IMG/VR virus record: IMGVR_UViG_3300025141_000149
Span: 1 to 50,741 of that record
DNA: 50,741 nucleotides
Direction: 5' to 3' (one strand)
Origin: a virus
Taxonomy: Duplodnaviria > Caudoviricetes
Part shown: piece after piece, positions 1-50,741 of the stretch
Layout: every line of letters starts with the position of its first letter
Position numbering within the stretch: position 1 is the first letter of the stretch
The notes under the pieces: generated by a model
Databases searched by the model: none
Seen by the model: only the letters and a program-made list of their open reading frames with translations
What the model was told of the DNA's origin: nothing
Program-made: the position numbers and the translations under genes

Positions 1-186
1 ATCACTTTGCTGGGATCAGCCATACAAGGAATCATTTACTAAGGCTTGGAAGCAACATAATGTATGGGCATCACCACGATTTACAACAGTCATCTGTTAC
101 CCATCTGGATGGGGTGAAGTCAGCGTGGAGTATAGGATGTCTGAAGGACATGAAGGCAGAGAAGAATGAATTTTTACAAGGAAGGA
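1..186. repeat. Left copy of imperfect terminal direct repeat
   Basis: Aligns without gaps to 50556-50741; 17 mismatches in 186 bp counted by hand. Confidence 0.95.
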
Positions 187-308
187 TGCACAATTGGAGT
201 CATGCATTTGCAATCGTTGACTTTTATGACAAAGGCTTTTTCACTGTGCATGTAATACAAATTATAAATGGTAAAACCTCTTTATGGGGCGAATTAATTA
301 CAGGATAA
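3..308 (+). CDS. C-terminal part of calcineurin-like metallophosphoesterase (5' part at 50093-50741)
   Basis: Frame reads HFAGISHTRNHLLRLGSNIMYGHHHD with the GHxH motif; continues the gene left open at the window end. Confidence 0.85.
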   Translation, partial: HFAGISHTRNHLLRLGSNIMYGHHHDLQQSSVTHLDGVKSAWSIGCLKDMKAEKNEFLQGRMHNWSHAFAIVDFYDKGFFTVHVIQIINGKTSLWGELITG

Positions 309-312
309 TATT

Positions 313-912
313 ATGGCAAATAATAATATAGAAGGACAAATTTTAGCTGGGGATAAAACCATTCTTGATGTATTTGGAGAAAAGTCTCAGGTTGCTGATG
401 AATATATGATTCCTGGTGGAAAGAATATTTTTGGTCAGGAAGTTGCTCCACTTTCACAAGTAGAATTATTAGAAATGATAATGCCATTTGCTGGTTCTAT
501 TAGAGGTGGTAAACAGGCATTGGGTAATTTTAAATTTTTGTCTAAAAATTGGGATATACTTGGCAAAAAGCTTAAAGGGGATGTTGCTGGCTTATCTTCT
601 AGGTCAATAGGTAAGAAAAATATAAACATCTCAAAAGCAGATAAAGAATTTGCTGATGCATATGAGGAATTTATGAAATTTCATGCAAAGAATCCTCCTA
701 AGCTTCAACCTAGAGCTGACAAGTCTATCAAACCCAGCAAATTTACTAAAGAATATATCGAACAGAGAAATAAGGAGGCTGTAGAGTCACTAAAATATGA
801 AGAAGCTAGAAAAGTATTAAATACTATAATGAAGAAACATGGAATTACTGATCCAGATAATGTAGAATTTGTAGATACAATAACAGACTTACTTACAAGG
901 AGTAGGAATTAA
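313..912 (+). CDS. Hypothetical protein
   Basis: 199-aa ORF tightly packed in the operon, AGGA upstream. Confidence 0.75.
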   Translation: MANNNIEGQILAGDKTILDVFGEKSQVADEYMIPGGKNIFGQEVAPLSQVELLEMIMPFAGSIRGGKQALGNFKFLSKNWDILGKKLKGDVAGLSSRSIGKKNINISKADKEFADAYEEFMKFHAKNPPKLQPRADKSIKPSKFTKEYIEQRNKEAVESLKYEEARKVLNTIMKKHGITDPDNVEFVDTITDLLTRSRN

Positions 913-913
913 A

Positions 914-1069
914 GTGGATGGAATAATAGATACATTGAAAACAACAGGAGCAGGTGTAAGTGGATGGTGGTTGTCGGTTAGTGGCTGGCTTCCAGAGGTT
1001 GTATCACTAGGGGTTGGAATTGCAACTTTAGTGTACCTCATAATTAAAATATATAAAGAGCTAAAATAA
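914..1069 (+). CDS. Small membrane protein, holin-like (51 aa, not in ORF track)
   Basis: GTG start; MDGIIDTLKTTGAGVSGWWLSVSGWLPEVVSLGVGIATLVYLIIKIYKELK, hydrophobic with a basic tail. Confidence 0.6.
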   Translation: MDGIIDTLKTTGAGVSGWWLSVSGWLPEVVSLGVGIATLVYLIIKIYKELK

Positions 1070-1086
1070 TTACATGGGAGGTGTAG

Positions 1087-1338
1087 TTGGATATAATAGG
1101 AATAATAGAAACACTTGGAATACCAGTAGCAGTTGCTATAGGTCTGGGTTATGCTCTTATGTATCTAATAAAATTTATAACAAGAGATGTAAAGGCTGAT
1201 ATAAAGAATCTTTATGATATTACTGTTAAGCTTATTGATAGCAATAGACAATCAAAAGATGAAACTAAAAAAACAATGACAGCAGTTAATGTAATAAAAG
1301 ACATCGTAATAAAACTTTTCAAACAAGGAGAAAAATAA
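1087..1338 (+). CDS. Single-TM protein with coiled-coil tail, holin-like
   Basis: GGAGG RBS, TTG start, TM segment LGIPVAVAIGLGYALMYLI. Confidence 0.65.
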   Translation: MDIIGIIETLGIPVAVAIGLGYALMYLIKFITRDVKADIKNLYDITVKLIDSNRQSKDETKKTMTAVNVIKDIVIKLFKQGEK

Positions 1339-1490
1339 TGTTAGAATTTTTATCAAGTAACTGGGAATATGCACTAATAGGTATTCTCTGTATAGATAAG
1401 GTTGTTGCACTTAGTCCAACTGAGTGGGATGATCTTATATGGACATCAATTAAAAAAGCAATTTATAAGGCGGTAGGTAAAAATGTTTAA
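1338..1490 (+). CDS. Small membrane-associated protein (50 aa, not in ORF track)
   Basis: AGGAG RBS, TAATG overlap; MLEFLSSNWEYALIGILCIDKVVALSPTEWDDLIWTSIKKAIYKAVGKNV. Confidence 0.6.
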   Translation: MLEFLSSNWEYALIGILCIDKVVALSPTEWDDLIWTSIKKAIYKAVGKNV

Positions 1491-1632
1491 AATGATAATA
1501 GCAAAAGCAGTTGCAAAGCATGGCTTTCTTCCTCTTCTTTTAAAGGTGGGAGATATTGCTGTAAAGGCGACAAAGACAAAAAAAGATGATGAAGCATGGG
1601 CTAAAGTTAAAAAGGTTATAAGTAAACTGTAA
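1483..1632 (+). CDS. Small amphipathic protein (49 aa, not in ORF track)
   Basis: MFKMIIAKAVAKHGFLPLLLKVGDIAVKATKTKKDDEAWAKVKKVISKL; fills the gap to the next gene; shares TxxDDxxWxxxKKxI with the preceding ORF. Confidence 0.55.
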   Translation: MFKMIIAKAVAKHGFLPLLLKVGDIAVKATKTKKDDEAWAKVKKVISKL

Positions 1633-1634
1633 GA

Positions 1635-4256
1635 ATGAAAATCTATAATGAAATAGTATTTGATGTAGATGGGAATGTAGTATACGAAGATAGCTATGAG
1701 TATAGTGGTGATGTTATACTTTGTCAAGAGGATGATGATCCTTTTAATTTTAATTTTAATCTTGGCATTAACTTAGGTGACATTACATCTGGAGTAGGGG
1801 GCTCTCTTGATTTTCCTACACTTAATATTGATCCAGAAGCTGTACAAACCATAATCGAAGAAAACCAGCAGAGGGGGTTGCGTTCACAAACACAGGGAAG
1901 TGATATACAGGCAAATGCAGCTCCTTCTCTTCCATCTATTTCAAATGTAGGTTCTATAGCTCCAACTGGTGTTGTCAATTGGAATGCAATTCCTGGGGGG
2001 TTTCAGCCCTTACCACAAACAGCAGGTGGGAGGAAGAAGTTATATCAATTATCCAAGTTTCATGGAGGCATTAATCAAAAGTCTTCTCCAAGAGATATAG
2101 CTGATTTTGAATGCCAAGAAGCTATAAACGTTACAGTTTCGCAGGTTGGAAGAATTAAACTACTTGGCGATTGTTTAAATACGAATAATAGTATAACTAC
2201 AGAGGATAGCCAAAAAGCTGATAGGGGTGCTGCTGGATATGGTCTCTTCCAATTCACAGCTCCAGCTGCTACTAATGGCACTGCTGGTGAATATGTCGTA
2301 ACACTTGCTCCAAGTGGAGATGAGATAGATGCTCATGATAGTACGGGTACTACAGATTCATGGATAACATATGGTGTCACTGACGATCATGATGTTGCAC
2401 ATGTCATATATGCTGCTGGTAATGGAGTATACGCAAATGATGCAAATTTTAGAACATCAAGTGATAATCCACGCAAAGCAAATATATATGTATATAGAGA
2501 GGATGCTGGTAGTAGTCAAACAGTTAGTGGGTGGAAAGAAGGCAAGGCATTAATTGATTCCCCGACCTATGATATAGCTGCTGCTGGTTCAATGGCTGCT
2601 GGTGATGTTAAAGTTGTACACTCTGCTGAAACTGCCTCTGTTGCTGGCACAATGATAGTAGATTGTACTCCTACTGGTACTGGAACTTGGGGTGCTGGAG
2701 GTGCTACTACATATTATTTTTATTGTTCATGGCTTTTTGATGGCGGTTGTGAGACTGGATTAACCTCATGTGGTACTGATGATGGGACTGGGACTTCGGA
2801 TGGTATAGCATTTACTGATAATACATTGCAACTTAATATTTCATTAATGCATACTCCACATGCATCAAATAATACAGAGCTTGGTGGAGATAAAAGAATT
2901 GAGGGTGGGCGTATATATTTTAAGGAAAGTGGAACGGCAGAAAGGTGGCTATTAGCAGAATTTAATTTAGTGGATGGTGTTAAAGGTGCACTTGATTCTA
3001 CATTTACCCCTTGGACTGAAAGTAGTGATGTCTATAGCCATACTACAATTATATTTGTAAATCCTCCAGAAGTATATTCATATGCATCATTAAATGCATA
3101 TTATGCAAATGAGGCATACGGAGAGTCTCCTGATATAAATGATGATGATGCTACTGGCCCAACAGCACATGACGTAAGATATAAAACTGCGGTTGTTGGT
3201 AGTGGGGGGATTGTATTTATTGGCAATGTTAAATTTAAAGGAAAGCATATGCCTGACTCTATGATGTTTTCAATGCCTGGAAAGCCTGGGGTATTTCCTA
3301 AGTTTAATACATTTGACTCTCCTTCTTCTGATGGGTCTCCAATTACAGCCCTTGCAGCGTTTAAAGATACAATACTACAGTTTAAAGAAAATGCACTATA
3401 TGTAATAAATGTCTCAAATCCAGCTCAATTTTATGCACAAGCTTCATTTAGAGACTGTGGTGTATTTAATCCATGCCAAGTATTTACAACTTCATTTGGG
3501 GTTATATTTGCAAATCAGATTGGATGCTTTATTTATGCTGGGGGTAAAGTTATTTCTCTTACAAGTGGTAAATTTGATTTTACTAATTGGGATTTACCTA
3601 GCGATGAAGGTTCTTCAATAGGTGCTGATGGTACTGGCGTTCCCTGTGTTGGCTATGATCCACGCTCACAAAGTATTGTTGTCTTAAAAGACATTAATGA
3701 TGATTCTGAGGACACAGGTGCTTTTGTATATAATATGGTGACACAATCATGGACTGAGGGAAGTTCAATGATTACAAATGCGAATACTAATCGTCATACA
3801 AACTTTATTATAACTTCTGGTGGATATTTAAGTATACTTAGAGATAATAGTACAAGTTTATTAAATTATAATCATGATATGCAAACTGGCACTAACTCTT
3901 ACGCAAGTGCACAGTCAATTGAATACATAACTAAAGACTTGGATTTTGGATTACCTTCTCAGACCAAAAAGATATTTAAGGTATATGTGACATATAAAGG
4001 TGATTGTGATGGTATTAGTGTATATTTTAGAGCAGATGGAAATTCAACTGATAGGCAGTTTAATAGTACTAATACTCCACTTTCTGATGTGGGTTCAACA
4101 CTTACTACTGTAACCCTTACTCCTACTACTGCATCTCAAGCAAAAGATATAAAAAGTTTTGCACTTAAATTTACAGGTTCTGTTGGAGTAGATGCATCAG
4201 ACTCATTCGAGATAAATGATATTTCAATACTATATAGAGTGAGACCTATTAAATAA
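1635..4256 (+). CDS. Tail tubular/nozzle (P22 gp10 / T7 gp12-like stabilisation) protein with N-terminal extension
   Basis: 873 aa, beta-rich; FHGGIN near the start of the core, YITKDLDFGLPSQTKKIFKVYV and EINDISILYR at the C-terminus; upstream of ejection genes. Confidence 0.65.
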   Translation: MKIYNEIVFDVDGNVVYEDSYEYSGDVILCQEDDDPFNFNFNLGINLGDITSGVGGSLDFPTLNIDPEAVQTIIEENQQRGLRSQTQGSDIQANAAPSLPSISNVGSIAPTGVVNWNAIPGGFQPLPQTAGGRKKLYQLSKFHGGINQKSSPRDIADFECQEAINVTVSQVGRIKLLGDCLNTNNSITTEDSQKADRGAAGYGLFQFTAPAATNGTAGEYVVTLAPSGDEIDAHDSTGTTDSWITYGVTDDHDVAHVIYAAGNGVYANDANFRTSSDNPRKANIYVYREDAGSSQTVSGWKEGKALIDSPTYDIAAAGSMAAGDVKVVHSAETASVAGTMIVDCTPTGTGTWGAGGATTYYFYCSWLFDGGCETGLTSCGTDDGTGTSDGIAFTDNTLQLNISLMHTPHASNNTELGGDKRIEGGRIYFKESGTAERWLLAEFNLVDGVKGALDSTFTPWTESSDVYSHTTIIFVNPPEVYSYASLNAYYANEAYGESPDINDDDATGPTAHDVRYKTAVVGSGGIVFIGNVKFKGKHMPDSMMFSMPGKPGVFPKFNTFDSPSSDGSPITALAAFKDTILQFKENALYVINVSNPAQFYAQASFRDCGVFNPCQVFTTSFGVIFANQIGCFIYAGGKVISLTSGKFDFTNWDLPSDEGSSIGADGTGVPCVGYDPRSQSIVVLKDINDDSEDTGAFVYNMVTQSWTEGSSMITNANTNRHTNFIITSGGYLSILRDNSTSLLNYNHDMQTGTNSYASAQSIEYITKDLDFGLPSQTKKIFKVYVTYKGDCDGISVYFRADGNSTDRQFNSTNTPLSDVGSTLTTVTLTPTTASQAKDIKSFALKFTGSVGVDASDSFEINDISILYRVRPIK

Positions 4257-5329
4257 TGGGCTGGGGACAAGCAAGAAGACCAAAAATTTCTACTAAACTT
4301 GGAAATCCAAATCCAAGAGAAGGTAGTGATGGTGATATACAGATAAAGGGAACTGCACTTGGAGCTAAGTTATGGGGTAAATGGTCAGGTAGATGGTGGG
4401 ATGTTCCACTTTCTAGAGATGGTGTTACAAAGTTTGGTGTTACTGACTCTAATTACCTTAGTATAGATAGGGACTCAGTAGATATATTTACAGATAAAGT
4501 TAAAGTAGCTTCGTTTGGATCAACGACTACTGTGCCTAATATAAGATTGGGAGGTAGAATATTAGTAGATTCTAAAAATGCTTATGGCACTGCTGCTGGG
4601 GACTATGGTAATATTTGTTTAGGAATAACAAATTCTATATTAGGACTCCATAATATTTCAATTGGATGGGAGGCTGGAAAAGTACTAGAAGGAGGTGAAA
4701 GTCTTGGTCATGGCTCTAATGGAGAATATAATATATGTATTGGGAGTTCAGCTGGAGAGAGTATAACTACTGGGAATGGCAATATTTGTATTGGCTTGAG
4801 TACTGATAATTCTTCGGCTACTGGCGATAATGCTATTGCTATTGGATATGGTGTTCATGCTGCTTCTGACAACATGGTAATCGGAAAAGCAGGTGCAACA
4901 AGTTATTGGAGTATTGATTTTACATCTTCTACTACTTGGGCACATAGCTCAGATTTGAGAGCTAAAAGGAATATTAAAGATGATACTTTAGGGCTTTCAT
5001 TTATAAATGATTTGAGAACAAAAACATTTCAATGGAAGTCAGCAGAAGAGCATCCAGAAGAATGGGAAGATTATACTTTAGACACAGATGGTAATAAGGT
5101 GTATGCAGAGATAAATGATGACATTATGCATGGAATGATAGCTCAAGATGTTAAGATAGCATTAGATAATGCAGGCGTTGATACATTTTCTGCATGGTCG
5201 GAAAATGAAAAAGGTATGCAGCAATTAGCACCAGCGTCATTTGTATATCCACTTATAAAAGCAGTACAAGAATTATCAGTAAAAATAGATACAATGCAAA
5301 CAGAAATTAACAACTTAAAAGCGGAGTAA
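4256..5329 (+). CDS. Tail fibre/spike with C-terminal intramolecular chaperone (peptidase S74)
   Basis: NI(S/C)IG beta-repeats then SSDLRAKRNI...F(Q)WK...GMIAQDV...LIKAVQEL. Confidence 0.85.
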   Translation: MGWGQARRPKISTKLGNPNPREGSDGDIQIKGTALGAKLWGKWSGRWWDVPLSRDGVTKFGVTDSNYLSIDRDSVDIFTDKVKVASFGSTTTVPNIRLGGRILVDSKNAYGTAAGDYGNICLGITNSILGLHNISIGWEAGKVLEGGESLGHGSNGEYNICIGSSAGESITTGNGNICIGLSTDNSSATGDNAIAIGYGVHAASDNMVIGKAGATSYWSIDFTSSTTWAHSSDLRAKRNIKDDTLGLSFINDLRTKTFQWKSAEEHPEEWEDYTLDTDGNKVYAEINDDIMHGMIAQDVKIALDNAGVDTFSAWSENEKGMQQLAPASFVYPLIKAVQELSVKIDTMQTEINNLKAE

Positions 5330-5333
5330 AGTT

Positions 5334-5969
5334 ATGGCAGAAGGAATATATATGGGTGGTGAAGTTTTAAAAGGGAAGGCTTCAAAAGAAATTCGTGACC
5401 TCGTTGCTGAAATAAAAAAACAACAAGAGGCATTTGCAAAGCAAGCTGGGAAATCTAAACTATGGAATCAGTTTGGAGATTTACTTCAGCTGGGATTATC
5501 ATTTACAGGTGTTCCAGGTATCATTGGTGGAGGTTTTTTGGATTTTCTAATAGATCAAGTCTCTGGAAGAACTTTAATGGGTGGTACAAAAGCTGGTGAT
5601 CCAGAAGCAATAAAGAAATTACAAACAGCATATACGGGTAGTGGCTATGGAGAAGAATTTGGGAAAATGATAGAGGAATCAAGGCCAGATTTTTGGGCTG
5701 GGTTATTACAAGAAGGTGTTGAGGGATTAAAATCATATGCTCTTGCTGAAGCCACAGGGCATGTTCTTGGAGAAGGCACAAAAGGAGGTGGCACTGATAT
5801 TCCAGCAGACTATCCTAGGGATTGGCGTGAAGGTGGTAGAGTTCCTAAATACTATGGAGGTGGAAGCGTTTTAGGTAGTCCTACAATTACAGGTTACTTT
5901 AGTCAGCAAGGAAAAACATTAGGTGGTAGTAACAAGCAATCATTAGCTGAAATGTTGGGGAGAAGATAG
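5334..5969 (+). CDS. Probable ejection/internal virion protein
   Basis: Gly-rich hydrophobic segment (LLQLGLSFTGVPGIIGGGFL), GGxV motifs, position after tail genes. Confidence 0.55.
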   Translation: MAEGIYMGGEVLKGKASKEIRDLVAEIKKQQEAFAKQAGKSKLWNQFGDLLQLGLSFTGVPGIIGGGFLDFLIDQVSGRTLMGGTKAGDPEAIKKLQTAYTGSGYGEEFGKMIEESRPDFWAGLLQEGVEGLKSYALAEATGHVLGEGTKGGGTDIPADYPRDWREGGRVPKYYGGGSVLGSPTITGYFSQQGKTLGGSNKQSLAEMLGRR

Positions 5970-5970
5970 T

Positions 5971-6786
5971 ATGGGAGATTGGCAAGGTACTTATCAAGGT
6001 TCTGATAATATTGTAATTTTACACGGACAAAGTTCTGGGACTGATGAATATTATTACTACCAATGGGATGGTGAAAAATATAATAAGACAGGGAGTAGCT
6101 ATAATGAGATTGTTGATTCTTCTTGGACTTTAAAAGATATAAATGATATGGAAATTTCATCTACAACAGCAACAGTTTATGATGACACTCCAGTTGGAGA
6201 ACGTACAGACATTGGAGAGCCTTCAATAACTGAAGAAAATTGGATGGGGAAATCTTTAGAGCAGCAAGCTCGATACATTTTAGATACAAAATATCAAGGT
6301 AATATTCCTGATCTTAATTTAGGAGATTATCCTGAAGACCCGAATAATCCTGAATCCAATGATTTAGAGTATTTAATGGAGAAATTGAGAGTACAACCAC
6401 TAAAAGGAGAAATTGATCCAACAAAAGCTAGATTCTTTTCAGAGGAATATGGTGGTGCTGGAACATCATTTGCTGATAGCCTTGCTGGGAGAACAGCGGG
6501 TCAAACACTTTCTACAAGCCTTACTTCACTTCAAGGTGCAACTAGTAAGGTTACAGGTGCAATGCAAGGTGTATATGGAGGGTCTGGGATTGGCATGAGG
6601 GCTGGTATTGCTGGGCAGGGAGCAATTAAAAAAGGTTTTGGAGAAGCACAGGATGCGTATGGACTTGCTGCTGATACGGCAGATTTAGGCTATAGAAAAG
6701 GAATGTATGGACTTGAAGAAGATGTTATAGGTGATTGGGAGTCAAATTGGAAATCATTTTGGGATAATCTTCCAGATGCAACATAA
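5971..6786 (+). CDS. Probable ejection/internal virion protein
   Basis: Acidic N-half, Gly/Ala-rich C-half; synteny. Confidence 0.5.
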   Translation: MGDWQGTYQGSDNIVILHGQSSGTDEYYYYQWDGEKYNKTGSSYNEIVDSSWTLKDINDMEISSTTATVYDDTPVGERTDIGEPSITEENWMGKSLEQQARYILDTKYQGNIPDLNLGDYPEDPNNPESNDLEYLMEKLRVQPLKGEIDPTKARFFSEEYGGAGTSFADSLAGRTAGQTLSTSLTSLQGATSKVTGAMQGVYGGSGIGMRAGIAGQGAIKKGFGEAQDAYGLAADTADLGYRKGMYGLEEDVIGDWESNWKSFWDNLPDAT

Positions 6787-6802
6787 ATATAGAGGTTAAA
6801 TT

Positions 6803-8980
6803 ATGGCAGTAGAAAGTATAATAAGAGGACTTTTAAATAGAGGTAAATCAGTCCGTGATATTGAAGAGCCTTGGTGGTCTAGACGTTATGGTGATATACT
6901 TGGAGCAGTCCCAGGAGTTGTAGGGGCTTTCCAACAGGCGAAAAAAGAAAAGGCAGTACAAGCTAATAGAGACTTAACTACAATATCTAGCTTTGAAGCT
7001 AGGCTTGGGAATAAATTAAACAATTACGAGGTTAGTGGTGATGTATATAATGAGGCTAAAATGCCAGAGCTTAAAGAGTCTATTAATAATTTTTACGATC
7101 AATATTCTTCTAAGTTTCCTGAGTTAATATCTGAGTTTTCCGAAGAACGTGATGCAATTCTAGGTAAAATAAATTCTTACAGTATAAAAAATAAAGAAAA
7201 AGATGCATTACTTTCTAAGATTAATCCCACCAAGGAAAAACTTTTCTCAATAGTTGAGACATTAAATACTACAGCAACAACAGATTTTAATCCCGATGAG
7301 CGAGTCAAGTTCAGACAAGAAGTCTATGATACAATGGAAGAGATTACTAAGCTTGACAAGATAATTGATGACCCTTATTATGCTGGCATAGATGGGTGGG
7401 CAGATACAATTGAAGATGTTAAGTATGGTTTATCAGATGCATCAAAACAACTAATTACACAGATTAATACTTGGGATTCAAAAGAAAATGTTATATCAAA
7501 GCAGGATTTAAATAATCTAGAAAACGCAATATTCAAAAATGATACTCAAGGTATTCGTGCTATTAACGAGCAGATAGTTCAAGATAAAACTGCGAGAATG
7601 ACACAATATGAAACAGATTATAATACTTATTTAAAGAATTATCAAGCTATTGCATCATTTGCAAATACTCAAACGTATAAAGATATGAAAAAAATAAAGG
7701 ATGATGAATATGCTAAGGCTATTAAAGATGGAAGGACAGTTTCCGAGGATTTTTGGTTTGAGTATGTAGACCCAACTAAGCTACCTGGAGCTCCAGAAGA
7801 AGGTGTTAATTTGCAAAACGTGGATGCACAATTAATTAAATTAAAAACTGATGCTGAGAACATAGACGCTAACTATCGTAATGAGCATATAGCTGGTGCT
7901 TCAATAGCCGAAGTTTTAAATAAACCGCTTCCTTGGGATAAGGGTAAGGCGAGCTTAGAGCAAAAGAAAAAAGAGCATGAGAAAAGAATGAAGGACTTAG
8001 GCTTAACTGTTTCTTCTGTTGGTGGAGGTGAGGCTGTTGTTGCTGGCGATGAACCTCTTGAGGTATCAGAACTTCACAGGTCTGTTGCCCCTATAGACCC
8101 TACCATGCCAACTGGTGAGCCACGTGTTAAAGAAGGGGACAATATAGATGTTGGAGTATTTCAAATAAATGAACCAACATTTGCCAAATACAATCCTAAA
8201 GAAATGTCTGAACCAGAGATGATTAAATTTGCATCCGATATTGTTTATAACAATCTTTCAGATACTACTGTTGGTGATTTTAATCACAATGATGGGTGGA
8301 ACAATTGGTCTGTCTATAAAAATAAAACAGATGATTTTAAATTAGCACGTAATAAAAATGATAAATGGTTTTTAGAGAATGGTTTATCTCAGGAGCAATT
8401 AAATAATATTGATAATAATTTTAAATCAAATAAAGATAAAAAAATTGCACGTGCTGTAATATGGGCTGAGTCTAAAGGAGATCATTCAGCTATTAATATC
8501 AATAAGCCCGAAGTTAAAGAACCAGAAGTTAAAGGTATCAAAATAGACTCTCCATTAACTGAGGCAAAGGATGGCAAGACTGTTGTAAATTATAGCAATG
8601 CAAGCTCAACTGGATTTAAAAGACAGCAAACAAATTTAAATAAGATAGCTTCTAAAAAATACAACGCTAAAGAAAATAAAAATAAATATGACAATGTTCG
8701 TGATTTTGTTAAATCTAAGTTTGAAGAGTGGCTAAGGTCAACAGGTAAATATGGTAAGTATGCAGAGGAAGATTTTAAATATTTTATTCCAACAAAAGTT
8801 GACAGGAAAAATAAAGTAAATCCTAATACAGATATGAATAGATATAATTTGTATTATCCTGGTGCTTTTTCTGGTGCAAAAGGAGATGTGCGAATGATGA
8901 TAAATCCTAAAATTGGAAGCGGATACCTAGGATTTGCAAAAGATTTTGATGAGTTTAGAAAGTATTTACAGGAGTCGTAA
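6803..8980 (+). CDS. Ejection protein with lytic transglycosylase-like domain (motif order permuted)
   Basis: Helical/coiled-coil body; DVGVFQIN, GWNNWSVY and AVIWAESKGDHSAIN motifs at about aa 446-568. Confidence 0.7.
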   Translation: MAVESIIRGLLNRGKSVRDIEEPWWSRRYGDILGAVPGVVGAFQQAKKEKAVQANRDLTTISSFEARLGNKLNNYEVSGDVYNEAKMPELKESINNFYDQYSSKFPELISEFSEERDAILGKINSYSIKNKEKDALLSKINPTKEKLFSIVETLNTTATTDFNPDERVKFRQEVYDTMEEITKLDKIIDDPYYAGIDGWADTIEDVKYGLSDASKQLITQINTWDSKENVISKQDLNNLENAIFKNDTQGIRAINEQIVQDKTARMTQYETDYNTYLKNYQAIASFANTQTYKDMKKIKDDEYAKAIKDGRTVSEDFWFEYVDPTKLPGAPEEGVNLQNVDAQLIKLKTDAENIDANYRNEHIAGASIAEVLNKPLPWDKGKASLEQKKKEHEKRMKDLGLTVSSVGGGEAVVAGDEPLEVSELHRSVAPIDPTMPTGEPRVKEGDNIDVGVFQINEPTFAKYNPKEMSEPEMIKFASDIVYNNLSDTTVGDFNHNDGWNNWSVYKNKTDDFKLARNKNDKWFLENGLSQEQLNNIDNNFKSNKDKKIARAVIWAESKGDHSAININKPEVKEPEVKGIKIDSPLTEAKDGKTVVNYSNASSTGFKRQQTNLNKIASKKYNAKENKNKYDNVRDFVKSKFEEWLRSTGKYGKYAEEDFKYFIPTKVDRKNKVNPNTDMNRYNLYYPGAFSGAKGDVRMMINPKIGSGYLGFAKDFDEFRKYLQES

Positions 8981-11900
8981 ATGATAACACGTGAGCAATT
9001 TGTCTCCGAGCTAAGGGAGAAGCATCCAGATATATTTTCCCCAACTACCCCCGATGAATATGTATATCAGACAGGAAGGAAGGCATTTCCTGATCAAGAT
9101 GTAGAAGAATGGTCTGAAATACAACCTATTACAAAACCGAAGGCAGATACATCTCCTGATGGATGGAATGAATTAGTATTCAAAGATATTAATGATGACT
9201 CATGGGAATGGGTTAAACATGCTTATGCAAACTCTCTGCAAGGTACATTAGAAGAGTGGAAAAATGGTGAGCTTGATTATGATATTAAGAAAGATTATGA
9301 TGAGCTTAATGTAGGTGAAAAGATATTATCTGGTGTTGCTAGCTTTCTTATGCCACTTGATATAGTTACACTTTTTGGTGGCGGTCTTGCTAGTAGAGGT
9401 GCAATGGCTATTGGTAAAAAATTAGCAGGTAAACAATTAACTAAATCTCTTGCAGGTCGTGGCTTTTTAACTAAATTAGATGCACTTGGCGTTAAACGTG
9501 GTCTTGGTGAAGGTGTTGCAAGGGGAGCTATTGAAAGAGCTATCGTAGAGGGTAATACTCTTGGTATGTATGAAGCTGCTAAAGGCGGACTTGCTGCTGA
9601 CAATGCAGGCGGTGATGTTGCAAAGGGAATTGCTGATGGTTATGTGCATGGTTCTATTATGGGTGCTGTATTTGGTGGTACAGGCGGTGTTCTTGAAGGT
9701 AATTTTCTAAAGTATAAAGCATTAAAAGAATTAAAGGGTGGCTTCAGAGGACTTGGTGAAAAAGGTGGATTCGCTAAAAAATATACTGTACCTGAGCTTG
9801 AAAAGATGATGAAGTATACAGGTACTATTCCTCAATATGCTGCTGAGGTTGGAGCACTAGAGGCATTTACAATTGTAGATGCTGCTAAAAATGGAGAGCT
9901 TGGCGGAGAAAAGCTTTTAGAAGACTTAGTTGTCAACATTGGATTTGCAGGTCTTATGCGTGGTAAACGTAAACTGATTGGTGATCTTGTCAAACAGTAT
10001 AAAAAGGGTAAGAATACTTACGAAGAAGATTTCCATGAAAGAAGCTTGCAAGAGCTTAGGGGAGATGAAAGACCTTGGCAAGAAAGACTTGCAGATCAGG
10101 GCTTTGAAGGGTTAAAAAAGGTTAAAGAAGATGCTAAGAGAGAGGGCAATACTAAGCTTGAAGAAGTTGTTGATGAGGGTATAAAGCAGTTTAATGAGAA
10201 TAGAGACCCAAGCAAGTTTAAAGAAAGTGAATATCTAGAAAATTTAATAGAATTTGATAAGTTAGATAAAAATCTAATAGCAATGGAATCACTTCTTGGA
10301 GAAAATATAGATGTTATGACTGCTAAGGAGAGGGTGAGTACCCTTACACAGGCTGAAGGTAGAGTACAAGAATTGCTGGGGTCTATAGATAAATTTATAT
10401 CAGATGGACATATAACAGAGGTGCAAGGTAGAGATGCAAGGGCTTGGCTTGCGAATAAAGCTGTTCAGCACCAAGAATTAATAGATAAATATTTTCATAA
10501 AACAACTGATACTGAGTCTAGGCTCGCAGAAAAACAACAAACTGCACGCACTTTGTTTCAAGAGACTCAAACTAAGATTGCAAATTTAGCTGAAAAGCCT
10601 ACAAAAGAAATGTTAGAAAATCTTGTGCTAAAAGAAGAAACTATGGAAGCACAGATACAAACAGAAAAAGGTGCTGACTCATATATACGTGGAACTAAAA
10701 ATGCTATTCGTTTGCTTGAGGGTAAAGAGGGTGCTGAGGGAAGAGATATTTCTTTAAAACAATCTGACTATGAGTCATCTTTATCATTACTAAAAGATAT
10801 ACAAACTGGAAAAGATAAGACAACCGCTGGCTCTGAAATTGCAAGAAAGATTTTAGTAGGGAAGGATAAGTCTGGTAAAAAATATTTTGAAGGTGTTGAA
10901 GATTTTAGTAAAGTTGCCTTTCAAGATTACACAGCCTCAGAATCATCAAAAGCACTCAAGTCATATGCTCCTTATGTGGCAAGATTTTTAAGAGGAACAA
11001 AAAATAGACCATTAGATGAGCTTACAATGATTGAAGTTCAAAGCTATATTAGGGATAGAATTATTGAAAATAAAGGAAAGCCATTAGGATCAGCAGAGCT
11101 TTCTGCTATTAGTAGATTTACAAAACATATTACAAGTGGTCGTGGCAAATTTAATAAAAATATTGAATGGGGTATTGGTACTGAAAGTATATTTAAAGAA
11201 ACAAATAAAAGATTAGCCGAAGGTACTCATCCAGCTGTTCCTGGAGTTAGAAGGGAAGTTATTAAGATTGGAAATGAATTATCTTCTAAGAGAAATGATC
11301 TTGGATATAAATTAGCTGCTGAGCTCATGTCAAGACTTGGTATTAGAGGTCAAGAAATAAAAGATATTTCTAAGGATATTGTAAAAAGCACTACTGTTAA
11401 TGGTAAGAAGCAATATTATATTGACATGAGACCAAAAAGCTTTACTGTTGATGTTGTAACTGGAAGAGAACTTTTTAGTATAGGGACTGGTAAGCCCAAT
11501 ACAAGTAAGGCTTATATATATGTACCAAAAGATTTAGCCGAATCTTTAATTGGTTACTTGAAAGATAATAAATTCACCAAAAAATATATCACAGAAATTC
11601 ATAAGAATATAACATTATCTAATAACAAGACTAAAAAGTGGGCAGATTTACGATCAAGGATAGAAACCCTTGCCCTTCAACATCATCCAGAATTATTGCC
11701 ACAATTAAAATATGTTTTAAGGCATGATAAGACAACGATTGATAAAAATTATTTAAAAATGAATCCAGAGGCAGCTATTGAAATGCAGATGGAGATGCAT
11801 AAAAAACTTGGCTTGGACGTTGAAGTTCCAAAAGTTAAAGTTAAAGGTGGAAAGCCTGAGCTTGGTACTCCTCCACAAGAACCACAAAGAGCTGTAATTG

Positions 11901-14900
11901 ATAAGATACGAGAGACTAAGGCTATCCATGAACGTATCAAGGGTAGAAAAGATATATTAGAACAGTATCAACCACAAAATCAAAAAGAGATTCTTGCCCA
12001 AAAAGATATTATTATTGATGCACTTGAGGGTGCACAGCAACCAAAGGCTGGTGCTAAAATATATCTTAATCGTTTTATTCGTAGTCACGAAAAAGCAATA
12101 CAAGATATAAAAGCTAATCCAACCAAGAAGTTTCCTGAAATGTTTGGAGATATACCTTGGCATGAGGCTCAAATAGCAAATTATAGAGAAGCTTTAAGTC
12201 TGTTAAAGGCTGCTCCTAAACAAGGAATGGTCGAGGTTGGTGCGTTTAAGGGTGAGGGTAAAGGTGAAAGACGTAAACTTACAAATCTTATCAAACGTGA
12301 GCAGAAGTATCTAGGTATTGAGCGTAAACAGCTTGGAAATGAAGCTTATGAAAGGGAGATAAGAGAACTTACAAAGCATGGACTTGGCTATGAAGACCCT
12401 GTTTCTTCTATAAGTAACCTTCAAACAACAGAGTTATATACTTTCCTTAACCTTCTTAGAAGTACTGATTATACTAAGTCAGGTGCTAAATTTAAGGCTG
12501 CTGAGGCTTCTGTTAAGCAAATGGCTAAAGAGCGTGGCGTTACTAAGGCAGAGTTAAAACAAATGTTATCAGAACTTGGTGTTAAAGATGGTGAGTTTGA
12601 AAATGTTTTAAGTAAAGAAGTATTAAATAATTTGAAAGGTACTCTTGCTGAGTATCAGCGTACTAAATTTCCAGCGACACCATCTGACAATATTGTAACA
12701 TTTTTAACCAAAGGATTTACAAAGTTTCCTTCTACATTTAGGCGTGTCTTTACTCCTGTCTATGCACTCCTTAAAAATCCAAAGATTGGTGGAGAGGTAG
12801 GTGGTAAAATTGCAGACTCATTTCTAAACTATGATGTTACCCATTCTATTAAAAATGGTTATTCAACAAGGAGACTTATTGAAATAAGGGGCTTACTTGG
12901 AGATAATGCTCATATGCTTCAGTTTTACGATAAAGAGAAACGTAGGGTTTGGAAAAAGCATATGACTCCAGAGGAGCTAGAGTTTGTTAAAAAGATGGAG
13001 ACAAAGGGAACAGATGAATATAAAGCTCTTGAAATATGGAATGATTTGAGGAAAAATCTCTATAATGACATCGAGGTATATGCAAAGCAGTGGTCTAACA
13101 AAGCTATTGATGAACAGTTAAGAACATGGATGGACAGAAAATATGTTGAAGATTACTTCACTCGTAGGCTTAGTAAAGAATTTTTAGAAATACTTCCTGA
13201 GCTTGAGACTCAGCCTTTCTATGAAAAAATGTTTAATGAAAACATGGACTCATATGTTCGTGGCAAATTAAATAAAATGAAAATACGTGAAAATGAAACT
13301 GATCTTGCTTTTGCAGAACGTAAAAAAGAAAAGGCTGAGAGTATAAGGAAGAACGGGGATGATATAAATGCAGTTAAGAATCGTGTAATGTCATTTTTGG
13401 ATATGCCAAACCACAAAGTAATAAACAAGAACCTTATGGAACGTGGTATACTTTTACCAAGAACAGTTGAGATAGAATTAAAGGGTAAACGTAAGACTAT
13501 TAATACTTATGATGAATCATTTAGAGGATCAGCAGAATACTATGGATTTAGCATGAGTAAATATCTAGCCACACTCCGTCATTTCCCAGAGGTAACAGAG
13601 CTTGGTAAAGAATTAAAGCTTGGCAATTGGAAACAAAATATATTTGATATATTGACCTCTGAAAAAGAAAGTAAGAAGTTTGGGGTGAATAGAGATTGGG
13701 CTGACTATTTAAGACTTACACTTGAAACTCATTTGGGCATGGAGTCTGCCACTACTTCACGTATCAATAAAAAGAATTTGAGATGGATGGGCACACTATC
13801 TTCTACAGGTGCTGCTGCTGGTCTTTCAACTCCACTTGTTCATGGCATTAAAAACTTAGGGCTAGGATTTATAAATTCAAATCGTCACTTTGGAATGCGT
13901 AATACTTTTGCTGGCTTCTTAAAATATATGGATATGCAGGAACGTGCAAAGATGCAAGAAAAAGGTGCTGGAGATTACATGGGTCAAAATATTCTCCGTA
14001 CACAAAAGAATATATTTGAGGAGATGGGCTTAGATAAAAAGCTACCATTTGGAATAGGTAAATGGCTGACAATGGATAGAATATTTGATATAAATTTTAT
14101 GACAAAGTCTGAGGAAATAGGACGTATATCGTCTGCGTTTGCTGGTGGTATGTACTTTCATCAAATACTAGGTGCTTACAAAGGTCAGAAAAATTCATTC
14201 CTTATGAGTAAGGCGAATACAAAGAAGCAAGCTGAGTTTGCCTTTAAGAATCAGTTCAAGCTCTCAAAGGAAGAGATAGATTTTATTAAAAATACCAAGT
14301 ATAAAGACCTGTTTAAAGAGGGTGAAAACTTTAAGAAGATGGCATGGATACAGAATAAGGTGGAGCACTTTTCACACGTATCATCACAGGGTGGTACATC
14401 TACTATCTTACTACCATTGTGGATGAGTCAGCCTGGGTTTAAACCTCTTACTCTATTTTCAAGAATAGCAACGTCTGCTACACATGATCTATGGCAGAAT
14501 ACATTTAGACCTTTATGGAATCATGGTAATCCAATGCCACTTGTTAGACATGCTGCTGCTTCAACCTTTACAGGTGCAGGTTTGTATTATTTTTATAAAC
14601 ATATAGCAGGTCAAGACCAGATGTTTGAAAAGAGTGATGCTAAATGGAAAACATTAGCACAGTACTTATGGCGTGCAGAGTTTCTTGGGCTATGGACTTC
14701 TCTCTTAAATCCACATAGCTCTCCTATATATGGAAAAGGAAAGACTGGTACACTAGGGGTTGATCCTACATTTGTAGGGGATTTCTTTGAGCCTTATATG
14801 ATTAGAAGTGCAAGGGCAATTACAGAGGGAGCAACCACACTTATGACTGATCCTTCTAATCCAAAGGCATACTCACAGGCAGTAAAACATATTATGAAGA

Positions 14901-15442
14901 ATACTGTCTCTGGCGTTGGGCAACTTGGAAGACAATGGGATAGAGTTTTATATCCAGAGCTTCATGAGTGGAGAGGATTTAGAACTGCTGCTCGTTCATT
15001 CAAGAAAGAAAAAGGATATGAAATCCCAGCTGTCATCATGCAGTCAGCACGTAGTATTTATTACAAGGATTTAAAAGATACTTTTTGGACAGGAAGTGAA
15101 AAGGATTTTGCCAAAACTTACTATGATGCTTTATCCTACCTCGATTCTGATTTACTTGAAAATGGATTTGTTAATCCAGCTTTTAGAAGAAAAGAGGCTA
15201 TGAAAAGAATTGAACAATCACTAAAGAGCATGAATCCTGTTAATTTTAGTGATGAATCTAAAGGTAGGATCATGTCAAAGAAGAGAGAGTTTTTAGAATA
15301 CTTAAAGAACTATGATGTAGCTGAGTATAAAAGAGCTATTAAAGCAGAAAGAGAATTTAACTTTAAATTTAGAAAACTATTAGCTTCAGTTAATAAATCA
15401 GAATACAAGCTAAGATACTCTCCATACTACGATAGGTATTAA
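8981..15442 (+). CDS. Giant ejection-type polyvalent virion protein with embedded tyrosine-recombinase-like domain
   Basis: 2153 aa, last late gene; Gly/Ala-rich membrane-like N-terminal region; LGIRGQEI, ADLRSR and VLRHDKTTIDKNY motifs. Confidence 0.75.
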   Translation: MITREQFVSELREKHPDIFSPTTPDEYVYQTGRKAFPDQDVEEWSEIQPITKPKADTSPDGWNELVFKDINDDSWEWVKHAYANSLQGTLEEWKNGELDYDIKKDYDELNVGEKILSGVASFLMPLDIVTLFGGGLASRGAMAIGKKLAGKQLTKSLAGRGFLTKLDALGVKRGLGEGVARGAIERAIVEGNTLGMYEAAKGGLAADNAGGDVAKGIADGYVHGSIMGAVFGGTGGVLEGNFLKYKALKELKGGFRGLGEKGGFAKKYTVPELEKMMKYTGTIPQYAAEVGALEAFTIVDAAKNGELGGEKLLEDLVVNIGFAGLMRGKRKLIGDLVKQYKKGKNTYEEDFHERSLQELRGDERPWQERLADQGFEGLKKVKEDAKREGNTKLEEVVDEGIKQFNENRDPSKFKESEYLENLIEFDKLDKNLIAMESLLGENIDVMTAKERVSTLTQAEGRVQELLGSIDKFISDGHITEVQGRDARAWLANKAVQHQELIDKYFHKTTDTESRLAEKQQTARTLFQETQTKIANLAEKPTKEMLENLVLKEETMEAQIQTEKGADSYIRGTKNAIRLLEGKEGAEGRDISLKQSDYESSLSLLKDIQTGKDKTTAGSEIARKILVGKDKSGKKYFEGVEDFSKVAFQDYTASESSKALKSYAPYVARFLRGTKNRPLDELTMIEVQSYIRDRIIENKGKPLGSAELSAISRFTKHITSGRGKFNKNIEWGIGTESIFKETNKRLAEGTHPAVPGVRREVIKIGNELSSKRNDLGYKLAAELMSRLGIRGQEIKDISKDIVKSTTVNGKKQYYIDMRPKSFTVDVVTGRELFSIGTGKPNTSKAYIYVPKDLAESLIGYLKDNKFTKKYITEIHKNITLSNNKTKKWADLRSRIETLALQHHPELLPQLKYVLRHDKTTIDKNYLKMNPEAAIEMQMEMHKKLGLDVEVPKVKVKGGKPELGTPPQEPQRAVIDKIRETKAIHERIKGRKDILEQYQPQNQKEILAQKDIIIDALEGAQQPKAGAKIYLNRFIRSHEKAIQDIKANPTKKFPEMFGDIPWHEAQIANYREALSLLKAAPKQGMVEVGAFKGEGKGERRKLTNLIKREQKYLGIERKQLGNEAYEREIRELTKHGLGYEDPVSSISNLQTTELYTFLNLLRSTDYTKSGAKFKAAEASVKQMAKERGVTKAELKQMLSELGVKDGEFENVLSKEVLNNLKGTLAEYQRTKFPATPSDNIVTFLTKGFTKFPSTFRRVFTPVYALLKNPKIGGEVGGKIADSFLNYDVTHSIKNGYSTRRLIEIRGLLGDNAHMLQFYDKEKRRVWKKHMTPEELEFVKKMETKGTDEYKALEIWNDLRKNLYNDIEVYAKQWSNKAIDEQLRTWMDRKYVEDYFTRRLSKEFLEILPELETQPFYEKMFNENMDSYVRGKLNKMKIRENETDLAFAERKKEKAESIRKNGDDINAVKNRVMSFLDMPNHKVINKNLMERGILLPRTVEIELKGKRKTINTYDESFRGSAEYYGFSMSKYLATLRHFPEVTELGKELKLGNWKQNIFDILTSEKESKKFGVNRDWADYLRLTLETHLGMESATTSRINKKNLRWMGTLSSTGAAAGLSTPLVHGIKNLGLGFINSNRHFGMRNTFAGFLKYMDMQERAKMQEKGAGDYMGQNILRTQKNIFEEMGLDKKLPFGIGKWLTMDRIFDINFMTKSEEIGRISSAFAGGMYFHQILGAYKGQKNSFLMSKANTKKQAEFAFKNQFKLSKEEIDFIKNTKYKDLFKEGENFKKMAWIQNKVEHFSHVSSQGGTSTILLPLWMSQPGFKPLTLFSRIATSATHDLWQNTFRPLWNHGNPMPLVRHAAASTFTGAGLYYFYKHIAGQDQMFEKSDAKWKTLAQYLWRAEFLGLWTSLLNPHSSPIYGKGKTGTLGVDPTFVGDFFEPYMIRSARAITEGATTLMTDPSNPKAYSQAVKHIMKNTVSGVGQLGRQWDRVLYPELHEWRGFRTAARSFKKEKGYEIPAVIMQSARSIYYKDLKDTFWTGSEKDFAKTYYDALSYLDSDLLENGFVNPAFRRKEAMKRIEQSLKSMNPVNFSDESKGRIMSKKREFLEYLKNYDVAEYKRAIKAEREFNFKFRKLLASVNKSEYKLRYSPYYDRY

Positions 15443-16011
15443 ACATTAAACTCTTTCCATTCGGATAGAGGAACATCATAAAAATATTCTCCTTTCTTAA
15501 CAGATTTGTTAGGCACTTCAACAAGGGGATATTTTTTTATCACATCAGTCTCACAGAATAATAGTGTATCAAAGGTTTTTGTCTTTGTCTCATGATGCAT
15601 GACAACAACATAGTATATATTGTGCTTAAAGAATTTCTCTTTTCTCTCTGGAACATGCACAGTACTATACGGCCATTTCTCTGTGTAGATAGTTCTGCGT
15701 TCAACCTCATACTTTGCCACCATTAGATCAATCCCATAATCATTTGGGTTCTCAATAGCATCTATTCCACGACTACGCAGGAAGTCAATTACAACTTTTT
15801 TACCCGCTCCATCGTTTGCATTGTGATTGCTTTCACTAAAAGGTTTTCTTACTCTCTTTTTTTCAGGTATTATTTCCACTGGTTCTCCATCTAAGTATTC
15901 TATTTCTCCAAATATCCTACGGATGTCTGGAAGTAGTTTATGACACTTGTAATACTCTCCATTAGCATCTTTAAAGTACAGCTGTGGCGTTTTAAGCTCC
16001 TTAACCGCCAC
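15439..16011 (-). CDS. Hypothetical protein, possible PD-(D/E)XK-like nuclease
   Basis: YGIDLMV..YEVERR resembles a D..ExK(R) core; GGAG RBS. Confidence 0.5.
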   Translation of the reverse strand: MAVKELKTPQLYFKDANGEYYKCHKLLPDIRRIFGEIEYLDGEPVEIIPEKKRVRKPFSESNHNANDGAGKKVVIDFLRSRGIDAIENPNDYGIDLMVAKYEVERRTIYTEKWPYSTVHVPERKEKFFKHNIYYVVVMHHETKTKTFDTLLFCETDVIKKYPLVEVPNKSVKKGEYFYDVPLSEWKEFNV

Positions 16012-16531
16012 TATACGCCACTTTTTTCTTCAAATGAGGTTCAACCCAAGGTTTACTATTATCAGGGCTTAAATGAGCCTCCATACCATAGATAGCTATT
16101 AGTAATGCATCAGCAGTTTTAAGTGTTACCTTCTTTGCATTTGGGCATCTATCTATTGCCATTTGCTTTAATACTTTCTTTCTAATAGCCTTTGGTAAGC
16201 CCTTTTTTATCTCAAAATGTGACTGCCACATCTTTGGAGTTACAAGTGTAGGCTCTATTTCATGTGACGCAAGTATTCCCTGCCATTGTCCATAGTTTTC
16301 ACCAAATGTAAATGATCCAGCCCTACCATCTGTAGGGAATGCCCATACTTTCTCCAAGAATACTCTCGTCCTGTATGCTGCGACATCATTGAGACACATG
16401 CCTATAAGGTGTGCCATAGCATTCACTGTTTTTGGGCAGTTGTGAAGTTGCACTGTCTCATTGGTGATAATGGCTACACCACCACCTTTGCCTGGGTCAA
16501 TTCCTATACACTTTCTAAATGGAGTCTTCAT
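16001..16531 (-). CDS. RuvC-like Holliday junction resolvase
   Basis: IGIDPGKGGGVA, FLEKV, SFTFG..YG, VTPKMWQ, ADALLIA. Confidence 0.85.
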   Translation of the reverse strand: MKTPFRKCIGIDPGKGGGVAIITNETVQLHNCPKTVNAMAHLIGMCLNDVAAYRTRVFLEKVWAFPTDGRAGSFTFGENYGQWQGILASHEIEPTLVTPKMWQSHFEIKKGLPKAIRKKVLKQMAIDRCPNAKKVTLKTADALLIAIYGMEAHLSPDNSKPWVEPHLKKKVAYSGG

Positions 16532-16626
16532 TTTCTCTGGTATCTAATTGAAGTATTGTAAATGCCCATATCCAGTCATACTCATTAAAGAGAGCACCTT
16601 CCCAAATATTATACAAAATATACATT

Positions 16627-17985
16627 TTAAAATGGGATTTCATCTGTTTCTGCCTTTGTTAGTGGTGGTACAAATAGCTCATCTTCATTGTTATACATCT
16701 TACACTTATCTCCATCATATGCCATTTGTATTGATCCTGTTTCTCCGTACCTGACCTTTGCAGCTACAAGTACTAATTGATTCTTATTTTCTGGCTTCGC
16801 TGTTGCTGGTACTTTATATGGATAGTAAACAAAGAATACATTCTCCGCTACTTGTTCTATTGCACCTGATTCTGCGAGGTCAGATAGCTGTGGTTTTGGA
16901 TTCCCCCTCGTCTCCAAAGCTCTATTTAACTGGGATGCTAAAATTACAACACAGTTATACTCTTTTGCAATCCATTTATAGTCATTAACTATTCTTTCAA
17001 GCTGAAGTCTTCGTTGATCTTCCTTTCCTGTTGGAGTTATAAGTTGAATATAATCATCAAATATAACATCGGGTTTAAACTTCTTTATCTCTGTAGCTGA
17101 GGCTGGGAAGTCTCTTATCTGATCATACATACGGAAATGCTTAGGGTTATATTTCTTTGCAATATAATCACGGACTCTATCAAGCTCTTGTAATTGTTTC
17201 ATATCATATATACCTTGCCGTATCATTGTATATGAAAGTCTACCCGACTCCAAAGCTATTAGCTTTTTCAACACCTCAACATTTGTAAGTTCCCTATTGA
17301 ATAGTAAAACTTTTCTCTTTTCTGCCAAAATATTTGAGAGTAAATTTAGAAGCATTGTAGATTTACCATGTCCAGGCCGTCCACCTACTATAGTTATCTC
17401 TCCCCTCGTAAGACCACCTGCAAACTTATCAACATTAACAAATCCCGTTTTAACGAGTAGCTTGTCAGTATTTTGTATTGATTCTATTGCATCACCAAGA
17501 GCCTCATTAATATCAAAAGAGCTATCTGGCCTTAAACTTATAAGTTCACCAATGTTAGTATGTGCTGAGACAAGGACATCTAAGGCATCTATCTTATTGT
17601 CCATTGCCTTTTCTTCTATCTCTTTGGCTGACTCAATGACAAGACGTAGTAGATACTTCTCGTATATCTTCTTTGCATATACCTCTATCGTACTTTTACT
17701 GCCTGCTCCTTCTGTGCAATCTACAAGGAATACATTATTTACTCCCTGTATGTGATCTCCCTCATCAAGTGTTGAGGTAACAGTCATAAGATCAACATGC
17801 TCTCTTCTCCGTATCATCCCTGCAAGGACGTTCCACAGCACTTTACATCTGCTGTCGTACCACACCTCATCTGAGACTATATACTTCGCTATATCATTGA
17901 ATTTGGAAGGATACATAATAACAGCACCAACTACAGCAAGTTCTATCGTTGCATCATTAGGAAGTTCTTTATTACTTTTTGCCAT
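16627..17985 (-). CDS. dnaB: Replicative DnaB-family helicase
   Basis: N-terminal DnaB domain, GGRPGHGKST Walker A, FDDYIQL, ASQLNR, PQLSDLAESGAIEQ, KVRYGETG. Confidence 0.95.
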   Translation of the reverse strand: MAKSNKELPNDATIELAVVGAVIMYPSKFNDIAKYIVSDEVWYDSRCKVLWNVLAGMIRRREHVDLMTVTSTLDEGDHIQGVNNVFLVDCTEGAGSKSTIEVYAKKIYEKYLLRLVIESAKEIEEKAMDNKIDALDVLVSAHTNIGELISLRPDSSFDINEALGDAIESIQNTDKLLVKTGFVNVDKFAGGLTRGEITIVGGRPGHGKSTMLLNLLSNILAEKRKVLLFNRELTNVEVLKKLIALESGRLSYTMIRQGIYDMKQLQELDRVRDYIAKKYNPKHFRMYDQIRDFPASATEIKKFKPDVIFDDYIQLITPTGKEDQRRLQLERIVNDYKWIAKEYNCVVILASQLNRALETRGNPKPQLSDLAESGAIEQVAENVFFVYYPYKVPATAKPENKNQLVLVAAKVRYGETGSIQMAYDGDKCKMYNNEDELFVPPLTKAETDEIPF

Positions 17986-18893
17986 TAAAATAGTTCCTCC
18001 TGTGCTGTCTTGGTATTAATAAATCTAGCATACTCTTCGTTAAGCTCTATGCCTATCCACTTTCTGCCAAGCCTTTTAGCTACATTTGCTGTTGTACCGC
18101 TACCCATAAAAGGGTCTAATACCACATCTCCTTCTTTTGTTCCCGCCTTTATACATAGTTCTGGTATTTTTTCAGGGAATACAGCGAAGTGAGCTTCACC
18201 TGATTGTGCTGTGTTAATACTCCATACGCTACGTTTATTTCTATATTCCCCAGTTGGCTGCGAGTCAGCTGCCATACTATTAGCAAGGAGAACATCTCTT
18301 CTACTGTCTCCACGTGATGCTCTATTGTCACCTACATATACAGCTTTTTCCTGTATAGCTTTATAGTCAAAGTAGTATTTAGGTTTAAGTGACAAGAGAA
18401 ATATATACTCATGAGACTTAACACATCTATCCTTGACTGCTTCTGGCATGGGGTTTGGTTTATGCCATATTATATCTTGACGTAAATACCATCCATCTTT
18501 TTGAAGTGAGAATGCAAGCATCCAAGGGACACCTGTAAGGTCTTTTGTTTTTAAACGTGGATGTTTAGGTGGTGCTTTTCGTTGCATCCTATAGTTGCCA
18601 CCTGTAGCATCATTGGTAATAGAATTACCACCTTCCCAGTGACCACCCTTTGCACCGAAGTATGTATCTCCAATGTTCAGCCACAAAGTGCCATCATCTT
18701 TTAGTACACGTTTTGATTTATTAAACAGGGTTGTGAGGGTTCTTACAAAGTCTTCGGGTACAAGCTCCTCACCTAACTGCCCATCAGCATTGTAGTCTCT
18801 AAGACCCCAATACGGAGGAGAAGTTACTATAGCCTGTACTGACTTTTCTTTTATTTCGTCTATTTTTTCAAGACTGTTCCCAATCAGTAACAC
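17985..18893 (-). CDS. Orphan DNA amino-methyltransferase (beta class, N4-C/N6-A)
   Basis: TSPPY near the N-terminus, IIWHKPNPMP, HFAVFP, DPFMGSGTT near the C-terminus. Confidence 0.95.
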   Translation of the reverse strand: MLLIGNSLEKIDEIKEKSVQAIVTSPPYWGLRDYNADGQLGEELVPEDFVRTLTTLFNKSKRVLKDDGTLWLNIGDTYFGAKGGHWEGGNSITNDATGGNYRMQRKAPPKHPRLKTKDLTGVPWMLAFSLQKDGWYLRQDIIWHKPNPMPEAVKDRCVKSHEYIFLLSLKPKYYFDYKAIQEKAVYVGDNRASRGDSRRDVLLANSMAADSQPTGEYRNKRSVWSINTAQSGEAHFAVFPEKIPELCIKAGTKEGDVVLDPFMGSGTTANVAKRLGRKWIGIELNEEYARFINTKTAQEELF

Positions 18894-19080
18894 TATCTTT
18901 CTCCAATAATTGAGAATATCTGAGCATTGTAGTCTTGATAAGGCGAGGTGTTATTTTTACGCCATATTCTGTAGTACCACCAATATCATTGAGAAGCCTT
19001 GTTATCTGGTTCTCATAAAAAGATACTATCCAGTCGTGGAGCTCTTGTTCTGATTCGAATTTATCTGCGAAGATTGCCAT
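18868..19080 (-). CDS. Hypothetical protein
   Basis: 70-aa ORF in the overlapping operon chain. Confidence 0.6.
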   Translation of the reverse strand: MAIFADKFESEQELHDWIVSFYENQITRLLNDIGGTTEYGVKITPRLIKTTMLRYSQLLEKDSVTDWEQS

Positions 19081-19406
19081 TTTGTTAACGTTTCATGTAT
19101 TGCTGTTTCTATTTCACATTCGTCAACTTGGTTAACCTCATACAGAGTTCCACCATCTTGAGTTTCTAAATTGCGTATCGGCTGGTTTTTATAAAATATT
19201 CCCCAGTTTTCGCTTTTTAGTACCTGCATTATTAGTTCTACTATATCCATGATCCTTTGCTTTTGTTTTAATTTACGCTCAATACATACCTGTATCTGTG
19301 ATTCTGCACACAGAGCATCCATGTAGTTGAGGTGCTTTTTACCGCCTGAGTCAATGTATACAGTCTCAAGCTCCTTCTTTAATTTCAGATCGTTGTTTAT
19401 TTTCAA
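19026..19406 (-). CDS. Hypothetical protein
   Basis: 126-aa ORF in the operon chain; start uncertain. Confidence 0.6.
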   Translation of the reverse strand: MKINNDLKLKKELETVYIDSGGKKHLNYMDALCAESQIQVCIERKLKQKQRIMDIVELIMQVLKSENWGIFYKNQPIRNLETQDGGTLYEVNQVDECEIETAIHETLTKWQSSQINSNQNKSSTTG

Positions 19407-19587
19407 ACTCTTTCACTTTGGCTTTGACGAACTTATTAAACTTTTCAGTTTCTTTACGATACTCTAAATATAAGGAAAATAACTGTTTCATTTCAACACT
19501 TTCTTTCCACAGTATTTGATCGTTACTACTAAGTCCAGCAATGGCTGAGGTCATCTCTTTATTGGTTAGTTTATTTTTTTTGCTCAA
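19366..19587 (-). CDS. Hypothetical protein
   Basis: 73-aa ORF in the operon chain. Confidence 0.6.
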   Translation of the reverse strand: MSKKNKLTNKEMTSAIAGLSSNDQILWKESVEMKQLFSLYLEYRKETEKFNKFVKAKVKEFENKQRSEIKEGA

Positions 19588-19789
19588 GTAATCTCTCTTT
19601 TTTTGCTTGTTTCATTTTTCTTGTGCCATACTTTTCTCTATAGGCACACTCTCTACAGATAAATAATTCTCTCTCAGTAAAATAACTTTTCCATAAGAAC
19701 TTATTTCTTCTTGAAGTGTCTTGACACATATTGCATTTGTAGGGCTCTGATAGTCGCTCTTGGTGAAGTTTTATAACTGGTACTGCCAT
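19571..19789 (-). CDS. Small zinc-finger-like protein
   Basis: CNMC...CREC; AAGGA RBS. Confidence 0.65.
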   Translation of the reverse strand: MAVPVIKLHQERLSEPYKCNMCQDTSRRNKFLWKSYFTERELFICRECAYREKYGTRKMKQAKKERLLEQKK

Positions 19790-19830
19790 ATTTATCCTTC
19801 AAATAATCTCTTATCCTTTGTGCTACAGTT

Positions 19831-20079
19831 TTAATCAACAGTAACAGCTTTTTTTCTTGTTGCTTTCTTTCTTGTTCCTGCTGGTGGTGTAAACTTTTCG
19901 TCAGGCTCTATTTCTACTGCATTTTCTTCCCGTATCCTTTCTTCATGTTTATCAATTTCGTCATGGAGGTCTACGTGATGTACTCTTGTTTGTATTATCT
20001 CTTCCAATGCATCTTCTACAAGTTTTAACCTTACCTCTAATGCATCAAGTTTGTTTTCCACGTCTATTGCTCTACCCAT
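19831..20079 (-). CDS. Hypothetical protein, coiled coil with basic tail
   Basis: AGGAG RBS; RKKATRKK tail. Confidence 0.7.
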   Translation of the reverse strand: MGRAIDVENKLDALEVRLKLVEDALEEIIQTRVHHVDLHDEIDKHEERIREENAVEIEPDEKFTPPAGTRKKATRKKAVTVD

Positions 20080-20082
20080 TAC

Positions 20083-20214
20083 TTATTTCTCCTTTTTTTC
20101 TATTGTTGGTAGATATGAATGGAGTATCTCTTCCATTATATCCAGTCTTTTTTGTAAATCTCTTTTTTCCTGAACTAAATGTTTTAGTATTTCCATAAAA
20201 TCATGTGTATCCAT
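20083..20214 (-). CDS. Small coiled-coil protein (43 aa, not in ORF track)
   Basis: MDTHDFMEILKHLVQEKRDLQKRLDIMEEILHSYLPTIEKKEK. Confidence 0.5.
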   Translation of the reverse strand: MDTHDFMEILKHLVQEKRDLQKRLDIMEEILHSYLPTIEKKEK

Positions 20215-20218
20215 AACT

Positions 20219-20300
20219 AAAGTAAGCAGGCAGCTGTGCGGATTATTACTCTGTATTGTCCATTTATCATCAAGGTATTGGAAGCGTACCTGCTCACTTT
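20219..20300 (-). other. Intergenic long-range RNA stem
   Basis: AAAGTGAGCAGGT pairs with GCCTGCTTACTTT (13 bp, two G-U pairs valid only on the - strand). Confidence 0.55.
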
Positions 20301-20389
20301 ATAGCCCAAAACAATAATACCATTACTATCTTATCGAGTATCCATAGTAATATCAGTATTGTTAGTTTAGTTTCGTTACTTACTTTCAT
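20294..20389 (-). CDS. Very small membrane peptide (31 aa)
   Basis: MKVSNETKLTILILLWILDKIVMVLLFWAIK, lying between two stems. Confidence 0.4.
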   Translation of the reverse strand: MKVSNETKLTILILLWILDKIVMVLLFWAIK

Positions 20390-20399
20390 TTAAATCTGT

Positions 20400-20464
20400 A
20401 AGGGCTGATACTGGTTATTGTTTATTCCCCAACGAATATATTCAACTATAATGTACCAGCCCTT
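20400..20464 (-). other. Intergenic imperfect RNA hairpin
   Basis: AAGGGCTGGTAC pairs with GTATCAGCCCTT (12 bp, one G-U on the - strand), with further inner pairing. Confidence 0.6.
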
Positions 20465-20469
20465 GCCTC

Positions 20470-20601
20470 TTACTTCTTAATATACCTATAAACTGTAGCT
20501 CTACTTATACCAAGTGTTTTTGCTACACTATCAGGCTTCATTTTTAAAGCTTTTACAGCTAACTGTGCAAGCTTTTTCTTTAACTTAGAACGGAAGATCA
20601 T
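20470..20601 (-). CDS. Minimal helix-turn-helix protein (Hin/resolvase-type HTH, 43 aa, not in ORF track)
   Basis: MKPDSVAKTLGISRATVYRYIKK matches the AxxLGISRxTVYRY HTH pattern. Confidence 0.7.
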   Translation of the reverse strand: MIFRSKLKKKLAQLAVKALKMKPDSVAKTLGISRATVYRYIKK

Positions 20602-21202
20602 CTGTAGTAGTCGTAGCTAATCTTTTTCCACTCTCCCATAACTTAGTGAACTTAGCTCTCCATGAAGGTCGTGTTTCACCAGTATCAGTAACCCAATCAT
20701 TGCCACGTCCAACCACAGCAATTACAGGTGTTCCATTAAGATCAGTTTCCTTAATGTCTGGTAGAACTTGAACCTTAACAGTTTTACCACCTATTGTACG
20801 CTCTTCTGTTGGTATTTCTATACCAATAGATTGGCAGAATCGCAGATACCTTTTATTGCCTTCGGCATTTGATTCAAACTTATCATCACCTGTTGGCTCT
20901 AAGAATCTAAACACACCATCAGCAACTACAGTCCAATCAACGTAGTGTTCACCAGTTACTTCTCTACCACCTTCTAATGTGTAGGTTGTATTAGCATTCT
21001 CAGGGGCTACATTTACTTTAAAGTTAAATATACGAGCCTTGAATGTTCTTCCCTTTGTAGTAAATTCCCTTGTAACTGTGCGAGCATCAGTAATGTGACC
21101 TAAATAATCGCCTGCTACTTTGGGAATGTACTCTTCCTCTGTCGTTTCACTTGGAATAAACAGAGCTTCTTCGTTTTTCAACGTATCAGTCATAGTAGAC
21201 AT
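20585..21202 (-). CDS. Probable single-stranded DNA-binding protein
   Basis: Follows sak; beta-rich; acidic tail DDLPF. Confidence 0.7.
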   Translation of the reverse strand: MSTMTDTLKNEEALFIPSETTEEEYIPKVAGDYLGHITDARTVTREFTTKGRTFKARIFNFKVNVAPENANTTYTLEGGREVTGEHYVDWTVVADGVFRFLEPTGDDKFESNAEGNKRYLRFCQSIGIEIPTEERTIGGKTVKVQVLPDIKETDLNGTPVIAVVGRGNDWVTDTGETRPSWRAKFTKLWESGKRLATTTTDDLPF

Positions 21203-21211
21203 TTTCTCTCC

Positions 21212-21763
21212 CTATTGTGAGTTAGTGTAATGTTCCATAGCTTTATGGAAATTACCTTGGTTTATTTGTCCAATGCTTATTTGATGCAATACAGTATCAA
21301 CTAAGCCTTCTTGGTTATTATCTTTCAGTGTTGAAAGTAATTCTTTTGTCTGTGTGTCATCAAGTGGTGGACTTGGCGGTAAATCCTCACCAGCATATAG
21401 ATGCAAACCAAGACCATGTAGTGCAATAGCCTTTGTTAAACATCTCTGTATACTTGTGTTTATTTGGAATGCATTTGGTGCTGTAACTGCTTTGTTCTGA
21501 TGATCGAGTACTGGATGTACTTGTGTCATCTCAACATCATTCACTATCACGGATGCTTTCACAAAGAATCCACACTCAGTATTTACAAATGGGACACCTT
21601 CCCATTCATGTATTGTCCATGTTGCACTTGGATGTCTTTTCTTTAACTCCCTTACAGCATATGCCCAGCTAAGATAACTAAACTTACCTTTCTTCTCGAT
21701 ATGATTAGTAACATCTACCTGATCTAATTCTGTAAAGTAGTTTGTTGTTTTTTTAGTTGCCAT
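21212..21763 (-). CDS. sak: Sak (Rad52-like, DUF1071) single-strand annealing protein
   Basis: EKKGKFSYLSWAYA...PVLD..NK...INTSIQRCLTKAIALHGLGLHLYAGEDLP. Confidence 0.9.
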   Translation of the reverse strand: MATKKTTNYFTELDQVDVTNHIEKKGKFSYLSWAYAVRELKKRHPSATWTIHEWEGVPFVNTECGFFVKASVIVNDVEMTQVHPVLDHQNKAVTAPNAFQINTSIQRCLTKAIALHGLGLHLYAGEDLPPSPPLDDTQTKELLSTLKDNNQEGLVDTVLHQISIGQINQGNFHKAMEHYTNSQ

Positions 21764-22313
21764 GTTTCTCTCCTTGTTCTATAAATAATTCTTGTTGCTG
21801 ACTTAAAATATCTTCTGTGTTTTTAAAACCTTCTTCTACATCATCACTTGGCTTTCCTATTATTTTTTCAAGTGTCCAATGCTGATAATCTTTAAATGAT
21901 ATGTTATATTTTTTTTTACCCTTAAAATATTCAAAGGGTATCCAAGCTATCAATTCATATCTCAAGTCAACAAGTACAAATATGTCAACACATCTATACT
22001 CTTCTAAATCCCATCTCCAGACACCATTTGTACGTCTTTTATTTCTCTTACATATTGTGAAAGATGTGCCATTCCCATTATTATATCTACAGTATGCTGC
22101 TGATTTAGCTTGTACACCATAGTGCTTAGTATCATTAAAAACTGTAAAGTCAAAATCAAAAGCATCACTTTCTTCTGATGATATTACATAGCCATCCATA
22201 GATGCACGATACTTTGCATATAATGCCCCTGCTGCTCCCTTTCTCTTTCCAAAGTTACTTCTGTTAGAGTCTTTTAAGTTTGACAAGTAATAATTATTAC
22301 GCTTTAAATTCAT
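21753..22313 (-). CDS. PD-(D/E)XK endonuclease, possibly a free-standing homing endonuclease
   Basis: FDFDF...GVQAKS...YRCVDIFVLV; inserted between the exonuclease and sak. Confidence 0.6.
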   Translation of the reverse strand: MNLKRNNYYLSNLKDSNRSNFGKRKGAAGALYAKYRASMDGYVISSEESDAFDFDFTVFNDTKHYGVQAKSAAYCRYNNGNGTSFTICKRNKRRTNGVWRWDLEEYRCVDIFVLVDLRYELIAWIPFEYFKGKKKYNISFKDYQHWTLEKIIGKPSDDVEEGFKNTEDILSQQQELFIEQGEKHGN

Positions 22314-22314
22314 A

Positions 22315-23097
22315 TCATATTACAGCTGGTGGATTGCAATGATCTTTAAACTGGCAGTAACTACAACACCACTTGTATGCAGGTGATACGCCATGTACAA
22401 ATCCTGGTAATCCTTTTGAATGTTCATCATTGACTGAATGCCAGTATCTTCTTGCCTTATCAAGATATTCATTTGGGACAGTCTGTTCTTTGATTGTAGA
22501 ATTATCTTTGTTATAGTACAGTATTGACATGCTTTCTAAACTGCCCAGCTTTTCTTTAAGAGCAAGTCCATACGTTGCAACTTGTAGAAAATGATTTCTA
22601 TTTTCATGCTGAACACTACCTCTGCCAAACTTTTGCTTAAAACCCCAAGAAGAAGATGTCTTAATATCATATAGTCTGTTGATCTCTTCTGTACCCGAAG
22701 CCGAGCAGTCTTGCAATAAAACATCAAAAAAGCCCCTAACATTAAACTCAGGCAAAGTGATCTCACCTTCCGTGTCAAATTTTTTGACGCTTTCTACAGC
22801 AATATTTCTTAACAATATATTATCTTTATTGTTCTCTTTACTATATAATATATTATTATAATATATTAATGCGTTCTGAATGTCTTCATGAAGTATTGTT
22901 CCAATCCTCATGACTCTCATACTTTTTTTATTTGGTGGGTTTGTAGGCTCTGCTTTCTCAACAGACTCATAATAGAGCTTGCGAGAGCAAAAGCCAGCAC
23001 CACTTGCATGATACCAGCTTTCGTTTCCTTCATATCTTTCTTTTCTGTTCTCTTCGTTCTTATGAACTAAGTATTCCTGATAAATATCCTCAAACAT
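22315..23097 (-). CDS. Cas4-like PD-(D/E)XK exonuclease
   Basis: HASGAGFCSRKLYY, GTILHE, GFFDV, YDIKTS, QVATY, C-terminal CSYCQFKDHC. Confidence 0.85.
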   Translation of the reverse strand: MFEDIYQEYLVHKNEENRKERYEGNESWYHASGAGFCSRKLYYESVEKAEPTNPPNKKSMRVMRIGTILHEDIQNALIYYNNILYSKENNKDNILLRNIAVESVKKFDTEGEITLPEFNVRGFFDVLLQDCSASGTEEINRLYDIKTSSSWGFKQKFGRGSVQHENRNHFLQVATYGLALKEKLGSLESMSILYYNKDNSTIKEQTVPNEYLDKARRYWHSVNDEHSKGLPGFVHGVSPAYKWCCSYCQFKDHCNPPAVI

Positions 23098-23246
23098 TAT
23101 GTCCTTACGTAGTCCTCCATTAGCTTTGTCAGAGTTTCTCTGTAAGTCGCATGTTTGTCTGTCAGTGATTTTATCTTGAATTTTGTAAACAGATCGTGTG
23201 GAACTTTCAATGTATATGTTGCAAATTCCCTATCTTTTCTCTTCAT
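23097..23246 (-). CDS. Ribbon-helix-helix regulator (49 aa, not in ORF track)
   Basis: GAGGA RBS, TAATG overlap; TYTLKVPHDLFTKFKIKS...RETLTKLMEDYV. Confidence 0.7.
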   Translation of the reverse strand: MKRKDREFATYTLKVPHDLFTKFKIKSLTDKHATYRETLTKLMEDYVRT

Positions 23247-23271
23247 GAATATCCTCTATTTCGTATTGTGA

Positions 23272-23309
23272 TTATGCTTAAAATTACATTAGATTTAATA
23301 TTACTACAA
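23272..23309 (-). promoter_or_regulatory. Possible sigma70-type promoter of the recombination/replication operon
   Basis: TTGTAG-N17-TAATTT in an AT-rich gap upstream of the RHH gene. Confidence 0.35.
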
Positions 23310-23386
23310 AAGGTTTTTTATAAATATATTAATTATTTTTATACCTCTTCTATAGTCTCATCAAATCTCATTCTTGTCTCATAGTC

Positions 23387-23572
23387 TCACTTGCGTGTCA
23401 ATTTCCCTTCGGAGTCTACAGTCATCTCACTGTCTACAGTATCTAATATATCTTGTCTCACCTTTACCATATCAAGTGCTATACTGTAAGCATCCTCAGC
23501 AGACACACCCTCCCGAAGGAGGGCATGTGCTGCAAACATATCAAGCAAGTCTATTGTTGATTTTTCTTCCAT
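23387..23572 (-). CDS. Hypothetical protein
   Basis: 61 aa; DMFAAHAL..AYSIALDMVKVR; short TVDSE duplication. Confidence 0.6.
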   Translation of the reverse strand: MEEKSTIDLLDMFAAHALLREGVSAEDAYSIALDMVKVRQDILDTVDSEMTVDSEGKLTRK

Positions 23573-23574
23573 GA

Positions 23575-24261
23575 TTACAGAAGCTTATCACTTGGAGACC
23601 ATAGGGCTTCGATTTTCTTTCTGTTTTCTATGCAATTACGCAGTACATTGGCATCAATAAATGTATCAATGGATACTTTTATATCATATGCAGTACCAAC
23701 ATTAAACATCCAATACAAACATTCTTTCTGTGCTCTCCTATGAACTTTCTGAGAGACATCCTTTTTTCTTTGCTTTGTATAAGATGTGTACTTGTTAATT
23801 GCAATTAAATATGTGTTTGGAGATTTTCCTTCAGACACTATTCTTTCTATGCATTTACGTCCACCCCCAATCTCCATCATTTTATTTATTGATGTTAGAA
23901 CATCCTTAGATATGACAGGTGCACCTACTAACCATCGCTCTGTTTCTTGGGCTGCTGATAATTCCATGCTATCTACGTTTTCAGCAACAAACATTGCATC
24001 GTAATTACTGTCATTTATTTTTGGATTTATAAAAGCAGGTATTGTCTTATGGCCAAGGTCTTTAAAACAATTTACTCGTCTATGTCCTGCGACAAGCAAT
24101 ATATTTTCCTTGCCAACACCACATGTTACAGGGGTGATTAAGCCATTCTTGGCAATACTTGTTTTTAATTGCACATACTTGGGATGCTTCCTTTCTGTGC
24201 GAATCCTTGGATTATACTTACTTTCTTTTATTCGTGATATGGATACTTCTCTGAACTCCAT
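23575..24261 (-). CDS. ParB N-terminal (ParB/Srx) domain protein
   Basis: YNPR, SIAKNGLITPV, LVAGHRR, AEN; no parA nearby. Confidence 0.85.
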   Translation of the reverse strand: MEFREVSISRIKESKYNPRIRTERKHPKYVQLKTSIAKNGLITPVTCGVGKENILLVAGHRRVNCFKDLGHKTIPAFINPKINDSNYDAMFVAENVDSMELSAAQETERWLVGAPVISKDVLTSINKMMEIGGGRKCIERIVSEGKSPNTYLIAINKYTSYTKQRKKDVSQKVHRRAQKECLYWMFNVGTAYDIKVSIDTFIDANVLRNCIENRKKIEALWSPSDKLL

Positions 24262-24552
24262 TTATCTCTCCTTTACTTTGTATGTTGCACCCTTGATCTT
24301 TACTTGCTCAAGAGTGTTTGTATTTATGAATCTGTATGCTTTCTTTTGCATATCAAATACTCCAATGAGGTCTTTCTCTTCAGGCTTAAACTTCAAGCCT
24401 ACCCCTTTGACATATTTAGATACACCTTGTCTGCATACCATCCTTCTTTTTTCTCCGTTCTTCTTTGTAAAGACCGCTGAGAAAATCTTTCCATTAGTTT
24501 TATATATATACTGCTTAGCTGTTTCTCTACTTATTATCATAATCTGTTTCAT
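24262..24552 (-). CDS. SH3/WYL-like beta-barrel protein (DUF2693-like)
   Basis: FSAVFTKKNGEKRRM...VFDMQKKAYRFIN. Confidence 0.7.
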   Translation of the reverse strand: MKQIMIISRETAKQYIYKTNGKIFSAVFTKKNGEKRRMVCRQGVSKYVKGVGLKFKPEEKDLIGVFDMQKKAYRFINTNTLEQVKIKGATYKVKER

Positions 24553-24739
24553 CCTTTGTTATAGTTATACTACCAACCATTCCATGTTTTATTATGTCAA
24601 GTGTTAAATTCTCATTTAATTTCCAGCCCATCCGTTGCCAAATTTTAGGTGGTAACGATAACTGCTTTTGAGAAGTCTTGCTATCTACATTAGATGTAGA
24701 CCTAAGAAAACATCTGTATCTATTCTTCATCACTATCAC
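24527..24739 (-). CDS. AbrB-like small regulator
   Basis: QLSLPPKIWQRMGWKLNENLTL...SITITK; GGAGG RBS. Confidence 0.55.
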   Translation of the reverse strand: MIVMKNRYRCFLRSTSNVDSKTSQKQLSLPPKIWQRMGWKLNENLTLDIIKHGMVGSITITKDETDYDNK

Positions 24740-24896
24740 CTCCTATATCGGCATGTTCTCCACAGCTACTACAAAAATCACTGTCAGGCCACCCTGGATG
24801 TGTAAATGGGAAACCACAACAGTTACTCATTGGTTCTTCGTCACCAAGCATATCTTTTAATGCTGATGCAATTACTTTATAGTGTTTATCTTCCAT
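24720..24896 (-). CDS. Small Cys-rich protein (58 aa, not in ORF track)
   Basis: AGGAG RBS; SNCCG...FCSSCGEHA. Confidence 0.65.
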   Translation of the reverse strand: MEDKHYKVIASALKDMLGDEEPMSNCCGFPFTHPGWPDSDFCSSCGEHADIGGDSDEE

Positions 24897-25280
24897 GTTA
24901 TTGTTCTCCTTTCAATAATTTATGCAGTGAAATATTATGAAATGGGTTTTTTGCGATGTGATACCAGTCTTCCTCTGAAATTTTAGCAAGATTCTCTATT
25001 TCGCAATTATGGGGATTTTTATCAATACAGCAAATCACTTCAGTATCTAAAATGCTCCCATTGAAATAAACCCATATCAATCTGTTTAAATAATAAAGCT
25101 TACCCTTAATTTGAACTCTTGGAGGTTTATGAGGGTTTAATTTATCAAAGCATCCTGCTTTACTATTTATCAAATCTCTTCTCCCTTTTATCCAATATAA
25201 ATTCCCATTTACATATTTGAGCATGTCTTTTATTTCACGTTGTGTGGGGCACGTACCTATTTCCATGTTATTGTTCTCCT
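24891..25280. repeat. 20-bp direct repeat TTCCATGTTATTGTTCTCCT flanking the HNH gene
   Basis: Identical copies at 24891-24910 and 25261-25280. Confidence 0.9.
24898..25266 (-). CDS. HNH endonuclease-like protein with degenerate active site
   Basis: GNLYW..AG..IKGKLYYLNRLIWVYFNGSI...ICCIDKNPHNCEIENL; the usual HR and DH histidines are replaced. Confidence 0.7.
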   Translation of the reverse strand: MEIGTCPTQREIKDMLKYVNGNLYWIKGRRDLINSKAGCFDKLNPHKPPRVQIKGKLYYLNRLIWVYFNGSILDTEVICCIDKNPHNCEIENLAKISEEDWYHIAKNPFHNISLHKLLKGEQ

Positions 25281-25285
25281 AAAAA

Positions 25286-25358
25286 ATAGGGGTGAGCCAG
25301 AAAGGCGTAGGATGAAATAACCTACAGCTGCTCAACGGCAGCATAAACCCACCCCTAT
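25286..25358 (-). ncRNA. Candidate four-way-junction structured RNA or terminator
   Basis: 9-bp closing stem enclosing three hairpins, followed on the - strand by a T-run and AGGAG. Confidence 0.45.
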
Positions 25359-25368
25359 ATATTATTGT

Positions 25369-25509
25369 TTACATGCCTGCTTTGATGAAGGCAAATACGA
25401 AGTACCATACGAGTATACAGCCTCCAAGCATACCCATCCATACCATAAACTTCCCTGCTAGTCCACCTGCTATTACAAGCACTTCAAATACATCATCTCT
25501 ATTCAGCAT
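25369..25509 (-). CDS. Small membrane protein (46 aa, not in ORF track)
   Basis: MLNRDDVFEVLVIAGGLAGKFMVWMGMLGGCILVWYFVFAFIKAGM; GGAGG upstream. Confidence 0.55.
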   Translation of the reverse strand: MLNRDDVFEVLVIAGGLAGKFMVWMGMLGGCILVWYFVFAFIKAGM

Positions 25510-26075
25510 ATTCTAAACCCTCCACTATTGGCACAGAAGTTTGCAAACTCACGTACATTATCTTCACTGAATGGATATGACTTTGCCCAATCATCCACCT
25601 TGCCTGTTCCATCACATTTATTACACTCCATATCTCCAGCACCAGTCTTTGGTGGCTCTTGTCTCTTACCAGTAGCTTCACATAGATCACAATCTAACTG
25701 TTCAAGTGAATCAAGTTCCTTTTTATACATTGATTCATAGGCTTTAACTTGGTCAGTTTCAATTAAGCGAAACAGTTCTTTTGCTATTCTCCCTGCTTTA
25801 GTCTTGCTTATCTTATGACCATCATTCCAGCTACCTTGCTCTATATCTTTTTCTGTAAGTATATTTTCACATGCTTTAACTACAAAGTGCCACAGTGGTC
25901 TCCACCACCATACATTATTTCTAAAGTATACACCACTGTTCTCTTGTTGCCACTCTTCATAGTCAGCATACATCTTCTTTTCTTCGTCAGACCAATCGTT
26001 CATTGTCTGGTATGGCGGTATCTCTGGTTGAGGTCTACTTATATTTGGATTAAGTCCTGATAAATCAAATCCCAT
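25503..26075 (-). CDS. Conserved-type phage protein with inserted DnaJ-like zinc finger
   Basis: YFRNNVWWWRPLW; CDLCEATG...CNKCDGTG; FCANSGGFRIC. Confidence 0.8.
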   Translation of the reverse strand: MGFDLSGLNPNISRPQPEIPPYQTMNDWSDEEKKMYADYEEWQQENSGVYFRNNVWWWRPLWHFVVKACENILTEKDIEQGSWNDGHKISKTKAGRIAKELFRLIETDQVKAYESMYKKELDSLEQLDCDLCEATGKRQEPPKTGAGDMECNKCDGTGKVDDWAKSYPFSEDNVREFANFCANSGGFRIC

Positions 26076-26317
26076 TACTTGTCTCCTTTCTGTTTATTGT
26101 CTAACATGTCTTGTAGTTCTCTTGATATTTGATACTCATACTCATCCCACTGCAGAAGCAGATTTCTTACAAACTCTACTTTCATTTCTCTGAGTAGTGT
26201 TATTCTATTGTCCTCAGATATATATGCAATGGTTAGCATTGATGTCTCACCTGCTATTATTTGTGGTACTTTTACTTCGTACCTCTTCATTACACCATCA
26301 TATTCAAACTGTGTCAT
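26075..26317 (-). CDS. Hypothetical protein
   Basis: 80 aa, GGAAGGG RBS, TAATG overlap. Confidence 0.7.
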   Translation of the reverse strand: MTQFEYDGVMKRYEVKVPQIIAGETSMLTIAYISEDNRITLLREMKVEFVRNLLLQWDEYEYQISRELQDMLDNKQKGDK

Positions 26318-26391
26318 ATTTATCCCTTCCTTATTTCTGTTACTATGTTTATTATTATCAGTGCAAAGATCACATAAGCTATTATATCCAT

Positions 26392-26637
26392 TTATGTATT
26401 CTCCATTGCTGTAAAGCTATCTCCAACAAGCTTACCAAGTAATGTGCTTGCCTTCTTAAACCCAGAACCACTTGTCTGCCATACTAAGAAGATGTCTCCT
26501 AGTTCTTCATCATGATGTCCTTCTACTTTTATACCAGATTCCCATCCACATGTATGACTTGATATACCTGTTGTCTTATGTCCTAATCTACTTACAGCTT
26601 TACCACCACCTTTGCATTCGGCTCTAAACTGTGCCAT
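26392..26637 (-). CDS. Hypothetical early protein (start MAQFRAE)
   Basis: AAAGGAGA RBS before the ATG at 26637; SRLGHK..GI..GW motif. Confidence 0.7.
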   Translation of the reverse strand: MAQFRAECKGGGKAVSRLGHKTTGISSHTCGWESGIKVEGHHDEELGDIFLVWQTSGSGFKKASTLLGKLVGDSFTAMENT

Positions 26638-27296
26638 ATTTGTTTCTCCTTTCTGTTTATTATTAGTCTCCTGTTTCCATTTCTTCAATCAAGCGTTTAC
26701 CAGATGTGGTTGCATTTGATAAAAACAGTCCAAGCTTTTTATTTCGGTGGTAGACACTTTCTTTAAAATACGTTTCAAAATGAGCTATTGCCTTACCTAT
26801 TACTATGCTCATTTCCTCATCATCATCCAAGTCAAACTTCCCTGAGTAGTCTACCCATCCATTTTTCCATTTTAGTTCTTTTATTTGTTCAGCAGTATAT
26901 TTTGAATGCTCTGACGGATTTACCTTATAACCCTGCTTATTAGGGTCATGACCTTCAGGCAATACTCTTATTTCAACTGACTGTTTATTTATATGAGTAT
27001 CTAAGGCTGTCTTTATTCTGCTTAACTCTCTTCTTAGTTCCACTATGTTTGTTTCTATCTTGTCCAACCTTTTACCCAGTGTTCCCTCCCCATGACATGT
27101 ACCACATCTGGCATCTCCATGACCACCTTTAGGAGGTTTTCCTGTTTTGGTTATTGGTTTACCCGTGCCATCACATTGATTACACTCTACTTCTAAATGT
27201 TTCTCAACAGACTTTAATCCCTTTTCAACCTCAGCTAATGTTCTTGGCTTTTCTTTTTGTTTCTCTACTAACTTCATTTGTTTCTCCTTTCTGTTT
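26638..27296. repeat. 21-bp direct repeat ATTTGTTTCTCCTTTCTGTTT flanking a zinc-finger gene
   Basis: Identical at 26638-26658 and 27276-27296; 14-bp core also at 26082-26095 and 29295-29308. Confidence 0.85.
26663..27277 (-). CDS. Coiled-coil protein with DnaJ-type zinc finger (start MKLVEK)
   Basis: CNQCDGTG...CGTCHGEG; RBS directly before the ATG at 27277. Confidence 0.75.
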   Translation of the reverse strand: MKLVEKQKEKPRTLAEVEKGLKSVEKHLEVECNQCDGTGKPITKTGKPPKGGHGDARCGTCHGEGTLGKRLDKIETNIVELRRELSRIKTALDTHINKQSVEIRVLPEGHDPNKQGYKVNPSEHSKYTAEQIKELKWKNGWVDYSGKFDLDDDEEMSIVIGKAIAHFETYFKESVYHRNKKLGLFLSNATTSGKRLIEEMETGD

Positions 27297-27576
27297 CTTT
27301 TGTCATTGTTGTTGGTTTTCGTGTCATCCACCTTGTTTCAATTGGTCGCTGTATATTTTCCGCTCTTTTCATATCAGTTATAGAATCTATTGTTCCTAAT
27401 TCCCTATCAATATACTTGTCACTCTCCTGGTCAACAGCTCTATTCTCTTTCTTGTCTCTGAGCACAGCTACAAGTTTAAAGTAGTTTACATCAAGTGTCT
27501 TACCTTGCTGTTCTTCAAACCCTTTAACAAATTCCACAAGTTTTTCAGTTGTATTAAATAACCACTTAGTTTTCAT
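27274..27576 (-). CDS. Hypothetical early protein
   Basis: AGGAG RBS, ATGA overlap. Confidence 0.65.
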   Translation of the reverse strand: MKTKWLFNTTEKLVEFVKGFEEQQGKTLDVNYFKLVAVLRDKKENRAVDQESDKYIDRELGTIDSITDMKRAENIQRPIETRWMTRKPTTMTKETERRNK

Positions 27577-27949
27577 GTGACAATACTCCTTTCATTGTAT
27601 CTGAGTGATATGCTGTAGTTATATTATCAATATATCTTGGCTGACACTCACTGTATGCATGTTTATCGCTTACATATCTTCTATCAAGTTCGTTAGCAAT
27701 TTCGTGTATCAGGCGTGAACTCAGATCATTGGTGTGGAATATCTCTTGAAAACCACGTCCATGATACACTCCAGCCCTAAAATAAGAGTGTTGGTTTATA
27801 ACTACTCTTTCCTGTATTGCTTGACACTCTTCCCAGTGATGACTTCTTTTCATCCCGACAGTCCACTTGGAATATCTTTTCCCTTTATAGATATTATTAT
27901 ATCTCTGTTTACATCCATGACACATGGCATCCGTATTATCTTCATTCAT
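27566..27949 (-). CDS. Hypothetical early protein
   Basis: 127 aa, CHGC motif, overlapping operon chain. Confidence 0.65.
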   Translation of the reverse strand: MNEDNTDAMCHGCKQRYNNIYKGKRYSKWTVGMKRSHHWEECQAIQERVVINQHSYFRAGVYHGRGFQEIFHTNDLSSRLIHEIANELDRRYVSDKHAYSECQPRYIDNITTAYHSDTMKGVLSHEN

Positions 27950-28124
27950 CTTTTTCCCTTTCTTCTGTTATTGTTTTTTCTGTTAACTCAAAGTTCCTGA
28001 GAAAGAACTCACAGCATTCCATCCATCCCTTGTTTACATCTCTGTCCCTGCTCACTACTCCATACTTGTTAAAGTCTTTCTCATTCTCCTGACAAAGTAT
28101 CAGTATTTCTTTTAGGCTACTCAT
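27942..28124 (-). CDS. Hypothetical early protein
   Basis: GAGG RBS; NKGWMECCEFFL. Confidence 0.6.
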   Translation of the reverse strand: MSSLKEILILCQENEKDFNKYGVVSRDRDVNKGWMECCEFFLRNFELTEKTITEEREKDE

Positions 28125-28127
28125 ATA

Positions 28128-28355
28128 TTAATACCTCTCTTCTTCTGGCCAAATATGTTCACCATGTTCTAACAGATGTTGATAACTATCTTTACGATAT
28201 GGATATTTACTGCTGTCGTTACTATTGTAACAGTCATCACAGTATATGCCTGTAAATATACCATAAACATCATATCTTGCCCACCAATGCTGACCTATTG
28301 GTCTATGCATTTCTTCTTCTGCTTTACAACCACGACAGTATATTTTATCTTTCAT
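28128..28355 (-). CDS. Small zinc-finger-like early protein
   Basis: CRGC...YCDDC; AGGAG RBS. Confidence 0.7.
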   Translation of the reverse strand: MKDKIYCRGCKAEEEMHRPIGQHWWARYDVYGIFTGIYCDDCYNSNDSSKYPYRKDSYQHLLEHGEHIWPEEERY

Positions 28356-28376
28356 ATTTATTTTCTCCTTTTTTAT

Positions 28377-28613
28377 TTATCCGTAAACGTCTGAGTAACA
28401 GTCTGGATGATACCATCCTTCAGGCATATCTACTGTATCTTCACCCTCACACATTGGTTCTTGACAGCATTCACAAGTAGTGTGGTCTGCCATACTCATT
28501 TTACATTCATCACATTTTTCTTCTAATTTCTTTTCTGCCTTGGTTAATACTCGTATGCTCCCCAGTTTACCAGTGCCAGTATTATCTGTTGGTAATGGTT
28601 CATTCTTATTCAT
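28377..28613 (-). CDS. Small Cys-rich early protein
   Basis: CDEC, CECC, HPDC; AGGAG RBS. Confidence 0.7.
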   Translation of the reverse strand: MNKNEPLPTDNTGTGKLGSIRVLTKAEKKLEEKCDECKMSMADHTTCECCQEPMCEGEDTVDMPEGWYHPDCYSDVYG

Positions 28614-28653
28614 GTTATTCTCCTTTCTATTTGATATGGAGTATCAGCTATTA

Positions 28654-28809
28654 TCATTCAGCCTCCTTTTCAATGCTAACTATTTCAAAGCTATCTTCAG
28701 CATAATCACTGGGCAGCTCCATATTCATCAAGTCTCTTGCTATCCAGTTATCATCTTTTGAATCATCATACTGATACTCAAGTTCTATTTTTATCCTTGC
28801 TATCTTCAT
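28654..28809 (-). CDS. Small acidic protein (51 aa, not in ORF track)
   Basis: ATGA overlap; MKIARIKIELEYQYDDSKDDNWIARDLMNMELPSDYAEDSFEIVSIEKEAE. Confidence 0.6.
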   Translation of the reverse strand: MKIARIKIELEYQYDDSKDDNWIARDLMNMELPSDYAEDSFEIVSIEKEAE

Positions 28810-29111
28810 ACCCATTCCCCTTTATTTAGCTGTTCCCATACATCTTTAGCCTTCATTGGTTCAAAGTATAGATCACGCTGTAGTCTTGGTTGCATGCTCT
28901 TCAGCTCTTCCATGCTGAATGAACCCATCTCAACAGCATGTCCTTTCACTATACCCCAGCAATAGTCTCCATCTTTGTCCATATTCATAAGAAACCACTT
29001 CCAGCCTCCCATAGCATCAAAATATTTAGCTACTACCATCTGCTCCATATCAGAGCCATCATCAAACTGCTTCTGTGCTTTCTCTTTTATTTCTTTAGTC
29101 ATTAGTTTCAT
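28806..29111 (-). CDS. DUF2958-like protein
   Basis: MKLMTKEI...VVAKYF..GGWKWF...WGIVKG..VEMGSFSMEEL...RDLYFEP. Confidence 0.8.
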   Translation of the reverse strand: MKLMTKEIKEKAQKQFDDGSDMEQMVVAKYFDAMGGWKWFLMNMDKDGDYCWGIVKGHAVEMGSFSMEELKSMQPRLQRDLYFEPMKAKDVWEQLNKGEWV

Positions 29112-29289
29112 TTTGTTCCCTTTCTGTTAGTGTGTAGTTTCTTGCTATTGTATTCCAAAATACATAGAAGGCTGTATATATTGGGAGTCTTTCTTCCTTG
29201 GGCATTGCCTGTATTACCTCACCAAAGTATTCTGTTGCCTCATCTATTGTATCTCTTTCTCCAAACAGTCCATGTATTTGCAGTTCCAT
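29095..29289 (-). CDS. Hypothetical early protein
   Basis: AAAGGAGA RBS; 64 aa. Confidence 0.65.
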   Translation of the reverse strand: MELQIHGLFGERDTIDEATEYFGEVIQAMPKEERLPIYTAFYVFWNTIARNYTLTEREQNETND

Positions 29290-29290
29290 T

Positions 29291-29476
29291 TTATTCTCCT
29301 TTCTGTTTTTTAGCCATTGCTATAGCCCTCTCAACAACTGTTGTATCTTGATTATGGTCTTTCATTTCTTGCAGTGCTTCTTCTGGTGTCATGCCAAAAT
29401 GCTCCATGAAATATATTAACATATCTACTCCTTTGAGTTGTACAGTTTCCCATTTACTCATCACAGTCCTCCCCAT
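29291..29476 (-). CDS. Hypothetical early protein (start possibly 29461)
   Basis: Operon chain; GGAGG precedes the inner GTG/ATG. Confidence 0.6.
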   Translation of the reverse strand: MGRTVMSKWETVQLKGVDMLIYFMEHFGMTPEEALQEMKDHNQDTTVVERAIAMAKKQKGE

Positions 29477-29687
29477 AACATATTGTATTTACAGTCTTTC
29501 TATCCATACCAGCATTATCAAGTACATCCCATGCCATATCTGGTATAATACCTTCTATTTCTTTTTCTGTCATATCATCTTCAACCCAGTTGTGTATGTC
29601 AAAGTCTGGAAGGTCTTGCATATGCATTCCAGTATTTTTAGATATGAACTCATTTAGTTTACTCCATGCTAATCCCTGTTTACTCAT
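29454..29687 (-). CDS. Acidic hypothetical early protein (start MSKQGL)
   Basis: AAAGGAAAGG RBS before the ATG at 29687. Confidence 0.65.
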   Translation of the reverse strand: MSKQGLAWSKLNEFISKNTGMHMQDLPDFDIHNWVEDDMTEKEIEGIIPDMAWDVLDNAGMDRKTVNTICYGEDCDE

Positions 29688-29727
29688 TTTGCCTTTCCTT
29701 TCCTTTTGTTTTGTTGTTATTAAATTT

Positions 29728-29766
29728 GTGTAAAGGCAGGGGAGTACCAAAAACCTGCCCTTACAC
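29728..29766 (-). other. Intergenic RNA hairpin
   Basis: GTGTAAGGGCAGG pairs with CCTGCCTTTACAC (13 bp, one G-U on the - strand); no U-tract. Confidence 0.55.
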
Positions 29767-29847
29767 TGTATAACACACAGCTTAAAAAAGTCCGTTCCAC
29801 TGTGTGCATTATCCTCCTGTCACTCAGGTCGAAGTGAGTGTTAGAGA

Positions 29848-30195
29848 TTACTTAGCTGCGAGAGATGGTAATACTTCTCCAGCTCCCATTTCTACCCATA
29901 TACTATCATGGAATGATACTCCATATACAGACTCAATTGCAGTTAGTACATTTCTACAACTCTCATCTATTTCTTCTGCATGTCCCCAACTATCATTTAC
30001 TGATGGGTCATCTCCAAATGGACACCACATTAACCAAGCTGTACCTTCCTCTTCGTCTCTGTCAGGAGATACTCCTGTGTTATCATACCATACACTCCAA
30101 TAAGAACTTGTAGTGCTGTCTGGTATCATTGTCTTTTGTAAGTGTACCCAATTATCTGGGAGTGTTATGTCTTTACTTATTGGTGATGCTGGCAT
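29848..30195 (-). CDS. Acidic early protein
   Basis: AGGAG RBS; about 20 D/E versus 5 K/R in 115 aa. Confidence 0.7.
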   Translation of the reverse strand: MPASPISKDITLPDNWVHLQKTMIPDSTTSSYWSVWYDNTGVSPDRDEEEGTAWLMWCPFGDDPSVNDSWGHAEEIDESCRNVLTAIESVYGVSFHDSIWVEMGAGEVLPSLAAK

Positions 30196-30377
30196 TATTC
30201 TGCTCCTTTCCCTTTATATCCATATTGTGCTAACCTTGCAGGTAGCACTACCTTCATATCACAATTATAACAACATTGACCACTTGCAACAGGCTCGGCA
30301 TTACATCCACCTTCCCAACCATAAGGATCAGGTGTTATCTCTTGCTTACATATTACACATTTACCACTGGTTTTCAT
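30195..30377 (-). CDS. Small zinc-finger-like early protein
   Basis: CVIC...GCNAEPV..GQCCYNCD..VVLPARL; GGGAG RBS. Confidence 0.75.
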   Translation of the reverse strand: MKTSGKCVICKQEITPDPYGWEGGCNAEPVASGQCCYNCDMKVVLPARLAQYGYKGKGAE

Positions 30378-30392
30378 CTTTACTCCCTTCTG

Positions 30393-30638
30393 TTATCTAT
30401 ATGGATTATTATTCATCAACTCTCTTATTTCAGGATAACAAACATCACAAATCAGAGCATCAATCATATATCTTTCTTTGTTTTGTATTGTTGGAAACTT
30501 GACAGCATTTAGTTTGTCATACCTTTTCTGTTTATTACAATGGTCGCATTTCCTTTCCTTTGGTGTACAGATATACTTTACTGTACCATTGAAAAGGATT
30601 TCTTCTTTCACATTAAAATCAGTTGTATTTATTTCCAT
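30393..30638 (-). CDS. Small zinc-finger-like early protein
   Basis: CDHC...CDVC; AAGGAAAGG RBS. Confidence 0.65.
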   Translation of the reverse strand: MEINTTDFNVKEEILFNGTVKYICTPKERKCDHCNKQKRYDKLNAVKFPTIQNKERYMIDALICDVCYPEIRELMNNNPYR

Positions 30639-30691
30639 TTGCCTTTCCTTTCCTTTTAGTAATTATTTACAGCAAAAATCAAATAATAATA

Positions 30692-30731
30692 ACAACAAAA
30701 AACCCCCACTAAAATTAATTAGTGGAGGTTT
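30692..30731 (-). terminator. Rho-independent terminator
   Basis: AAACCTCCACTAA/TTAGTGGGGGTTT stem followed by a T-run on the - strand, just after the 30755 gene. Confidence 0.75.
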
Positions 30732-30754
30732 ACTGTTTTTTTTACTTGGCTAAT

Positions 30755-31177
30755 TTACTTGGTTTTTGTTTCCGCAAACTTCTTTCCGTTCCAAGTATGA
30801 ACTACACCGCCAATTTGAATATATTCACCTACTTGTGAATTTTTCCCTTCCGCATAAATCTTTAGTTCATTTATGCTACATGGGTTATTCATTGTTAAGG
30901 TTTTGCCACTTTCCGCATGAGTTACTTCTACACTTTCATCAAGTGGAAACAATAACCTTTCACCGTTTATTGTTTGAACTTCACTCTTTTTTGTCCGAGT
31001 GTTTGTCTTAACAATTTGAGTTCCACTAATATCCATAAAGTTATTAGGATATTTTTCCCTCAAATATTCTTTACAAACATCATAAAGTTCATTGGCTATT
31101 TGTTTCCCCAAAGAAACATTTCCAGAGGTTGCTGGTTTTCTTGTTTTATCTTGTCCTAACATATCGTATAGATTCAT
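30755..31177 (-). CDS. Hypothetical protein, first gene of the - arm (start MNLYDML)
   Basis: AAAAGGA RBS before the ATG at 31177; has its own terminator. Confidence 0.7.
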   Translation of the reverse strand: MNLYDMLGQDKTRKPATSGNVSLGKQIANELYDVCKEYLREKYPNNFMDISGTQIVKTNTRTKKSEVQTINGERLLFPLDESVEVTHAESGKTLTMNNPCSINELKIYAEGKNSQVGEYIQIGGVVHTWNGKKFAETKTK

Positions 31178-31329
31178 GATATTCCTTTTATTTATTATTA
31201 TTAAGTGACTTTCCATAATTAAGATAGTTTCCCCTCGGTCTTTCCTTAATTATCCCTATTTTCAAAGAGCAACTATCCAATAAATACCCCATCCAATGAA
31301 AGTAATGTAAAAACATACATATGAGAAAA

Positions 31330-31410
31330 ACAAGAACTATTTTAAATTATTTTACATTTAAATAATAATTGTTGTGTATATGGTCAATAGTATTATATTA
31401 CTCATGTTAA
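31330..31410. promoter_or_regulatory. AT-rich divergent promoter region
   Basis: Lies between divergent genes; TTGTGT-N16-TATATT on + and TTGACC-N17-TATTTA on -; weak matches. Confidence 0.4.
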
Positions 31411-31440
31411 TTATTAATGATAAATAAGAAAGGTAATAAA

Positions 31441-31590
31441 ATGAAAATAAAAGAACAACCTACTATATATAATGATGAAGTAAGTAAATGCGGTATAATG
31501 TTAAATGTTAAGGGTGAAATGTATATTATAAGGGATGGTAAAAAAATGCGGTTAAATGCATTCATAATAAAAGAAAGGAAAGGTAATTAA
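31441..31590 (+). CDS. Small hypothetical protein (49 aa, not in ORF track)
   Basis: AAGAAAGGT RBS; MKIKEQPTIYNDEVSKCGIMLNVKGEMYIIRDGKKMRLNAFIIKERKGN. Confidence 0.6.
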   Translation: MKIKEQPTIYNDEVSKCGIMLNVKGEMYIIRDGKKMRLNAFIIKERKGN

Positions 31591-31591
31591 T

Positions 31592-31933
31592 ATGGAAAAT
31601 GAATTATATATCTTATTTTTAGAGAATAGATTGAAAGAAGTAAAGTTATTACATACAAATGAAGTAGATGAAGTTGATAAGTTAAAAGCGGAGAATGAAC
31701 AACTCACTCAAACCATTAAATATAGTAATGGAAACGATGGTTTATATGATGAAATAGTAGAAAGCAATGAATACCTTGAAGATCAAATAAAAGATCTAAA
31801 AGCGGAACTCTCCAAATTTCAAAGCGGTAATGCAAAGGAATATGTGGACAAGTTAAAAGCGGATAATGTTAAATTGTTTAAGAAGTTAAATGATGCTAAC
31901 AAACAAATAATAGCGGAACGAGTTAATAGATAA
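31592..31933 (+). CDS. Coiled-coil protein
   Basis: AAAGGAAAGGT RBS; heptad pattern with repeated LKA(E/D). Confidence 0.75.
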   Translation: MENELYILFLENRLKEVKLLHTNEVDEVDKLKAENEQLTQTIKYSNGNDGLYDEIVESNEYLEDQIKDLKAELSKFQSGNAKEYVDKLKADNVKLFKKLNDANKQIIAERVNR

Positions 31934-32047
31934 CTCATGATTATAGGTGCGTATGATATGGCTATTATATTGTTGCGTGTATATAAGGTAAGCAAAGCCA
32001 CTCATGCAATAACATAAGCCATTACAATATCCGTACATAATAACATT

Positions 32048-32078
32048 AACCCCGCTTGTATTGGCGGGGGTTTTGTTT
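32048..32078 (+). terminator. Rho-independent terminator
   Basis: CCCCGCT/GGCGGGG stem followed by GTTTTGTTT. Confidence 0.8.
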
Positions 32079-32279
32079 ATGCTATGCAATGGCGTTGCCT
32101 TTCCTCAAATATGCGGAGAAATTCATCTAAAATTATAATTAAACCTAAAAAACAATGTAATCCGACCTCCTACGAGGACATTTCAACGGGGGTGGGTAGA
32201 TAAATAAACCCTCACACTCATTCTAATGTAATTTTTCAAAATTTTCAACTTTTGTGTCTTCTGACACACATTCTACAGC

Positions 32280-32340
32280 AATATATTATTATAAAGGAAC
32301 TTTATTATATATTATGTATTATATATTATATTATATATTA
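32280..32340. repeat. AT-rich array of ATATATTA repeats
   Basis: Copies start at 32281, 32307, 32321 and 32333. Confidence 0.7.
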
Positions 32341-32359
32341 TAAGGAATTTTACAGGAAT

Positions 32360-32394
32360 TTGCAAATTAATCACAAACTGATGTATATTACCAC
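32360..32394 (+). promoter_or_regulatory. Late promoter, probably giving a leaderless mRNA
   Basis: TTGCAA-N18-TATATT ends 5 nt before the ATG; no SD. Confidence 0.55.
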
Positions 32395-33159
32395 ATGGAT
32401 TTCAAAGAAATAAAAAACACAAAACATTACCTGTATGACAATGAGCAAGAATTTGCTGTATACTTCCCCGATGGGGTTGTTCGCCATAACTGGCGTCACG
32501 GAGATGAGGGAGAATGGGTTTATACAGATGATGGCTTTGTGTGTCAAATCCTGCGTAAATCAAAAATAAAGGAGAAAAATCGGTCTGTAACATGTGTTCG
32601 TACTGTTTGTGGTACATATCTTGCAAGAGACAAAAAGAAAGAGATGCTTGGCGAAGATGGTATTGCAGAGAACATTTACACATTTTCTGGCACAAACGTT
32701 AGCCAGAGGGCTTTCAATGAAAGAGGTCGTAATTCTAGAGAGCTTTTGTTTGCTAAGTACGTTGCTGGTGGTCTAGGTGCTGTTGAAGCTTACAAGAGGG
32801 CGTATCCAGATGCAAGGAGTTCAAACTATATAAAAGCTCGGACTGATAAACTTCTAAAAACGGAGACAATTAGAAAAATGATAGACAAGCAAATAGAAGA
32901 AATTCTAAATGAAGAGGGTGTTACACCTAATTGGCTGATTGAGAGATACAAAACAATTGCTGATTTAGCTGAAAATGATAATGCAAAACTTAGGTCGCTT
33001 GATAGCTTATCAAAGATTGCAGGTTTATTTGACCTTGGAGAGAAAAAATCAGAGCAAGTAACAATTTGGGCGGGTTTTTCGCCTGAGCAGCTAGAAGGAG
33101 TTAAAAAACATGGAGAACCAGAACTCATCGCACATGCAGAAAAAGCCACAGACGACTAA
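32395..33159 (+). CDS. terS: Terminase small subunit with N-terminal extra domain
   Basis: FAKYVAGG..AVEAYKRAY...KLRSLDSLSKIAGLF; first late gene, upstream of terL. Confidence 0.7.
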   Translation: MDFKEIKNTKHYLYDNEQEFAVYFPDGVVRHNWRHGDEGEWVYTDDGFVCQILRKSKIKEKNRSVTCVRTVCGTYLARDKKKEMLGEDGIAENIYTFSGTNVSQRAFNERGRNSRELLFAKYVAGGLGAVEAYKRAYPDARSSNYIKARTDKLLKTETIRKMIDKQIEEILNEEGVTPNWLIERYKTIADLAENDNAKLRSLDSLSKIAGLFDLGEKKSEQVTIWAGFSPEQLEGVKKHGEPELIAHAEKATDD

Positions 33160-33358
33160 AAAAAGGGAAACTGTTGATCCTTGTCCAATTTGTAGCAAGG
33201 AATTACACTTAAATAGCGAATTTACTCAAAGAGTTGGTCTTATTGGTGACTTTGATGATGTTATAGGCTGGATGTGTCCCCATTGTAGCTCTGAGTTTGA
33301 TGTTGATGACCATTTAACAAAATTTTTAGGTGAAGGTAACATAAGGGGAGAGGCATAA
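33110..33358 (+). CDS. Zinc-ribbon protein
   Basis: CPIC...WMCPHC; AAGGAG RBS. Confidence 0.7.
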   Translation: MENQNSSHMQKKPQTTKKRETVDPCPICSKELHLNSEFTQRVGLIGDFDDVIGWMCPHCSSEFDVDDHLTKFLGEGNIRGEA

Positions 33359-33747
33359 TGCCATATTTCGGTAAAAAATCTAAGGAGAGACTAAATACTT
33401 GTGACAGTAAGTTGCAAAAAGTATTTAATGAAGTGATTAAGCACGTTGATTGCTCGGTGCTGGAGGGTCATAGGGAAAAGGATAGACAAAATAAGCTGTA
33501 TGAAGAGGGAAAGACGAAGGTAAAGTATCCAAATGGGCGACATAATCGTCAGCCTTCTTCCGCTGTTGATGTTACGCCCTATCCTGTTGACTGGAAGGAT
33601 CGAGAGAGGCAAACACTGTTTGCTGGTTTTGTTATTGGCGTTGCTAGTCAGATGAACATTAACTTACGCTGGGGCGGTGACTGGGATCAGGACTTTCAAG
33701 TTGTAGACAACCGCTTCGATGACTTTCCTCATTTTGAACTGAAGTGA
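33358..33747 (+). CDS. Endolysin, L-alanyl-D-glutamate peptidase (M15)
   Basis: EGHR...QNKLY..G, RHN..S.AVD, RWGGDW, DFPHFEL. Confidence 0.9.
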   Translation: MPYFGKKSKERLNTCDSKLQKVFNEVIKHVDCSVLEGHREKDRQNKLYEEGKTKVKYPNGRHNRQPSSAVDVTPYPVDWKDRERQTLFAGFVIGVASQMNINLRWGGDWDQDFQVVDNRFDDFPHFELK

Positions 33748-33884
33748 CAAAAAGGGATGCTGCTCGTTTACTCAACCTGTTTGTGGGGCTTTACAACCTC
33801 TACTTATGGCATATAGGCGGTGCATTATTCATATTCATACTCGGATGTTTAAATATAGGAGCTTATGTATTTGGTAAGAAGTGA
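33744..33884 (+). CDS. Two-TM small membrane protein, holin candidate (46 aa, not in ORF track)
   Basis: GTGA overlap with the endolysin; LLNLFVGLYNLYLWHIGGALFIFILGCLNIGAYVFGKK. Confidence 0.55.
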   Translation: MTKRDAARLLNLFVGLYNLYLWHIGGALFIFILGCLNIGAYVFGKK

Positions 33885-34123
33885 GTCTTATAACAACTAT
33901 ATATCTCTGTTTAGTTGCTGGCTTTTTAGCTCTAGAGGTAGACAGGGAAAAACCGAAGCCTTATCCGCTTGGTACTACAGGAGACACTTTAATGGTTAGA
34001 ATCGTAGGATATGGATTTTGCCCCCAATATTGCAATGTAGATCACTTTCACATTGGACATTTTAAAAATTACGACTGTGAAGAGGGTGTATGTACACATA
34101 TAACAATAAACGATGAAGAGTGA
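33881..34123 (+). CDS. Signal/TM-anchored Cys/His-rich small protein
   Basis: Hydrophobic N-terminus; CPQYCNVDHFHIGH. Confidence 0.6.
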   Translation: MSLITTIYLCLVAGFLALEVDREKPKPYPLGTTGDTLMVRIVGYGFCPQYCNVDHFHIGHFKNYDCEEGVCTHITINDEE

Positions 34124-34259
34124 TTTAGGAAAACTTATAGTGTTTGTATGGATGTCTATTACAGTCTACTTCATGTTTTGTATGTGGGCAGACCTAAAAT
34201 ATATGACTGACCTCATACATGCCTATATTTCATTGACAATGGAGCACATTAGAAACTAA
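34113..34259 (+). CDS. Small single-TM protein (48 aa, not in ORF track)
   Basis: MKSDLGKLIVFVWMSITVYFMFCMWADLK...; stop abuts the terL start. Confidence 0.5.
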   Translation: MKSDLGKLIVFVWMSITVYFMFCMWADLKYMTDLIHAYISLTMEHIRN

Positions 34260-35822
34260 TTGGCTAATTTAAACCTACATGGCGATATAAGTGAAAATGA
34301 GCAGCTTCTTGCCAATGCCCATAATGATTTAATATTATTCGGTAAACTTTTCTCTCCTCAAGACTTCCTCGCTTCTACAACACCTGATTTTCATGTAGAG
34401 GTGGGGAAGTTACTTTTAAATAAGAAAATACAGCAGTTAGGGCTAGTATTACCACGTGACCATGCTAAATCTACCTTGGCATCAACTGCAATCTTGCATC
34501 GTTTCTTATTCGCAGAGAAAGATAAGCCTGAATTTATCGCCTGGATTGGAGAAGCACAAGATCAGGCAATTGATAACTTAAACTGGGTTATGAGCCATAT
34601 TGAGCTAAATCCAGCTATACATTACTACTTTGGAGACCTCCAAGGGAACAAATGGACAAAAGCCGAGTTTACCCTCACAAATGGCTGTAGAATGATTGCA
34701 AAGGGTGCAAATCAGCGTTTAAGGGGTAAAAAGCAACTTTCGACTAGATTTACAGGAATGGTGCTTGATGACTTCGAGTCAGAGCTAAATACGAAAACAC
34801 CCGATGCAAGACAGCAAATCAAGAACTGGGTTACAGCAGCTGTGTTTCCAGCAATCGACTTCGATAAGGATGGCTTTCTTTGGTGTAATGGTACTATCGT
34901 TCACTGGGATTCTTTCTTAAACGGACTCGTTACGGGTTGGAGGGATGCTCGCAAGAGTGGGGAAGCATATTCTTGGGAAGTCTACACCAAAAAAGCAATT
35001 GAAGATGGTGCATCTATTTGGCCATCTCGCTGGCCATTATCGAAATTAGAAGATCGTAAGCAGTTTTACATTGATAGTGGCACTCCTGCTAAGTTCTATC
35101 AGGAGTATATGAATCAAGCAAAATCACCAGAAGATCAGATTTTTGCTGAGGAAGATATTAACGAAGCACTTTACAGGGGGAATATTAGATTTGAAGAAGC
35201 GTCAGATAGCTGGTACATTAAATTTGATGACGGACACACTGAGTATGTTAACATATATATTGGTGTCGATCCCGCTTCAACTGTTGCTAGCAGGAATGAT
35301 TATAGTGTCATCATGGTTCTTGGTGTCACTTCAGAGTATGATTACTATGTTATTGAGTATTGGCGTGAGCGAGTCCTCCCAATGGAATGTGCTGACAAGA
35401 TTTTTGAGATACTTAAAAGGTATAACCCTGTTAGAAGGGTAAATATAGAAACTATTGCATATCAGGAAATGCTTAGAGACTATGTTCAAAAGCGTAGTAA
35501 AAAAGAGGGGCTTTTCGTTCCAGGCATTGAACAGGGTATTAAAGGGTATACCCAGAAGAAAAAAGACAGATTATTTGAAGGATTGCAACCAATGTTCAAA
35601 GCTGGGGCTGTACATCTTAAAAAACTACATCATGAGTTTATTGGCGAGCTGCTTGATTTTCCAAAAGGTTCACATGATGACACAATTGACGCTTTTTGGC
35701 TAGCAACACAGTATGCTAAGGGAAATCCCAAGGCAGGTAAGAAAAATAAAGATAAACAGAAAGATGGTACTTATCTTAAAGCACGTAAGGCATATAATTG
35801 GATAACAGGCAAACGCACATGA
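34260..35822 (+). CDS. terL: Terminase large subunit
   Basis: LPRDHAKST Walker A variant, VLDDFE Walker B, FYQEYMN, IGVDPA, HDDTIDA nuclease motifs. Confidence 0.95.
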   Translation: MANLNLHGDISENEQLLANAHNDLILFGKLFSPQDFLASTTPDFHVEVGKLLLNKKIQQLGLVLPRDHAKSTLASTAILHRFLFAEKDKPEFIAWIGEAQDQAIDNLNWVMSHIELNPAIHYYFGDLQGNKWTKAEFTLTNGCRMIAKGANQRLRGKKQLSTRFTGMVLDDFESELNTKTPDARQQIKNWVTAAVFPAIDFDKDGFLWCNGTIVHWDSFLNGLVTGWRDARKSGEAYSWEVYTKKAIEDGASIWPSRWPLSKLEDRKQFYIDSGTPAKFYQEYMNQAKSPEDQIFAEEDINEALYRGNIRFEEASDSWYIKFDDGHTEYVNIYIGVDPASTVASRNDYSVIMVLGVTSEYDYYVIEYWRERVLPMECADKIFEILKRYNPVRRVNIETIAYQEMLRDYVQKRSKKEGLFVPGIEQGIKGYTQKKKDRLFEGLQPMFKAGAVHLKKLHHEFIGELLDFPKGSHDDTIDAFWLATQYAKGNPKAGKKNKDKQKDGTYLKARKAYNWITGKRT

Positions 35823-35823
35823 T

Positions 35824-35859
35824 TTGCACTTAACACTAATTTTACAGTAAATTTACTAT
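35824..35859 (+). promoter_or_regulatory. Promoter, probably leaderless, for the portal operon
   Basis: TTGCAC-N17-TAAATT ends 7 nt before the ATG; no SD. Confidence 0.55.
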
Positions 35860-37893
35860 ATGATAGAACAAGATAAAAGAGCAGAAGAGATAAAAGAGCG
35901 GTATCAACGATGGTTTGATGCCCGTAAAGCTTGGGATGAGCAGGCGAGAGAAGACATAGATTTCTATCTCGGCAATCATTTTACAGATGAAGAGGCAAAC
36001 GAGCTTGCTGAGAGAAATCAAATGGGTTTACCCATTGATAGACTGTATGCAGCCATCGAGCAGTTTAAAGCAATTATCACTTCTAAGCCCCCAAAATTTT
36101 CTGCCGTTGGCAGAGAGGATTCTGATGTTAGGCTTGCTAATGTTTGGAAGACTATTTTAGAGTACATATGGGATAATTCTGATGGTGACGAAGTATTTAA
36201 GCAGGTAGTTCATGATTACTCTGTAGCTGGCCTTGGTTACTTTTATGCATATATAGACCCTGAAGATGATTATGGTAGGGGCGAGGTTAAGTTTACCTAT
36301 GTCGATCCGTTTCGTGTCGTTGTTGACCCTAATAGTAGAAGTAAGTGGTTTGATGATGCGTCAGGCATGCAGCTCTCTACAATACTTACAAAACAGCAAC
36401 TTTTAGATGCATATCCTATGCTTGTTGCTCCAGATGAAAATGGAGACACGCTTATTGACAATATTGAAGGATTATCCATTCAGGATGAAGATTATCCATC
36501 TTCCAACAAAAGACAGCAGGGAACAGCATTTACCCCTGATATTGTCAAAGATTATGATTGGGAAAATACTGGAGAGAAGTATAGAATTATAGAAGACTTT
36601 AGAAAAGTCAAAATGCCATTTTTCCGTGTTATTGATCTTCGTAGTGGCCAAGAGAAAGTTTTGGACAATAGTGGGCTTGAAAAGCTTTTAGCGGATGAAA
36701 GAACTGCTGAGGCTTTTGATAAAGGGCTTTTTGATATTGTGCAAGTACAGCAGACAAGAATACAATGTACATGTATTGTCGGACAGGTCATTTTATATGA
36801 AAAAGTCCTTGATACAAATGTATTCCCATTAGTACCCGTACCAAACATTTGGACAAATACTCCTTATCCAATGAGTGATGTCCGTAAGAACAAGGGATTT
36901 CAGAGGTTCTTAAATAAAGTAATGTCTTTAATTACATCGCATGCACAGGCATCGTCAGGCTTGAAGTTGCTAATACCACAGGGTTCTGTACAAGATATAG
37001 AAGAACTGGAACGTGATTGGGCGAATCCCAATGCAACGATTGAATATGACGCTTCATTTGGAGAACCTCACTTTCCCTCTCCACAACCACTCGCTGGATC
37101 AATATTACAGCTACCTCAGATGGTGGAACATTATATTGACTTAAACATTGGAATATTTGAGATGCAGCAGGGAAATACTGAGGTAGCTCCAAGAACATCA
37201 TCTGGAACAATGATGATGGAAGATTTCGGACAAAGACGTAGTAAAAGTAAATTAAGAGATGTTGAGGCAAGTTTAAAACGACTAGGCAAAGTCTGCTATC
37301 ATTTAGCTAAGTCACATTACAGTTTCCAAAAGACATTTAGAATAGTACAGCCCAATAACGATATTAATGAATACACAGTAAATAAGAAGCTTTATGACGA
37401 TAAGACACAAGAGCTTATGACAATTGAAAACAACTTATCTGTTGGTTCATTTGATATACGTGTTATTGGCAATTCCACTATGCCATCTAATAAATGGGGT
37501 GAATGGAATGTATATATGGAAGCCTTCCAAGCAGGTTTAATTGATAAAGTGGAAGCATTAAAGAAAACAGAAATATTTGATAAAGCTGGTGTACTTCAAA
37601 GAACAGATCAAGTTGCACAATTGCAGGCACAATTACAACAAGCTCAAGAGCAAATTAAGAGTCTTAGTGGTGACCTTCAAACTGCAAATCGTGCAGAAGT
37701 ACAATCACGCAAAAGAACTGAAGTTGAAAAATTCAAGGGTAAGCTCAAAGAGCAAGAGTACGACTCTAAAACCCAAAATAAAGTTTCTATTGATAAATTA
37801 TCTAATGCGGTCAAACTCGAATCAGAGAAATTACGTTTAGTGACAGATGTGGAGAAGAAACGTAGTCAGGCTCGTAAATCCGAGAAATCGTGA
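35860..37893 (+). CDS. Portal protein (P22-like)
   Basis: AREDIDFYLGNHF, VVVDPNS, FPLVP, QRFLNK; long C-terminal coiled-coil barrel; follows terL. Confidence 0.9.
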   Translation: MIEQDKRAEEIKERYQRWFDARKAWDEQAREDIDFYLGNHFTDEEANELAERNQMGLPIDRLYAAIEQFKAIITSKPPKFSAVGREDSDVRLANVWKTILEYIWDNSDGDEVFKQVVHDYSVAGLGYFYAYIDPEDDYGRGEVKFTYVDPFRVVVDPNSRSKWFDDASGMQLSTILTKQQLLDAYPMLVAPDENGDTLIDNIEGLSIQDEDYPSSNKRQQGTAFTPDIVKDYDWENTGEKYRIIEDFRKVKMPFFRVIDLRSGQEKVLDNSGLEKLLADERTAEAFDKGLFDIVQVQQTRIQCTCIVGQVILYEKVLDTNVFPLVPVPNIWTNTPYPMSDVRKNKGFQRFLNKVMSLITSHAQASSGLKLLIPQGSVQDIEELERDWANPNATIEYDASFGEPHFPSPQPLAGSILQLPQMVEHYIDLNIGIFEMQQGNTEVAPRTSSGTMMMEDFGQRRSKSKLRDVEASLKRLGKVCYHLAKSHYSFQKTFRIVQPNNDINEYTVNKKLYDDKTQELMTIENNLSVGSFDIRVIGNSTMPSNKWGEWNVYMEAFQAGLIDKVEALKKTEIFDKAGVLQRTDQVAQLQAQLQQAQEQIKSLSGDLQTANRAEVQSRKRTEVEKFKGKLKEQEYDSKTQNKVSIDKLSNAVKLESEKLRLVTDVEKKRSQARKSEKS

Positions 37894-37911
37894 ATATAAA
37901 GGAATGAAACA

Positions 37912-38649
37912 ATGTCAAGTGAAGAACAAGACGTAATCGCTTCTGTTGTCGAAAGTCAAGACAATCATGGCCAACTCGAAAATACAGAAGTAGGGCAAGA
38001 TGAGGGAACAAACAGTGAAGAGGGTTCTACACAAGATTGGGAGACACAAGCAAAGTATCACCAATCTGAGAAGGATAAACTCTATGCTGAGAATCAACAG
38101 CTTAAACAATACGAAAAAGTTGGTAAATTTTTGGAATCACGTCCAGACTTGGTGCAAAACCTTATGTCGGAAGTAGGTCAGCCAGATGATAAACCACAAC
38201 GTGTCACGTTAAAGCCTGATGAATTTGATCCTTGGGAAGCCTACAATGACCCATCATCAGCATCTTATAAATTTAGGATGCAAGAGATGCAGGAAACCAT
38301 AAATGGTGCAGTAGATCAAGCTGTCGGTGGAATTAAAGCACAACAAGGAAGAACAAGTCTTCGTGGTGATTTAATCGCTAAAGGATTAAATGAGCAGGAA
38401 GTAGAACACTTCTTTGAATTTGCTGATAAGCATCCATCCGAATATGGCTTGGACAATGTACTTAAAATGTGGCGTGCTGTATCACAAGCTCCAGAAACTG
38501 TTAATGACAACCCACTCGATAAGATTCGTCAAAATCAGAGTAGTCCTACACCAGCTGGCACTATTGCAGGTGCACAGCCAAGTAGAAGGTCTGAGGAAGA
38601 TAAGATGTGGAATGCAATAATGGGTTCTGGGGATCGAACTAAGTTTTAA
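37912..38649 (+). CDS. Capsid scaffolding protein
   Basis: Acidic N-terminus, coiled coil (AKYHQSEKDKL), between portal and capsid. Confidence 0.75.
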   Translation: MSSEEQDVIASVVESQDNHGQLENTEVGQDEGTNSEEGSTQDWETQAKYHQSEKDKLYAENQQLKQYEKVGKFLESRPDLVQNLMSEVGQPDDKPQRVTLKPDEFDPWEAYNDPSSASYKFRMQEMQETINGAVDQAVGGIKAQQGRTSLRGDLIAKGLNEQEVEHFFEFADKHPSEYGLDNVLKMWRAVSQAPETVNDNPLDKIRQNQSSPTPAGTIAGAQPSRRSEEDKMWNAIMGSGDRTKF

Positions 38650-38677
38650 CTTAAACAAATAAACGGAGGTCATAATA

Positions 38678-40030
38678 ATGGCTATTAATACAGGAATACT
38701 AAATGTAGGTTCTGTTGGTGGAAGCACAGTAGATAGTGCTAGTTTAGACACCAGAAGAATGTACAACTTCAGTGACAGAGTCGCTGATTTAGCTCCAGAA
38801 GAGTCTCCATTTTTTGTTTATCTTAGCAAAGTTGCGAAAGTTCCAACAGATGATCCTACATTCCGTTTCCTAGAGAATCGGACTAAGGTTTCTTGGACAG
38901 ATCGTTCTTTCTTGTTGCAGGGTTCATGTGATTTCCCAGCAGCTGGAAGTACCGTATCTTGTACTGTAGATACATCTGGTGGTGCAAGTGTTGATTGGTT
39001 AGTAAAGGGCATGGTTATAGCGGTTGGTGGATTTGATTCATCAACTGATGCTCCCGAGACTATCATTGCACGTGTTGAAACTGGCCCTGTAGATAATGGT
39101 AGTGATACTACCTTTACTGCAAAGTCTATTTCAAAGCATGCCAGTGCAGCCTCTACTACTCTTACCAATACCAAGTGTACTGTTATTGGAACATCTTTCG
39201 CAGAAGGTTCGGGTTCTCCTGATGTATGGTCAGAAGGTCTTGACGATGACTATGGATATACCCAAATCTTTAAAACTGCTGCTGAGATGAGCAATACCTC
39301 GATTGCTACACGCTATCGTGGGTATGAAAATGAATGGCAACGAATCTGGAACTTAAAACTAAGAGAGCACAAAGTTGACATAGAAAGAGCAATGCTCTTT
39401 AGTCATCGTGCTAGTGTAAGTTCAATAAACTACTCAGAAGGAATAGTAGGTCATATAGTAAAGAACGCAACAGTAAATACAGACAACAGTGCACTTTCTT
39501 ATACAAGTGGTGCACCGTATTTTCGTACTTCATCTGCTGCTAATTTTACATATGATCGTTTACTAGGAGACTTCGAGGTACTTTATGATCCTGCACGTGG
39601 TGGTTCTAATAACAAGCTTGCTCTTGCAGGTTTACCAGTAATCACGGAATTTAACAAATTCGGTGGAGCATTTGTAGATAGTACGATTAATGCTGGCAAT
39701 GTTGAAAACTTTGCTCGGTATAACATTGCAGAGAAGCAAGGTAGTTTTGGACATTCTATAATGGAAGTTAATACTGTTCATGGTACTATGTCTCTTGTTA
39801 AAGAACCTCTCTTCAGGGGATTTGCACAGTCCTACTTATGTCTTTGTGATATGAGTAATCTTGCATATCGTCCTCTGGTTGGTAACGGATTAAATCGTGA
39901 TACGAGCATTACAACTAATGTTCAGCAGGCTGATGAAGACTTACGGAAAGACTTGATTCTTACCGAAGCAGGTCTTGAAGTCGCTTTGCCTGAGTCACAC
40001 ATGTTATACAACCTAGAAGGAGCTGCATAA
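38678..40030 (+). CDS. Major capsid protein (DUF5309/SU10-like)
   Basis: GGAGG RBS; LAPEESPF, YTQIFKT, EHKVDIERAMLF, ILTEAGLEV. Confidence 0.9.
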   Translation: MAINTGILNVGSVGGSTVDSASLDTRRMYNFSDRVADLAPEESPFFVYLSKVAKVPTDDPTFRFLENRTKVSWTDRSFLLQGSCDFPAAGSTVSCTVDTSGGASVDWLVKGMVIAVGGFDSSTDAPETIIARVETGPVDNGSDTTFTAKSISKHASAASTTLTNTKCTVIGTSFAEGSGSPDVWSEGLDDDYGYTQIFKTAAEMSNTSIATRYRGYENEWQRIWNLKLREHKVDIERAMLFSHRASVSSINYSEGIVGHIVKNATVNTDNSALSYTSGAPYFRTSSAANFTYDRLLGDFEVLYDPARGGSNNKLALAGLPVITEFNKFGGAFVDSTINAGNVENFARYNIAEKQGSFGHSIMEVNTVHGTMSLVKEPLFRGFAQSYLCLCDMSNLAYRPLVGNGLNRDTSITTNVQQADEDLRKDLILTEAGLEVALPESHMLYNLEGAA

Positions 40031-40584
40031 TGAGAGCTGATAAACTAAATAGTAACAGTGGTAGTTATGGCAAATTTGACTTTGTCACATATTCTAAGGA
40101 TATGGCTTTTGCTAGTGAAAAATGGCAAGACTTGGTCAAAAATGGCGAACTAACATCGTTGGCAGTTGTAGATGCTACTGTAGATGCTGGTATAACTCTA
40201 GTTAAGAACTATCAGTATCTATCAGCATGGTTGGCAGATGCTACATCGGCAATAACATTACCAGCAGCAGAAGAAGGCGTATTTATAGCCTTTGTTCAAA
40301 CTGCTGACGCAGATGCAGCTAATGCTATGACAATAACTTGTGCTAGTGGTGATACATTCGAGCCTTATCAAGAGATTCGTATTGGAACTGGTATCCCAGC
40401 CCAACAGGATTCATCTGTTGCAGCGGATTCAGTTATTACAATAACACCTTCAGCCACCAATGGTGGATGGGGTATGACAGGAAGTTATTACCTGCTTTAT
40501 TGTAAAAATGATGGCGAATGGCTTGTTAAAGTTAATGGTATCAAAGAAGGTACTGGTGCAACATCAACTATTGCTTTTAGCTAA
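40030..40584 (+). CDS. Probable capsid decoration/auxiliary protein
   Basis: Translationally coupled to the capsid gene; beta-rich, ITLPAAEEG. Confidence 0.6.
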   Translation: MRADKLNSNSGSYGKFDFVTYSKDMAFASEKWQDLVKNGELTSLAVVDATVDAGITLVKNYQYLSAWLADATSAITLPAAEEGVFIAFVQTADADAANAMTITCASGDTFEPYQEIRIGTGIPAQQDSSVAADSVITITPSATNGGWGMTGSYYLLYCKNDGEWLVKVNGIKEGTGATSTIAFS

Positions 40585-40620
40585 ACCTAAATAAATAAGG
40601 GTTAACAGTTTTGCTTACTG

Positions 40621-40650
40621 TGGGGCAGGTCGTATAAAGGGCTTGCCCCA
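40621..40650 (+). other. GC-rich hairpin after the capsid genes
   Basis: TGGGGCAGGTC/GGCTTGCCCCA, G-U pairs valid on the + strand; no U-tract. Confidence 0.6.
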
Positions 40651-40669
40651 GACAAGCTAAATAAAAATT

Positions 40670-40813
40670 ATGATTATCAAAGCAATTATATTATCAACAA
40701 TGTTAAACAGTGACCCAGCTATTACTATTGCAATGCCTCCTGTTAAAATTGAAGCAAGGAAGCGTAATAAGGGTAATAAAGGTCGCAGAAGAGGTGGTGG
40801 AGGTTTACGTTAA
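40670..40813 (+). CDS. Small basic protein (47 aa, not in ORF track)
   Basis: Hydrophobic N-terminus, tail ARKRNKGNKGRRRGGGGLR. Confidence 0.5.
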   Translation: MIIKAIILSTMLNSDPAITIAMPPVKIEARKRNKGNKGRRRGGGGLR

Positions 40814-40814
40814 T

Positions 40815-41021
40815 ATGGGAAGAATAATAAAAGATATAGTTAAATCAACAAGTTTCCCAGGTGTACAATCATTAAATGAGTATGATGATATGAACTGGGA
40901 GGATGTAAATATTAATTGGGGCGTTTCATTGTCTGAGAGTGCTTTATCATCTTGGGGTACTGATAGTCAAGACACACGTAGAAAATTTAATTTTGATCCA
41001 GAAAGGTTAAGGGTAGCATAA
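40815..41021 (+). CDS. Hypothetical virion-region protein (start MGRIIK)
   Basis: GGAGG upstream of the ATG at 40815; WEDVNINW motif. Confidence 0.55.
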   Translation: MGRIIKDIVKSTSFPGVQSLNEYDDMNWEDVNINWGVSLSESALSSWGTDSQDTRRKFNFDPERLRVA

Positions 41022-41287
41022 TGCCATTTAAATCAGATAAACAAAGAAGGTGGATGCACACTAATAAGCCAGAAATGGCTAAAAGATGGGAAGCGGAAGC
41101 AAAGGCACAAATGGGAGGTGTATTAAATGGCCCACCACATGAACAGGGTGGCATCCCAATTGAAGCAGAGGGTGGAGAGTTTATAATTAAAAAGGACTCG
41201 GTAAATGCGAGTACATTAGATATGTTAGAATATGTTAACGAGCATGGAGATTTACCAATGTCCGATGCTAGAAAAAGGAGAAAGTAA
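41021..41287 (+). CDS. Small virion-region protein
   Basis: MPFKSDKQRRWM N-terminus; GGVLNGPPHEQGGIPIEAEGGEFII. Confidence 0.75.
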   Translation: MPFKSDKQRRWMHTNKPEMAKRWEAEAKAQMGGVLNGPPHEQGGIPIEAEGGEFIIKKDSVNASTLDMLEYVNEHGDLPMSDARKRRK

Positions 41288-41288
41288 A

Positions 41289-41411
41289 ATGGCAATAGGA
41301 AAATTTTTAAAAGGAATTGGAAAAGATTTAAAGAAGGGTCTTAAAGGTTCTAATCCAGCGGGAAATGAAGTAGGTACAGGGATGTATAAAGAAGGTGGAA
41401 AGGTAAAATAA
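41289..41411 (+). CDS. Small Lys/Gly-rich protein (40 aa, not in ORF track)
   Basis: AGGAG RBS; ends MYKEGGKVK. Confidence 0.6.
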   Translation: MAIGKFLKGIGKDLKKGLKGSNPAGNEVGTGMYKEGGKVK

Positions 41412-41412
41412 T

Positions 41413-41625
41413 ATGGCTATAATATTCTTTTGTCATAAATGTAATACAAAGATAGAGTGTGAAACAAAGGCAGAGATGATATGTGATTGTGGGCATTATG
41501 TCAAGAAACATAATAACACAAAAGATCATGTCAATATGCGTACAACTTGGTCTGGAACTACACAGGTAGAATTTAATCAAACAACAATGGAAAAATCCAT
41601 TGAAGACATGGGGAACAATAATTAA
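41413..41625 (+). CDS. Small zinc-ribbon protein
   Basis: CHKC...CDCG. Confidence 0.65.
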   Translation: MAIIFFCHKCNTKIECETKAEMICDCGHYVKKHNNTKDHVNMRTTWSGTTQVEFNQTTMEKSIEDMGNNN

Positions 41626-42776
41626 TGGCTTGGTCGTTTTCAGATGAAATACATGCATTAGCTGGATATGATGCTGATAGTACAAGTACAACTGTCTCAG
41701 GAGAGACTTTTGTAGTACATACTAATCAGTGGCTTACAGAGGGAGCAAGAGAAGTTATAAATAATCTCCCTTCTAATCTTCAAAAACTATGTACTGCTAT
41801 GCAATCATTTACATCTGCAGCTGCTGGTTCTGAGGCAGAGACATTAAATACTGGTAAGGTATTTGGGGTATTCGCTGGTAGTGTTAATTGTAGGTCGATT
41901 GACAATACGGAGAAATATAGAGCCGAGGATAGTGGAGATGTTTTATATGCAACGAGTACTGATCCAGCATATTACATTGAATCAAATTTTATTAATGTTT
42001 TGCCAGCAAGTTTATCTTGTAAGTACGAAGAAGTTCAATATCCAACTGTTGCAAATACCGACACTTCTATATCTGTATTCCCAGATGAAGCAGAGCATCT
42101 TGTAGTATTATATGCTGCAATGAAGGCACTCCAATATAGAATGCAAATAAAGTCAAGCGACTTACCATCTGACACCGAATTAAATGAAGTTCCCCCAGAT
42201 GTTCCAACATTAACTTCTATCACATTTTCAAGTATTGATAGTGCCGTAGATGCAACTCTTGTAGCAGCAGCCACAAGCACTACACTTGGAGGATCGTCTA
42301 CAGCTCCTGCTTATGATGCTACTATTGGAGACACAGAAATTGGAGAAGCCTCTACAGCATTAGATAATGAGGATATGGAATTAGCATCTGCGAGGCTTCA
42401 AGAGGCTCAAGTTCTCATGCAACAAGAGCTCAGTGAATTTAATCAATTAAATATTGCATTTCAGGCAGGCGTGCAAGAAGCAATGGCAGAATTTCAATCT
42501 TCCAATCAGATAGCAATTGGTAACGCAGAAAGAAGTCAAAATAGGCAATTACAAAATTCTACAAATGATATGCAGGCAATTGTTCAAAATAATCAAAGTT
42601 TAATTAGTAAATATACAGCAGAATCTTCAGCATATTCAGCAGGAGTTAATGCACAAGTTCAAGAATTTACAACAAAAATACAAAAGCATACAGCTGATTA
42701 CCAATGGCTTCAAGGTCAATACGCTTCACTTAAAGCTGATTATGTGGCAGGTCTTACAGCATTGAAAGGTACATAA
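41625..42776 (+). CDS. Head-tail adaptor-like protein with Gln-rich coiled-coil extension
   Basis: WLTEGAREVIN, PAYY, FPDEAEHLVVLYAA; synteny. Confidence 0.6.
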   Translation: MAWSFSDEIHALAGYDADSTSTTVSGETFVVHTNQWLTEGAREVINNLPSNLQKLCTAMQSFTSAAAGSEAETLNTGKVFGVFAGSVNCRSIDNTEKYRAEDSGDVLYATSTDPAYYIESNFINVLPASLSCKYEEVQYPTVANTDTSISVFPDEAEHLVVLYAAMKALQYRMQIKSSDLPSDTELNEVPPDVPTLTSITFSSIDSAVDATLVAAATSTTLGGSSTAPAYDATIGDTEIGEASTALDNEDMELASARLQEAQVLMQQELSEFNQLNIAFQAGVQEAMAEFQSSNQIAIGNAERSQNRQLQNSTNDMQAIVQNNQSLISKYTAESSAYSAGVNAQVQEFTTKIQKHTADYQWLQGQYASLKADYVAGLTALKGT

Positions 42777-42777
42777 C

Positions 42778-43137
42778 ATGACAGTTAAAGATATAGTATC
42801 ACAGGTAGAAATGCTTTATGGAAAGAAGTCTCATACATACTTATTTAGGCTTATAAATGACTGTCTTTTAGACATGTCATCAGAGGTACAAAGCTATCAA
42901 AAAACAGCAAAAGAAACATTAACACAATATCAGAGATGGTATCCACTAAAAGACTTTGCGGATGTCAATGGAAGTGCTACAACAGATATAATTGATGTAT
43001 TTAGGGTAGAGATATTAGATAGTGATAGTAGATATAATCTTATTCCCAAAATATCTGATCCGCATAAACTATTAAAAGAAGATACTGATGATAGCACTCT
43101 CAGTCATTCAAATACAACAGGGGATGTAACTAGCTAA
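42778..43137 (+). CDS. Adaptor-like virion protein
   Basis: MTVKDIVSQV...LINDCL...QRWYPL. Confidence 0.55.
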   Translation: MTVKDIVSQVEMLYGKKSHTYLFRLINDCLLDMSSEVQSYQKTAKETLTQYQRWYPLKDFADVNGSATTDIIDVFRVEILDSDSRYNLIPKISDPHKLLKEDTDDSTLSHSNTTGDVTS

Positions 43138-43138
43138 T

Positions 43139-43561
43139 ATGGCACTTAAAGATAAACCAAATAGTAAGTTCGGATGGTTCTTAGACAATGAAGCTCATCA
43201 TGGATCACGTATGTGTGTCCTTGTTGATAGAGCTTCAACAGATTCAACGAATAGAGAAGGCAATTATGATACATATAATGAAGATAGCGTTACAGATGGC
43301 ATTCGTATTCATTATCATGCAAAGTATCCAGAAGTAGATGCACTTACCGATAATTTTGCAAACTTTGGGACAACGACAAATTCAAGCTATATTGATACAG
43401 GATTACATCCTGCTATACTTGATTATGTAAAAGCAAGAATAGAAGAAGATAATGGTGCATTTGATAAGGCTGGGTTTTTTATGAACAAATATAAAGAGAA
43501 GATACATAAGTATCCTCACCGCAAGTCAGGTGCAAGATCACTTAGTGTGCCACGAATTTAA
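43139..43561 (+). CDS. Adaptor-like virion protein
   Basis: IHY...LHPAILDYVKAR. Confidence 0.55.
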   Translation: MALKDKPNSKFGWFLDNEAHHGSRMCVLVDRASTDSTNREGNYDTYNEDSVTDGIRIHYHAKYPEVDALTDNFANFGTTTNSSYIDTGLHPAILDYVKARIEEDNGAFDKAGFFMNKYKEKIHKYPHRKSGARSLSVPRI

Positions 43562-43935
43562 TGGCAAAAAGAATCCTATATAAAAATCACTGTACACCAC
43601 AAGAACAAGTATCAAGTGGTGGAAGATATTATTTAGATGGAGATTGTGGACGTAAGCTTACAGGTTCTAATCTATATGAACTTGGGAGTGATACAACTAC
43701 AACAGGGACGCTTACCGCTACTGGTGATCTTGGTTCTGATTCAGGATTTGATTTTATAGCTGTAACTGCTACATCTATAACATCTGGCACAGTCTTGTTA
43801 TCTTTAGATAATGGGACTACACAGATTATTAAGCTTTTAGAGGGGGAATGTTTTGCCTCTAAGATAGCAAGTGGGGCACAGCCAGTTGTCACAATATCTG
43901 GAACAGCAACAGTAGACTATATGACAGGGACTTAA
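43561..43935 (+). CDS. Beta-rich virion protein
   Basis: Coupled ORF; shares (T/I)PQ and DF(I/L) patterns with the next gene. Confidence 0.6.
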   Translation: MAKRILYKNHCTPQEQVSSGGRYYLDGDCGRKLTGSNLYELGSDTTTTGTLTATGDLGSDSGFDFIAVTATSITSGTVLLSLDNGTTQIIKLLEGECFASKIASGAQPVVTISGTATVDYMTGT

Positions 43936-43937
43936 AT

Positions 43938-44483
43938 ATGGCAACACCAAATGATAGAAGGGTAATATGGGGATCACATGTAATACCGCAAGTTAGTTTT
44001 ACCACTACTGATCTAGAGGAGACAAGAGAAGAAGGGTCTAGTGTTGGGAGGGCAGATTATACTGATTACAAACTTGACACAACAGTAGCAAAGAGATTTG
44101 GCGGTAAGGGAAGTGTTGATATAAACTCTGAGCAAGATATTGATGGATGGGTATCATTTGAACATCCAGGTGAAACATGGGATTCGCTGAGTCAGTCTAC
44201 AGATGCTTGGAACTTAAATGAGGTTATCTGGGATGGTGAGCGTGGGGTAACGACAAGTTCTACCACTCTTAGAAGTGATACTGTGAATATAGACTTTTTA
44301 TATGTAAAGAATTTAGGTAGTGTAGAATGTCAATTAGCTCTTGAAGGAGATGAATTTGATATATTAATACCAAGCGGAGCAGCTGTATCAATGAGGGTTA
44401 ATAGTATAAGCTCGGATGATATTAAAGTGCAGACTGCTTCTAGCACTACAACAATAGAATACGTAATAGCAAAAACGCCTTAA
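43938..44483 (+). CDS. Beta-rich virion protein
   Basis: DFLYVKN...IEYVIA. Confidence 0.6.
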   Translation: MATPNDRRVIWGSHVIPQVSFTTTDLEETREEGSSVGRADYTDYKLDTTVAKRFGGKGSVDINSEQDIDGWVSFEHPGETWDSLSQSTDAWNLNEVIWDGERGVTTSSTTLRSDTVNIDFLYVKNLGSVECQLALEGDEFDILIPSGAAVSMRVNSISSDDIKVQTASSTTTIEYVIAKTP

Positions 44484-44498
44484 TAGGGAGAAACTGAA

Positions 44499-46004
44499 AT
44501 GGCAACTGGAACATTAACAGGACAAACAATAGCAAATACTTATAAAAGCTTGCTTAGGGTAGGAACAGGAAGTACAGCAGATAATACTTTATTAGATGCT
44601 GATTTACAAATTATAGAGGATGGAGATGGCACTAATAGTTGTTTGCAGCTATCTACAGATGCCTTTTTAATTAAAAATGCAACAGGAACAGATGTTGCTA
44701 GTACATTTGAAGTACAAGATAAAGATGGTACTGTTTGCTTATCTGTAAATGGTACAAATAATAGGGTCGGTATTGGGACTACTGCACCGTTAGATAACTT
44801 TCATGTTGCTGGAGATGATGATACTGATGCAGCTCTAATTGTAACATCATATGATACTGATAGTCCTGGCAATCCACCATCATTAAGATTATTTCGTGCA
44901 AGGGGGACTCAAGCATCTCCATCAATAGTTGGAGATAACGATGTACTTGGGTCTATATGGTTTGGTGGATTTATAGGAAGTAATGGTGATTACTATACAA
45001 ATTATGATATTGGTGCTGGTATTCTTGCAAGAGTAGATGGTGACCCCTCTAATGCAGATGACGATTTACCAACAGAACTTGCATTTTATACTAATGATGA
45101 TGGTGCAACAGATCATGGTCAAAGAATGGTAATTGATCCAGGTGGGAATGTCGGCATTGGGACTACTGACCCAGCTGTCCCATTTCATGTAAGTTCTGCA
45201 TCTGATAATGGTAGTGAGATATTGGCTAAATTTTCAGAAGCCACTCCTCATGGCAGGGTAGATATCGGACTTGCAAGTGGGGATGCTTATTTAACCGCTT
45301 ATTCAACAGGGGGTGGTGTAATGGCACAAATACATTCAGATGGTGATTCATATTTTAACGGTGGCAATGTCGGTATTGGAGAATCTGTTCCAGATGCTCT
45401 TTTACATCTAAAGTCTGCTGCTCCATGGATAGATATAGAAGATACTGGATATTCAGATGAGCGTGTTAAAATTGGAACAGATGCTAATAATATGTATTTG
45501 ATGTGTACTGACGCTGCTGGAGCTTTTTATTTTAAAAATGATATTGCTGTAACCTCCAATCCAGCCTCTGCTGCTACTTATCTTATGGCAATACTAGGCA
45601 ATGGCAAAGTCGGTATTGGGACTCATACCCCAAATGCAGATTTACATGTAGATGGAGAGTTTATTTTAGGTACAGACGGTGCTCCAGATTCAGTTCCTAT
45701 AGTTAGTGGTGCGTGTACAACTACTAAGGCTTATAACGAAATAATAGCTGAAGGTGATGCTGCTGATAATTTAGATACAATAAGTGGTGGTGTTAGGGGG
45801 CAAATAATAATGATCTCACCAGAGAATGGCTCTGAGAACATAACAATAAGAGATAATGCTACAGGAGGTGGTAATATTGATACAGGGGTAGGTAATCCTA
45901 GTATTGTTATGGGTGATAGGGGTGATATTACTGTTCTTCTATTTGGTCACAATAGCAGATGGAAAGTTATAGCTTCACACGGAACTGGCTGGGATGGAAT
46001 GTAA
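44499..46004 (+). CDS. Tail fibre protein
   Basis: Four (N/R/K)VGIG(T/E)..P...(F/L)H(V/L) repeats; GGGAG RBS. Confidence 0.8.
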   Translation: MATGTLTGQTIANTYKSLLRVGTGSTADNTLLDADLQIIEDGDGTNSCLQLSTDAFLIKNATGTDVASTFEVQDKDGTVCLSVNGTNNRVGIGTTAPLDNFHVAGDDDTDAALIVTSYDTDSPGNPPSLRLFRARGTQASPSIVGDNDVLGSIWFGGFIGSNGDYYTNYDIGAGILARVDGDPSNADDDLPTELAFYTNDDGATDHGQRMVIDPGGNVGIGTTDPAVPFHVSSASDNGSEILAKFSEATPHGRVDIGLASGDAYLTAYSTGGGVMAQIHSDGDSYFNGGNVGIGESVPDALLHLKSAAPWIDIEDTGYSDERVKIGTDANNMYLMCTDAAGAFYFKNDIAVTSNPASAATYLMAILGNGKVGIGTHTPNADLHVDGEFILGTDGAPDSVPIVSGACTTTKAYNEIIAEGDAADNLDTISGGVRGQIIMISPENGSENITIRDNATGGGNIDTGVGNPSIVMGDRGDITVLLFGHNSRWKVIASHGTGWDGM

Positions 46005-46031
46005 TATCTAAATAAAACAATGGAGTAAAAA

Positions 46032-46304
46032 ATGAATAACAATCAAAAATATTATAGGGCAGAGGATGTAAAAATTATAAAGTGGCTTAAAGAGCCAGAT
46101 GGTAGTCATTTTATAGTGGCTTCATGTCCTGATGGATTTAAGGGGGAAATTCCACAAAAAGTATTGGCAGATTTGCCCGATGACCCTGTACTTGCTGACG
46201 TAGAAGCAATAGCACAAACATGGATACAAACAATTCTGTCAGCAAGTTGGAAGCCAGACGGTTGGGCTGAAAAACATAAAAAAATAGATATGTTAAATCA
46301 ATAA
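46032..46304 (+). CDS. Hypothetical protein, possible fibre chaperone
   Basis: GGAG RBS, follows the fibre gene. Confidence 0.6.
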   Translation: MNNNQKYYRAEDVKIIKWLKEPDGSHFIVASCPDGFKGEIPQKVLADLPDDPVLADVEAIAQTWIQTILSASWKPDGWAEKHKKIDMLNQ

Positions 46305-46324
46305 CAACTAAGGAGACTCAGATA

Positions 46325-46591
46325 ATGAGTAAGAACAAGACAGAAGTAAAGGAGACAGTAGTAACAGAATCTCAGGGAAAGTCAGTAGAGGAGCTGAAAG
46401 AAATAGCTCAGACTCTACAGACCCAGCTTAACGAGCATCAAAGACAAGCAAATCATCATCAGACGATGGCAACTAAGGCTCAAGGAGCTTTAGAAGTAAT
46501 GCTTCAGTTGATTCCGAAACAGGAAGTTGAAGAGATGATAGAGGAAGAAGCGAAGGCTAATGGAGAAGCAGAAAACCAAGAAGAAAACTAA
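46325..46591 (+). CDS. Coiled-coil protein
   Basis: AAGGAG RBS; KAQGALEV motif. Confidence 0.7.
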   Translation: MSKNKTEVKETVVTESQGKSVEELKEIAQTLQTQLNEHQRQANHHQTMATKAQGALEVMLQLIPKQEVEEMIEEEAKANGEAENQEEN

Positions 46592-46647
46592 ATAACACAT
46601 TCACGCTCTGCCAAGAGCTTAAAGTGTAACTCATAAGGAGAAATAAA

Positions 46648-47007
46648 ATGGCAACAAAACCAATTAATAGATATACTGTACAAGAAGCATCCAACCTTTT
46701 AGTATATGAAGAATATAAATCTGAGCAAGTAACTCTTGAAACAGCATATGGAACTACTGGTGACAAGGGAGAAAGTGCTGATTGGTCAAGTAATCCAGCT
46801 AAAGAGGTTATGCTGATTCCTTATAGCACTAATGATGCTACTGACCAAATTAAGGTTAAATTAAAAGTTAAGGGGTCATATGGAGATGAAATAATACTGC
46901 TTTATAATGATTTTCCACTAACTATAAGCAATTTATTGATAGATCAAGTTACTATGAAAAGTGATGAAGGTACTGACGAACTCTTTACAATAATATCTTT
47001 TCATTAA
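46648..47007 (+). CDS. Virion-region protein
   Basis: AAGGAG RBS; YTVQEASN N-terminus. Confidence 0.7.
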   Translation: MATKPINRYTVQEASNLLVYEEYKSEQVTLETAYGTTGDKGESADWSSNPAKEVMLIPYSTNDATDQIKVKLKVKGSYGDEIILLYNDFPLTISNLLIDQVTMKSDEGTDELFTIISFH

Positions 47008-47009
47008 TC

Positions 47010-47933
47010 ATGGGAAGCATTAGCAAGAGAAAGATACCTATAAGCAATAAAGACTTAAAAAAGGCTGTTGTTAATGCTAATAAGAAGCTTGAATCTAAAA
47101 ATAAATCTCTTGAAAAATCTATCAAGGATCAAAAAGGACAGTTAAAATCTTTAGATAAAGAGTATAGCTCCAAAGCTAATAAGCTTAGAAAACTTCTTAT
47201 AGATGTTGAATTTAGCGAGGAAAGATTTCAAAAGCTCCAAGGCGGGGTTCACTCTACTGATAAACTTTTAAAGACTAAGCTTGATGCTGTTTCTTCTGCT
47301 GAGAAAGATTTTAAGAAGTATGAGAAAAAGGCATTAAAAGAAGAAGAGAGAGAGCGTAAGCTTAGGGATGAGATTGCACGGCTTGAGTTTTATAAGAAAA
47401 AACTTGAGTCTTCTAAAGTTGAGCTTGCTGGCATTCAGGTTAAAAAAGACAATGCCCTAAAAGATGTTTCCCTAGTTAAAAGCGAGATAAGCAAGATTAA
47501 GGCTGATGGTGAGAACATGGTGGCTAACTATAATCAAGCCTATAATGAATATGAAGTGGAAATAGAGAAGCGTCAAGAGTTTGCAAAGACATTAGAAAAT
47601 ACATTGTCAGACACAAAAGATGAGATAGTTGAAGAAAGAGGAAGACTTGACAGTGTTCGTGTTGTGATAGAAGAGGAGAAAAATATAGCAGATAATGAGC
47701 TTCAGGCAATTAAAAATCTTACAAATGATACGGAAGACAAGTATATTGGATGGGAGCAGAAAATAGCAAAGATAACAGAGAGAGCTGACAAGGAAGAAGA
47801 TCGTATTAAAAAAGCAAAAGAAAGATATGAAAAGTGGCGTATTGGAGTATTAGAAGAAGTTGCTCGTATGAAGCTTAAAAAGAAAGTTGATAATATAGAT
47901 AAAGCAGGTTTATCAGAGATATTAAATGGCTAG
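47010..47933 (+). CDS. Long coiled-coil protein
   Basis: K/E-rich heptads over 307 aa. Confidence 0.75.
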   Translation: MGSISKRKIPISNKDLKKAVVNANKKLESKNKSLEKSIKDQKGQLKSLDKEYSSKANKLRKLLIDVEFSEERFQKLQGGVHSTDKLLKTKLDAVSSAEKDFKKYEKKALKEEERERKLRDEIARLEFYKKKLESSKVELAGIQVKKDNALKDVSLVKSEISKIKADGENMVANYNQAYNEYEVEIEKRQEFAKTLENTLSDTKDEIVEERGRLDSVRVVIEEEKNIADNELQAIKNLTNDTEDKYIGWEQKIAKITERADKEEDRIKKAKERYEKWRIGVLEEVARMKLKKKVDNIDKAGLSEILNG

Positions 47934-49587
47934 TTCTGGCACAAGTGCTGTAAGAATAATCGATAGTGACAATGAAGTTGTCCAAGTTACTAGCAATGCT
48001 TTAGATGTTAATATAGCTGGTGGTGCTACAATTGATATTGGTGATGTTGATATGTTTCTTGATGGTGGCACTGCTGTTTTAGGGGGTGCTGGTGCTGTAG
48101 CAGCTGGTGTTCTTCGTGTTACTTTAGCTAGTGATGATACTCATTTTGGGGAAGTTGGATCAGCTTCTGATCCAAATGGTAATATACATGGGCAGTTAAG
48201 ATATATAGCAGAAGCCCATACCCATCCTGGTACTCAGTGGACAACACAAGAAGGTGTTCTGGCTGGTGCAGTACGAAATGATACACTTGAAGCATTATTT
48301 GCAGTTGCTGATGGGGATATAACCCATATACAGGTAAATGCAAAAGGTGGTTTATATGTAACTGGTAGCGAAGTAGAAAATGCAGCAGTTCAAAGTGAAC
48401 CTTTGCTTATTGGTGGTAGATATGATTCTTCAGCTAGAACCCTTGGAGATGGAGATGCAGGAGCTGTAGCCTTAAATGCTTCAGGGCATGTAATTATGGA
48501 TGTTGTTGATGGCGGTCAATTAGATACTATAATAGATACACTAGAAACTACATTAACAGCTATTGAAACAGACCAAGCAGCTATTGAAGCTTTACTTATT
48601 ACAATTGATTCGGATACAGATGCAATTAAAACAGCAGTGCAGATTCTTGATGACTGGGATGATAGCAACTATGCAAATGTAAATCTTAATCTTGCTGGTT
48701 CAGATGCTCCTACAGGTGGTGGTGCAGAATCTGGAGCTTTAAGGGTTACTCTTGCTAATGATTCAACTGGAGTTATTAGCATTGATGATGGGGGTAATAC
48801 GATAACTGTTGATGGTACTGTGTCAGTTAATTCTCATGCAGTAACTAATGCTGGTACTTTTGCAGTACAGGTAGATGGCGATGCATTGACATCGTTACAA
48901 TTGCTTGATGATGCTATTTATGTTGATGATGCAGATTGGACTGATAATACTAGTAAGCATGTACTCGTAGGAGGTGTAAATACTTCTAATGTTGTTACAA
49001 GTGGAGATGTTGGCCCATTAAGGCTAAATTCTGTTGGTTCACTTATTATTGATGTTGAAAATGGCGGAACTCTTGAAGGACAAGTTGATCAGATTGAGAC
49101 GTATTTATCTGAGATTGAAGGAGCTACAGAAACTATTGAGGCTGCTATTAGATATGAAGATTCGGGACACACAGGTGGTACGCTAGGCATACATACGCTT
49201 ACTGTTAGAAATGATGTCCTTGGGGATACAGTAACAGATATTAACAATGATTATGCATCATTTAAATCGGATACCAAAGGAGCACTATATACCACTCATG
49301 GTATGACTGGTCTTGCAAGTGACGATAATGATACAGTGGGCACATCTGCTGAAAAGATTTCTGGGGCAGATGGGGATGTTGCTTGTAAGCGTGTTGATAT
49401 AATGGCACATCCAAGCAATACTGGATATATATGGATAGGAGATAGTGCTGTAACAACTAATGGAAGTAATGGTGGCATAAGGCTTGCACCTGGGGATTTT
49501 TATAGTATGGATATAGATAATACAGGCGATGTTTATGCTGTAGCAACTGTTGATGGTGAAAATGTTTGTTTTAATTATTTTACATAA
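47926..49587 (+). CDS. Acidic repeat-containing fibre/spike-like protein
   Basis: Repeated LRVTLA(S/N)D, VRND and GxL(Y/I) units; C-terminal beta domain. Confidence 0.7.
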   Translation: MASSGTSAVRIIDSDNEVVQVTSNALDVNIAGGATIDIGDVDMFLDGGTAVLGGAGAVAAGVLRVTLASDDTHFGEVGSASDPNGNIHGQLRYIAEAHTHPGTQWTTQEGVLAGAVRNDTLEALFAVADGDITHIQVNAKGGLYVTGSEVENAAVQSEPLLIGGRYDSSARTLGDGDAGAVALNASGHVIMDVVDGGQLDTIIDTLETTLTAIETDQAAIEALLITIDSDTDAIKTAVQILDDWDDSNYANVNLNLAGSDAPTGGGAESGALRVTLANDSTGVISIDDGGNTITVDGTVSVNSHAVTNAGTFAVQVDGDALTSLQLLDDAIYVDDADWTDNTSKHVLVGGVNTSNVVTSGDVGPLRLNSVGSLIIDVENGGTLEGQVDQIETYLSEIEGATETIEAAIRYEDSGHTGGTLGIHTLTVRNDVLGDTVTDINNDYASFKSDTKGALYTTHGMTGLASDDNDTVGTSAEKISGADGDVACKRVDIMAHPSNTGYIWIGDSAVTTNGSNGGIRLAPGDFYSMDIDNTGDVYAVATVDGENVCFNYFT

Positions 49588-50081
49588 TGCCTAATACACT
49601 TACAAAAGCACGCCCAGAAGAGTCAAGATATTATTACTCCTTTGTTAGTGCCAACTTTTACAATTCTGGTGCTACAGCAGCTGTTATGCTTCCATTAAAC
49701 GGATATATTCTCGAACAAGCGTCTCCAGGAACAAGCGGTACTGAATTTTATGGACTTATAGCTCCACATGATGGAATACTTGTAAATGTGAAAATGCGTA
49801 GTGAGCAACAACTTCGAGATTCTGTTATATTTGAACTTATGACATCGGGAGATGGTACAGAACTTCCAACTACTGTTACTGGAACTTTAACACGAATATG
49901 GAGTGGTCTTAGTAGGCTTAATGCAAATACATATGATACTGCTGATTTTACTGGCAGTTTAGATAGTGGTACAAATACAGTAACTAAAGGAAATATTATT
50001 GCTATTCGTATGACTATGGGGGGAAGTGCTGTAAATGATTGTCTTATAATGACCACATGGAGATATGATGTTACAACATAA
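49587..50081 (+). CDS. Beta-rich virion-region protein
   Basis: IAPHDGILV; KGNIIAI; TAATG coupling. Confidence 0.65.
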   Translation: MPNTLTKARPEESRYYYSFVSANFYNSGATAAVMLPLNGYILEQASPGTSGTEFYGLIAPHDGILVNVKMRSEQQLRDSVIFELMTSGDGTELPTTVTGTLTRIWSGLSRLNANTYDTADFTGSLDSGTNTVTKGNIIAIRMTMGGSAVNDCLIMTTWRYDVTT

Positions 50082-50092
50082 TATAGAAATAT

Positions 50093-50741
50093 ATGAGTAA
50101 AAGTGTAGTAAGACGAGCAATAGTAACACCTGACAAACATTTCCCATTAGCGGATAAAAAAGCAATTAGTGTTTTATGTCAGGCAATTGAAATAGTAAAA
50201 CCAGATATATATGTAGATTTAGGTGATGTGGGAGAATGGGAGGGTTCTTCCCACTGGCAATGGAGAAAGAAGAAACGTCCACCGCTAGAATACCAAACTC
50301 CTTTTATAGACCAAGATATAAAGGATGTTAACAAGGGGATGGACATAATAGACGAAGCTCTCGATAAAGTAAACTGTAATGAGAAGCATATGATCGAGGG
50401 CAATCATGATGATTGGATGAACAGGTTTGTAGATGAACATCCATATTTGAAAGGATATAGGTTTGAAGAATGTGTAAAGCTAAAAGAAAGAGGTTATACG
50501 TATCATCCAGCGGGTCAGTACATGAAGCTTGGGAAGTTGGCTCTGTATCATGGTCATCACTTTGCTGGGATAAACCATACGAGGAATCATTTACTGAGGC
50601 TTGGAACAAACATAATGTATGGTCATCATCACGACATACAACAGTCATCTGTTACCCACTTGGATGGGGTGAAGTCAGCGTGGAGTATAGGATGTCTAAA
50701 GGACATGAAGGCAGATAAGAATGAATTTTTACAACACAGGA
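50093..50741 (+). CDS. Calcineurin-like metallophosphoesterase (open at window end, not in ORF track)
   Basis: MSKSVVRRAIVTPDKHFP; DxH, LGD, EGNHD, YHGH and GHHH motifs. Confidence 0.9.
   Translation, partial: MSKSVVRRAIVTPDKHFPLADKKAISVLCQAIEIVKPDIYVDLGDVGEWEGSSHWQWRKKKRPPLEYQTPFIDQDIKDVNKGMDIIDEALDKVNCNEKHMIEGNHDDWMNRFVDEHPYLKGYRFEECVKLKERGYTYHPAGQYMKLGKLALYHGHHFAGINHTRNHLLRLGTNIMYGHHHDIQQSSVTHLDGVKSAWSIGCLKDMKADKNEFLQHR
50556..50741. repeat. Right copy of imperfect terminal direct repeat
   Basis: About 91% identical to 1-186. Confidence 0.95.

What the first reader, a model, noticed from the sequence alone, without database searches (positions are those of the whole stretch)
10910..11760. 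Tyrosine recombinase embedded in the 2153-aa ejection protein
Seen: aa ~645-720 read like an integrase core-binding domain (ALKSYAPYVARFL...PLDELTMIEVQSYI...LSAISRFTKHI). It is followed by LAAELMSRLGIRGQEI (R789), candidate Lys residues (K819 or K838), WADLRSR (R891) and VLRHDKTTIDKNY (H915, Y924). Established: XerD has R148, R247, H270 and Y279, spaced 99, 23 and 9; the spacings here are 102, 24 and 9. The His of the HxxR motif is Ala (A888), so activity may be altered. Inference: the largest last late gene of a podovirus is normally packaged and ejected, so this enzyme could enter with the DNA and act before any gene expression (circularisation, end protection, integration or topoisomerase-like activity). 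No other integrase is present in the genome.
Basis: partly seen in the sequence, partly recalled or inferred. Interest (0 to 1): 0.9.

Follow-up and report, generated by a model that had tools for sequence, protein, structure and literature searches.

The report
Recombinase-like module inside giant phage protein
A marine phage's largest late protein carries, in its middle, a very divergent but apparently intact tyrosine-recombinase-type DNA cutting-and-rejoining module, an unusual place for such an enzyme, though whether it travels in the virus particle is not yet shown.

Summary
Every quoted motif and residue number is correct in the 2153-aa ORF 8981-15442.

The tyrosine-recombinase (YR) reading is supported by independent lines:
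- R789, E792, R891 and H915 are kept in 14/14 sequences, Y924 in 13/13 and K838 in 12/14, down to 24% identity.
- An AlphaFold model (pLDDT 76) finds only YR-fold proteins first: Xer, lambda Int, Cre, IntI and Ndc10 in PDB, phage integrases in BFVD.
- Language-model neighbours are all integrase families.
- Profile-profile alignment to 15 real recombinases is colinear and scores 32.2, against 7.8-13.6 for 30 shuffles.

Evidence against: no HMM reaches threshold, and PF00589 never hits. Foldseek E-values are marginal.

The missing HxxR histidine (A888) is variable in the family, but Cre H289A is active and type IB topoisomerases lack that residue (PMC2943603). The module is an ancestral part of a giant protein that always ends the late operon (window, L005, L009).

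Packaging and ejection remain inference from gene position only. No target site was found.

Verdict: a real, probably active YR/TopIB-like module in a new context; its function is open.

The parts
8981..15442 (+). Giant late ORF, 2153 aa (P0001). It is the last gene of the rightward late operon and is convergent with the minus-strand genes 15439-16011, the RuvC-like 16001-16531 and the DnaB-like 16627-17985.
   Evidence: Full-length homologues P0002 and P0003. N-terminal, recombinase-like and C-terminal regions all align with the distant giants P0013 and P0014. Same position in L005 and L009.
9323..9412 (+). The only strongly hydrophobic, TM-like segment (aa 115-144), inside a Gly-rich N-terminal region.
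   Evidence: Kyte-Doolittle scan, peak 1.77.
10895..11185 (+). Core-binding (SAM-like) four-helix domain, aa ~639-735.
   Evidence: Pfam Phage_int_SAM_4, E=2.8e-4, 21.7 bits (cut-off 27), aa 656-716. It is the only such match in the genome, 10943-11131. Weak SAM_1/SAM_4/SAM_2 hits in other family members. Helices H2-15, H18-34, H45-58 and H66-80 in the model.
11186..11290 (+). Inter-domain linker with the invariant motif P-A-x-x-G-V-R(757)-x-E.
   Evidence: G755, V756 and R757 are invariant in A3. R757 is kept in 14/14. pLDDT is low at model residues 92-112.
11291..11815 (+). Catalytic-type domain, aa ~771-945.
   Evidence: Model pLDDT ~86-96 over most of it. Foldseek top hits are Xer, lambda Int, Cre, IntI, Flp and Ndc10 and phage integrases. 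hhalign is colinear with XerD and others.
11345..11347 (+). R789 codon (Arg I, motif G-I-R-x-Q-E-I, with invariant E792).
   Evidence: 14/14 conserved. Aligns to XerD R148.
11492..11494 (+). K838 codon, the candidate catalytic Lys, in the turn between strands E192-196 and E206-210 of the model.
   Evidence: 12/14 in the MAFFT column. The other two (P0013, L005) have a Lys next to a 2-residue deletion. Strand positions.
11642..11644 (+). A888 codon, the position of the HxxR histidine.
   Evidence: Variable (A, L, R, T, Y, V, G, N); His in 0/14. Aligns to XerD H244.
11651..11653 (+). R891 codon (Arg II, motif D-L-R-x-R).
   Evidence: 14/14. Aligns to XerD R247.
11723..11725 (+). H915 codon (His III, motif L-G/R-H-D).
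   Evidence: 14/14. Aligns to XerD H270.
11750..11752 (+). Y924 codon, the candidate nucleophile, 9 residues after H915.
   Evidence: 13/13; P0010 is truncated before it. Aligns to XerD Y279.
6803..8980 (+). Upstream 725-aa late protein. It is a possible cell-wall hydrolase and provides context only.
   Evidence: Only a sub-threshold Pfam SLT_3 hit, E=0.027, aa 544-567. No PDB sequence match.

Best explanation
Residues ~639-945 of the 2153-aa late protein form a genuine but very divergent member of the tyrosine-recombinase / type IB topoisomerase superfamily. An N-terminal SAM-like core-binding domain and a C-terminal catalytic domain would clamp duplex DNA. R789, K838, R891, H915 (with E792) and the nucleophile Y924 would cleave one strand through a covalent 3'-phosphotyrosine link and reseal it. 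The module is an ancestral, integral part of a giant protein that closes the late (virion) operon in a group of uncultured marine phages. I think the protein is most likely a capsid-internal cargo that enters the cell with the DNA. The enzyme would then act on the incoming genome before phage genes are expressed, by strand breakage and rejoining: relaxation, end-joining/cyclisation, or covalent end capture. Shown here: the fold-level and residue-level kinship, its conservation, and its gene position. Inferred: catalytic activity (my odds ~0.6), packaging and ejection (~0.55), and the exact reaction (any single one <=0.25). The confidence given is for the statement as a whole; for the fold-level kinship alone it is ~0.9.
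For: (1) Residues. R789, E792, R891 and H915 are 14/14, Y924 13/13 and K838 12/14 (the other two have an adjacent Lys). This holds across 14 sequences down to 24% pairwise identity, which form about six lineages.
(2) Structure. The AF2 model built with the 10-sequence alignment has pLDDT 76.3 and pTM 0.60, with the catalytic part ~86-96. All 22 PDB rows listed at ranks 1-25 are XerA/Xer, lambda Int, Cre/Tre, IntI or Ndc10; probabilities run from 1.00 at ranks 1-3 down to 0.38 at rank 23, and the first non-recombinase row (rank 26) has 0.08. In BFVD, ranks 1-15 are named integrases, VLF-1 or unnamed proteins, best E=9.9e-5.
(3) ESM Atlas. The listed neighbours score 0.97-0.98; six of the seven rows are PF16795/PF00589 integrase clusters and the top row has no common Pfam family. 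All ten best hits that carry a family share a family or clan.
(4) hhalign against 15 real recombinases scores 32.2 (P=0.0016) over 223-264 colinear columns. It pairs R789/R148, A888/H244, R891/R247, H915/H270 and Y924/Y279 (XerD numbering). Thirty column shuffles give 7.8-13.6 and the reversed control 11.9.
(5) Sub-threshold Pfam SAM-like hits fall at the expected N-terminal position.
(6) The secondary-structure order matches the canonical layout (the canonical layout itself is recalled). Arg I lies before a helix, Lys in a beta-hairpin turn, Arg II at a helix N-terminus, His III in a loop and Tyr in a short helix.
(7) The missing His is tolerated. Cre H289A/G/M/N are active and TopIB has no equivalent residue (PMC2943603, abstract and section 23).
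(8) Context. The giant gene ends the late operon in the window, L005 and L009. The whole protein is homologous across the group. A giant MS-confirmed virion protein ends the morphogenesis module of Bcep22-like podoviruses (PMC9144972, passages). The module is net basic, +26 over aa 601-1000.
Against: No sequence HMM reaches significance. PF00589 gives no hit at E<=10 in any of the 10 family members and none in six frames. A family profile finds no recombinase among PDB sequences at E<=10. The HHsuite 'probability' is only 3.7-16%. Foldseek E-values are marginal: best 1.6e-3 in PDB, none <=1e-3, TM 0.24-0.35, rmsd 11-19 A over both domains. The core-binding half of the model is only pLDDT ~60-80 and the linker <50. 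I could not inspect coordinates, so active-site geometry is unverified. The HxxR His is absent in 14/14. Nothing shows virion association: no PHROG, Pfam, NCBIfam or tblastn match of any part to a known virion or ejection protein. The morphotype is not established. No lox/dif-like site stood out. The module is the least conserved part against the closest homologue P0002, 74% against 87-96% elsewhere.
Confidence: 0.5

Rival explanations
1. The module is an active recombinase or resolvase, but the giant protein is not packaged. It would work late inside the cell, for example resolving concatemers or multimers before headful packaging, as proposed for stand-alone recombinases of lytic phages.
For: No evidence of virion association exists. 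The gene abuts, convergently, a RuvC-like resolvase and a DnaB helicase in three genomes. The lytic phage phiCbK carries a small tyrosine recombinase that its authors assign to resolution of replicative intermediates (PMC3556154, passage).
Against: It is transcribed with, and at the end of, the ~34-kb structural operon that runs from terS and wraps the record end. It is not in the replication module. A 2153-aa carrier with a TM-like segment is hard to explain for a soluble resolvase. Giant terminal genes of podovirus morphogenesis modules are virion cargo where this has been tested (PMC9144972).
Confidence: 0.2
2. The module is a catalytically dead, recombinase-derived DNA clamp. It would merely hold or guide the genome end inside the capsid or during entry.
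For: The HxxR His is absent in 14/14. The module is basic. Ndc10, a non-catalytic DNA binder, is among the structural hits (that Ndc10 is inactive is recalled).
Against: The nucleophile Tyr, the Lys, both Arg, His III and the organising Glu are invariant at 24-27% identity. That pattern is expected under selection for chemistry rather than for binding alone. The missing His is dispensable in Cre and absent in TopIB.
Confidence: 0.15
3. It is the phage's integrase for lysogeny, expressed as part of (or processed from) the giant protein.
For: No other tyrosine or serine recombinase is in the genome, or in the 95%-complete relative G001.
Against: No copy was found in 185,579 species genomes, although that search had limited sensitivity (two peptide patterns). 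No attP-like site was seen. A late-operon position is the opposite of the usual integrase regulation. No repressor module was looked for.
Confidence: 0.07
4. The resemblance is chance or convergent, and the segment has another fold.
For: All sequence-HMM tests are below threshold. The Foldseek E-values are marginal.
Against: Four methods converge on the same family. Shuffle controls are far below the real score. All catalytic positions align colinearly.
Confidence: 0.05

Closest known systems
Xer-type and phage tyrosine recombinases (XerA/XerC/XerD, lambda Int, P1 Cre; Pfam PF00589 with SAM-like PF13495/PF02899)
   Same: Two-domain layout, with a SAM-like core-binding domain plus a catalytic domain. 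Arg I within G-x-R-x-x-E, Lys in a beta-hairpin, Arg II, His III and Tyr with spacings 102/24/9 against 99/23/9 in XerD. Best structural and language-model neighbours.
   Different: It is not a free-standing ~300-aa enzyme but residues ~639-945 of a 2153-aa late protein. No PF00589 hit at any threshold tried. The HxxR His is absent in 14/14. There is an extra invariant G-V-R(757) linker motif and a D-L-R-x-R/K motif. No recognisable target site.
Type IB topoisomerases (e.g. poxvirus TopIB; phage TopIB of some jumbo phages, PMC7824862 passage)
   Same: Exactly the residues shared by TopIB and recombinases (Arg, Lys, Arg, His, Tyr) are the conserved ones. The recombinase-specific His is missing, as in TopIB (PMC2943603). 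Vaccinia TopIB is carried in the virion core (recalled, not checked here), which would be a functional parallel.
   Different: No TopIB appears among the Foldseek rows listed. The N-terminal domain is SAM-like, as in integrases.
Giant virion-delivered multi-domain proteins of short-tailed phages (Bcep22/JC1 DarB-like gp69, N4 vRNAP, 'polyvalent proteins')
   Same: A very large protein encoded at the end of the morphogenesis module. JC1 gp69 (4515 aa) is MS-confirmed in virions (PMC9144972). N4 packages a ~3500-aa RNA polymerase (PMC13434306, search-listing abstract only). The C-terminal third's nearest named language-model cluster carries LPD38, at 0.94; this is a lead only.
   Different: No sequence match to any of them. 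Only one enzymatic module is recognisable. The polyvalent-protein survey's main text does not mention recombinase, integrase or tyrosine recombinase (0 occurrences; supplements not seen).
Telomere resolvases (protelomerases TelN/TelK/ResT)
   Same: Same superfamily chemistry. ResT is recalled to have a non-His residue at the HxxR position.
   Different: None appears among the listed Foldseek hits. No large protelomerase-specific domains were recognised. The genome assembles as a circle or permuted, which does not suggest hairpin telomeres.

Membership tests
Tyrosine recombinase superfamily (PF00589 clan) | Catalytic-domain fold | tested here: met
   AF2 model pLDDT 76. All 22 PDB rows listed at ranks 1-25 are recombinase-fold proteins, with probabilities from 1.00 down to 0.38. 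BFVD top hits are integrases, best E=9.9e-5. E-values are marginal, TM ~0.3 over both domains, and coordinates were not inspected.
Tyrosine recombinase superfamily (PF00589 clan) | Catalytic residues Arg I, Lys, Arg II, His/Trp III and the Tyr nucleophile, in order and spacing | tested here: met
   R789 14/14, K838 12/14 (plus 2 shifted), R891 14/14, H915 14/14, Y924 13/13. They align colinearly with XerD R148/R247/H270/Y279.
Tyrosine recombinase superfamily (PF00589 clan) | His of the HxxR box (His II) | tested here: not met
   Position 888 is A/L/R/T/Y/V/G/N, with His in 0/14. It is not strictly required in Cre, is ~87% conserved in the family, and is absent from TopIB (PMC2943603 section 23).
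Tyrosine recombinase superfamily (PF00589 clan) | Significant match to the family's sequence model | tested here: not met
   PF00589: no hit at E<=10 in 10/10 members and none at E<=1 in six frames. The family profile against PDB sequences finds no recombinase at E<=10. hhalign P=0.0016, but probability is only 16%.
Tyrosine recombinase superfamily (PF00589 clan) | N-terminal SAM-like core-binding domain | tested here: inconclusive
   PF13495 E=2.8e-4, 21.7 bits, below the cut-off of 27. Weak SAM_1/SAM_4/SAM_2 hits in up to 6 of 10 members. A four-helix bundle in the model at pLDDT 60-80. The lambda Int core-binding domain 2oxo is hit at E=3.4.
Tyrosine recombinase superfamily (PF00589 clan) | Covalent 3'-phosphotyrosine intermediate, and strand exchange or relaxation | not testable with these tools
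   Needs biochemistry.
Site-specific recombinase with its own core site | Inverted-repeat core site (arms ~11-13 bp, spacer 6-8 bp) in the phage genome | tested here: inconclusive
   The inverted-repeat scan lists 23 short palindromes and none is convincing. No comparative test was done.
Type IB topoisomerase | TopIB fold or N-terminal domain among the best structural matches | tested here: not met
   No TopIB is in the listed Foldseek rows. The pentad shared with TopIB is present.
Podovirus ejection / internal virion proteins | Encoded in the late structural operon | tested here: met
   It is the last gene of the + strand operon terS-TerL-portal-MCP-fibres, which wraps the record end. The same holds in L005 and L009.
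Podovirus ejection / internal virion proteins | Similarity to a known ejection-protein family | tested here: not met
   PHROGs, Pfam and NCBIfam give nothing relevant. tblastn of four parts against 50,697 phage records finds no match.
Podovirus ejection / internal virion proteins | Presence in virions and release on infection | not testable with these tools
Polyvalent proteins (Iyer et al. 2017) | Several recognisable effector domains, or a MuF-type packaging domain | tested here: not met
   Only the recombinase-like module is recognisable. LPD38 is a language-model lead only, 0.94 with 148 shared features.

The most novel reading that the evidence does not exclude
A group of marine phages packages a tyrosine-recombinase/TopIB-type enzyme as part of a giant capsid-internal protein. 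The protein would be ejected with the DNA and would cut and rejoin, or covalently capture, the incoming genome before any phage gene is expressed. Possible roles are cyclising the terminally redundant chromosome, swivelling it during entry, or shielding an end from host exonucleases. This would be a phage counterpart of virion-borne DNA enzymes of eukaryotic viruses.
Probability: 0.3. Interest if true: 0.9.

Novelty: new variant of a known kind. Interest (0 to 1): 0.7.

Why it matters
Known enzymatic cargo of tailed-phage particles includes cell-wall hydrolases, RNA polymerases and anti-restriction enzymes. My searches found no description of a tyrosine-recombinase-type module embedded in such a protein. 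The ejection-protein review and the polyvalent-protein survey main text do not mention one; their supplements were not seen.

If the protein is delivered with the DNA, it would show that a phage can bring its own DNA breakage-rejoining enzyme. That opens a testable route to how permuted linear genomes are cyclised or protected in the first seconds of infection.

Even if it is not packaged, the family is an extreme outlier of the superfamily. It keeps exactly the TopIB-shared pentad and lacks the recombinase-specific His, which is useful for understanding the minimal active site. It also shows that standard HMM annotation misses such modules.

Tried and rejected
Searches and folds that gave nothing useful:
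- Single-sequence AF2 of aa 621-960 was useless (pLDDT 41.5).
- phmmer and hmmsearch against PDB sequences found no recombinase.
- The megablast and the four tblastn searches of the giant protein and its parts against GenBank phages all found no match.
- The word-index homologue search with the segment alone found none of 187-595 aa. The profile search with 'longer' returned only two fragments, because only 638-2000 aa were searched.
- The search for related loci in viral contigs found no relative with A3, P0014, P0012 or P0006. It found one with P0013 (L005).
- The genome-contig scan found no prophage copy, using two peptide patterns only, so this is weak evidence.
- NCBIfam found nothing relevant. 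PHROGs on ten further late ORFs found nothing informative on morphotype.
- The inverted-repeat scan gave no convincing lox/dif-like site.

hhalign runs: the first run against 4 recombinases was weak (P=0.012). A second run (P=3.8e-4) used a template set in which my ORF picker chose some wrong ORFs, so I disregard it in favour.

Sequencing runs: no RNA holder was listed. The four runs laid were Logan contigs only. They show near-identical and related sequence in marine metagenomes, but cannot show ends, strand, expression or rank parts of the gene. The lower summed depth over 10709-11788 is therefore not used as evidence.

Readings considered and rejected:
- Tape-measure protein: no PHROG tape-measure hit to P0001, and it is the terminal gene after the fibres.
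- Assembly or frameshift artefact: the module is in frame in P0002, P0003, P0006, P0013, P0014, L005 and L009.
- P0015 was dropped from all alignments as a repeat protein with six non-colinear stretches.
- The fragments P0005, P0007, P0008, P0009 and P0011 were left out of A3.

Full report
WHAT IS THERE. The window is a whole IMG/VR virus record of 50,741 bp, with a CheckV completeness estimate of 100%. The ORF 8981-15442 (+) encodes 2153 aa. The finding's coordinates correspond to aa 644-927. XerD, fetched from E. coli K-12, has R148, K172, H244, R247, H270 and Y279. The spacing comparison of 102/24/9 against 99/23/9 is therefore correct.

GENOME CONTEXT.
- The + strand late operon starts with terS (32395) and continues through TerL, a portal and an SU10-type capsid protein.
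- Fibre/spike genes and a weak 'internal virion protein' hit follow.
- The operon runs across the record's end. The metallophosphoesterase ORF at 50093 continues in frame into position ~306.
- The same genome occurs as a 50,774-bp metagenome contig in another permutation. The record is therefore a linearised circular or permuted genome.
- The giant gene is the last gene of this operon. It is convergent with a 190-aa gene, a RuvC-like resolvase and a DnaB-like helicase on the minus strand.
- The portal is only 22-24% identical to the portals of P22-like APSE phages.
- No tail tube, sheath or tape-measure family was recognised. 'Podovirus' is therefore plausible but inferred.
- No PF00589 and no serine recombinase is found in six frames at E<=1.

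IS THE MODULE A TYROSINE RECOMBINASE? Sequence models alone say little.
- Pfam gives only Phage_int_SAM_4 at E=2.8e-4, 21.7 bits against a cut-off of 27, over aa 656-716. It is the only such match in the genome.
- PF00589 never appears, even at E<=10, in any of ten family members.
- A family profile finds no recombinase among PDB sequences.

An exhaustive phmmer search of 1.84 billion representatives gave only 13 hits at E<=0.001. Several of these are giant proteins of 1225-2409 aa that are 25-45% identical in this region. I dropped P0015, a repeat protein matched in six non-colinear stretches, and five short fragments. The remaining nine were aligned with the window (A3). Four more copies from loci L005 and L007-L009 brought the set to 14. 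These form roughly six lineages, and the minimum pairwise identity is 24%.

Conservation in this set:
- R789, within G-I/L/V-R-x-x-E-I/V/M: 14/14.
- E792: 14/14.
- R891, within D-L/I/T-R-x-R/K: 14/14.
- H915, within L/F/M-G/R-H-D/N/E: 14/14.
- Y924: 13/13; one sequence is truncated before it.
- K838: 12/14 in its column. The other two carry a Lys beside a two-residue deletion.
- K819: not conserved.
- Position 888, the His of HxxR: A/L/R/T/Y/V/G/N, never His.

With A3 as its alignment, AlphaFold2 gives mean pLDDT 76.3 and pTM 0.60. The catalytic half scores ~86-96, the core-binding half 60-80, and the linker is disordered.

Foldseek results with this model:
- Against the PDB, all 22 rows listed at ranks 1-25 are XerA/archaeal Xer, lambda Int, Cre/Tre, integron integrase or Ndc10. 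Probabilities run from 1.00 at ranks 1-3 down to 0.38 at rank 23. The next row drops to probability 0.08.
- Against BFVD, the top 15 rows are phage integrases, VLF-1 or unnamed proteins, best E=9.9e-5.
- The E-values are marginal. The best PDB value is 1.6e-3, and TM is only ~0.3 with rmsd 11-19 A. This is what one expects when two domains are superposed as one body, but I could not cut the model or see coordinates.

ESM-Atlas feature neighbours score 0.97-0.98. Six of the seven listed rows are PF16795/PF00589 integrase clusters; the top-ranked row has no common Pfam family.

Profile-profile alignment against 13 E. coli K-12 recombinases plus lambda Int and Cre gives:
- Score 32.2, P=0.0016, HH-probability 16%, over 223-264 colinear columns.
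- Pairings R789/R148, A888/H244, R891/R247, H915/H270 and Y924/Y279.
- Thirty column-shuffled templates score 7.8-13.6, and the reversed template scores 11.9.

The secondary-structure order in the model fits the canonical catalytic-domain layout, which I recall rather than tested. Arg I lies before a helix, a three-strand sheet carries the Lys in a hairpin turn, Arg II sits at a helix N-terminus, His III is in a loop and Tyr is in a short helix. I conclude, with odds of about 0.9, that this is a real and extremely divergent member of the superfamily.

IS IT LIKELY ACTIVE? Invariance of the nucleophile, the Lys, both Arg, His III and the organising Glu at ~25% identity argues for retained chemistry. 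The missing His is not disqualifying. In Cre only Tyr and Lys are strictly required. All but five substitutions of His289 are active in vivo, including Ala, Gly, Met and Asn. The residue is ~87% conserved among recombinases, and type IB topoisomerases have no equivalent (PMC2943603; abstract and section 23 read). The family thus keeps exactly the set shared by recombinases and TopIB. My odds of activity are about 0.6.

IS IT PART OF AN EJECTION PROTEIN? This is the weak link.

For:
- It is the terminal gene of the structural operon in the window, L005 (46.7 kb, 95% complete) and L009.
- The whole giant protein (N-terminus, module and C-terminus) is homologous across the group, so the module is ancestral rather than a recent insertion.
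- There is one TM-like segment in a Gly-rich N-terminal region, and the module is basic.
- The upstream 725-aa protein has a sub-threshold SLT_3 hit at E=0.027.
- There is precedent for giant virion-borne proteins at the end of podovirus morphogenesis modules. JC1 gp69 (4515 aa) is MS-confirmed (PMC9144972, passages). The N4 vRNAP is known to me here from the listing abstract only.

Against:
- No part of the protein matches any known virion or ejection family or any GenBank phage.
- The C-terminal third resembles only unnamed viral clusters.

My odds of packaging are about 0.55.

WHAT MIGHT IT DO? No target site emerged. No integrated copy was found in species genomes, although that search was weak. 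The module is the fastest-evolving part relative to the closest homologue, at 74% identity against 87-96% elsewhere. That would fit a changing DNA specificity or a conflict interface. Candidate reactions are Cre-like cyclisation of a terminally redundant genome, TopIB-like swivelling, and covalent end capture. I cannot rank them beyond noting that the conserved residue set is the TopIB-shared one while the fold neighbours are Xer/Int/Cre.

NOVELTY. My literature searches found no description of a tyrosine-recombinase-type module inside a phage virion or ejection protein. The ejection-protein review has 0 occurrences of 'recombinase' or 'integrase'. The polyvalent-protein survey's main text likewise has none. 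Supplements were closed and may hold domain tables that I could not see. Stand-alone recombinases in lytic phages (phiCbK) and phage TopIB are known. I class this as a new variant of a known kind.

VERDICT. The recombinase reading is supported. The ejection and early-action reading is plausible but untested. Interest is 0.7.

Noticed in passing
window 50093-50741 joined to 1-306; locus L006: The metallophosphoesterase ORF at the record's end continues in frame across the end-to-start junction, giving 318 aa in total. The translation near the junction contains a near-duplicate stretch (SIGCLKDMKA-D/E-KNEFLQ occurs twice). The same genome is also held as a 50,774-bp metagenome contig in a different permutation. 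The record, flagged 'linear', is therefore a cut circle or permuted genome, and there may be a small assembly overlap.
   Followed up: partly
window 10895-11833 compared with the rest of 8981-15442: The recombinase-like module is the least conserved part of the giant protein against the closest homologue P0002: 74% identity against 87-96% elsewhere. Against P0003 the region aa 341-638 is lower still, at 44%.
   Followed up: partly
window 6803-8980: The 725-aa protein just upstream has only a sub-threshold Pfam SLT_3 (lysozyme-like) hit, E=0.027 at aa 544-567. It has no PDB sequence match.
   Followed up: partly
window 13478-15439: By language-model features the C-terminal 654 aa resemble large unnamed clusters of viral proteins (0.97-0.98). 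The nearest named cluster carries LPD38, a 'large polyvalent protein' domain, at 0.94. No Pfam hit supports this.
   Followed up: no
window 15439-17985 (-); L005 16960-19362 (-); L009 15129-17428 (-): The block small protein / RuvC-like Holliday-junction resolvase / DnaB-like helicase lies convergent to the giant gene in the window and L005. L009 has ORFs of matching size and order there (168, 175 and 456 aa), but I did not annotate them. In the window the giant gene's stop overlaps the end of the 190-aa gene by 4 bp.
   Followed up: partly
window 11249-11257 (aa 757-759) and relatives: An invariant P-A-x-x-G-V-R-x-E motif lies in the linker between the two domains (R757 14/14). It has no counterpart that I know of in canonical recombinases.
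   Followed up: no
window 8981-15442 in runs X3, X4, X5, X9: Near-identical and 80-95% similar fragments of the giant gene occur in many marine metagenome assemblies from several studies. This suggests an abundant, microdiverse phage population. Only contigs were available, so nothing can be said on ends or expression.
   Followed up: partly

What the first reader, a model, noticed from the sequence alone, without database searches (positions are those of the whole stretch)
30736..32260. A 1.5-kb island almost free of the trinucleotide CAG/CTG
Seen: a manual scan finds no CAG or CTG in 31135-32260 (1126 bp), and only two (31123, 31132) in 30736-32260. They are abundant elsewhere; a rough composition estimate would predict well over ten. 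The avoidance shows in synonymous choices: Ala before Glu/Asp is always GCG (AAA GCG GAG, AAA GCG GAA, AAA GCG GAT, ATA GCG GAA, and TAT/CAT/TTT GCG GAA on the - strand), and Gln in the 31592 ORF is always CAA. The zone largely coincides with a self-contained divergent unit bounded by outward terminators (30692-30731 and 32048-32078), just upstream of terS. Inference, three alternatives: (a) a first-entering or terminally redundant segment evading a host defence that reads a CWG-containing motif; (b) a region that must stay unmodified by the phage MTase; (c) a zone without primase sites, since E. coli DnaG primes at 5'-CTG and this phage has DnaB but no primase.
Basis: partly seen in the sequence, partly recalled or inferred. 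Interest (0 to 1): 0.85.

Follow-up and report, generated by a model that had tools for sequence, protein, structure and literature searches.

The report
CAG/CTG-free early cassette tied to phage methylase
In this uncultured marine phage, a 1.5-kb block of early genes just upstream of the packaging genes has been purged of the triplets CAG and CTG; related phages show the same purge only when they carry one particular DNA methylase gene, which suggests the block is kept free of the phage's own methylation sites.

Summary
Window 30734-32260 holds 2 CAG/CTG (CWG) sites against 17-21 expected, and CWG occurs every 33 bp elsewhere. Among all 3-5-mers, this is the only extreme gap in the genome.

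The island is a divergent gene pair or trio bounded by outward terminators. It ends about 130 bp upstream of terS.

It is conserved. 21 of 32 evaluable terS-relatives carry a CWG-free stretch of 0.7-2.2 kb at the same place, although the genes inside are barely alike.

It co-varies with one gene, an SPPY-type (N4-cytosine-like) DNA methyltransferase at 17985-18893. All 10 evaluable relatives with the methylase have the island. None of the 8 without it do. The two states are intermixed on a TerL+portal tree, and in two sibling pairs the methylase is a clean local indel.

Methylase-less relatives instead show a partial CWG depletion running 4-8 kb in the same direction from terS, with single 4-mers (CAGC, CAGG, AGCT) nearly purged.

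Best reading (about 0.4): the methylase marks CWG genome-wide, and the first-entering immediate-early cassette is kept free of those marks to escape methylation-dependent restriction.

Methylase specificity, genome ends, host and cassette protein functions are all untested. The primase-site idea is disfavoured.

The parts
30734..32260 (.). CWG (CAG/CTG)-depleted island: 2 sites (31123, 31132) in 1527 bp
30700..30731 (-). Intrinsic-terminator-like hairpin plus T-run ending the leftward unit. The distal island boundary (CTG at 30733) abuts it.
   Evidence: The same arrangement is seen in G001, G004 and G002.
30755..31177 (-). Leftward gene, 140 aa ('family A'; the ORF could also start at 31216). 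No Pfam, PHROG or fold match. Holds the only two residual CWG sites.
31178..31416 (.). AT-rich divergent intergenic region, the presumed promoters of both units. Partly conserved in relatives.
   Evidence: The promoter role is inferred.
31417..31590 (+). Rightward small ORF, 57 aa ('family B'), recurrent in the islands of 7 relatives
31592..31933 (+). Rightward ORF, 113 aa, acidic (pI 4.9) coiled-coil protein. Only weak coiled-coil Pfam hits, all below cutoff.
32050..32069 (+). Terminator-like hairpin ending the rightward unit
32084..32260 (.). Noncoding stretch, still CWG-free, conserved among relatives (G-run element about 32170-32255). Candidate packaging or end site; this is inference only.
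32261..32394 (+). terS upstream region where CWG sites resume (32261, 32276, 32353, 32378). A promoter-like site lies at 32261-32289.
32395..33159 (+). Small terminase subunit gene, the anchor used to find relatives
17985..18893 (-). N6_N4 DNA methyltransferase (PF01555, E 4e-55) with motif IV SPPY. Its presence co-varies with the island.
16627..17985 (-). DnaB-like helicase, next to the methylase. Present in relatives with and without the island.

Best explanation
The island is an insulated immediate-early cassette with divergent promoters and a terminator at each end. It sits at the terS-proximal end of the early arm and is kept free of CAG/CTG by ongoing selection.

The phage's own methyltransferase most likely N4-methylates the cytosine of CWG, about one site per 33 bp over the rest of the genome. 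This shields the genome against host nucleases that read CWG-containing words.

The cassette is probably the last DNA packaged and the first to enter the next cell. It carries no such marks, so it cannot be attacked by methylation-dependent (Type IV-like) restriction before its products act.

Shown here: the depletion, its specificity, its conservation, its polarity, its terminator boundary and its coupling to the methylase gene.

Inferred: CWG as the methylase's target, first entry of this end, the Type IV-like threat, and an anti-defence role for the cassette proteins.
For: (1) The depletion is overwhelming and specific: 2 observed against 17-21 expected, with 0 of 5000 simulations as low. 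It is the only outlier among all 3-5-mers.

(2) Selection is ongoing rather than inherited. Islands of relatives share little sequence. Family A proteins are only 25-35% identical. Yet pooled islands of 7 genomes hold 3 CWG against 181.5 expected. The replacements are the synonymous ones: NCx|G third base is G 55, C 16, A 5, T 2 in island ORFs, and Gln is CAA 87: CAG 2.

(3) Coupling to the methylase. All 10 evaluable genomes with the methylase have the island. None of 8 genomes without it do, although these retain the DnaB neighbourhood where the gene would sit.

(4) The two states are intermixed on a TerL+portal tree. At least 3 changes are forced by well-supported branches.

(5) The methylase is a local indel. 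In G002 versus G008/G006/G010/G007, and in G013 versus G019/G020, conserved genes flank the methylase on both sides, and the terS-proximal region differs separately.

(6) The methylase relates to CWG. In the early arm 2.2-6 kb from terS, local-composition O/E of CWG is 1.57-1.96 in 9 of 10 methylase carriers (G012: 1.07). It is 0.78-1.14 in all 8 non-carriers. Non-carriers nearly purge CWG-containing 4-mers there: CAGC 1 observed/31 expected in G007, CAGG 2/43 in G010 and 2/28 in G019.

(7) Polarity. Depletion starts just upstream of terS, runs only into the early arm, and is normal on the terS side. Residual CWG sites lie in the distal leftward gene. The distal boundary is an intrinsic terminator in the window (G000), G001, G004 and G002.

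(8) Motif IV is SPPY, the form I recall as typical of N4-cytosine enzymes. The PDB relatives found include N4-cytosine methyltransferases.

(9) Precedent. Restriction motifs matter only in the first-injected region of some phages (PMC12455610; abstract and Discussion read).
Against: The methylase's specificity is unknown. Homologues of 41-51% identity are everywhere in bacteria and phages and carry no specificity label. One such phage, Salicola CGphi29, has no CWG gap.

The genome ends and the packaging mode are unknown.

No host, and no Type IV enzyme, is known for this phage.

The cassette proteins match no anti-restriction family or fold.

Methylase-less relatives also deplete CWG-type words at the same place. 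A host factor reading unmethylated CWG-type words is therefore certainly part of the picture and could be all of it.

One non-carrier (G010) has a 4-kb zone at about a quarter of its mean CWG density, so the contrast is complete-and-short versus partial-and-long rather than all-or-none.

G019 and G020 are near-duplicates, so the 8 non-carriers are about 7 independent genomes.
Confidence: 0.4

Rival explanations
1. Classical restriction avoidance of the leading end. Hosts of these phages carry a nuclease or nucleases that read unmethylated CWG or CWG-containing words. The first-entering cassette must lack such sites because it is exposed before any counter-measure acts. The methylase is a second, independent adaptation to the same hosts, and its marks are not themselves harmful.
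For: Methylase-less relatives show zone-limited purging of CAGC/GCTG, CAGG/CCTG, GCAGC or AGCT at the same position and with the same polarity. G001 carries the methylase and also has a 4.4-kb AGCT-free zone there. These genomes are under strong restriction pressure in general: CCGG, CGCG, GCGC, GGWCC and GCSGC are all 0 in the window, and GATC is 0 in most relatives. There is published precedent in T5, T7 and Murciavirus.
Against: If virion DNA is methylated at CWG, the cassette would be protected like the rest of the genome and would not need a total purge. This model predicts the island in phages without the methylase, not in those with it. The opposite is seen: 10 of 10 against 0 of 8. Carriers purge every CWG context, which is the breadth of a 3-base enzyme, whereas non-carriers purge single 4-mers.
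Confidence: 0.25
2. A regulatory or mechanical need for unmethylated DNA that is not defence. Dense N4-methylation could interfere with host RNA polymerase, with a DNA-binding regulator, or with terminase or end recognition. The cassette, which must be expressed from the incoming fully methylated genome and lies beside the packaging site, would therefore be kept free of sites.
For: The same coupling to the methylase applies. The CWG-free zone coincides with two complete transcription units plus the conserved noncoding element before terS. A methylation-controlled packaging site is known in phage P1; I recall this, and it is also mentioned in PMC8919816 (passages seen).
Against: The adjacent early operon must also be expressed from the incoming DNA, yet it is CWG-rich, with O/E up to 1.96. 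The purge covers coding sequence evenly, not just promoters or a compact site. I know of no reported block of transcription by N4-methylcytosine.
Confidence: 0.15
3. A zone without primase start sites. The host DnaG recruited by the phage DnaB would prime at CTG, and priming must be avoided on both strands here.
For: DnaB is present and no primase was found among the ORFs scanned. Both CTG and its complement are absent.
Against: Relatives without the methylase have the same DnaB (47-57% identity), Sak and nuclease genes but no CWG-free island. Some of the 4-mers purged in those relatives, such as AGCT, do not contain CTG. The host primase's specificity is unknown.
Confidence: 0.03
4. An imported cassette or an artefact. 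The block could be a recently acquired mobile unit from a donor with CWG-poor DNA, or a product of sequencing or assembly error or local hypermutation (CWG to CSG).
For: The island has lower GC (30% against 37%) and an excess of CCG/CGG (21 against about 6 at the rest-of-genome density). Its gene content is variable between relatives.
Against: Independent assemblies from other samples show the same thing. The conserved noncoding part is CWG-free as well. Deeply diverged family A genes are all CWG-free. The CSG excess (about 66) explains only about a third of the missing sites (about 178) and follows from synonymous NCW|G to NCS|G changes. GC falls rather than rises. The boundary sits at a terminator in four genomes.
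Confidence: 0.05

Closest known systems
Restriction-motif-free first-injected regions: phage T5 first-step-transfer DNA lacking EcoRI sites, the T7 leading end with gene 0.3, and Murciavirus (Autographiviridae) versus the Mme2I Type I system (PMC12455610)
   Same: A recognition word is absent from a sub-genomic block of variable early genes but frequent elsewhere in the genome. In the known cases the block lies at a genome end and precedes the counter-defence. The polarity from one point and the terminator boundary seen here fit stepwise entry.
   Different: The word here is a 3-base word that occurs 30 times per kb elsewhere, so the purge reshapes codon usage. It is conserved across a whole uncultured family. 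It co-varies with a phage-encoded methylase, which suggests avoidance of the phage's own marks rather than of a host enzyme's sites. First entry, host and defence are all untested here.
Phage orphan or self-protective DNA methyltransferases of the beta class (PF01555; PDB relatives M.PvuII, CcrM, TTHA0409 and a DNA cytosine-N4 methyltransferase)
   Same: Pfam match with E 4e-55, motif IV SPPY, and an AdoMet-binding DPFMGSGTT segment. The gene sits in the early/replication module.
   Different: No member with a 3-base CWG specificity is known to me, and one search of the held papers found none. The specificity here is inferred only from genome statistics.
Phage P1 pac site, where a cluster of Dam sites must be methylated for cutting (recalled; mentioned in PMC8919816)
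   Same: A link between a phage methylase, its sites and the region beside the terminase genes.
   Different: The sign is opposite. Here sites are absent over 1-2 kb rather than clustered in a compact site.
Early inhibitors of modification-dependent nucleases in phages with modified cytosines (T4 Arn against McrBC, IPI* against GmrSD; recalled)
   Same: Phages that modify cytosines need an early answer to Type IV restriction. The cassette would be the place for one.
   Different: No sequence or fold similarity of the cassette proteins to any such inhibitor was found. A modification-free zone of DNA is not part of those systems.

Membership tests
Leading-region restriction-motif avoidance (T5 FST / T7 / Murciavirus type) | Motif absent from one sub-genomic block but at normal frequency elsewhere | tested here: met
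   2 sites in 1527 bp against 29.9 per kb elsewhere. It is the only outlier among 3-5-mers.
Leading-region restriction-motif avoidance (T5 FST / T7 / Murciavirus type) | The block is the first DNA to enter the cell (fixed genome ends, not headful-permuted) | not testable with these tools
   Only Logan contigs were available, with no read starts or ends. Indirect evidence only: polarity from a point upstream of terS.
Leading-region restriction-motif avoidance (T5 FST / T7 / Murciavirus type) | The avoided motif is the recognition site of a host defence system | not testable with these tools
   The host is unknown. There are no tRNAs, no prophage relatives in 185,579 species genomes, and TerL is below 28% identity to any cultured phage.
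Leading-region restriction-motif avoidance (T5 FST / T7 / Murciavirus type) | The block encodes early anti-defence functions | tested here: inconclusive
   No Pfam or PHROG family. The model of the 140-aa protein has pLDDT 65.7, and no fold match reached E <= 0.001 in PDB or BFVD.
Beta-class N4-cytosine DNA methyltransferase | PF01555 domain with motif IV S-P-P-Y/F before the AdoMet-binding motif (FxGxG-like) | tested here: met
   PF01555 E 4.2e-55. TSPPYW at residues 24-29 and DPFMGSGTT near the C-terminus. The PDB relatives found include N4-cytosine enzymes. That SPPY marks N4-C enzymes is recalled, not tested.
Beta-class N4-cytosine DNA methyltransferase | Demonstrated methylation of a defined target (here proposed: CWG) | not testable with these tools
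   Statistical inference only.
Primase-site desert (DnaG CTG start sites) | Depletion should follow the replication module (DnaB without primase) | tested here: not met
   The replication genes are shared by 8 relatives without the island.
P1-like methylation-controlled packaging site | A cluster of the methylase's sites at the packaging site | tested here: not met
   Sites are absent over 1.5 kb. Only 4 CWG lie in the 134 bp before terS.

The most novel reading that the evidence does not exclude
A family of marine phages uses a three-base (CWG) N4-cytosine methylase as a dense, broad-spectrum shield against CWG-reading host nucleases. It pairs this with a methylation-free first-entry cassette that lets the phage slip past methylation-dependent restriction until the cassette's unknown proteins disarm it. 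This would be a two-tier design in which a phage avoids its own modification sites in one defined place. It would also imply that sub-genomic word deserts can be used to read out the specificity of uncultured phages' methylases and the entry polarity of their genomes from sequence alone.
Probability: 0.35. Interest if true: 0.85.

Novelty: new variant of a known kind. Interest (0 to 1): 0.75.

Why it matters
Position-dependent avoidance of restriction sites in first-injected DNA has been shown experimentally in only a few cultured phages. Here a far stronger signal is conserved across an abundant uncultured marine phage family: a 3-base word removed from 1-2 kb, visibly bending codon choice. 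It switches on and off with a single gene.

If the coupling means what it seems to mean, three things follow:
- It gives a sequence-only way to assign a target word to an orphan phage methylase.
- It points to a cassette of small proteins of unknown family as candidate inhibitors of methylation-dependent or CWG-reading defences.
- It shows that self-modification carries a cost that phages manage by zoning their genomes.

It also warns that genome-wide tests of motif avoidance miss the strongest signals.

Tried and rejected
Sequencing or assembly artefact, or local CWG-to-CSG editing. Rejected for these reasons:
- A 99.2%-identical contig from another sample has the same gaps.
- 21 of 32 evaluable relatives have an island at the same place.
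- The CSG excess accounts for only about a third of the missing sites and is explained by synonymous codon changes.

Terminal redundancy and physical ends. All 24 runs found are kept as Logan contigs. Laying 4 of them on 25000-39000 gave only short fragments, with no places where molecules begin or end. Depth is one figure per contig. This says nothing either way about the ends.

Known RNA family in or beside the island. None was found. One chance-level hit (CrcZ) scored 13.9 bits against a cutoff of 95.

Near or distant DNA relatives among 50,697 deposited phage records. None for 30000-33500.

Host clues:
- No tRNA genes.
- No TerL relative in the species-genome collection.
- Methylase relatives there are 41-51% identical and spread over many phyla, so they gave no lead on specificity or host.

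Function of the cassette proteins:
- No PHROG or Pfam family apart from sub-threshold coiled-coil hits.
- The word-based homology search found only 65-95% identical copies without names.
- The ESM Atlas best hit scored 0.75, which is a lead only.
- The AlphaFold model of the 140-aa protein has pLDDT 65.7, and no Foldseek match reached E <= 0.001 in PDB or BFVD.

Does any carrier of this methylase family have an island?
- Among 67 loci of at least 6 kb from the 80 best methylase relatives (up to +/-10 kb around the gene), only members of this same phage family showed CWG gaps.
- Salicola phage CGphi29, scanned as a whole genome, has none.
- The link therefore holds only within this family, where methylases are at least 53% identical.

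GATC as the methylase target. Rejected: GATC is 0 in methylase carriers G002, G003 and G011-G014 as well as in non-carriers.

Conserved function of the two residual CWG sites. Rejected: residual sites in relatives fall on non-homologous codons.

Literature:
- 'CWG' + 'methyltransferase' + 'phage' returned 7 papers, none relevant.
- Two marine methylome papers were searched for CAG, CTG, CWG, CAGC, GCWGC and GCAGC in the main text. None occurred; CCWGG is reported in viral bins.
- Their supplements are closed and may list more motifs.

Rows dropped from the 10-versus-8 count:
- G011 and G017 have the methylase but only 657 and 371 bp upstream of terS.
- G015 has the methylase but no terS on the contig.
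- G005 and G021-G026 are fragments without the DnaB neighbourhood, so their methylase status is unknown. Among them G022 and G023 do have islands, and G021 does not.
Full report
OBSERVATION

The window is a complete IMG/VR virus record of 50,741 bp. It has 1515 CAG/CTG (CWG) sites, one every 33 bp. Between 30733 and 32261 only two occur, at 31123 and 31132. The resulting gaps of 1129 and 390 bp are the two longest in the genome; the third longest is 229 bp.

The island's own dinucleotide content predicts 20.8 sites, and none of 5000 Markov simulations gave 2 or fewer. Redrawing the synonymous codons of the three island ORFs from genome-wide usage predicts 17.2 +/- 2.6 sites, and none of 5000 draws gave 2 or fewer. 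Merely permuting each ORF's own codons predicts 6.3 (P = 0.0034).

- At NCx|G junctions the island uses G 7, A 1, T 1, C 0. Reference genes use T 412, A 353, G 32, C 31.
- All 12 Gln codons in the island are CAA.

Among all strand-symmetric 3-, 4- and 5-mers, CWG is the only word in this genome whose longest gap times its density exceeds 17. Its value is 33.7.

ANATOMY

Plus-strand genes run from 31417 through terS (32395), an endolysin-like gene, TerL (34260), the portal gene and the structural genes, then across the record's ends to 15442. Minus-strand genes run from 31216 down to 15439. They include:
- a ParB-N protein,
- an HNH endonuclease,
- PD-(D/E)XK nucleases,
- a Sak annealing protein,
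- an N6_N4 methyltransferase (17985-18893),
- DnaB,
- a Holliday-junction resolvase.

The island is the hinge between the two arms. It contains a leftward 140-aa gene ended by a terminator-like hairpin at 30731-30700. It also contains rightward 57-aa and 113-aa genes ended by a hairpin at 32050-32069, followed by about 190 bp of conserved noncoding DNA. CWG resumes at 32261, inside a promoter-like hexamer, 134 bp before terS.

CONSERVATION

A search with TerS found 72 related loci in viral contigs. Of the 32 with at least 1.5 kb upstream of terS, 21 have a CWG-free stretch of at least 700 bp ending within 800 bp of terS. The stretches are 774-2172 bp long, and TerS identity to the window ranges from 48 to 100%.

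The sequences inside these islands are mostly not alignable. A few small gene families recur:
- the 140-aa leftward gene (25-35% identity between lineages),
- a gene of about 50 aa,
- a gene of about 60 aa,
- coiled-coil proteins.

In whole relatives the CWG gap is again the single extreme outlier among all words, and it always lies just upstream of terS. In G001, G004 and G002, as in the window, the distal boundary falls at the intrinsic terminator of the leftward unit. Residual CWG sites, where present, lie in that distal leftward gene at non-homologous codons.

COUPLING TO THE METHYLASE

Relatives split into two groups: those with a homologue of the 17985-18893 methyltransferase and those without.

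Methylase carriers. All 10 evaluable carriers have the island: G000 (the window), G001, G002, G003, G004, G012, G013, G014, G016 and G027. Going upstream from terS in 500-bp bins, their CWG counts are about 5, 0, 0, 1, and then jump to the genome mean or above.

Non-carriers. None of the 8 genomes that lack the gene has the island, although all still contain the adjacent DnaB: G006-G010 and G018-G020, with G019 and G020 being near-duplicates. For G006-G010 I also found no ORF with a (D/N/S)PP(Y/F/W) or C5-methylase motif.

Other genes. A gene-by-gene comparison shows that DnaB, Sak, the PD-(D/E)XK nuclease and the structural genes are shared by both groups. The methylase is the only window gene of at least 100 aa that is present in all carriers and no non-carrier.

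Phylogeny. On a TerL+portal maximum-likelihood tree the two states are intermixed, and well-supported branches force at least 3 changes.

Local events. In G002 versus its close methylase-less siblings, and in G013 versus G019/G020, the methylase is a clean local presence/absence between conserved flanking genes. The terS-proximal region differs separately, some 10 kb away. The co-variation is therefore not explained by one block being swapped.

WHAT THE METHYLASE-LESS RELATIVES SHOW

Their region upstream of terS is not ordinary either. Over 4-8 kb of the early arm, and only on that side of terS, CWG runs at about half the genome mean. Single words are almost eliminated:
- CAGC/GCTG: 1 observed against 31 expected in G007.
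- CAGG/CCTG: 2 against 43 in G010, and 2 against 28 in G019.
- GCAGC: absent over about 12 kb in G019/G020.
- AGCT: 0 against 23 in G009.

Corrected for local base composition, CWG O/E in the stretch 2.2-6 kb from terS is 0.78-1.14 in all 8 non-carriers. It is 1.57-1.96 in 9 of 10 carriers, with G012 at 1.07.

Possession of the methylase therefore goes with two things. CWG-type avoidance is relieved, even reversed, in most of the early arm. At the same time CWG is removed totally from the first 0.7-2.1 kb. G001, a carrier, keeps a 4.4-kb AGCT-free zone there; a CWG methylase could not protect that word.

SELECTION, NOT MUTATION OR IMPORT

Pooled islands of 7 carriers (9.7 kb) hold 3 CWG against 181.5 expected. 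CCG/CGG is 5-fold enriched and GCG/CGC 3.8-fold enriched. This excess is what synonymous escape from NCA|G and NCT|G must produce. Pooled island ORFs have G 55, C 16, A 5, T 2 at that position, and Gln is CAA 87: CAG 2. The excess accounts for only about a third of the missing sites, and island GC is lower, not higher, than the genome's.

Both orientations of the word are missing in genes on both strands and in noncoding DNA. The constraint therefore acts on duplex DNA rather than on mRNA.

INTERPRETATION

What is shown: a strongly selected, CWG-specific, polar, terminator-bounded desert in an insulated early cassette next to the packaging genes, functionally linked to a phage methylase whose motif IV (SPPY) is of the N4-cytosine kind.

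The simplest account of all the patterns has three parts:
- Hosts of this phage family attack CWG-containing words.
- Phages without the methylase thin out those words in the DNA exposed first and longest.
- Phages with the methylase mark CWG everywhere and no longer need to thin. Their marks then become a liability in the very first DNA to enter, so every possible site is removed from that DNA.

The breadth of the purge matches a 3-base enzyme's target rather than a host enzyme's 4-5-base site. Its association with the methylase is positive where classical avoidance predicts a negative one. These are the two reasons I rank this reading (0.4) above plain restriction avoidance (0.25) and a non-defence need for unmethylated DNA (0.15).

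The primase idea fails the comparative test (0.03). Import or artefact is largely excluded (0.05).

COMPARISON WITH WHAT IS KNOWN

Sub-genomic avoidance of restriction sites in first-injected DNA is established for T5 (EcoRI sites in first-step-transfer DNA). It was recently established for Murciavirus phages against a Type I system. The authors of that work argue that selection concentrates on the leading, variable, anti-defence-rich region and should not apply to headful packagers (PMC12455610; abstract and Discussion read).

The present case shares that logic but differs in three ways:
- the size of the word,
- conservation across a whole family,
- the switch-like link to a phage-encoded methylase.

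I found nothing in the held literature on a CWG-specific methylase or on a phage avoiding its own methylation sites in one zone. That rests on one direct search and two broader searches on restriction-site avoidance in early regions and on N4-methylcytosine in marine phages. It is a thin basis for saying this is not in print.

LIMITS

- The methylase's target, the genome ends, the packaging mode, the host and its defences, and the functions of the cassette proteins are all untested.
- The only read data were assembled contigs.
- The phage has no close cultured relative: TerL is below 28% identity.
- Supplements of the methylome papers could not be seen.

Noticed in passing
whole window: Several short palindromes are completely absent from the 50.7-kb genome: CCGG 0, CGCG 0, GCGC 0, GGWCC 0, GCSGC 0. 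GATC is present 91 times here and in G001, G004 and G015, but is 0 in 11 other relatives (expected about 650 in the 5 methylase-less genomes pooled). This is strong classical restriction avoidance, and the pattern differs by lineage.
   Followed up: partly
relatives G007, G008, G009, G010, G019/G020, G001 (upstream of terS): Zones of 3-6 kb (12 kb for GCAGC) directly upstream of terS are free of one 4- or 5-mer that is common elsewhere: CAGC/GCTG, CAGG/CCTG, GCAGC or AGCT. They look like the same phenomenon in its ordinary host-restriction form.
   Followed up: partly
window about 26500-30700 and the equivalent early arms of 9 of 10 methylase carriers: Just beyond the island the early arm is richer in CWG than the genome average: 36-39 per kb against 30 in the window, and local O/E 1.57-1.96 against 1.16-1.46 genome-wide. 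No explanation was tested.
   Followed up: no
window 31866-31992: A patch at the 3' end of the 113-aa ORF and just after it is heavily diverged from the otherwise 99.2%-identical contig L002 (about 40 of the 71 differences). It looks like a small recombination mosaic, and it is CWG-free in both versions.
   Followed up: no
window 32084-32260 (core about 32170-32255): A noncoding element with a G-run, conserved in one group of relatives between the rightward terminator and the terS promoter region. A second, unrelated conserved upstream architecture occurs in another group, including G002 and its methylase-less siblings. It may be a packaging or end site, or a regulatory RNA. There was no Rfam match.
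   Followed up: partly
window 24898-25266 (-): An HNH endonuclease gene (phrog_99, E 4e-17) with no homologue in any of the 14 relatives compared. Possibly a homing endonuclease.
   Followed up: no
L107/G011 7931-8776; L159 9790-10446: Other phage contigs carrying relatives of the methylase show long gaps for other trinucleotides: GCA/TGC for 845 bp in G011 (normalised 19.6), and CTA/TAG for 656 bp in L159 (normalised 25.8). These may be analogous deserts for other words or may be chance.
   Followed up: no
G015 (L109) 15529-18010: This relative carries a C5-cytosine methylase-like ORF (PCQAFS and ENV motifs) right beside its copy of the N4-type methylase.
   Followed up: no
window 1-308 and 50093-50741: The record begins and ends inside open reading frames (5'-open and 3'-open ORFs). 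The deposited linear record is therefore cut within the structural module rather than at a natural end.
   Followed up: no
window 18868-19080 (-): A 70-aa ORF overlapping the start of the methylase gene has homologues in 5 methylase carriers and in no non-carrier. It may be a co-transferred partner or a spurious frame.
   Followed up: no
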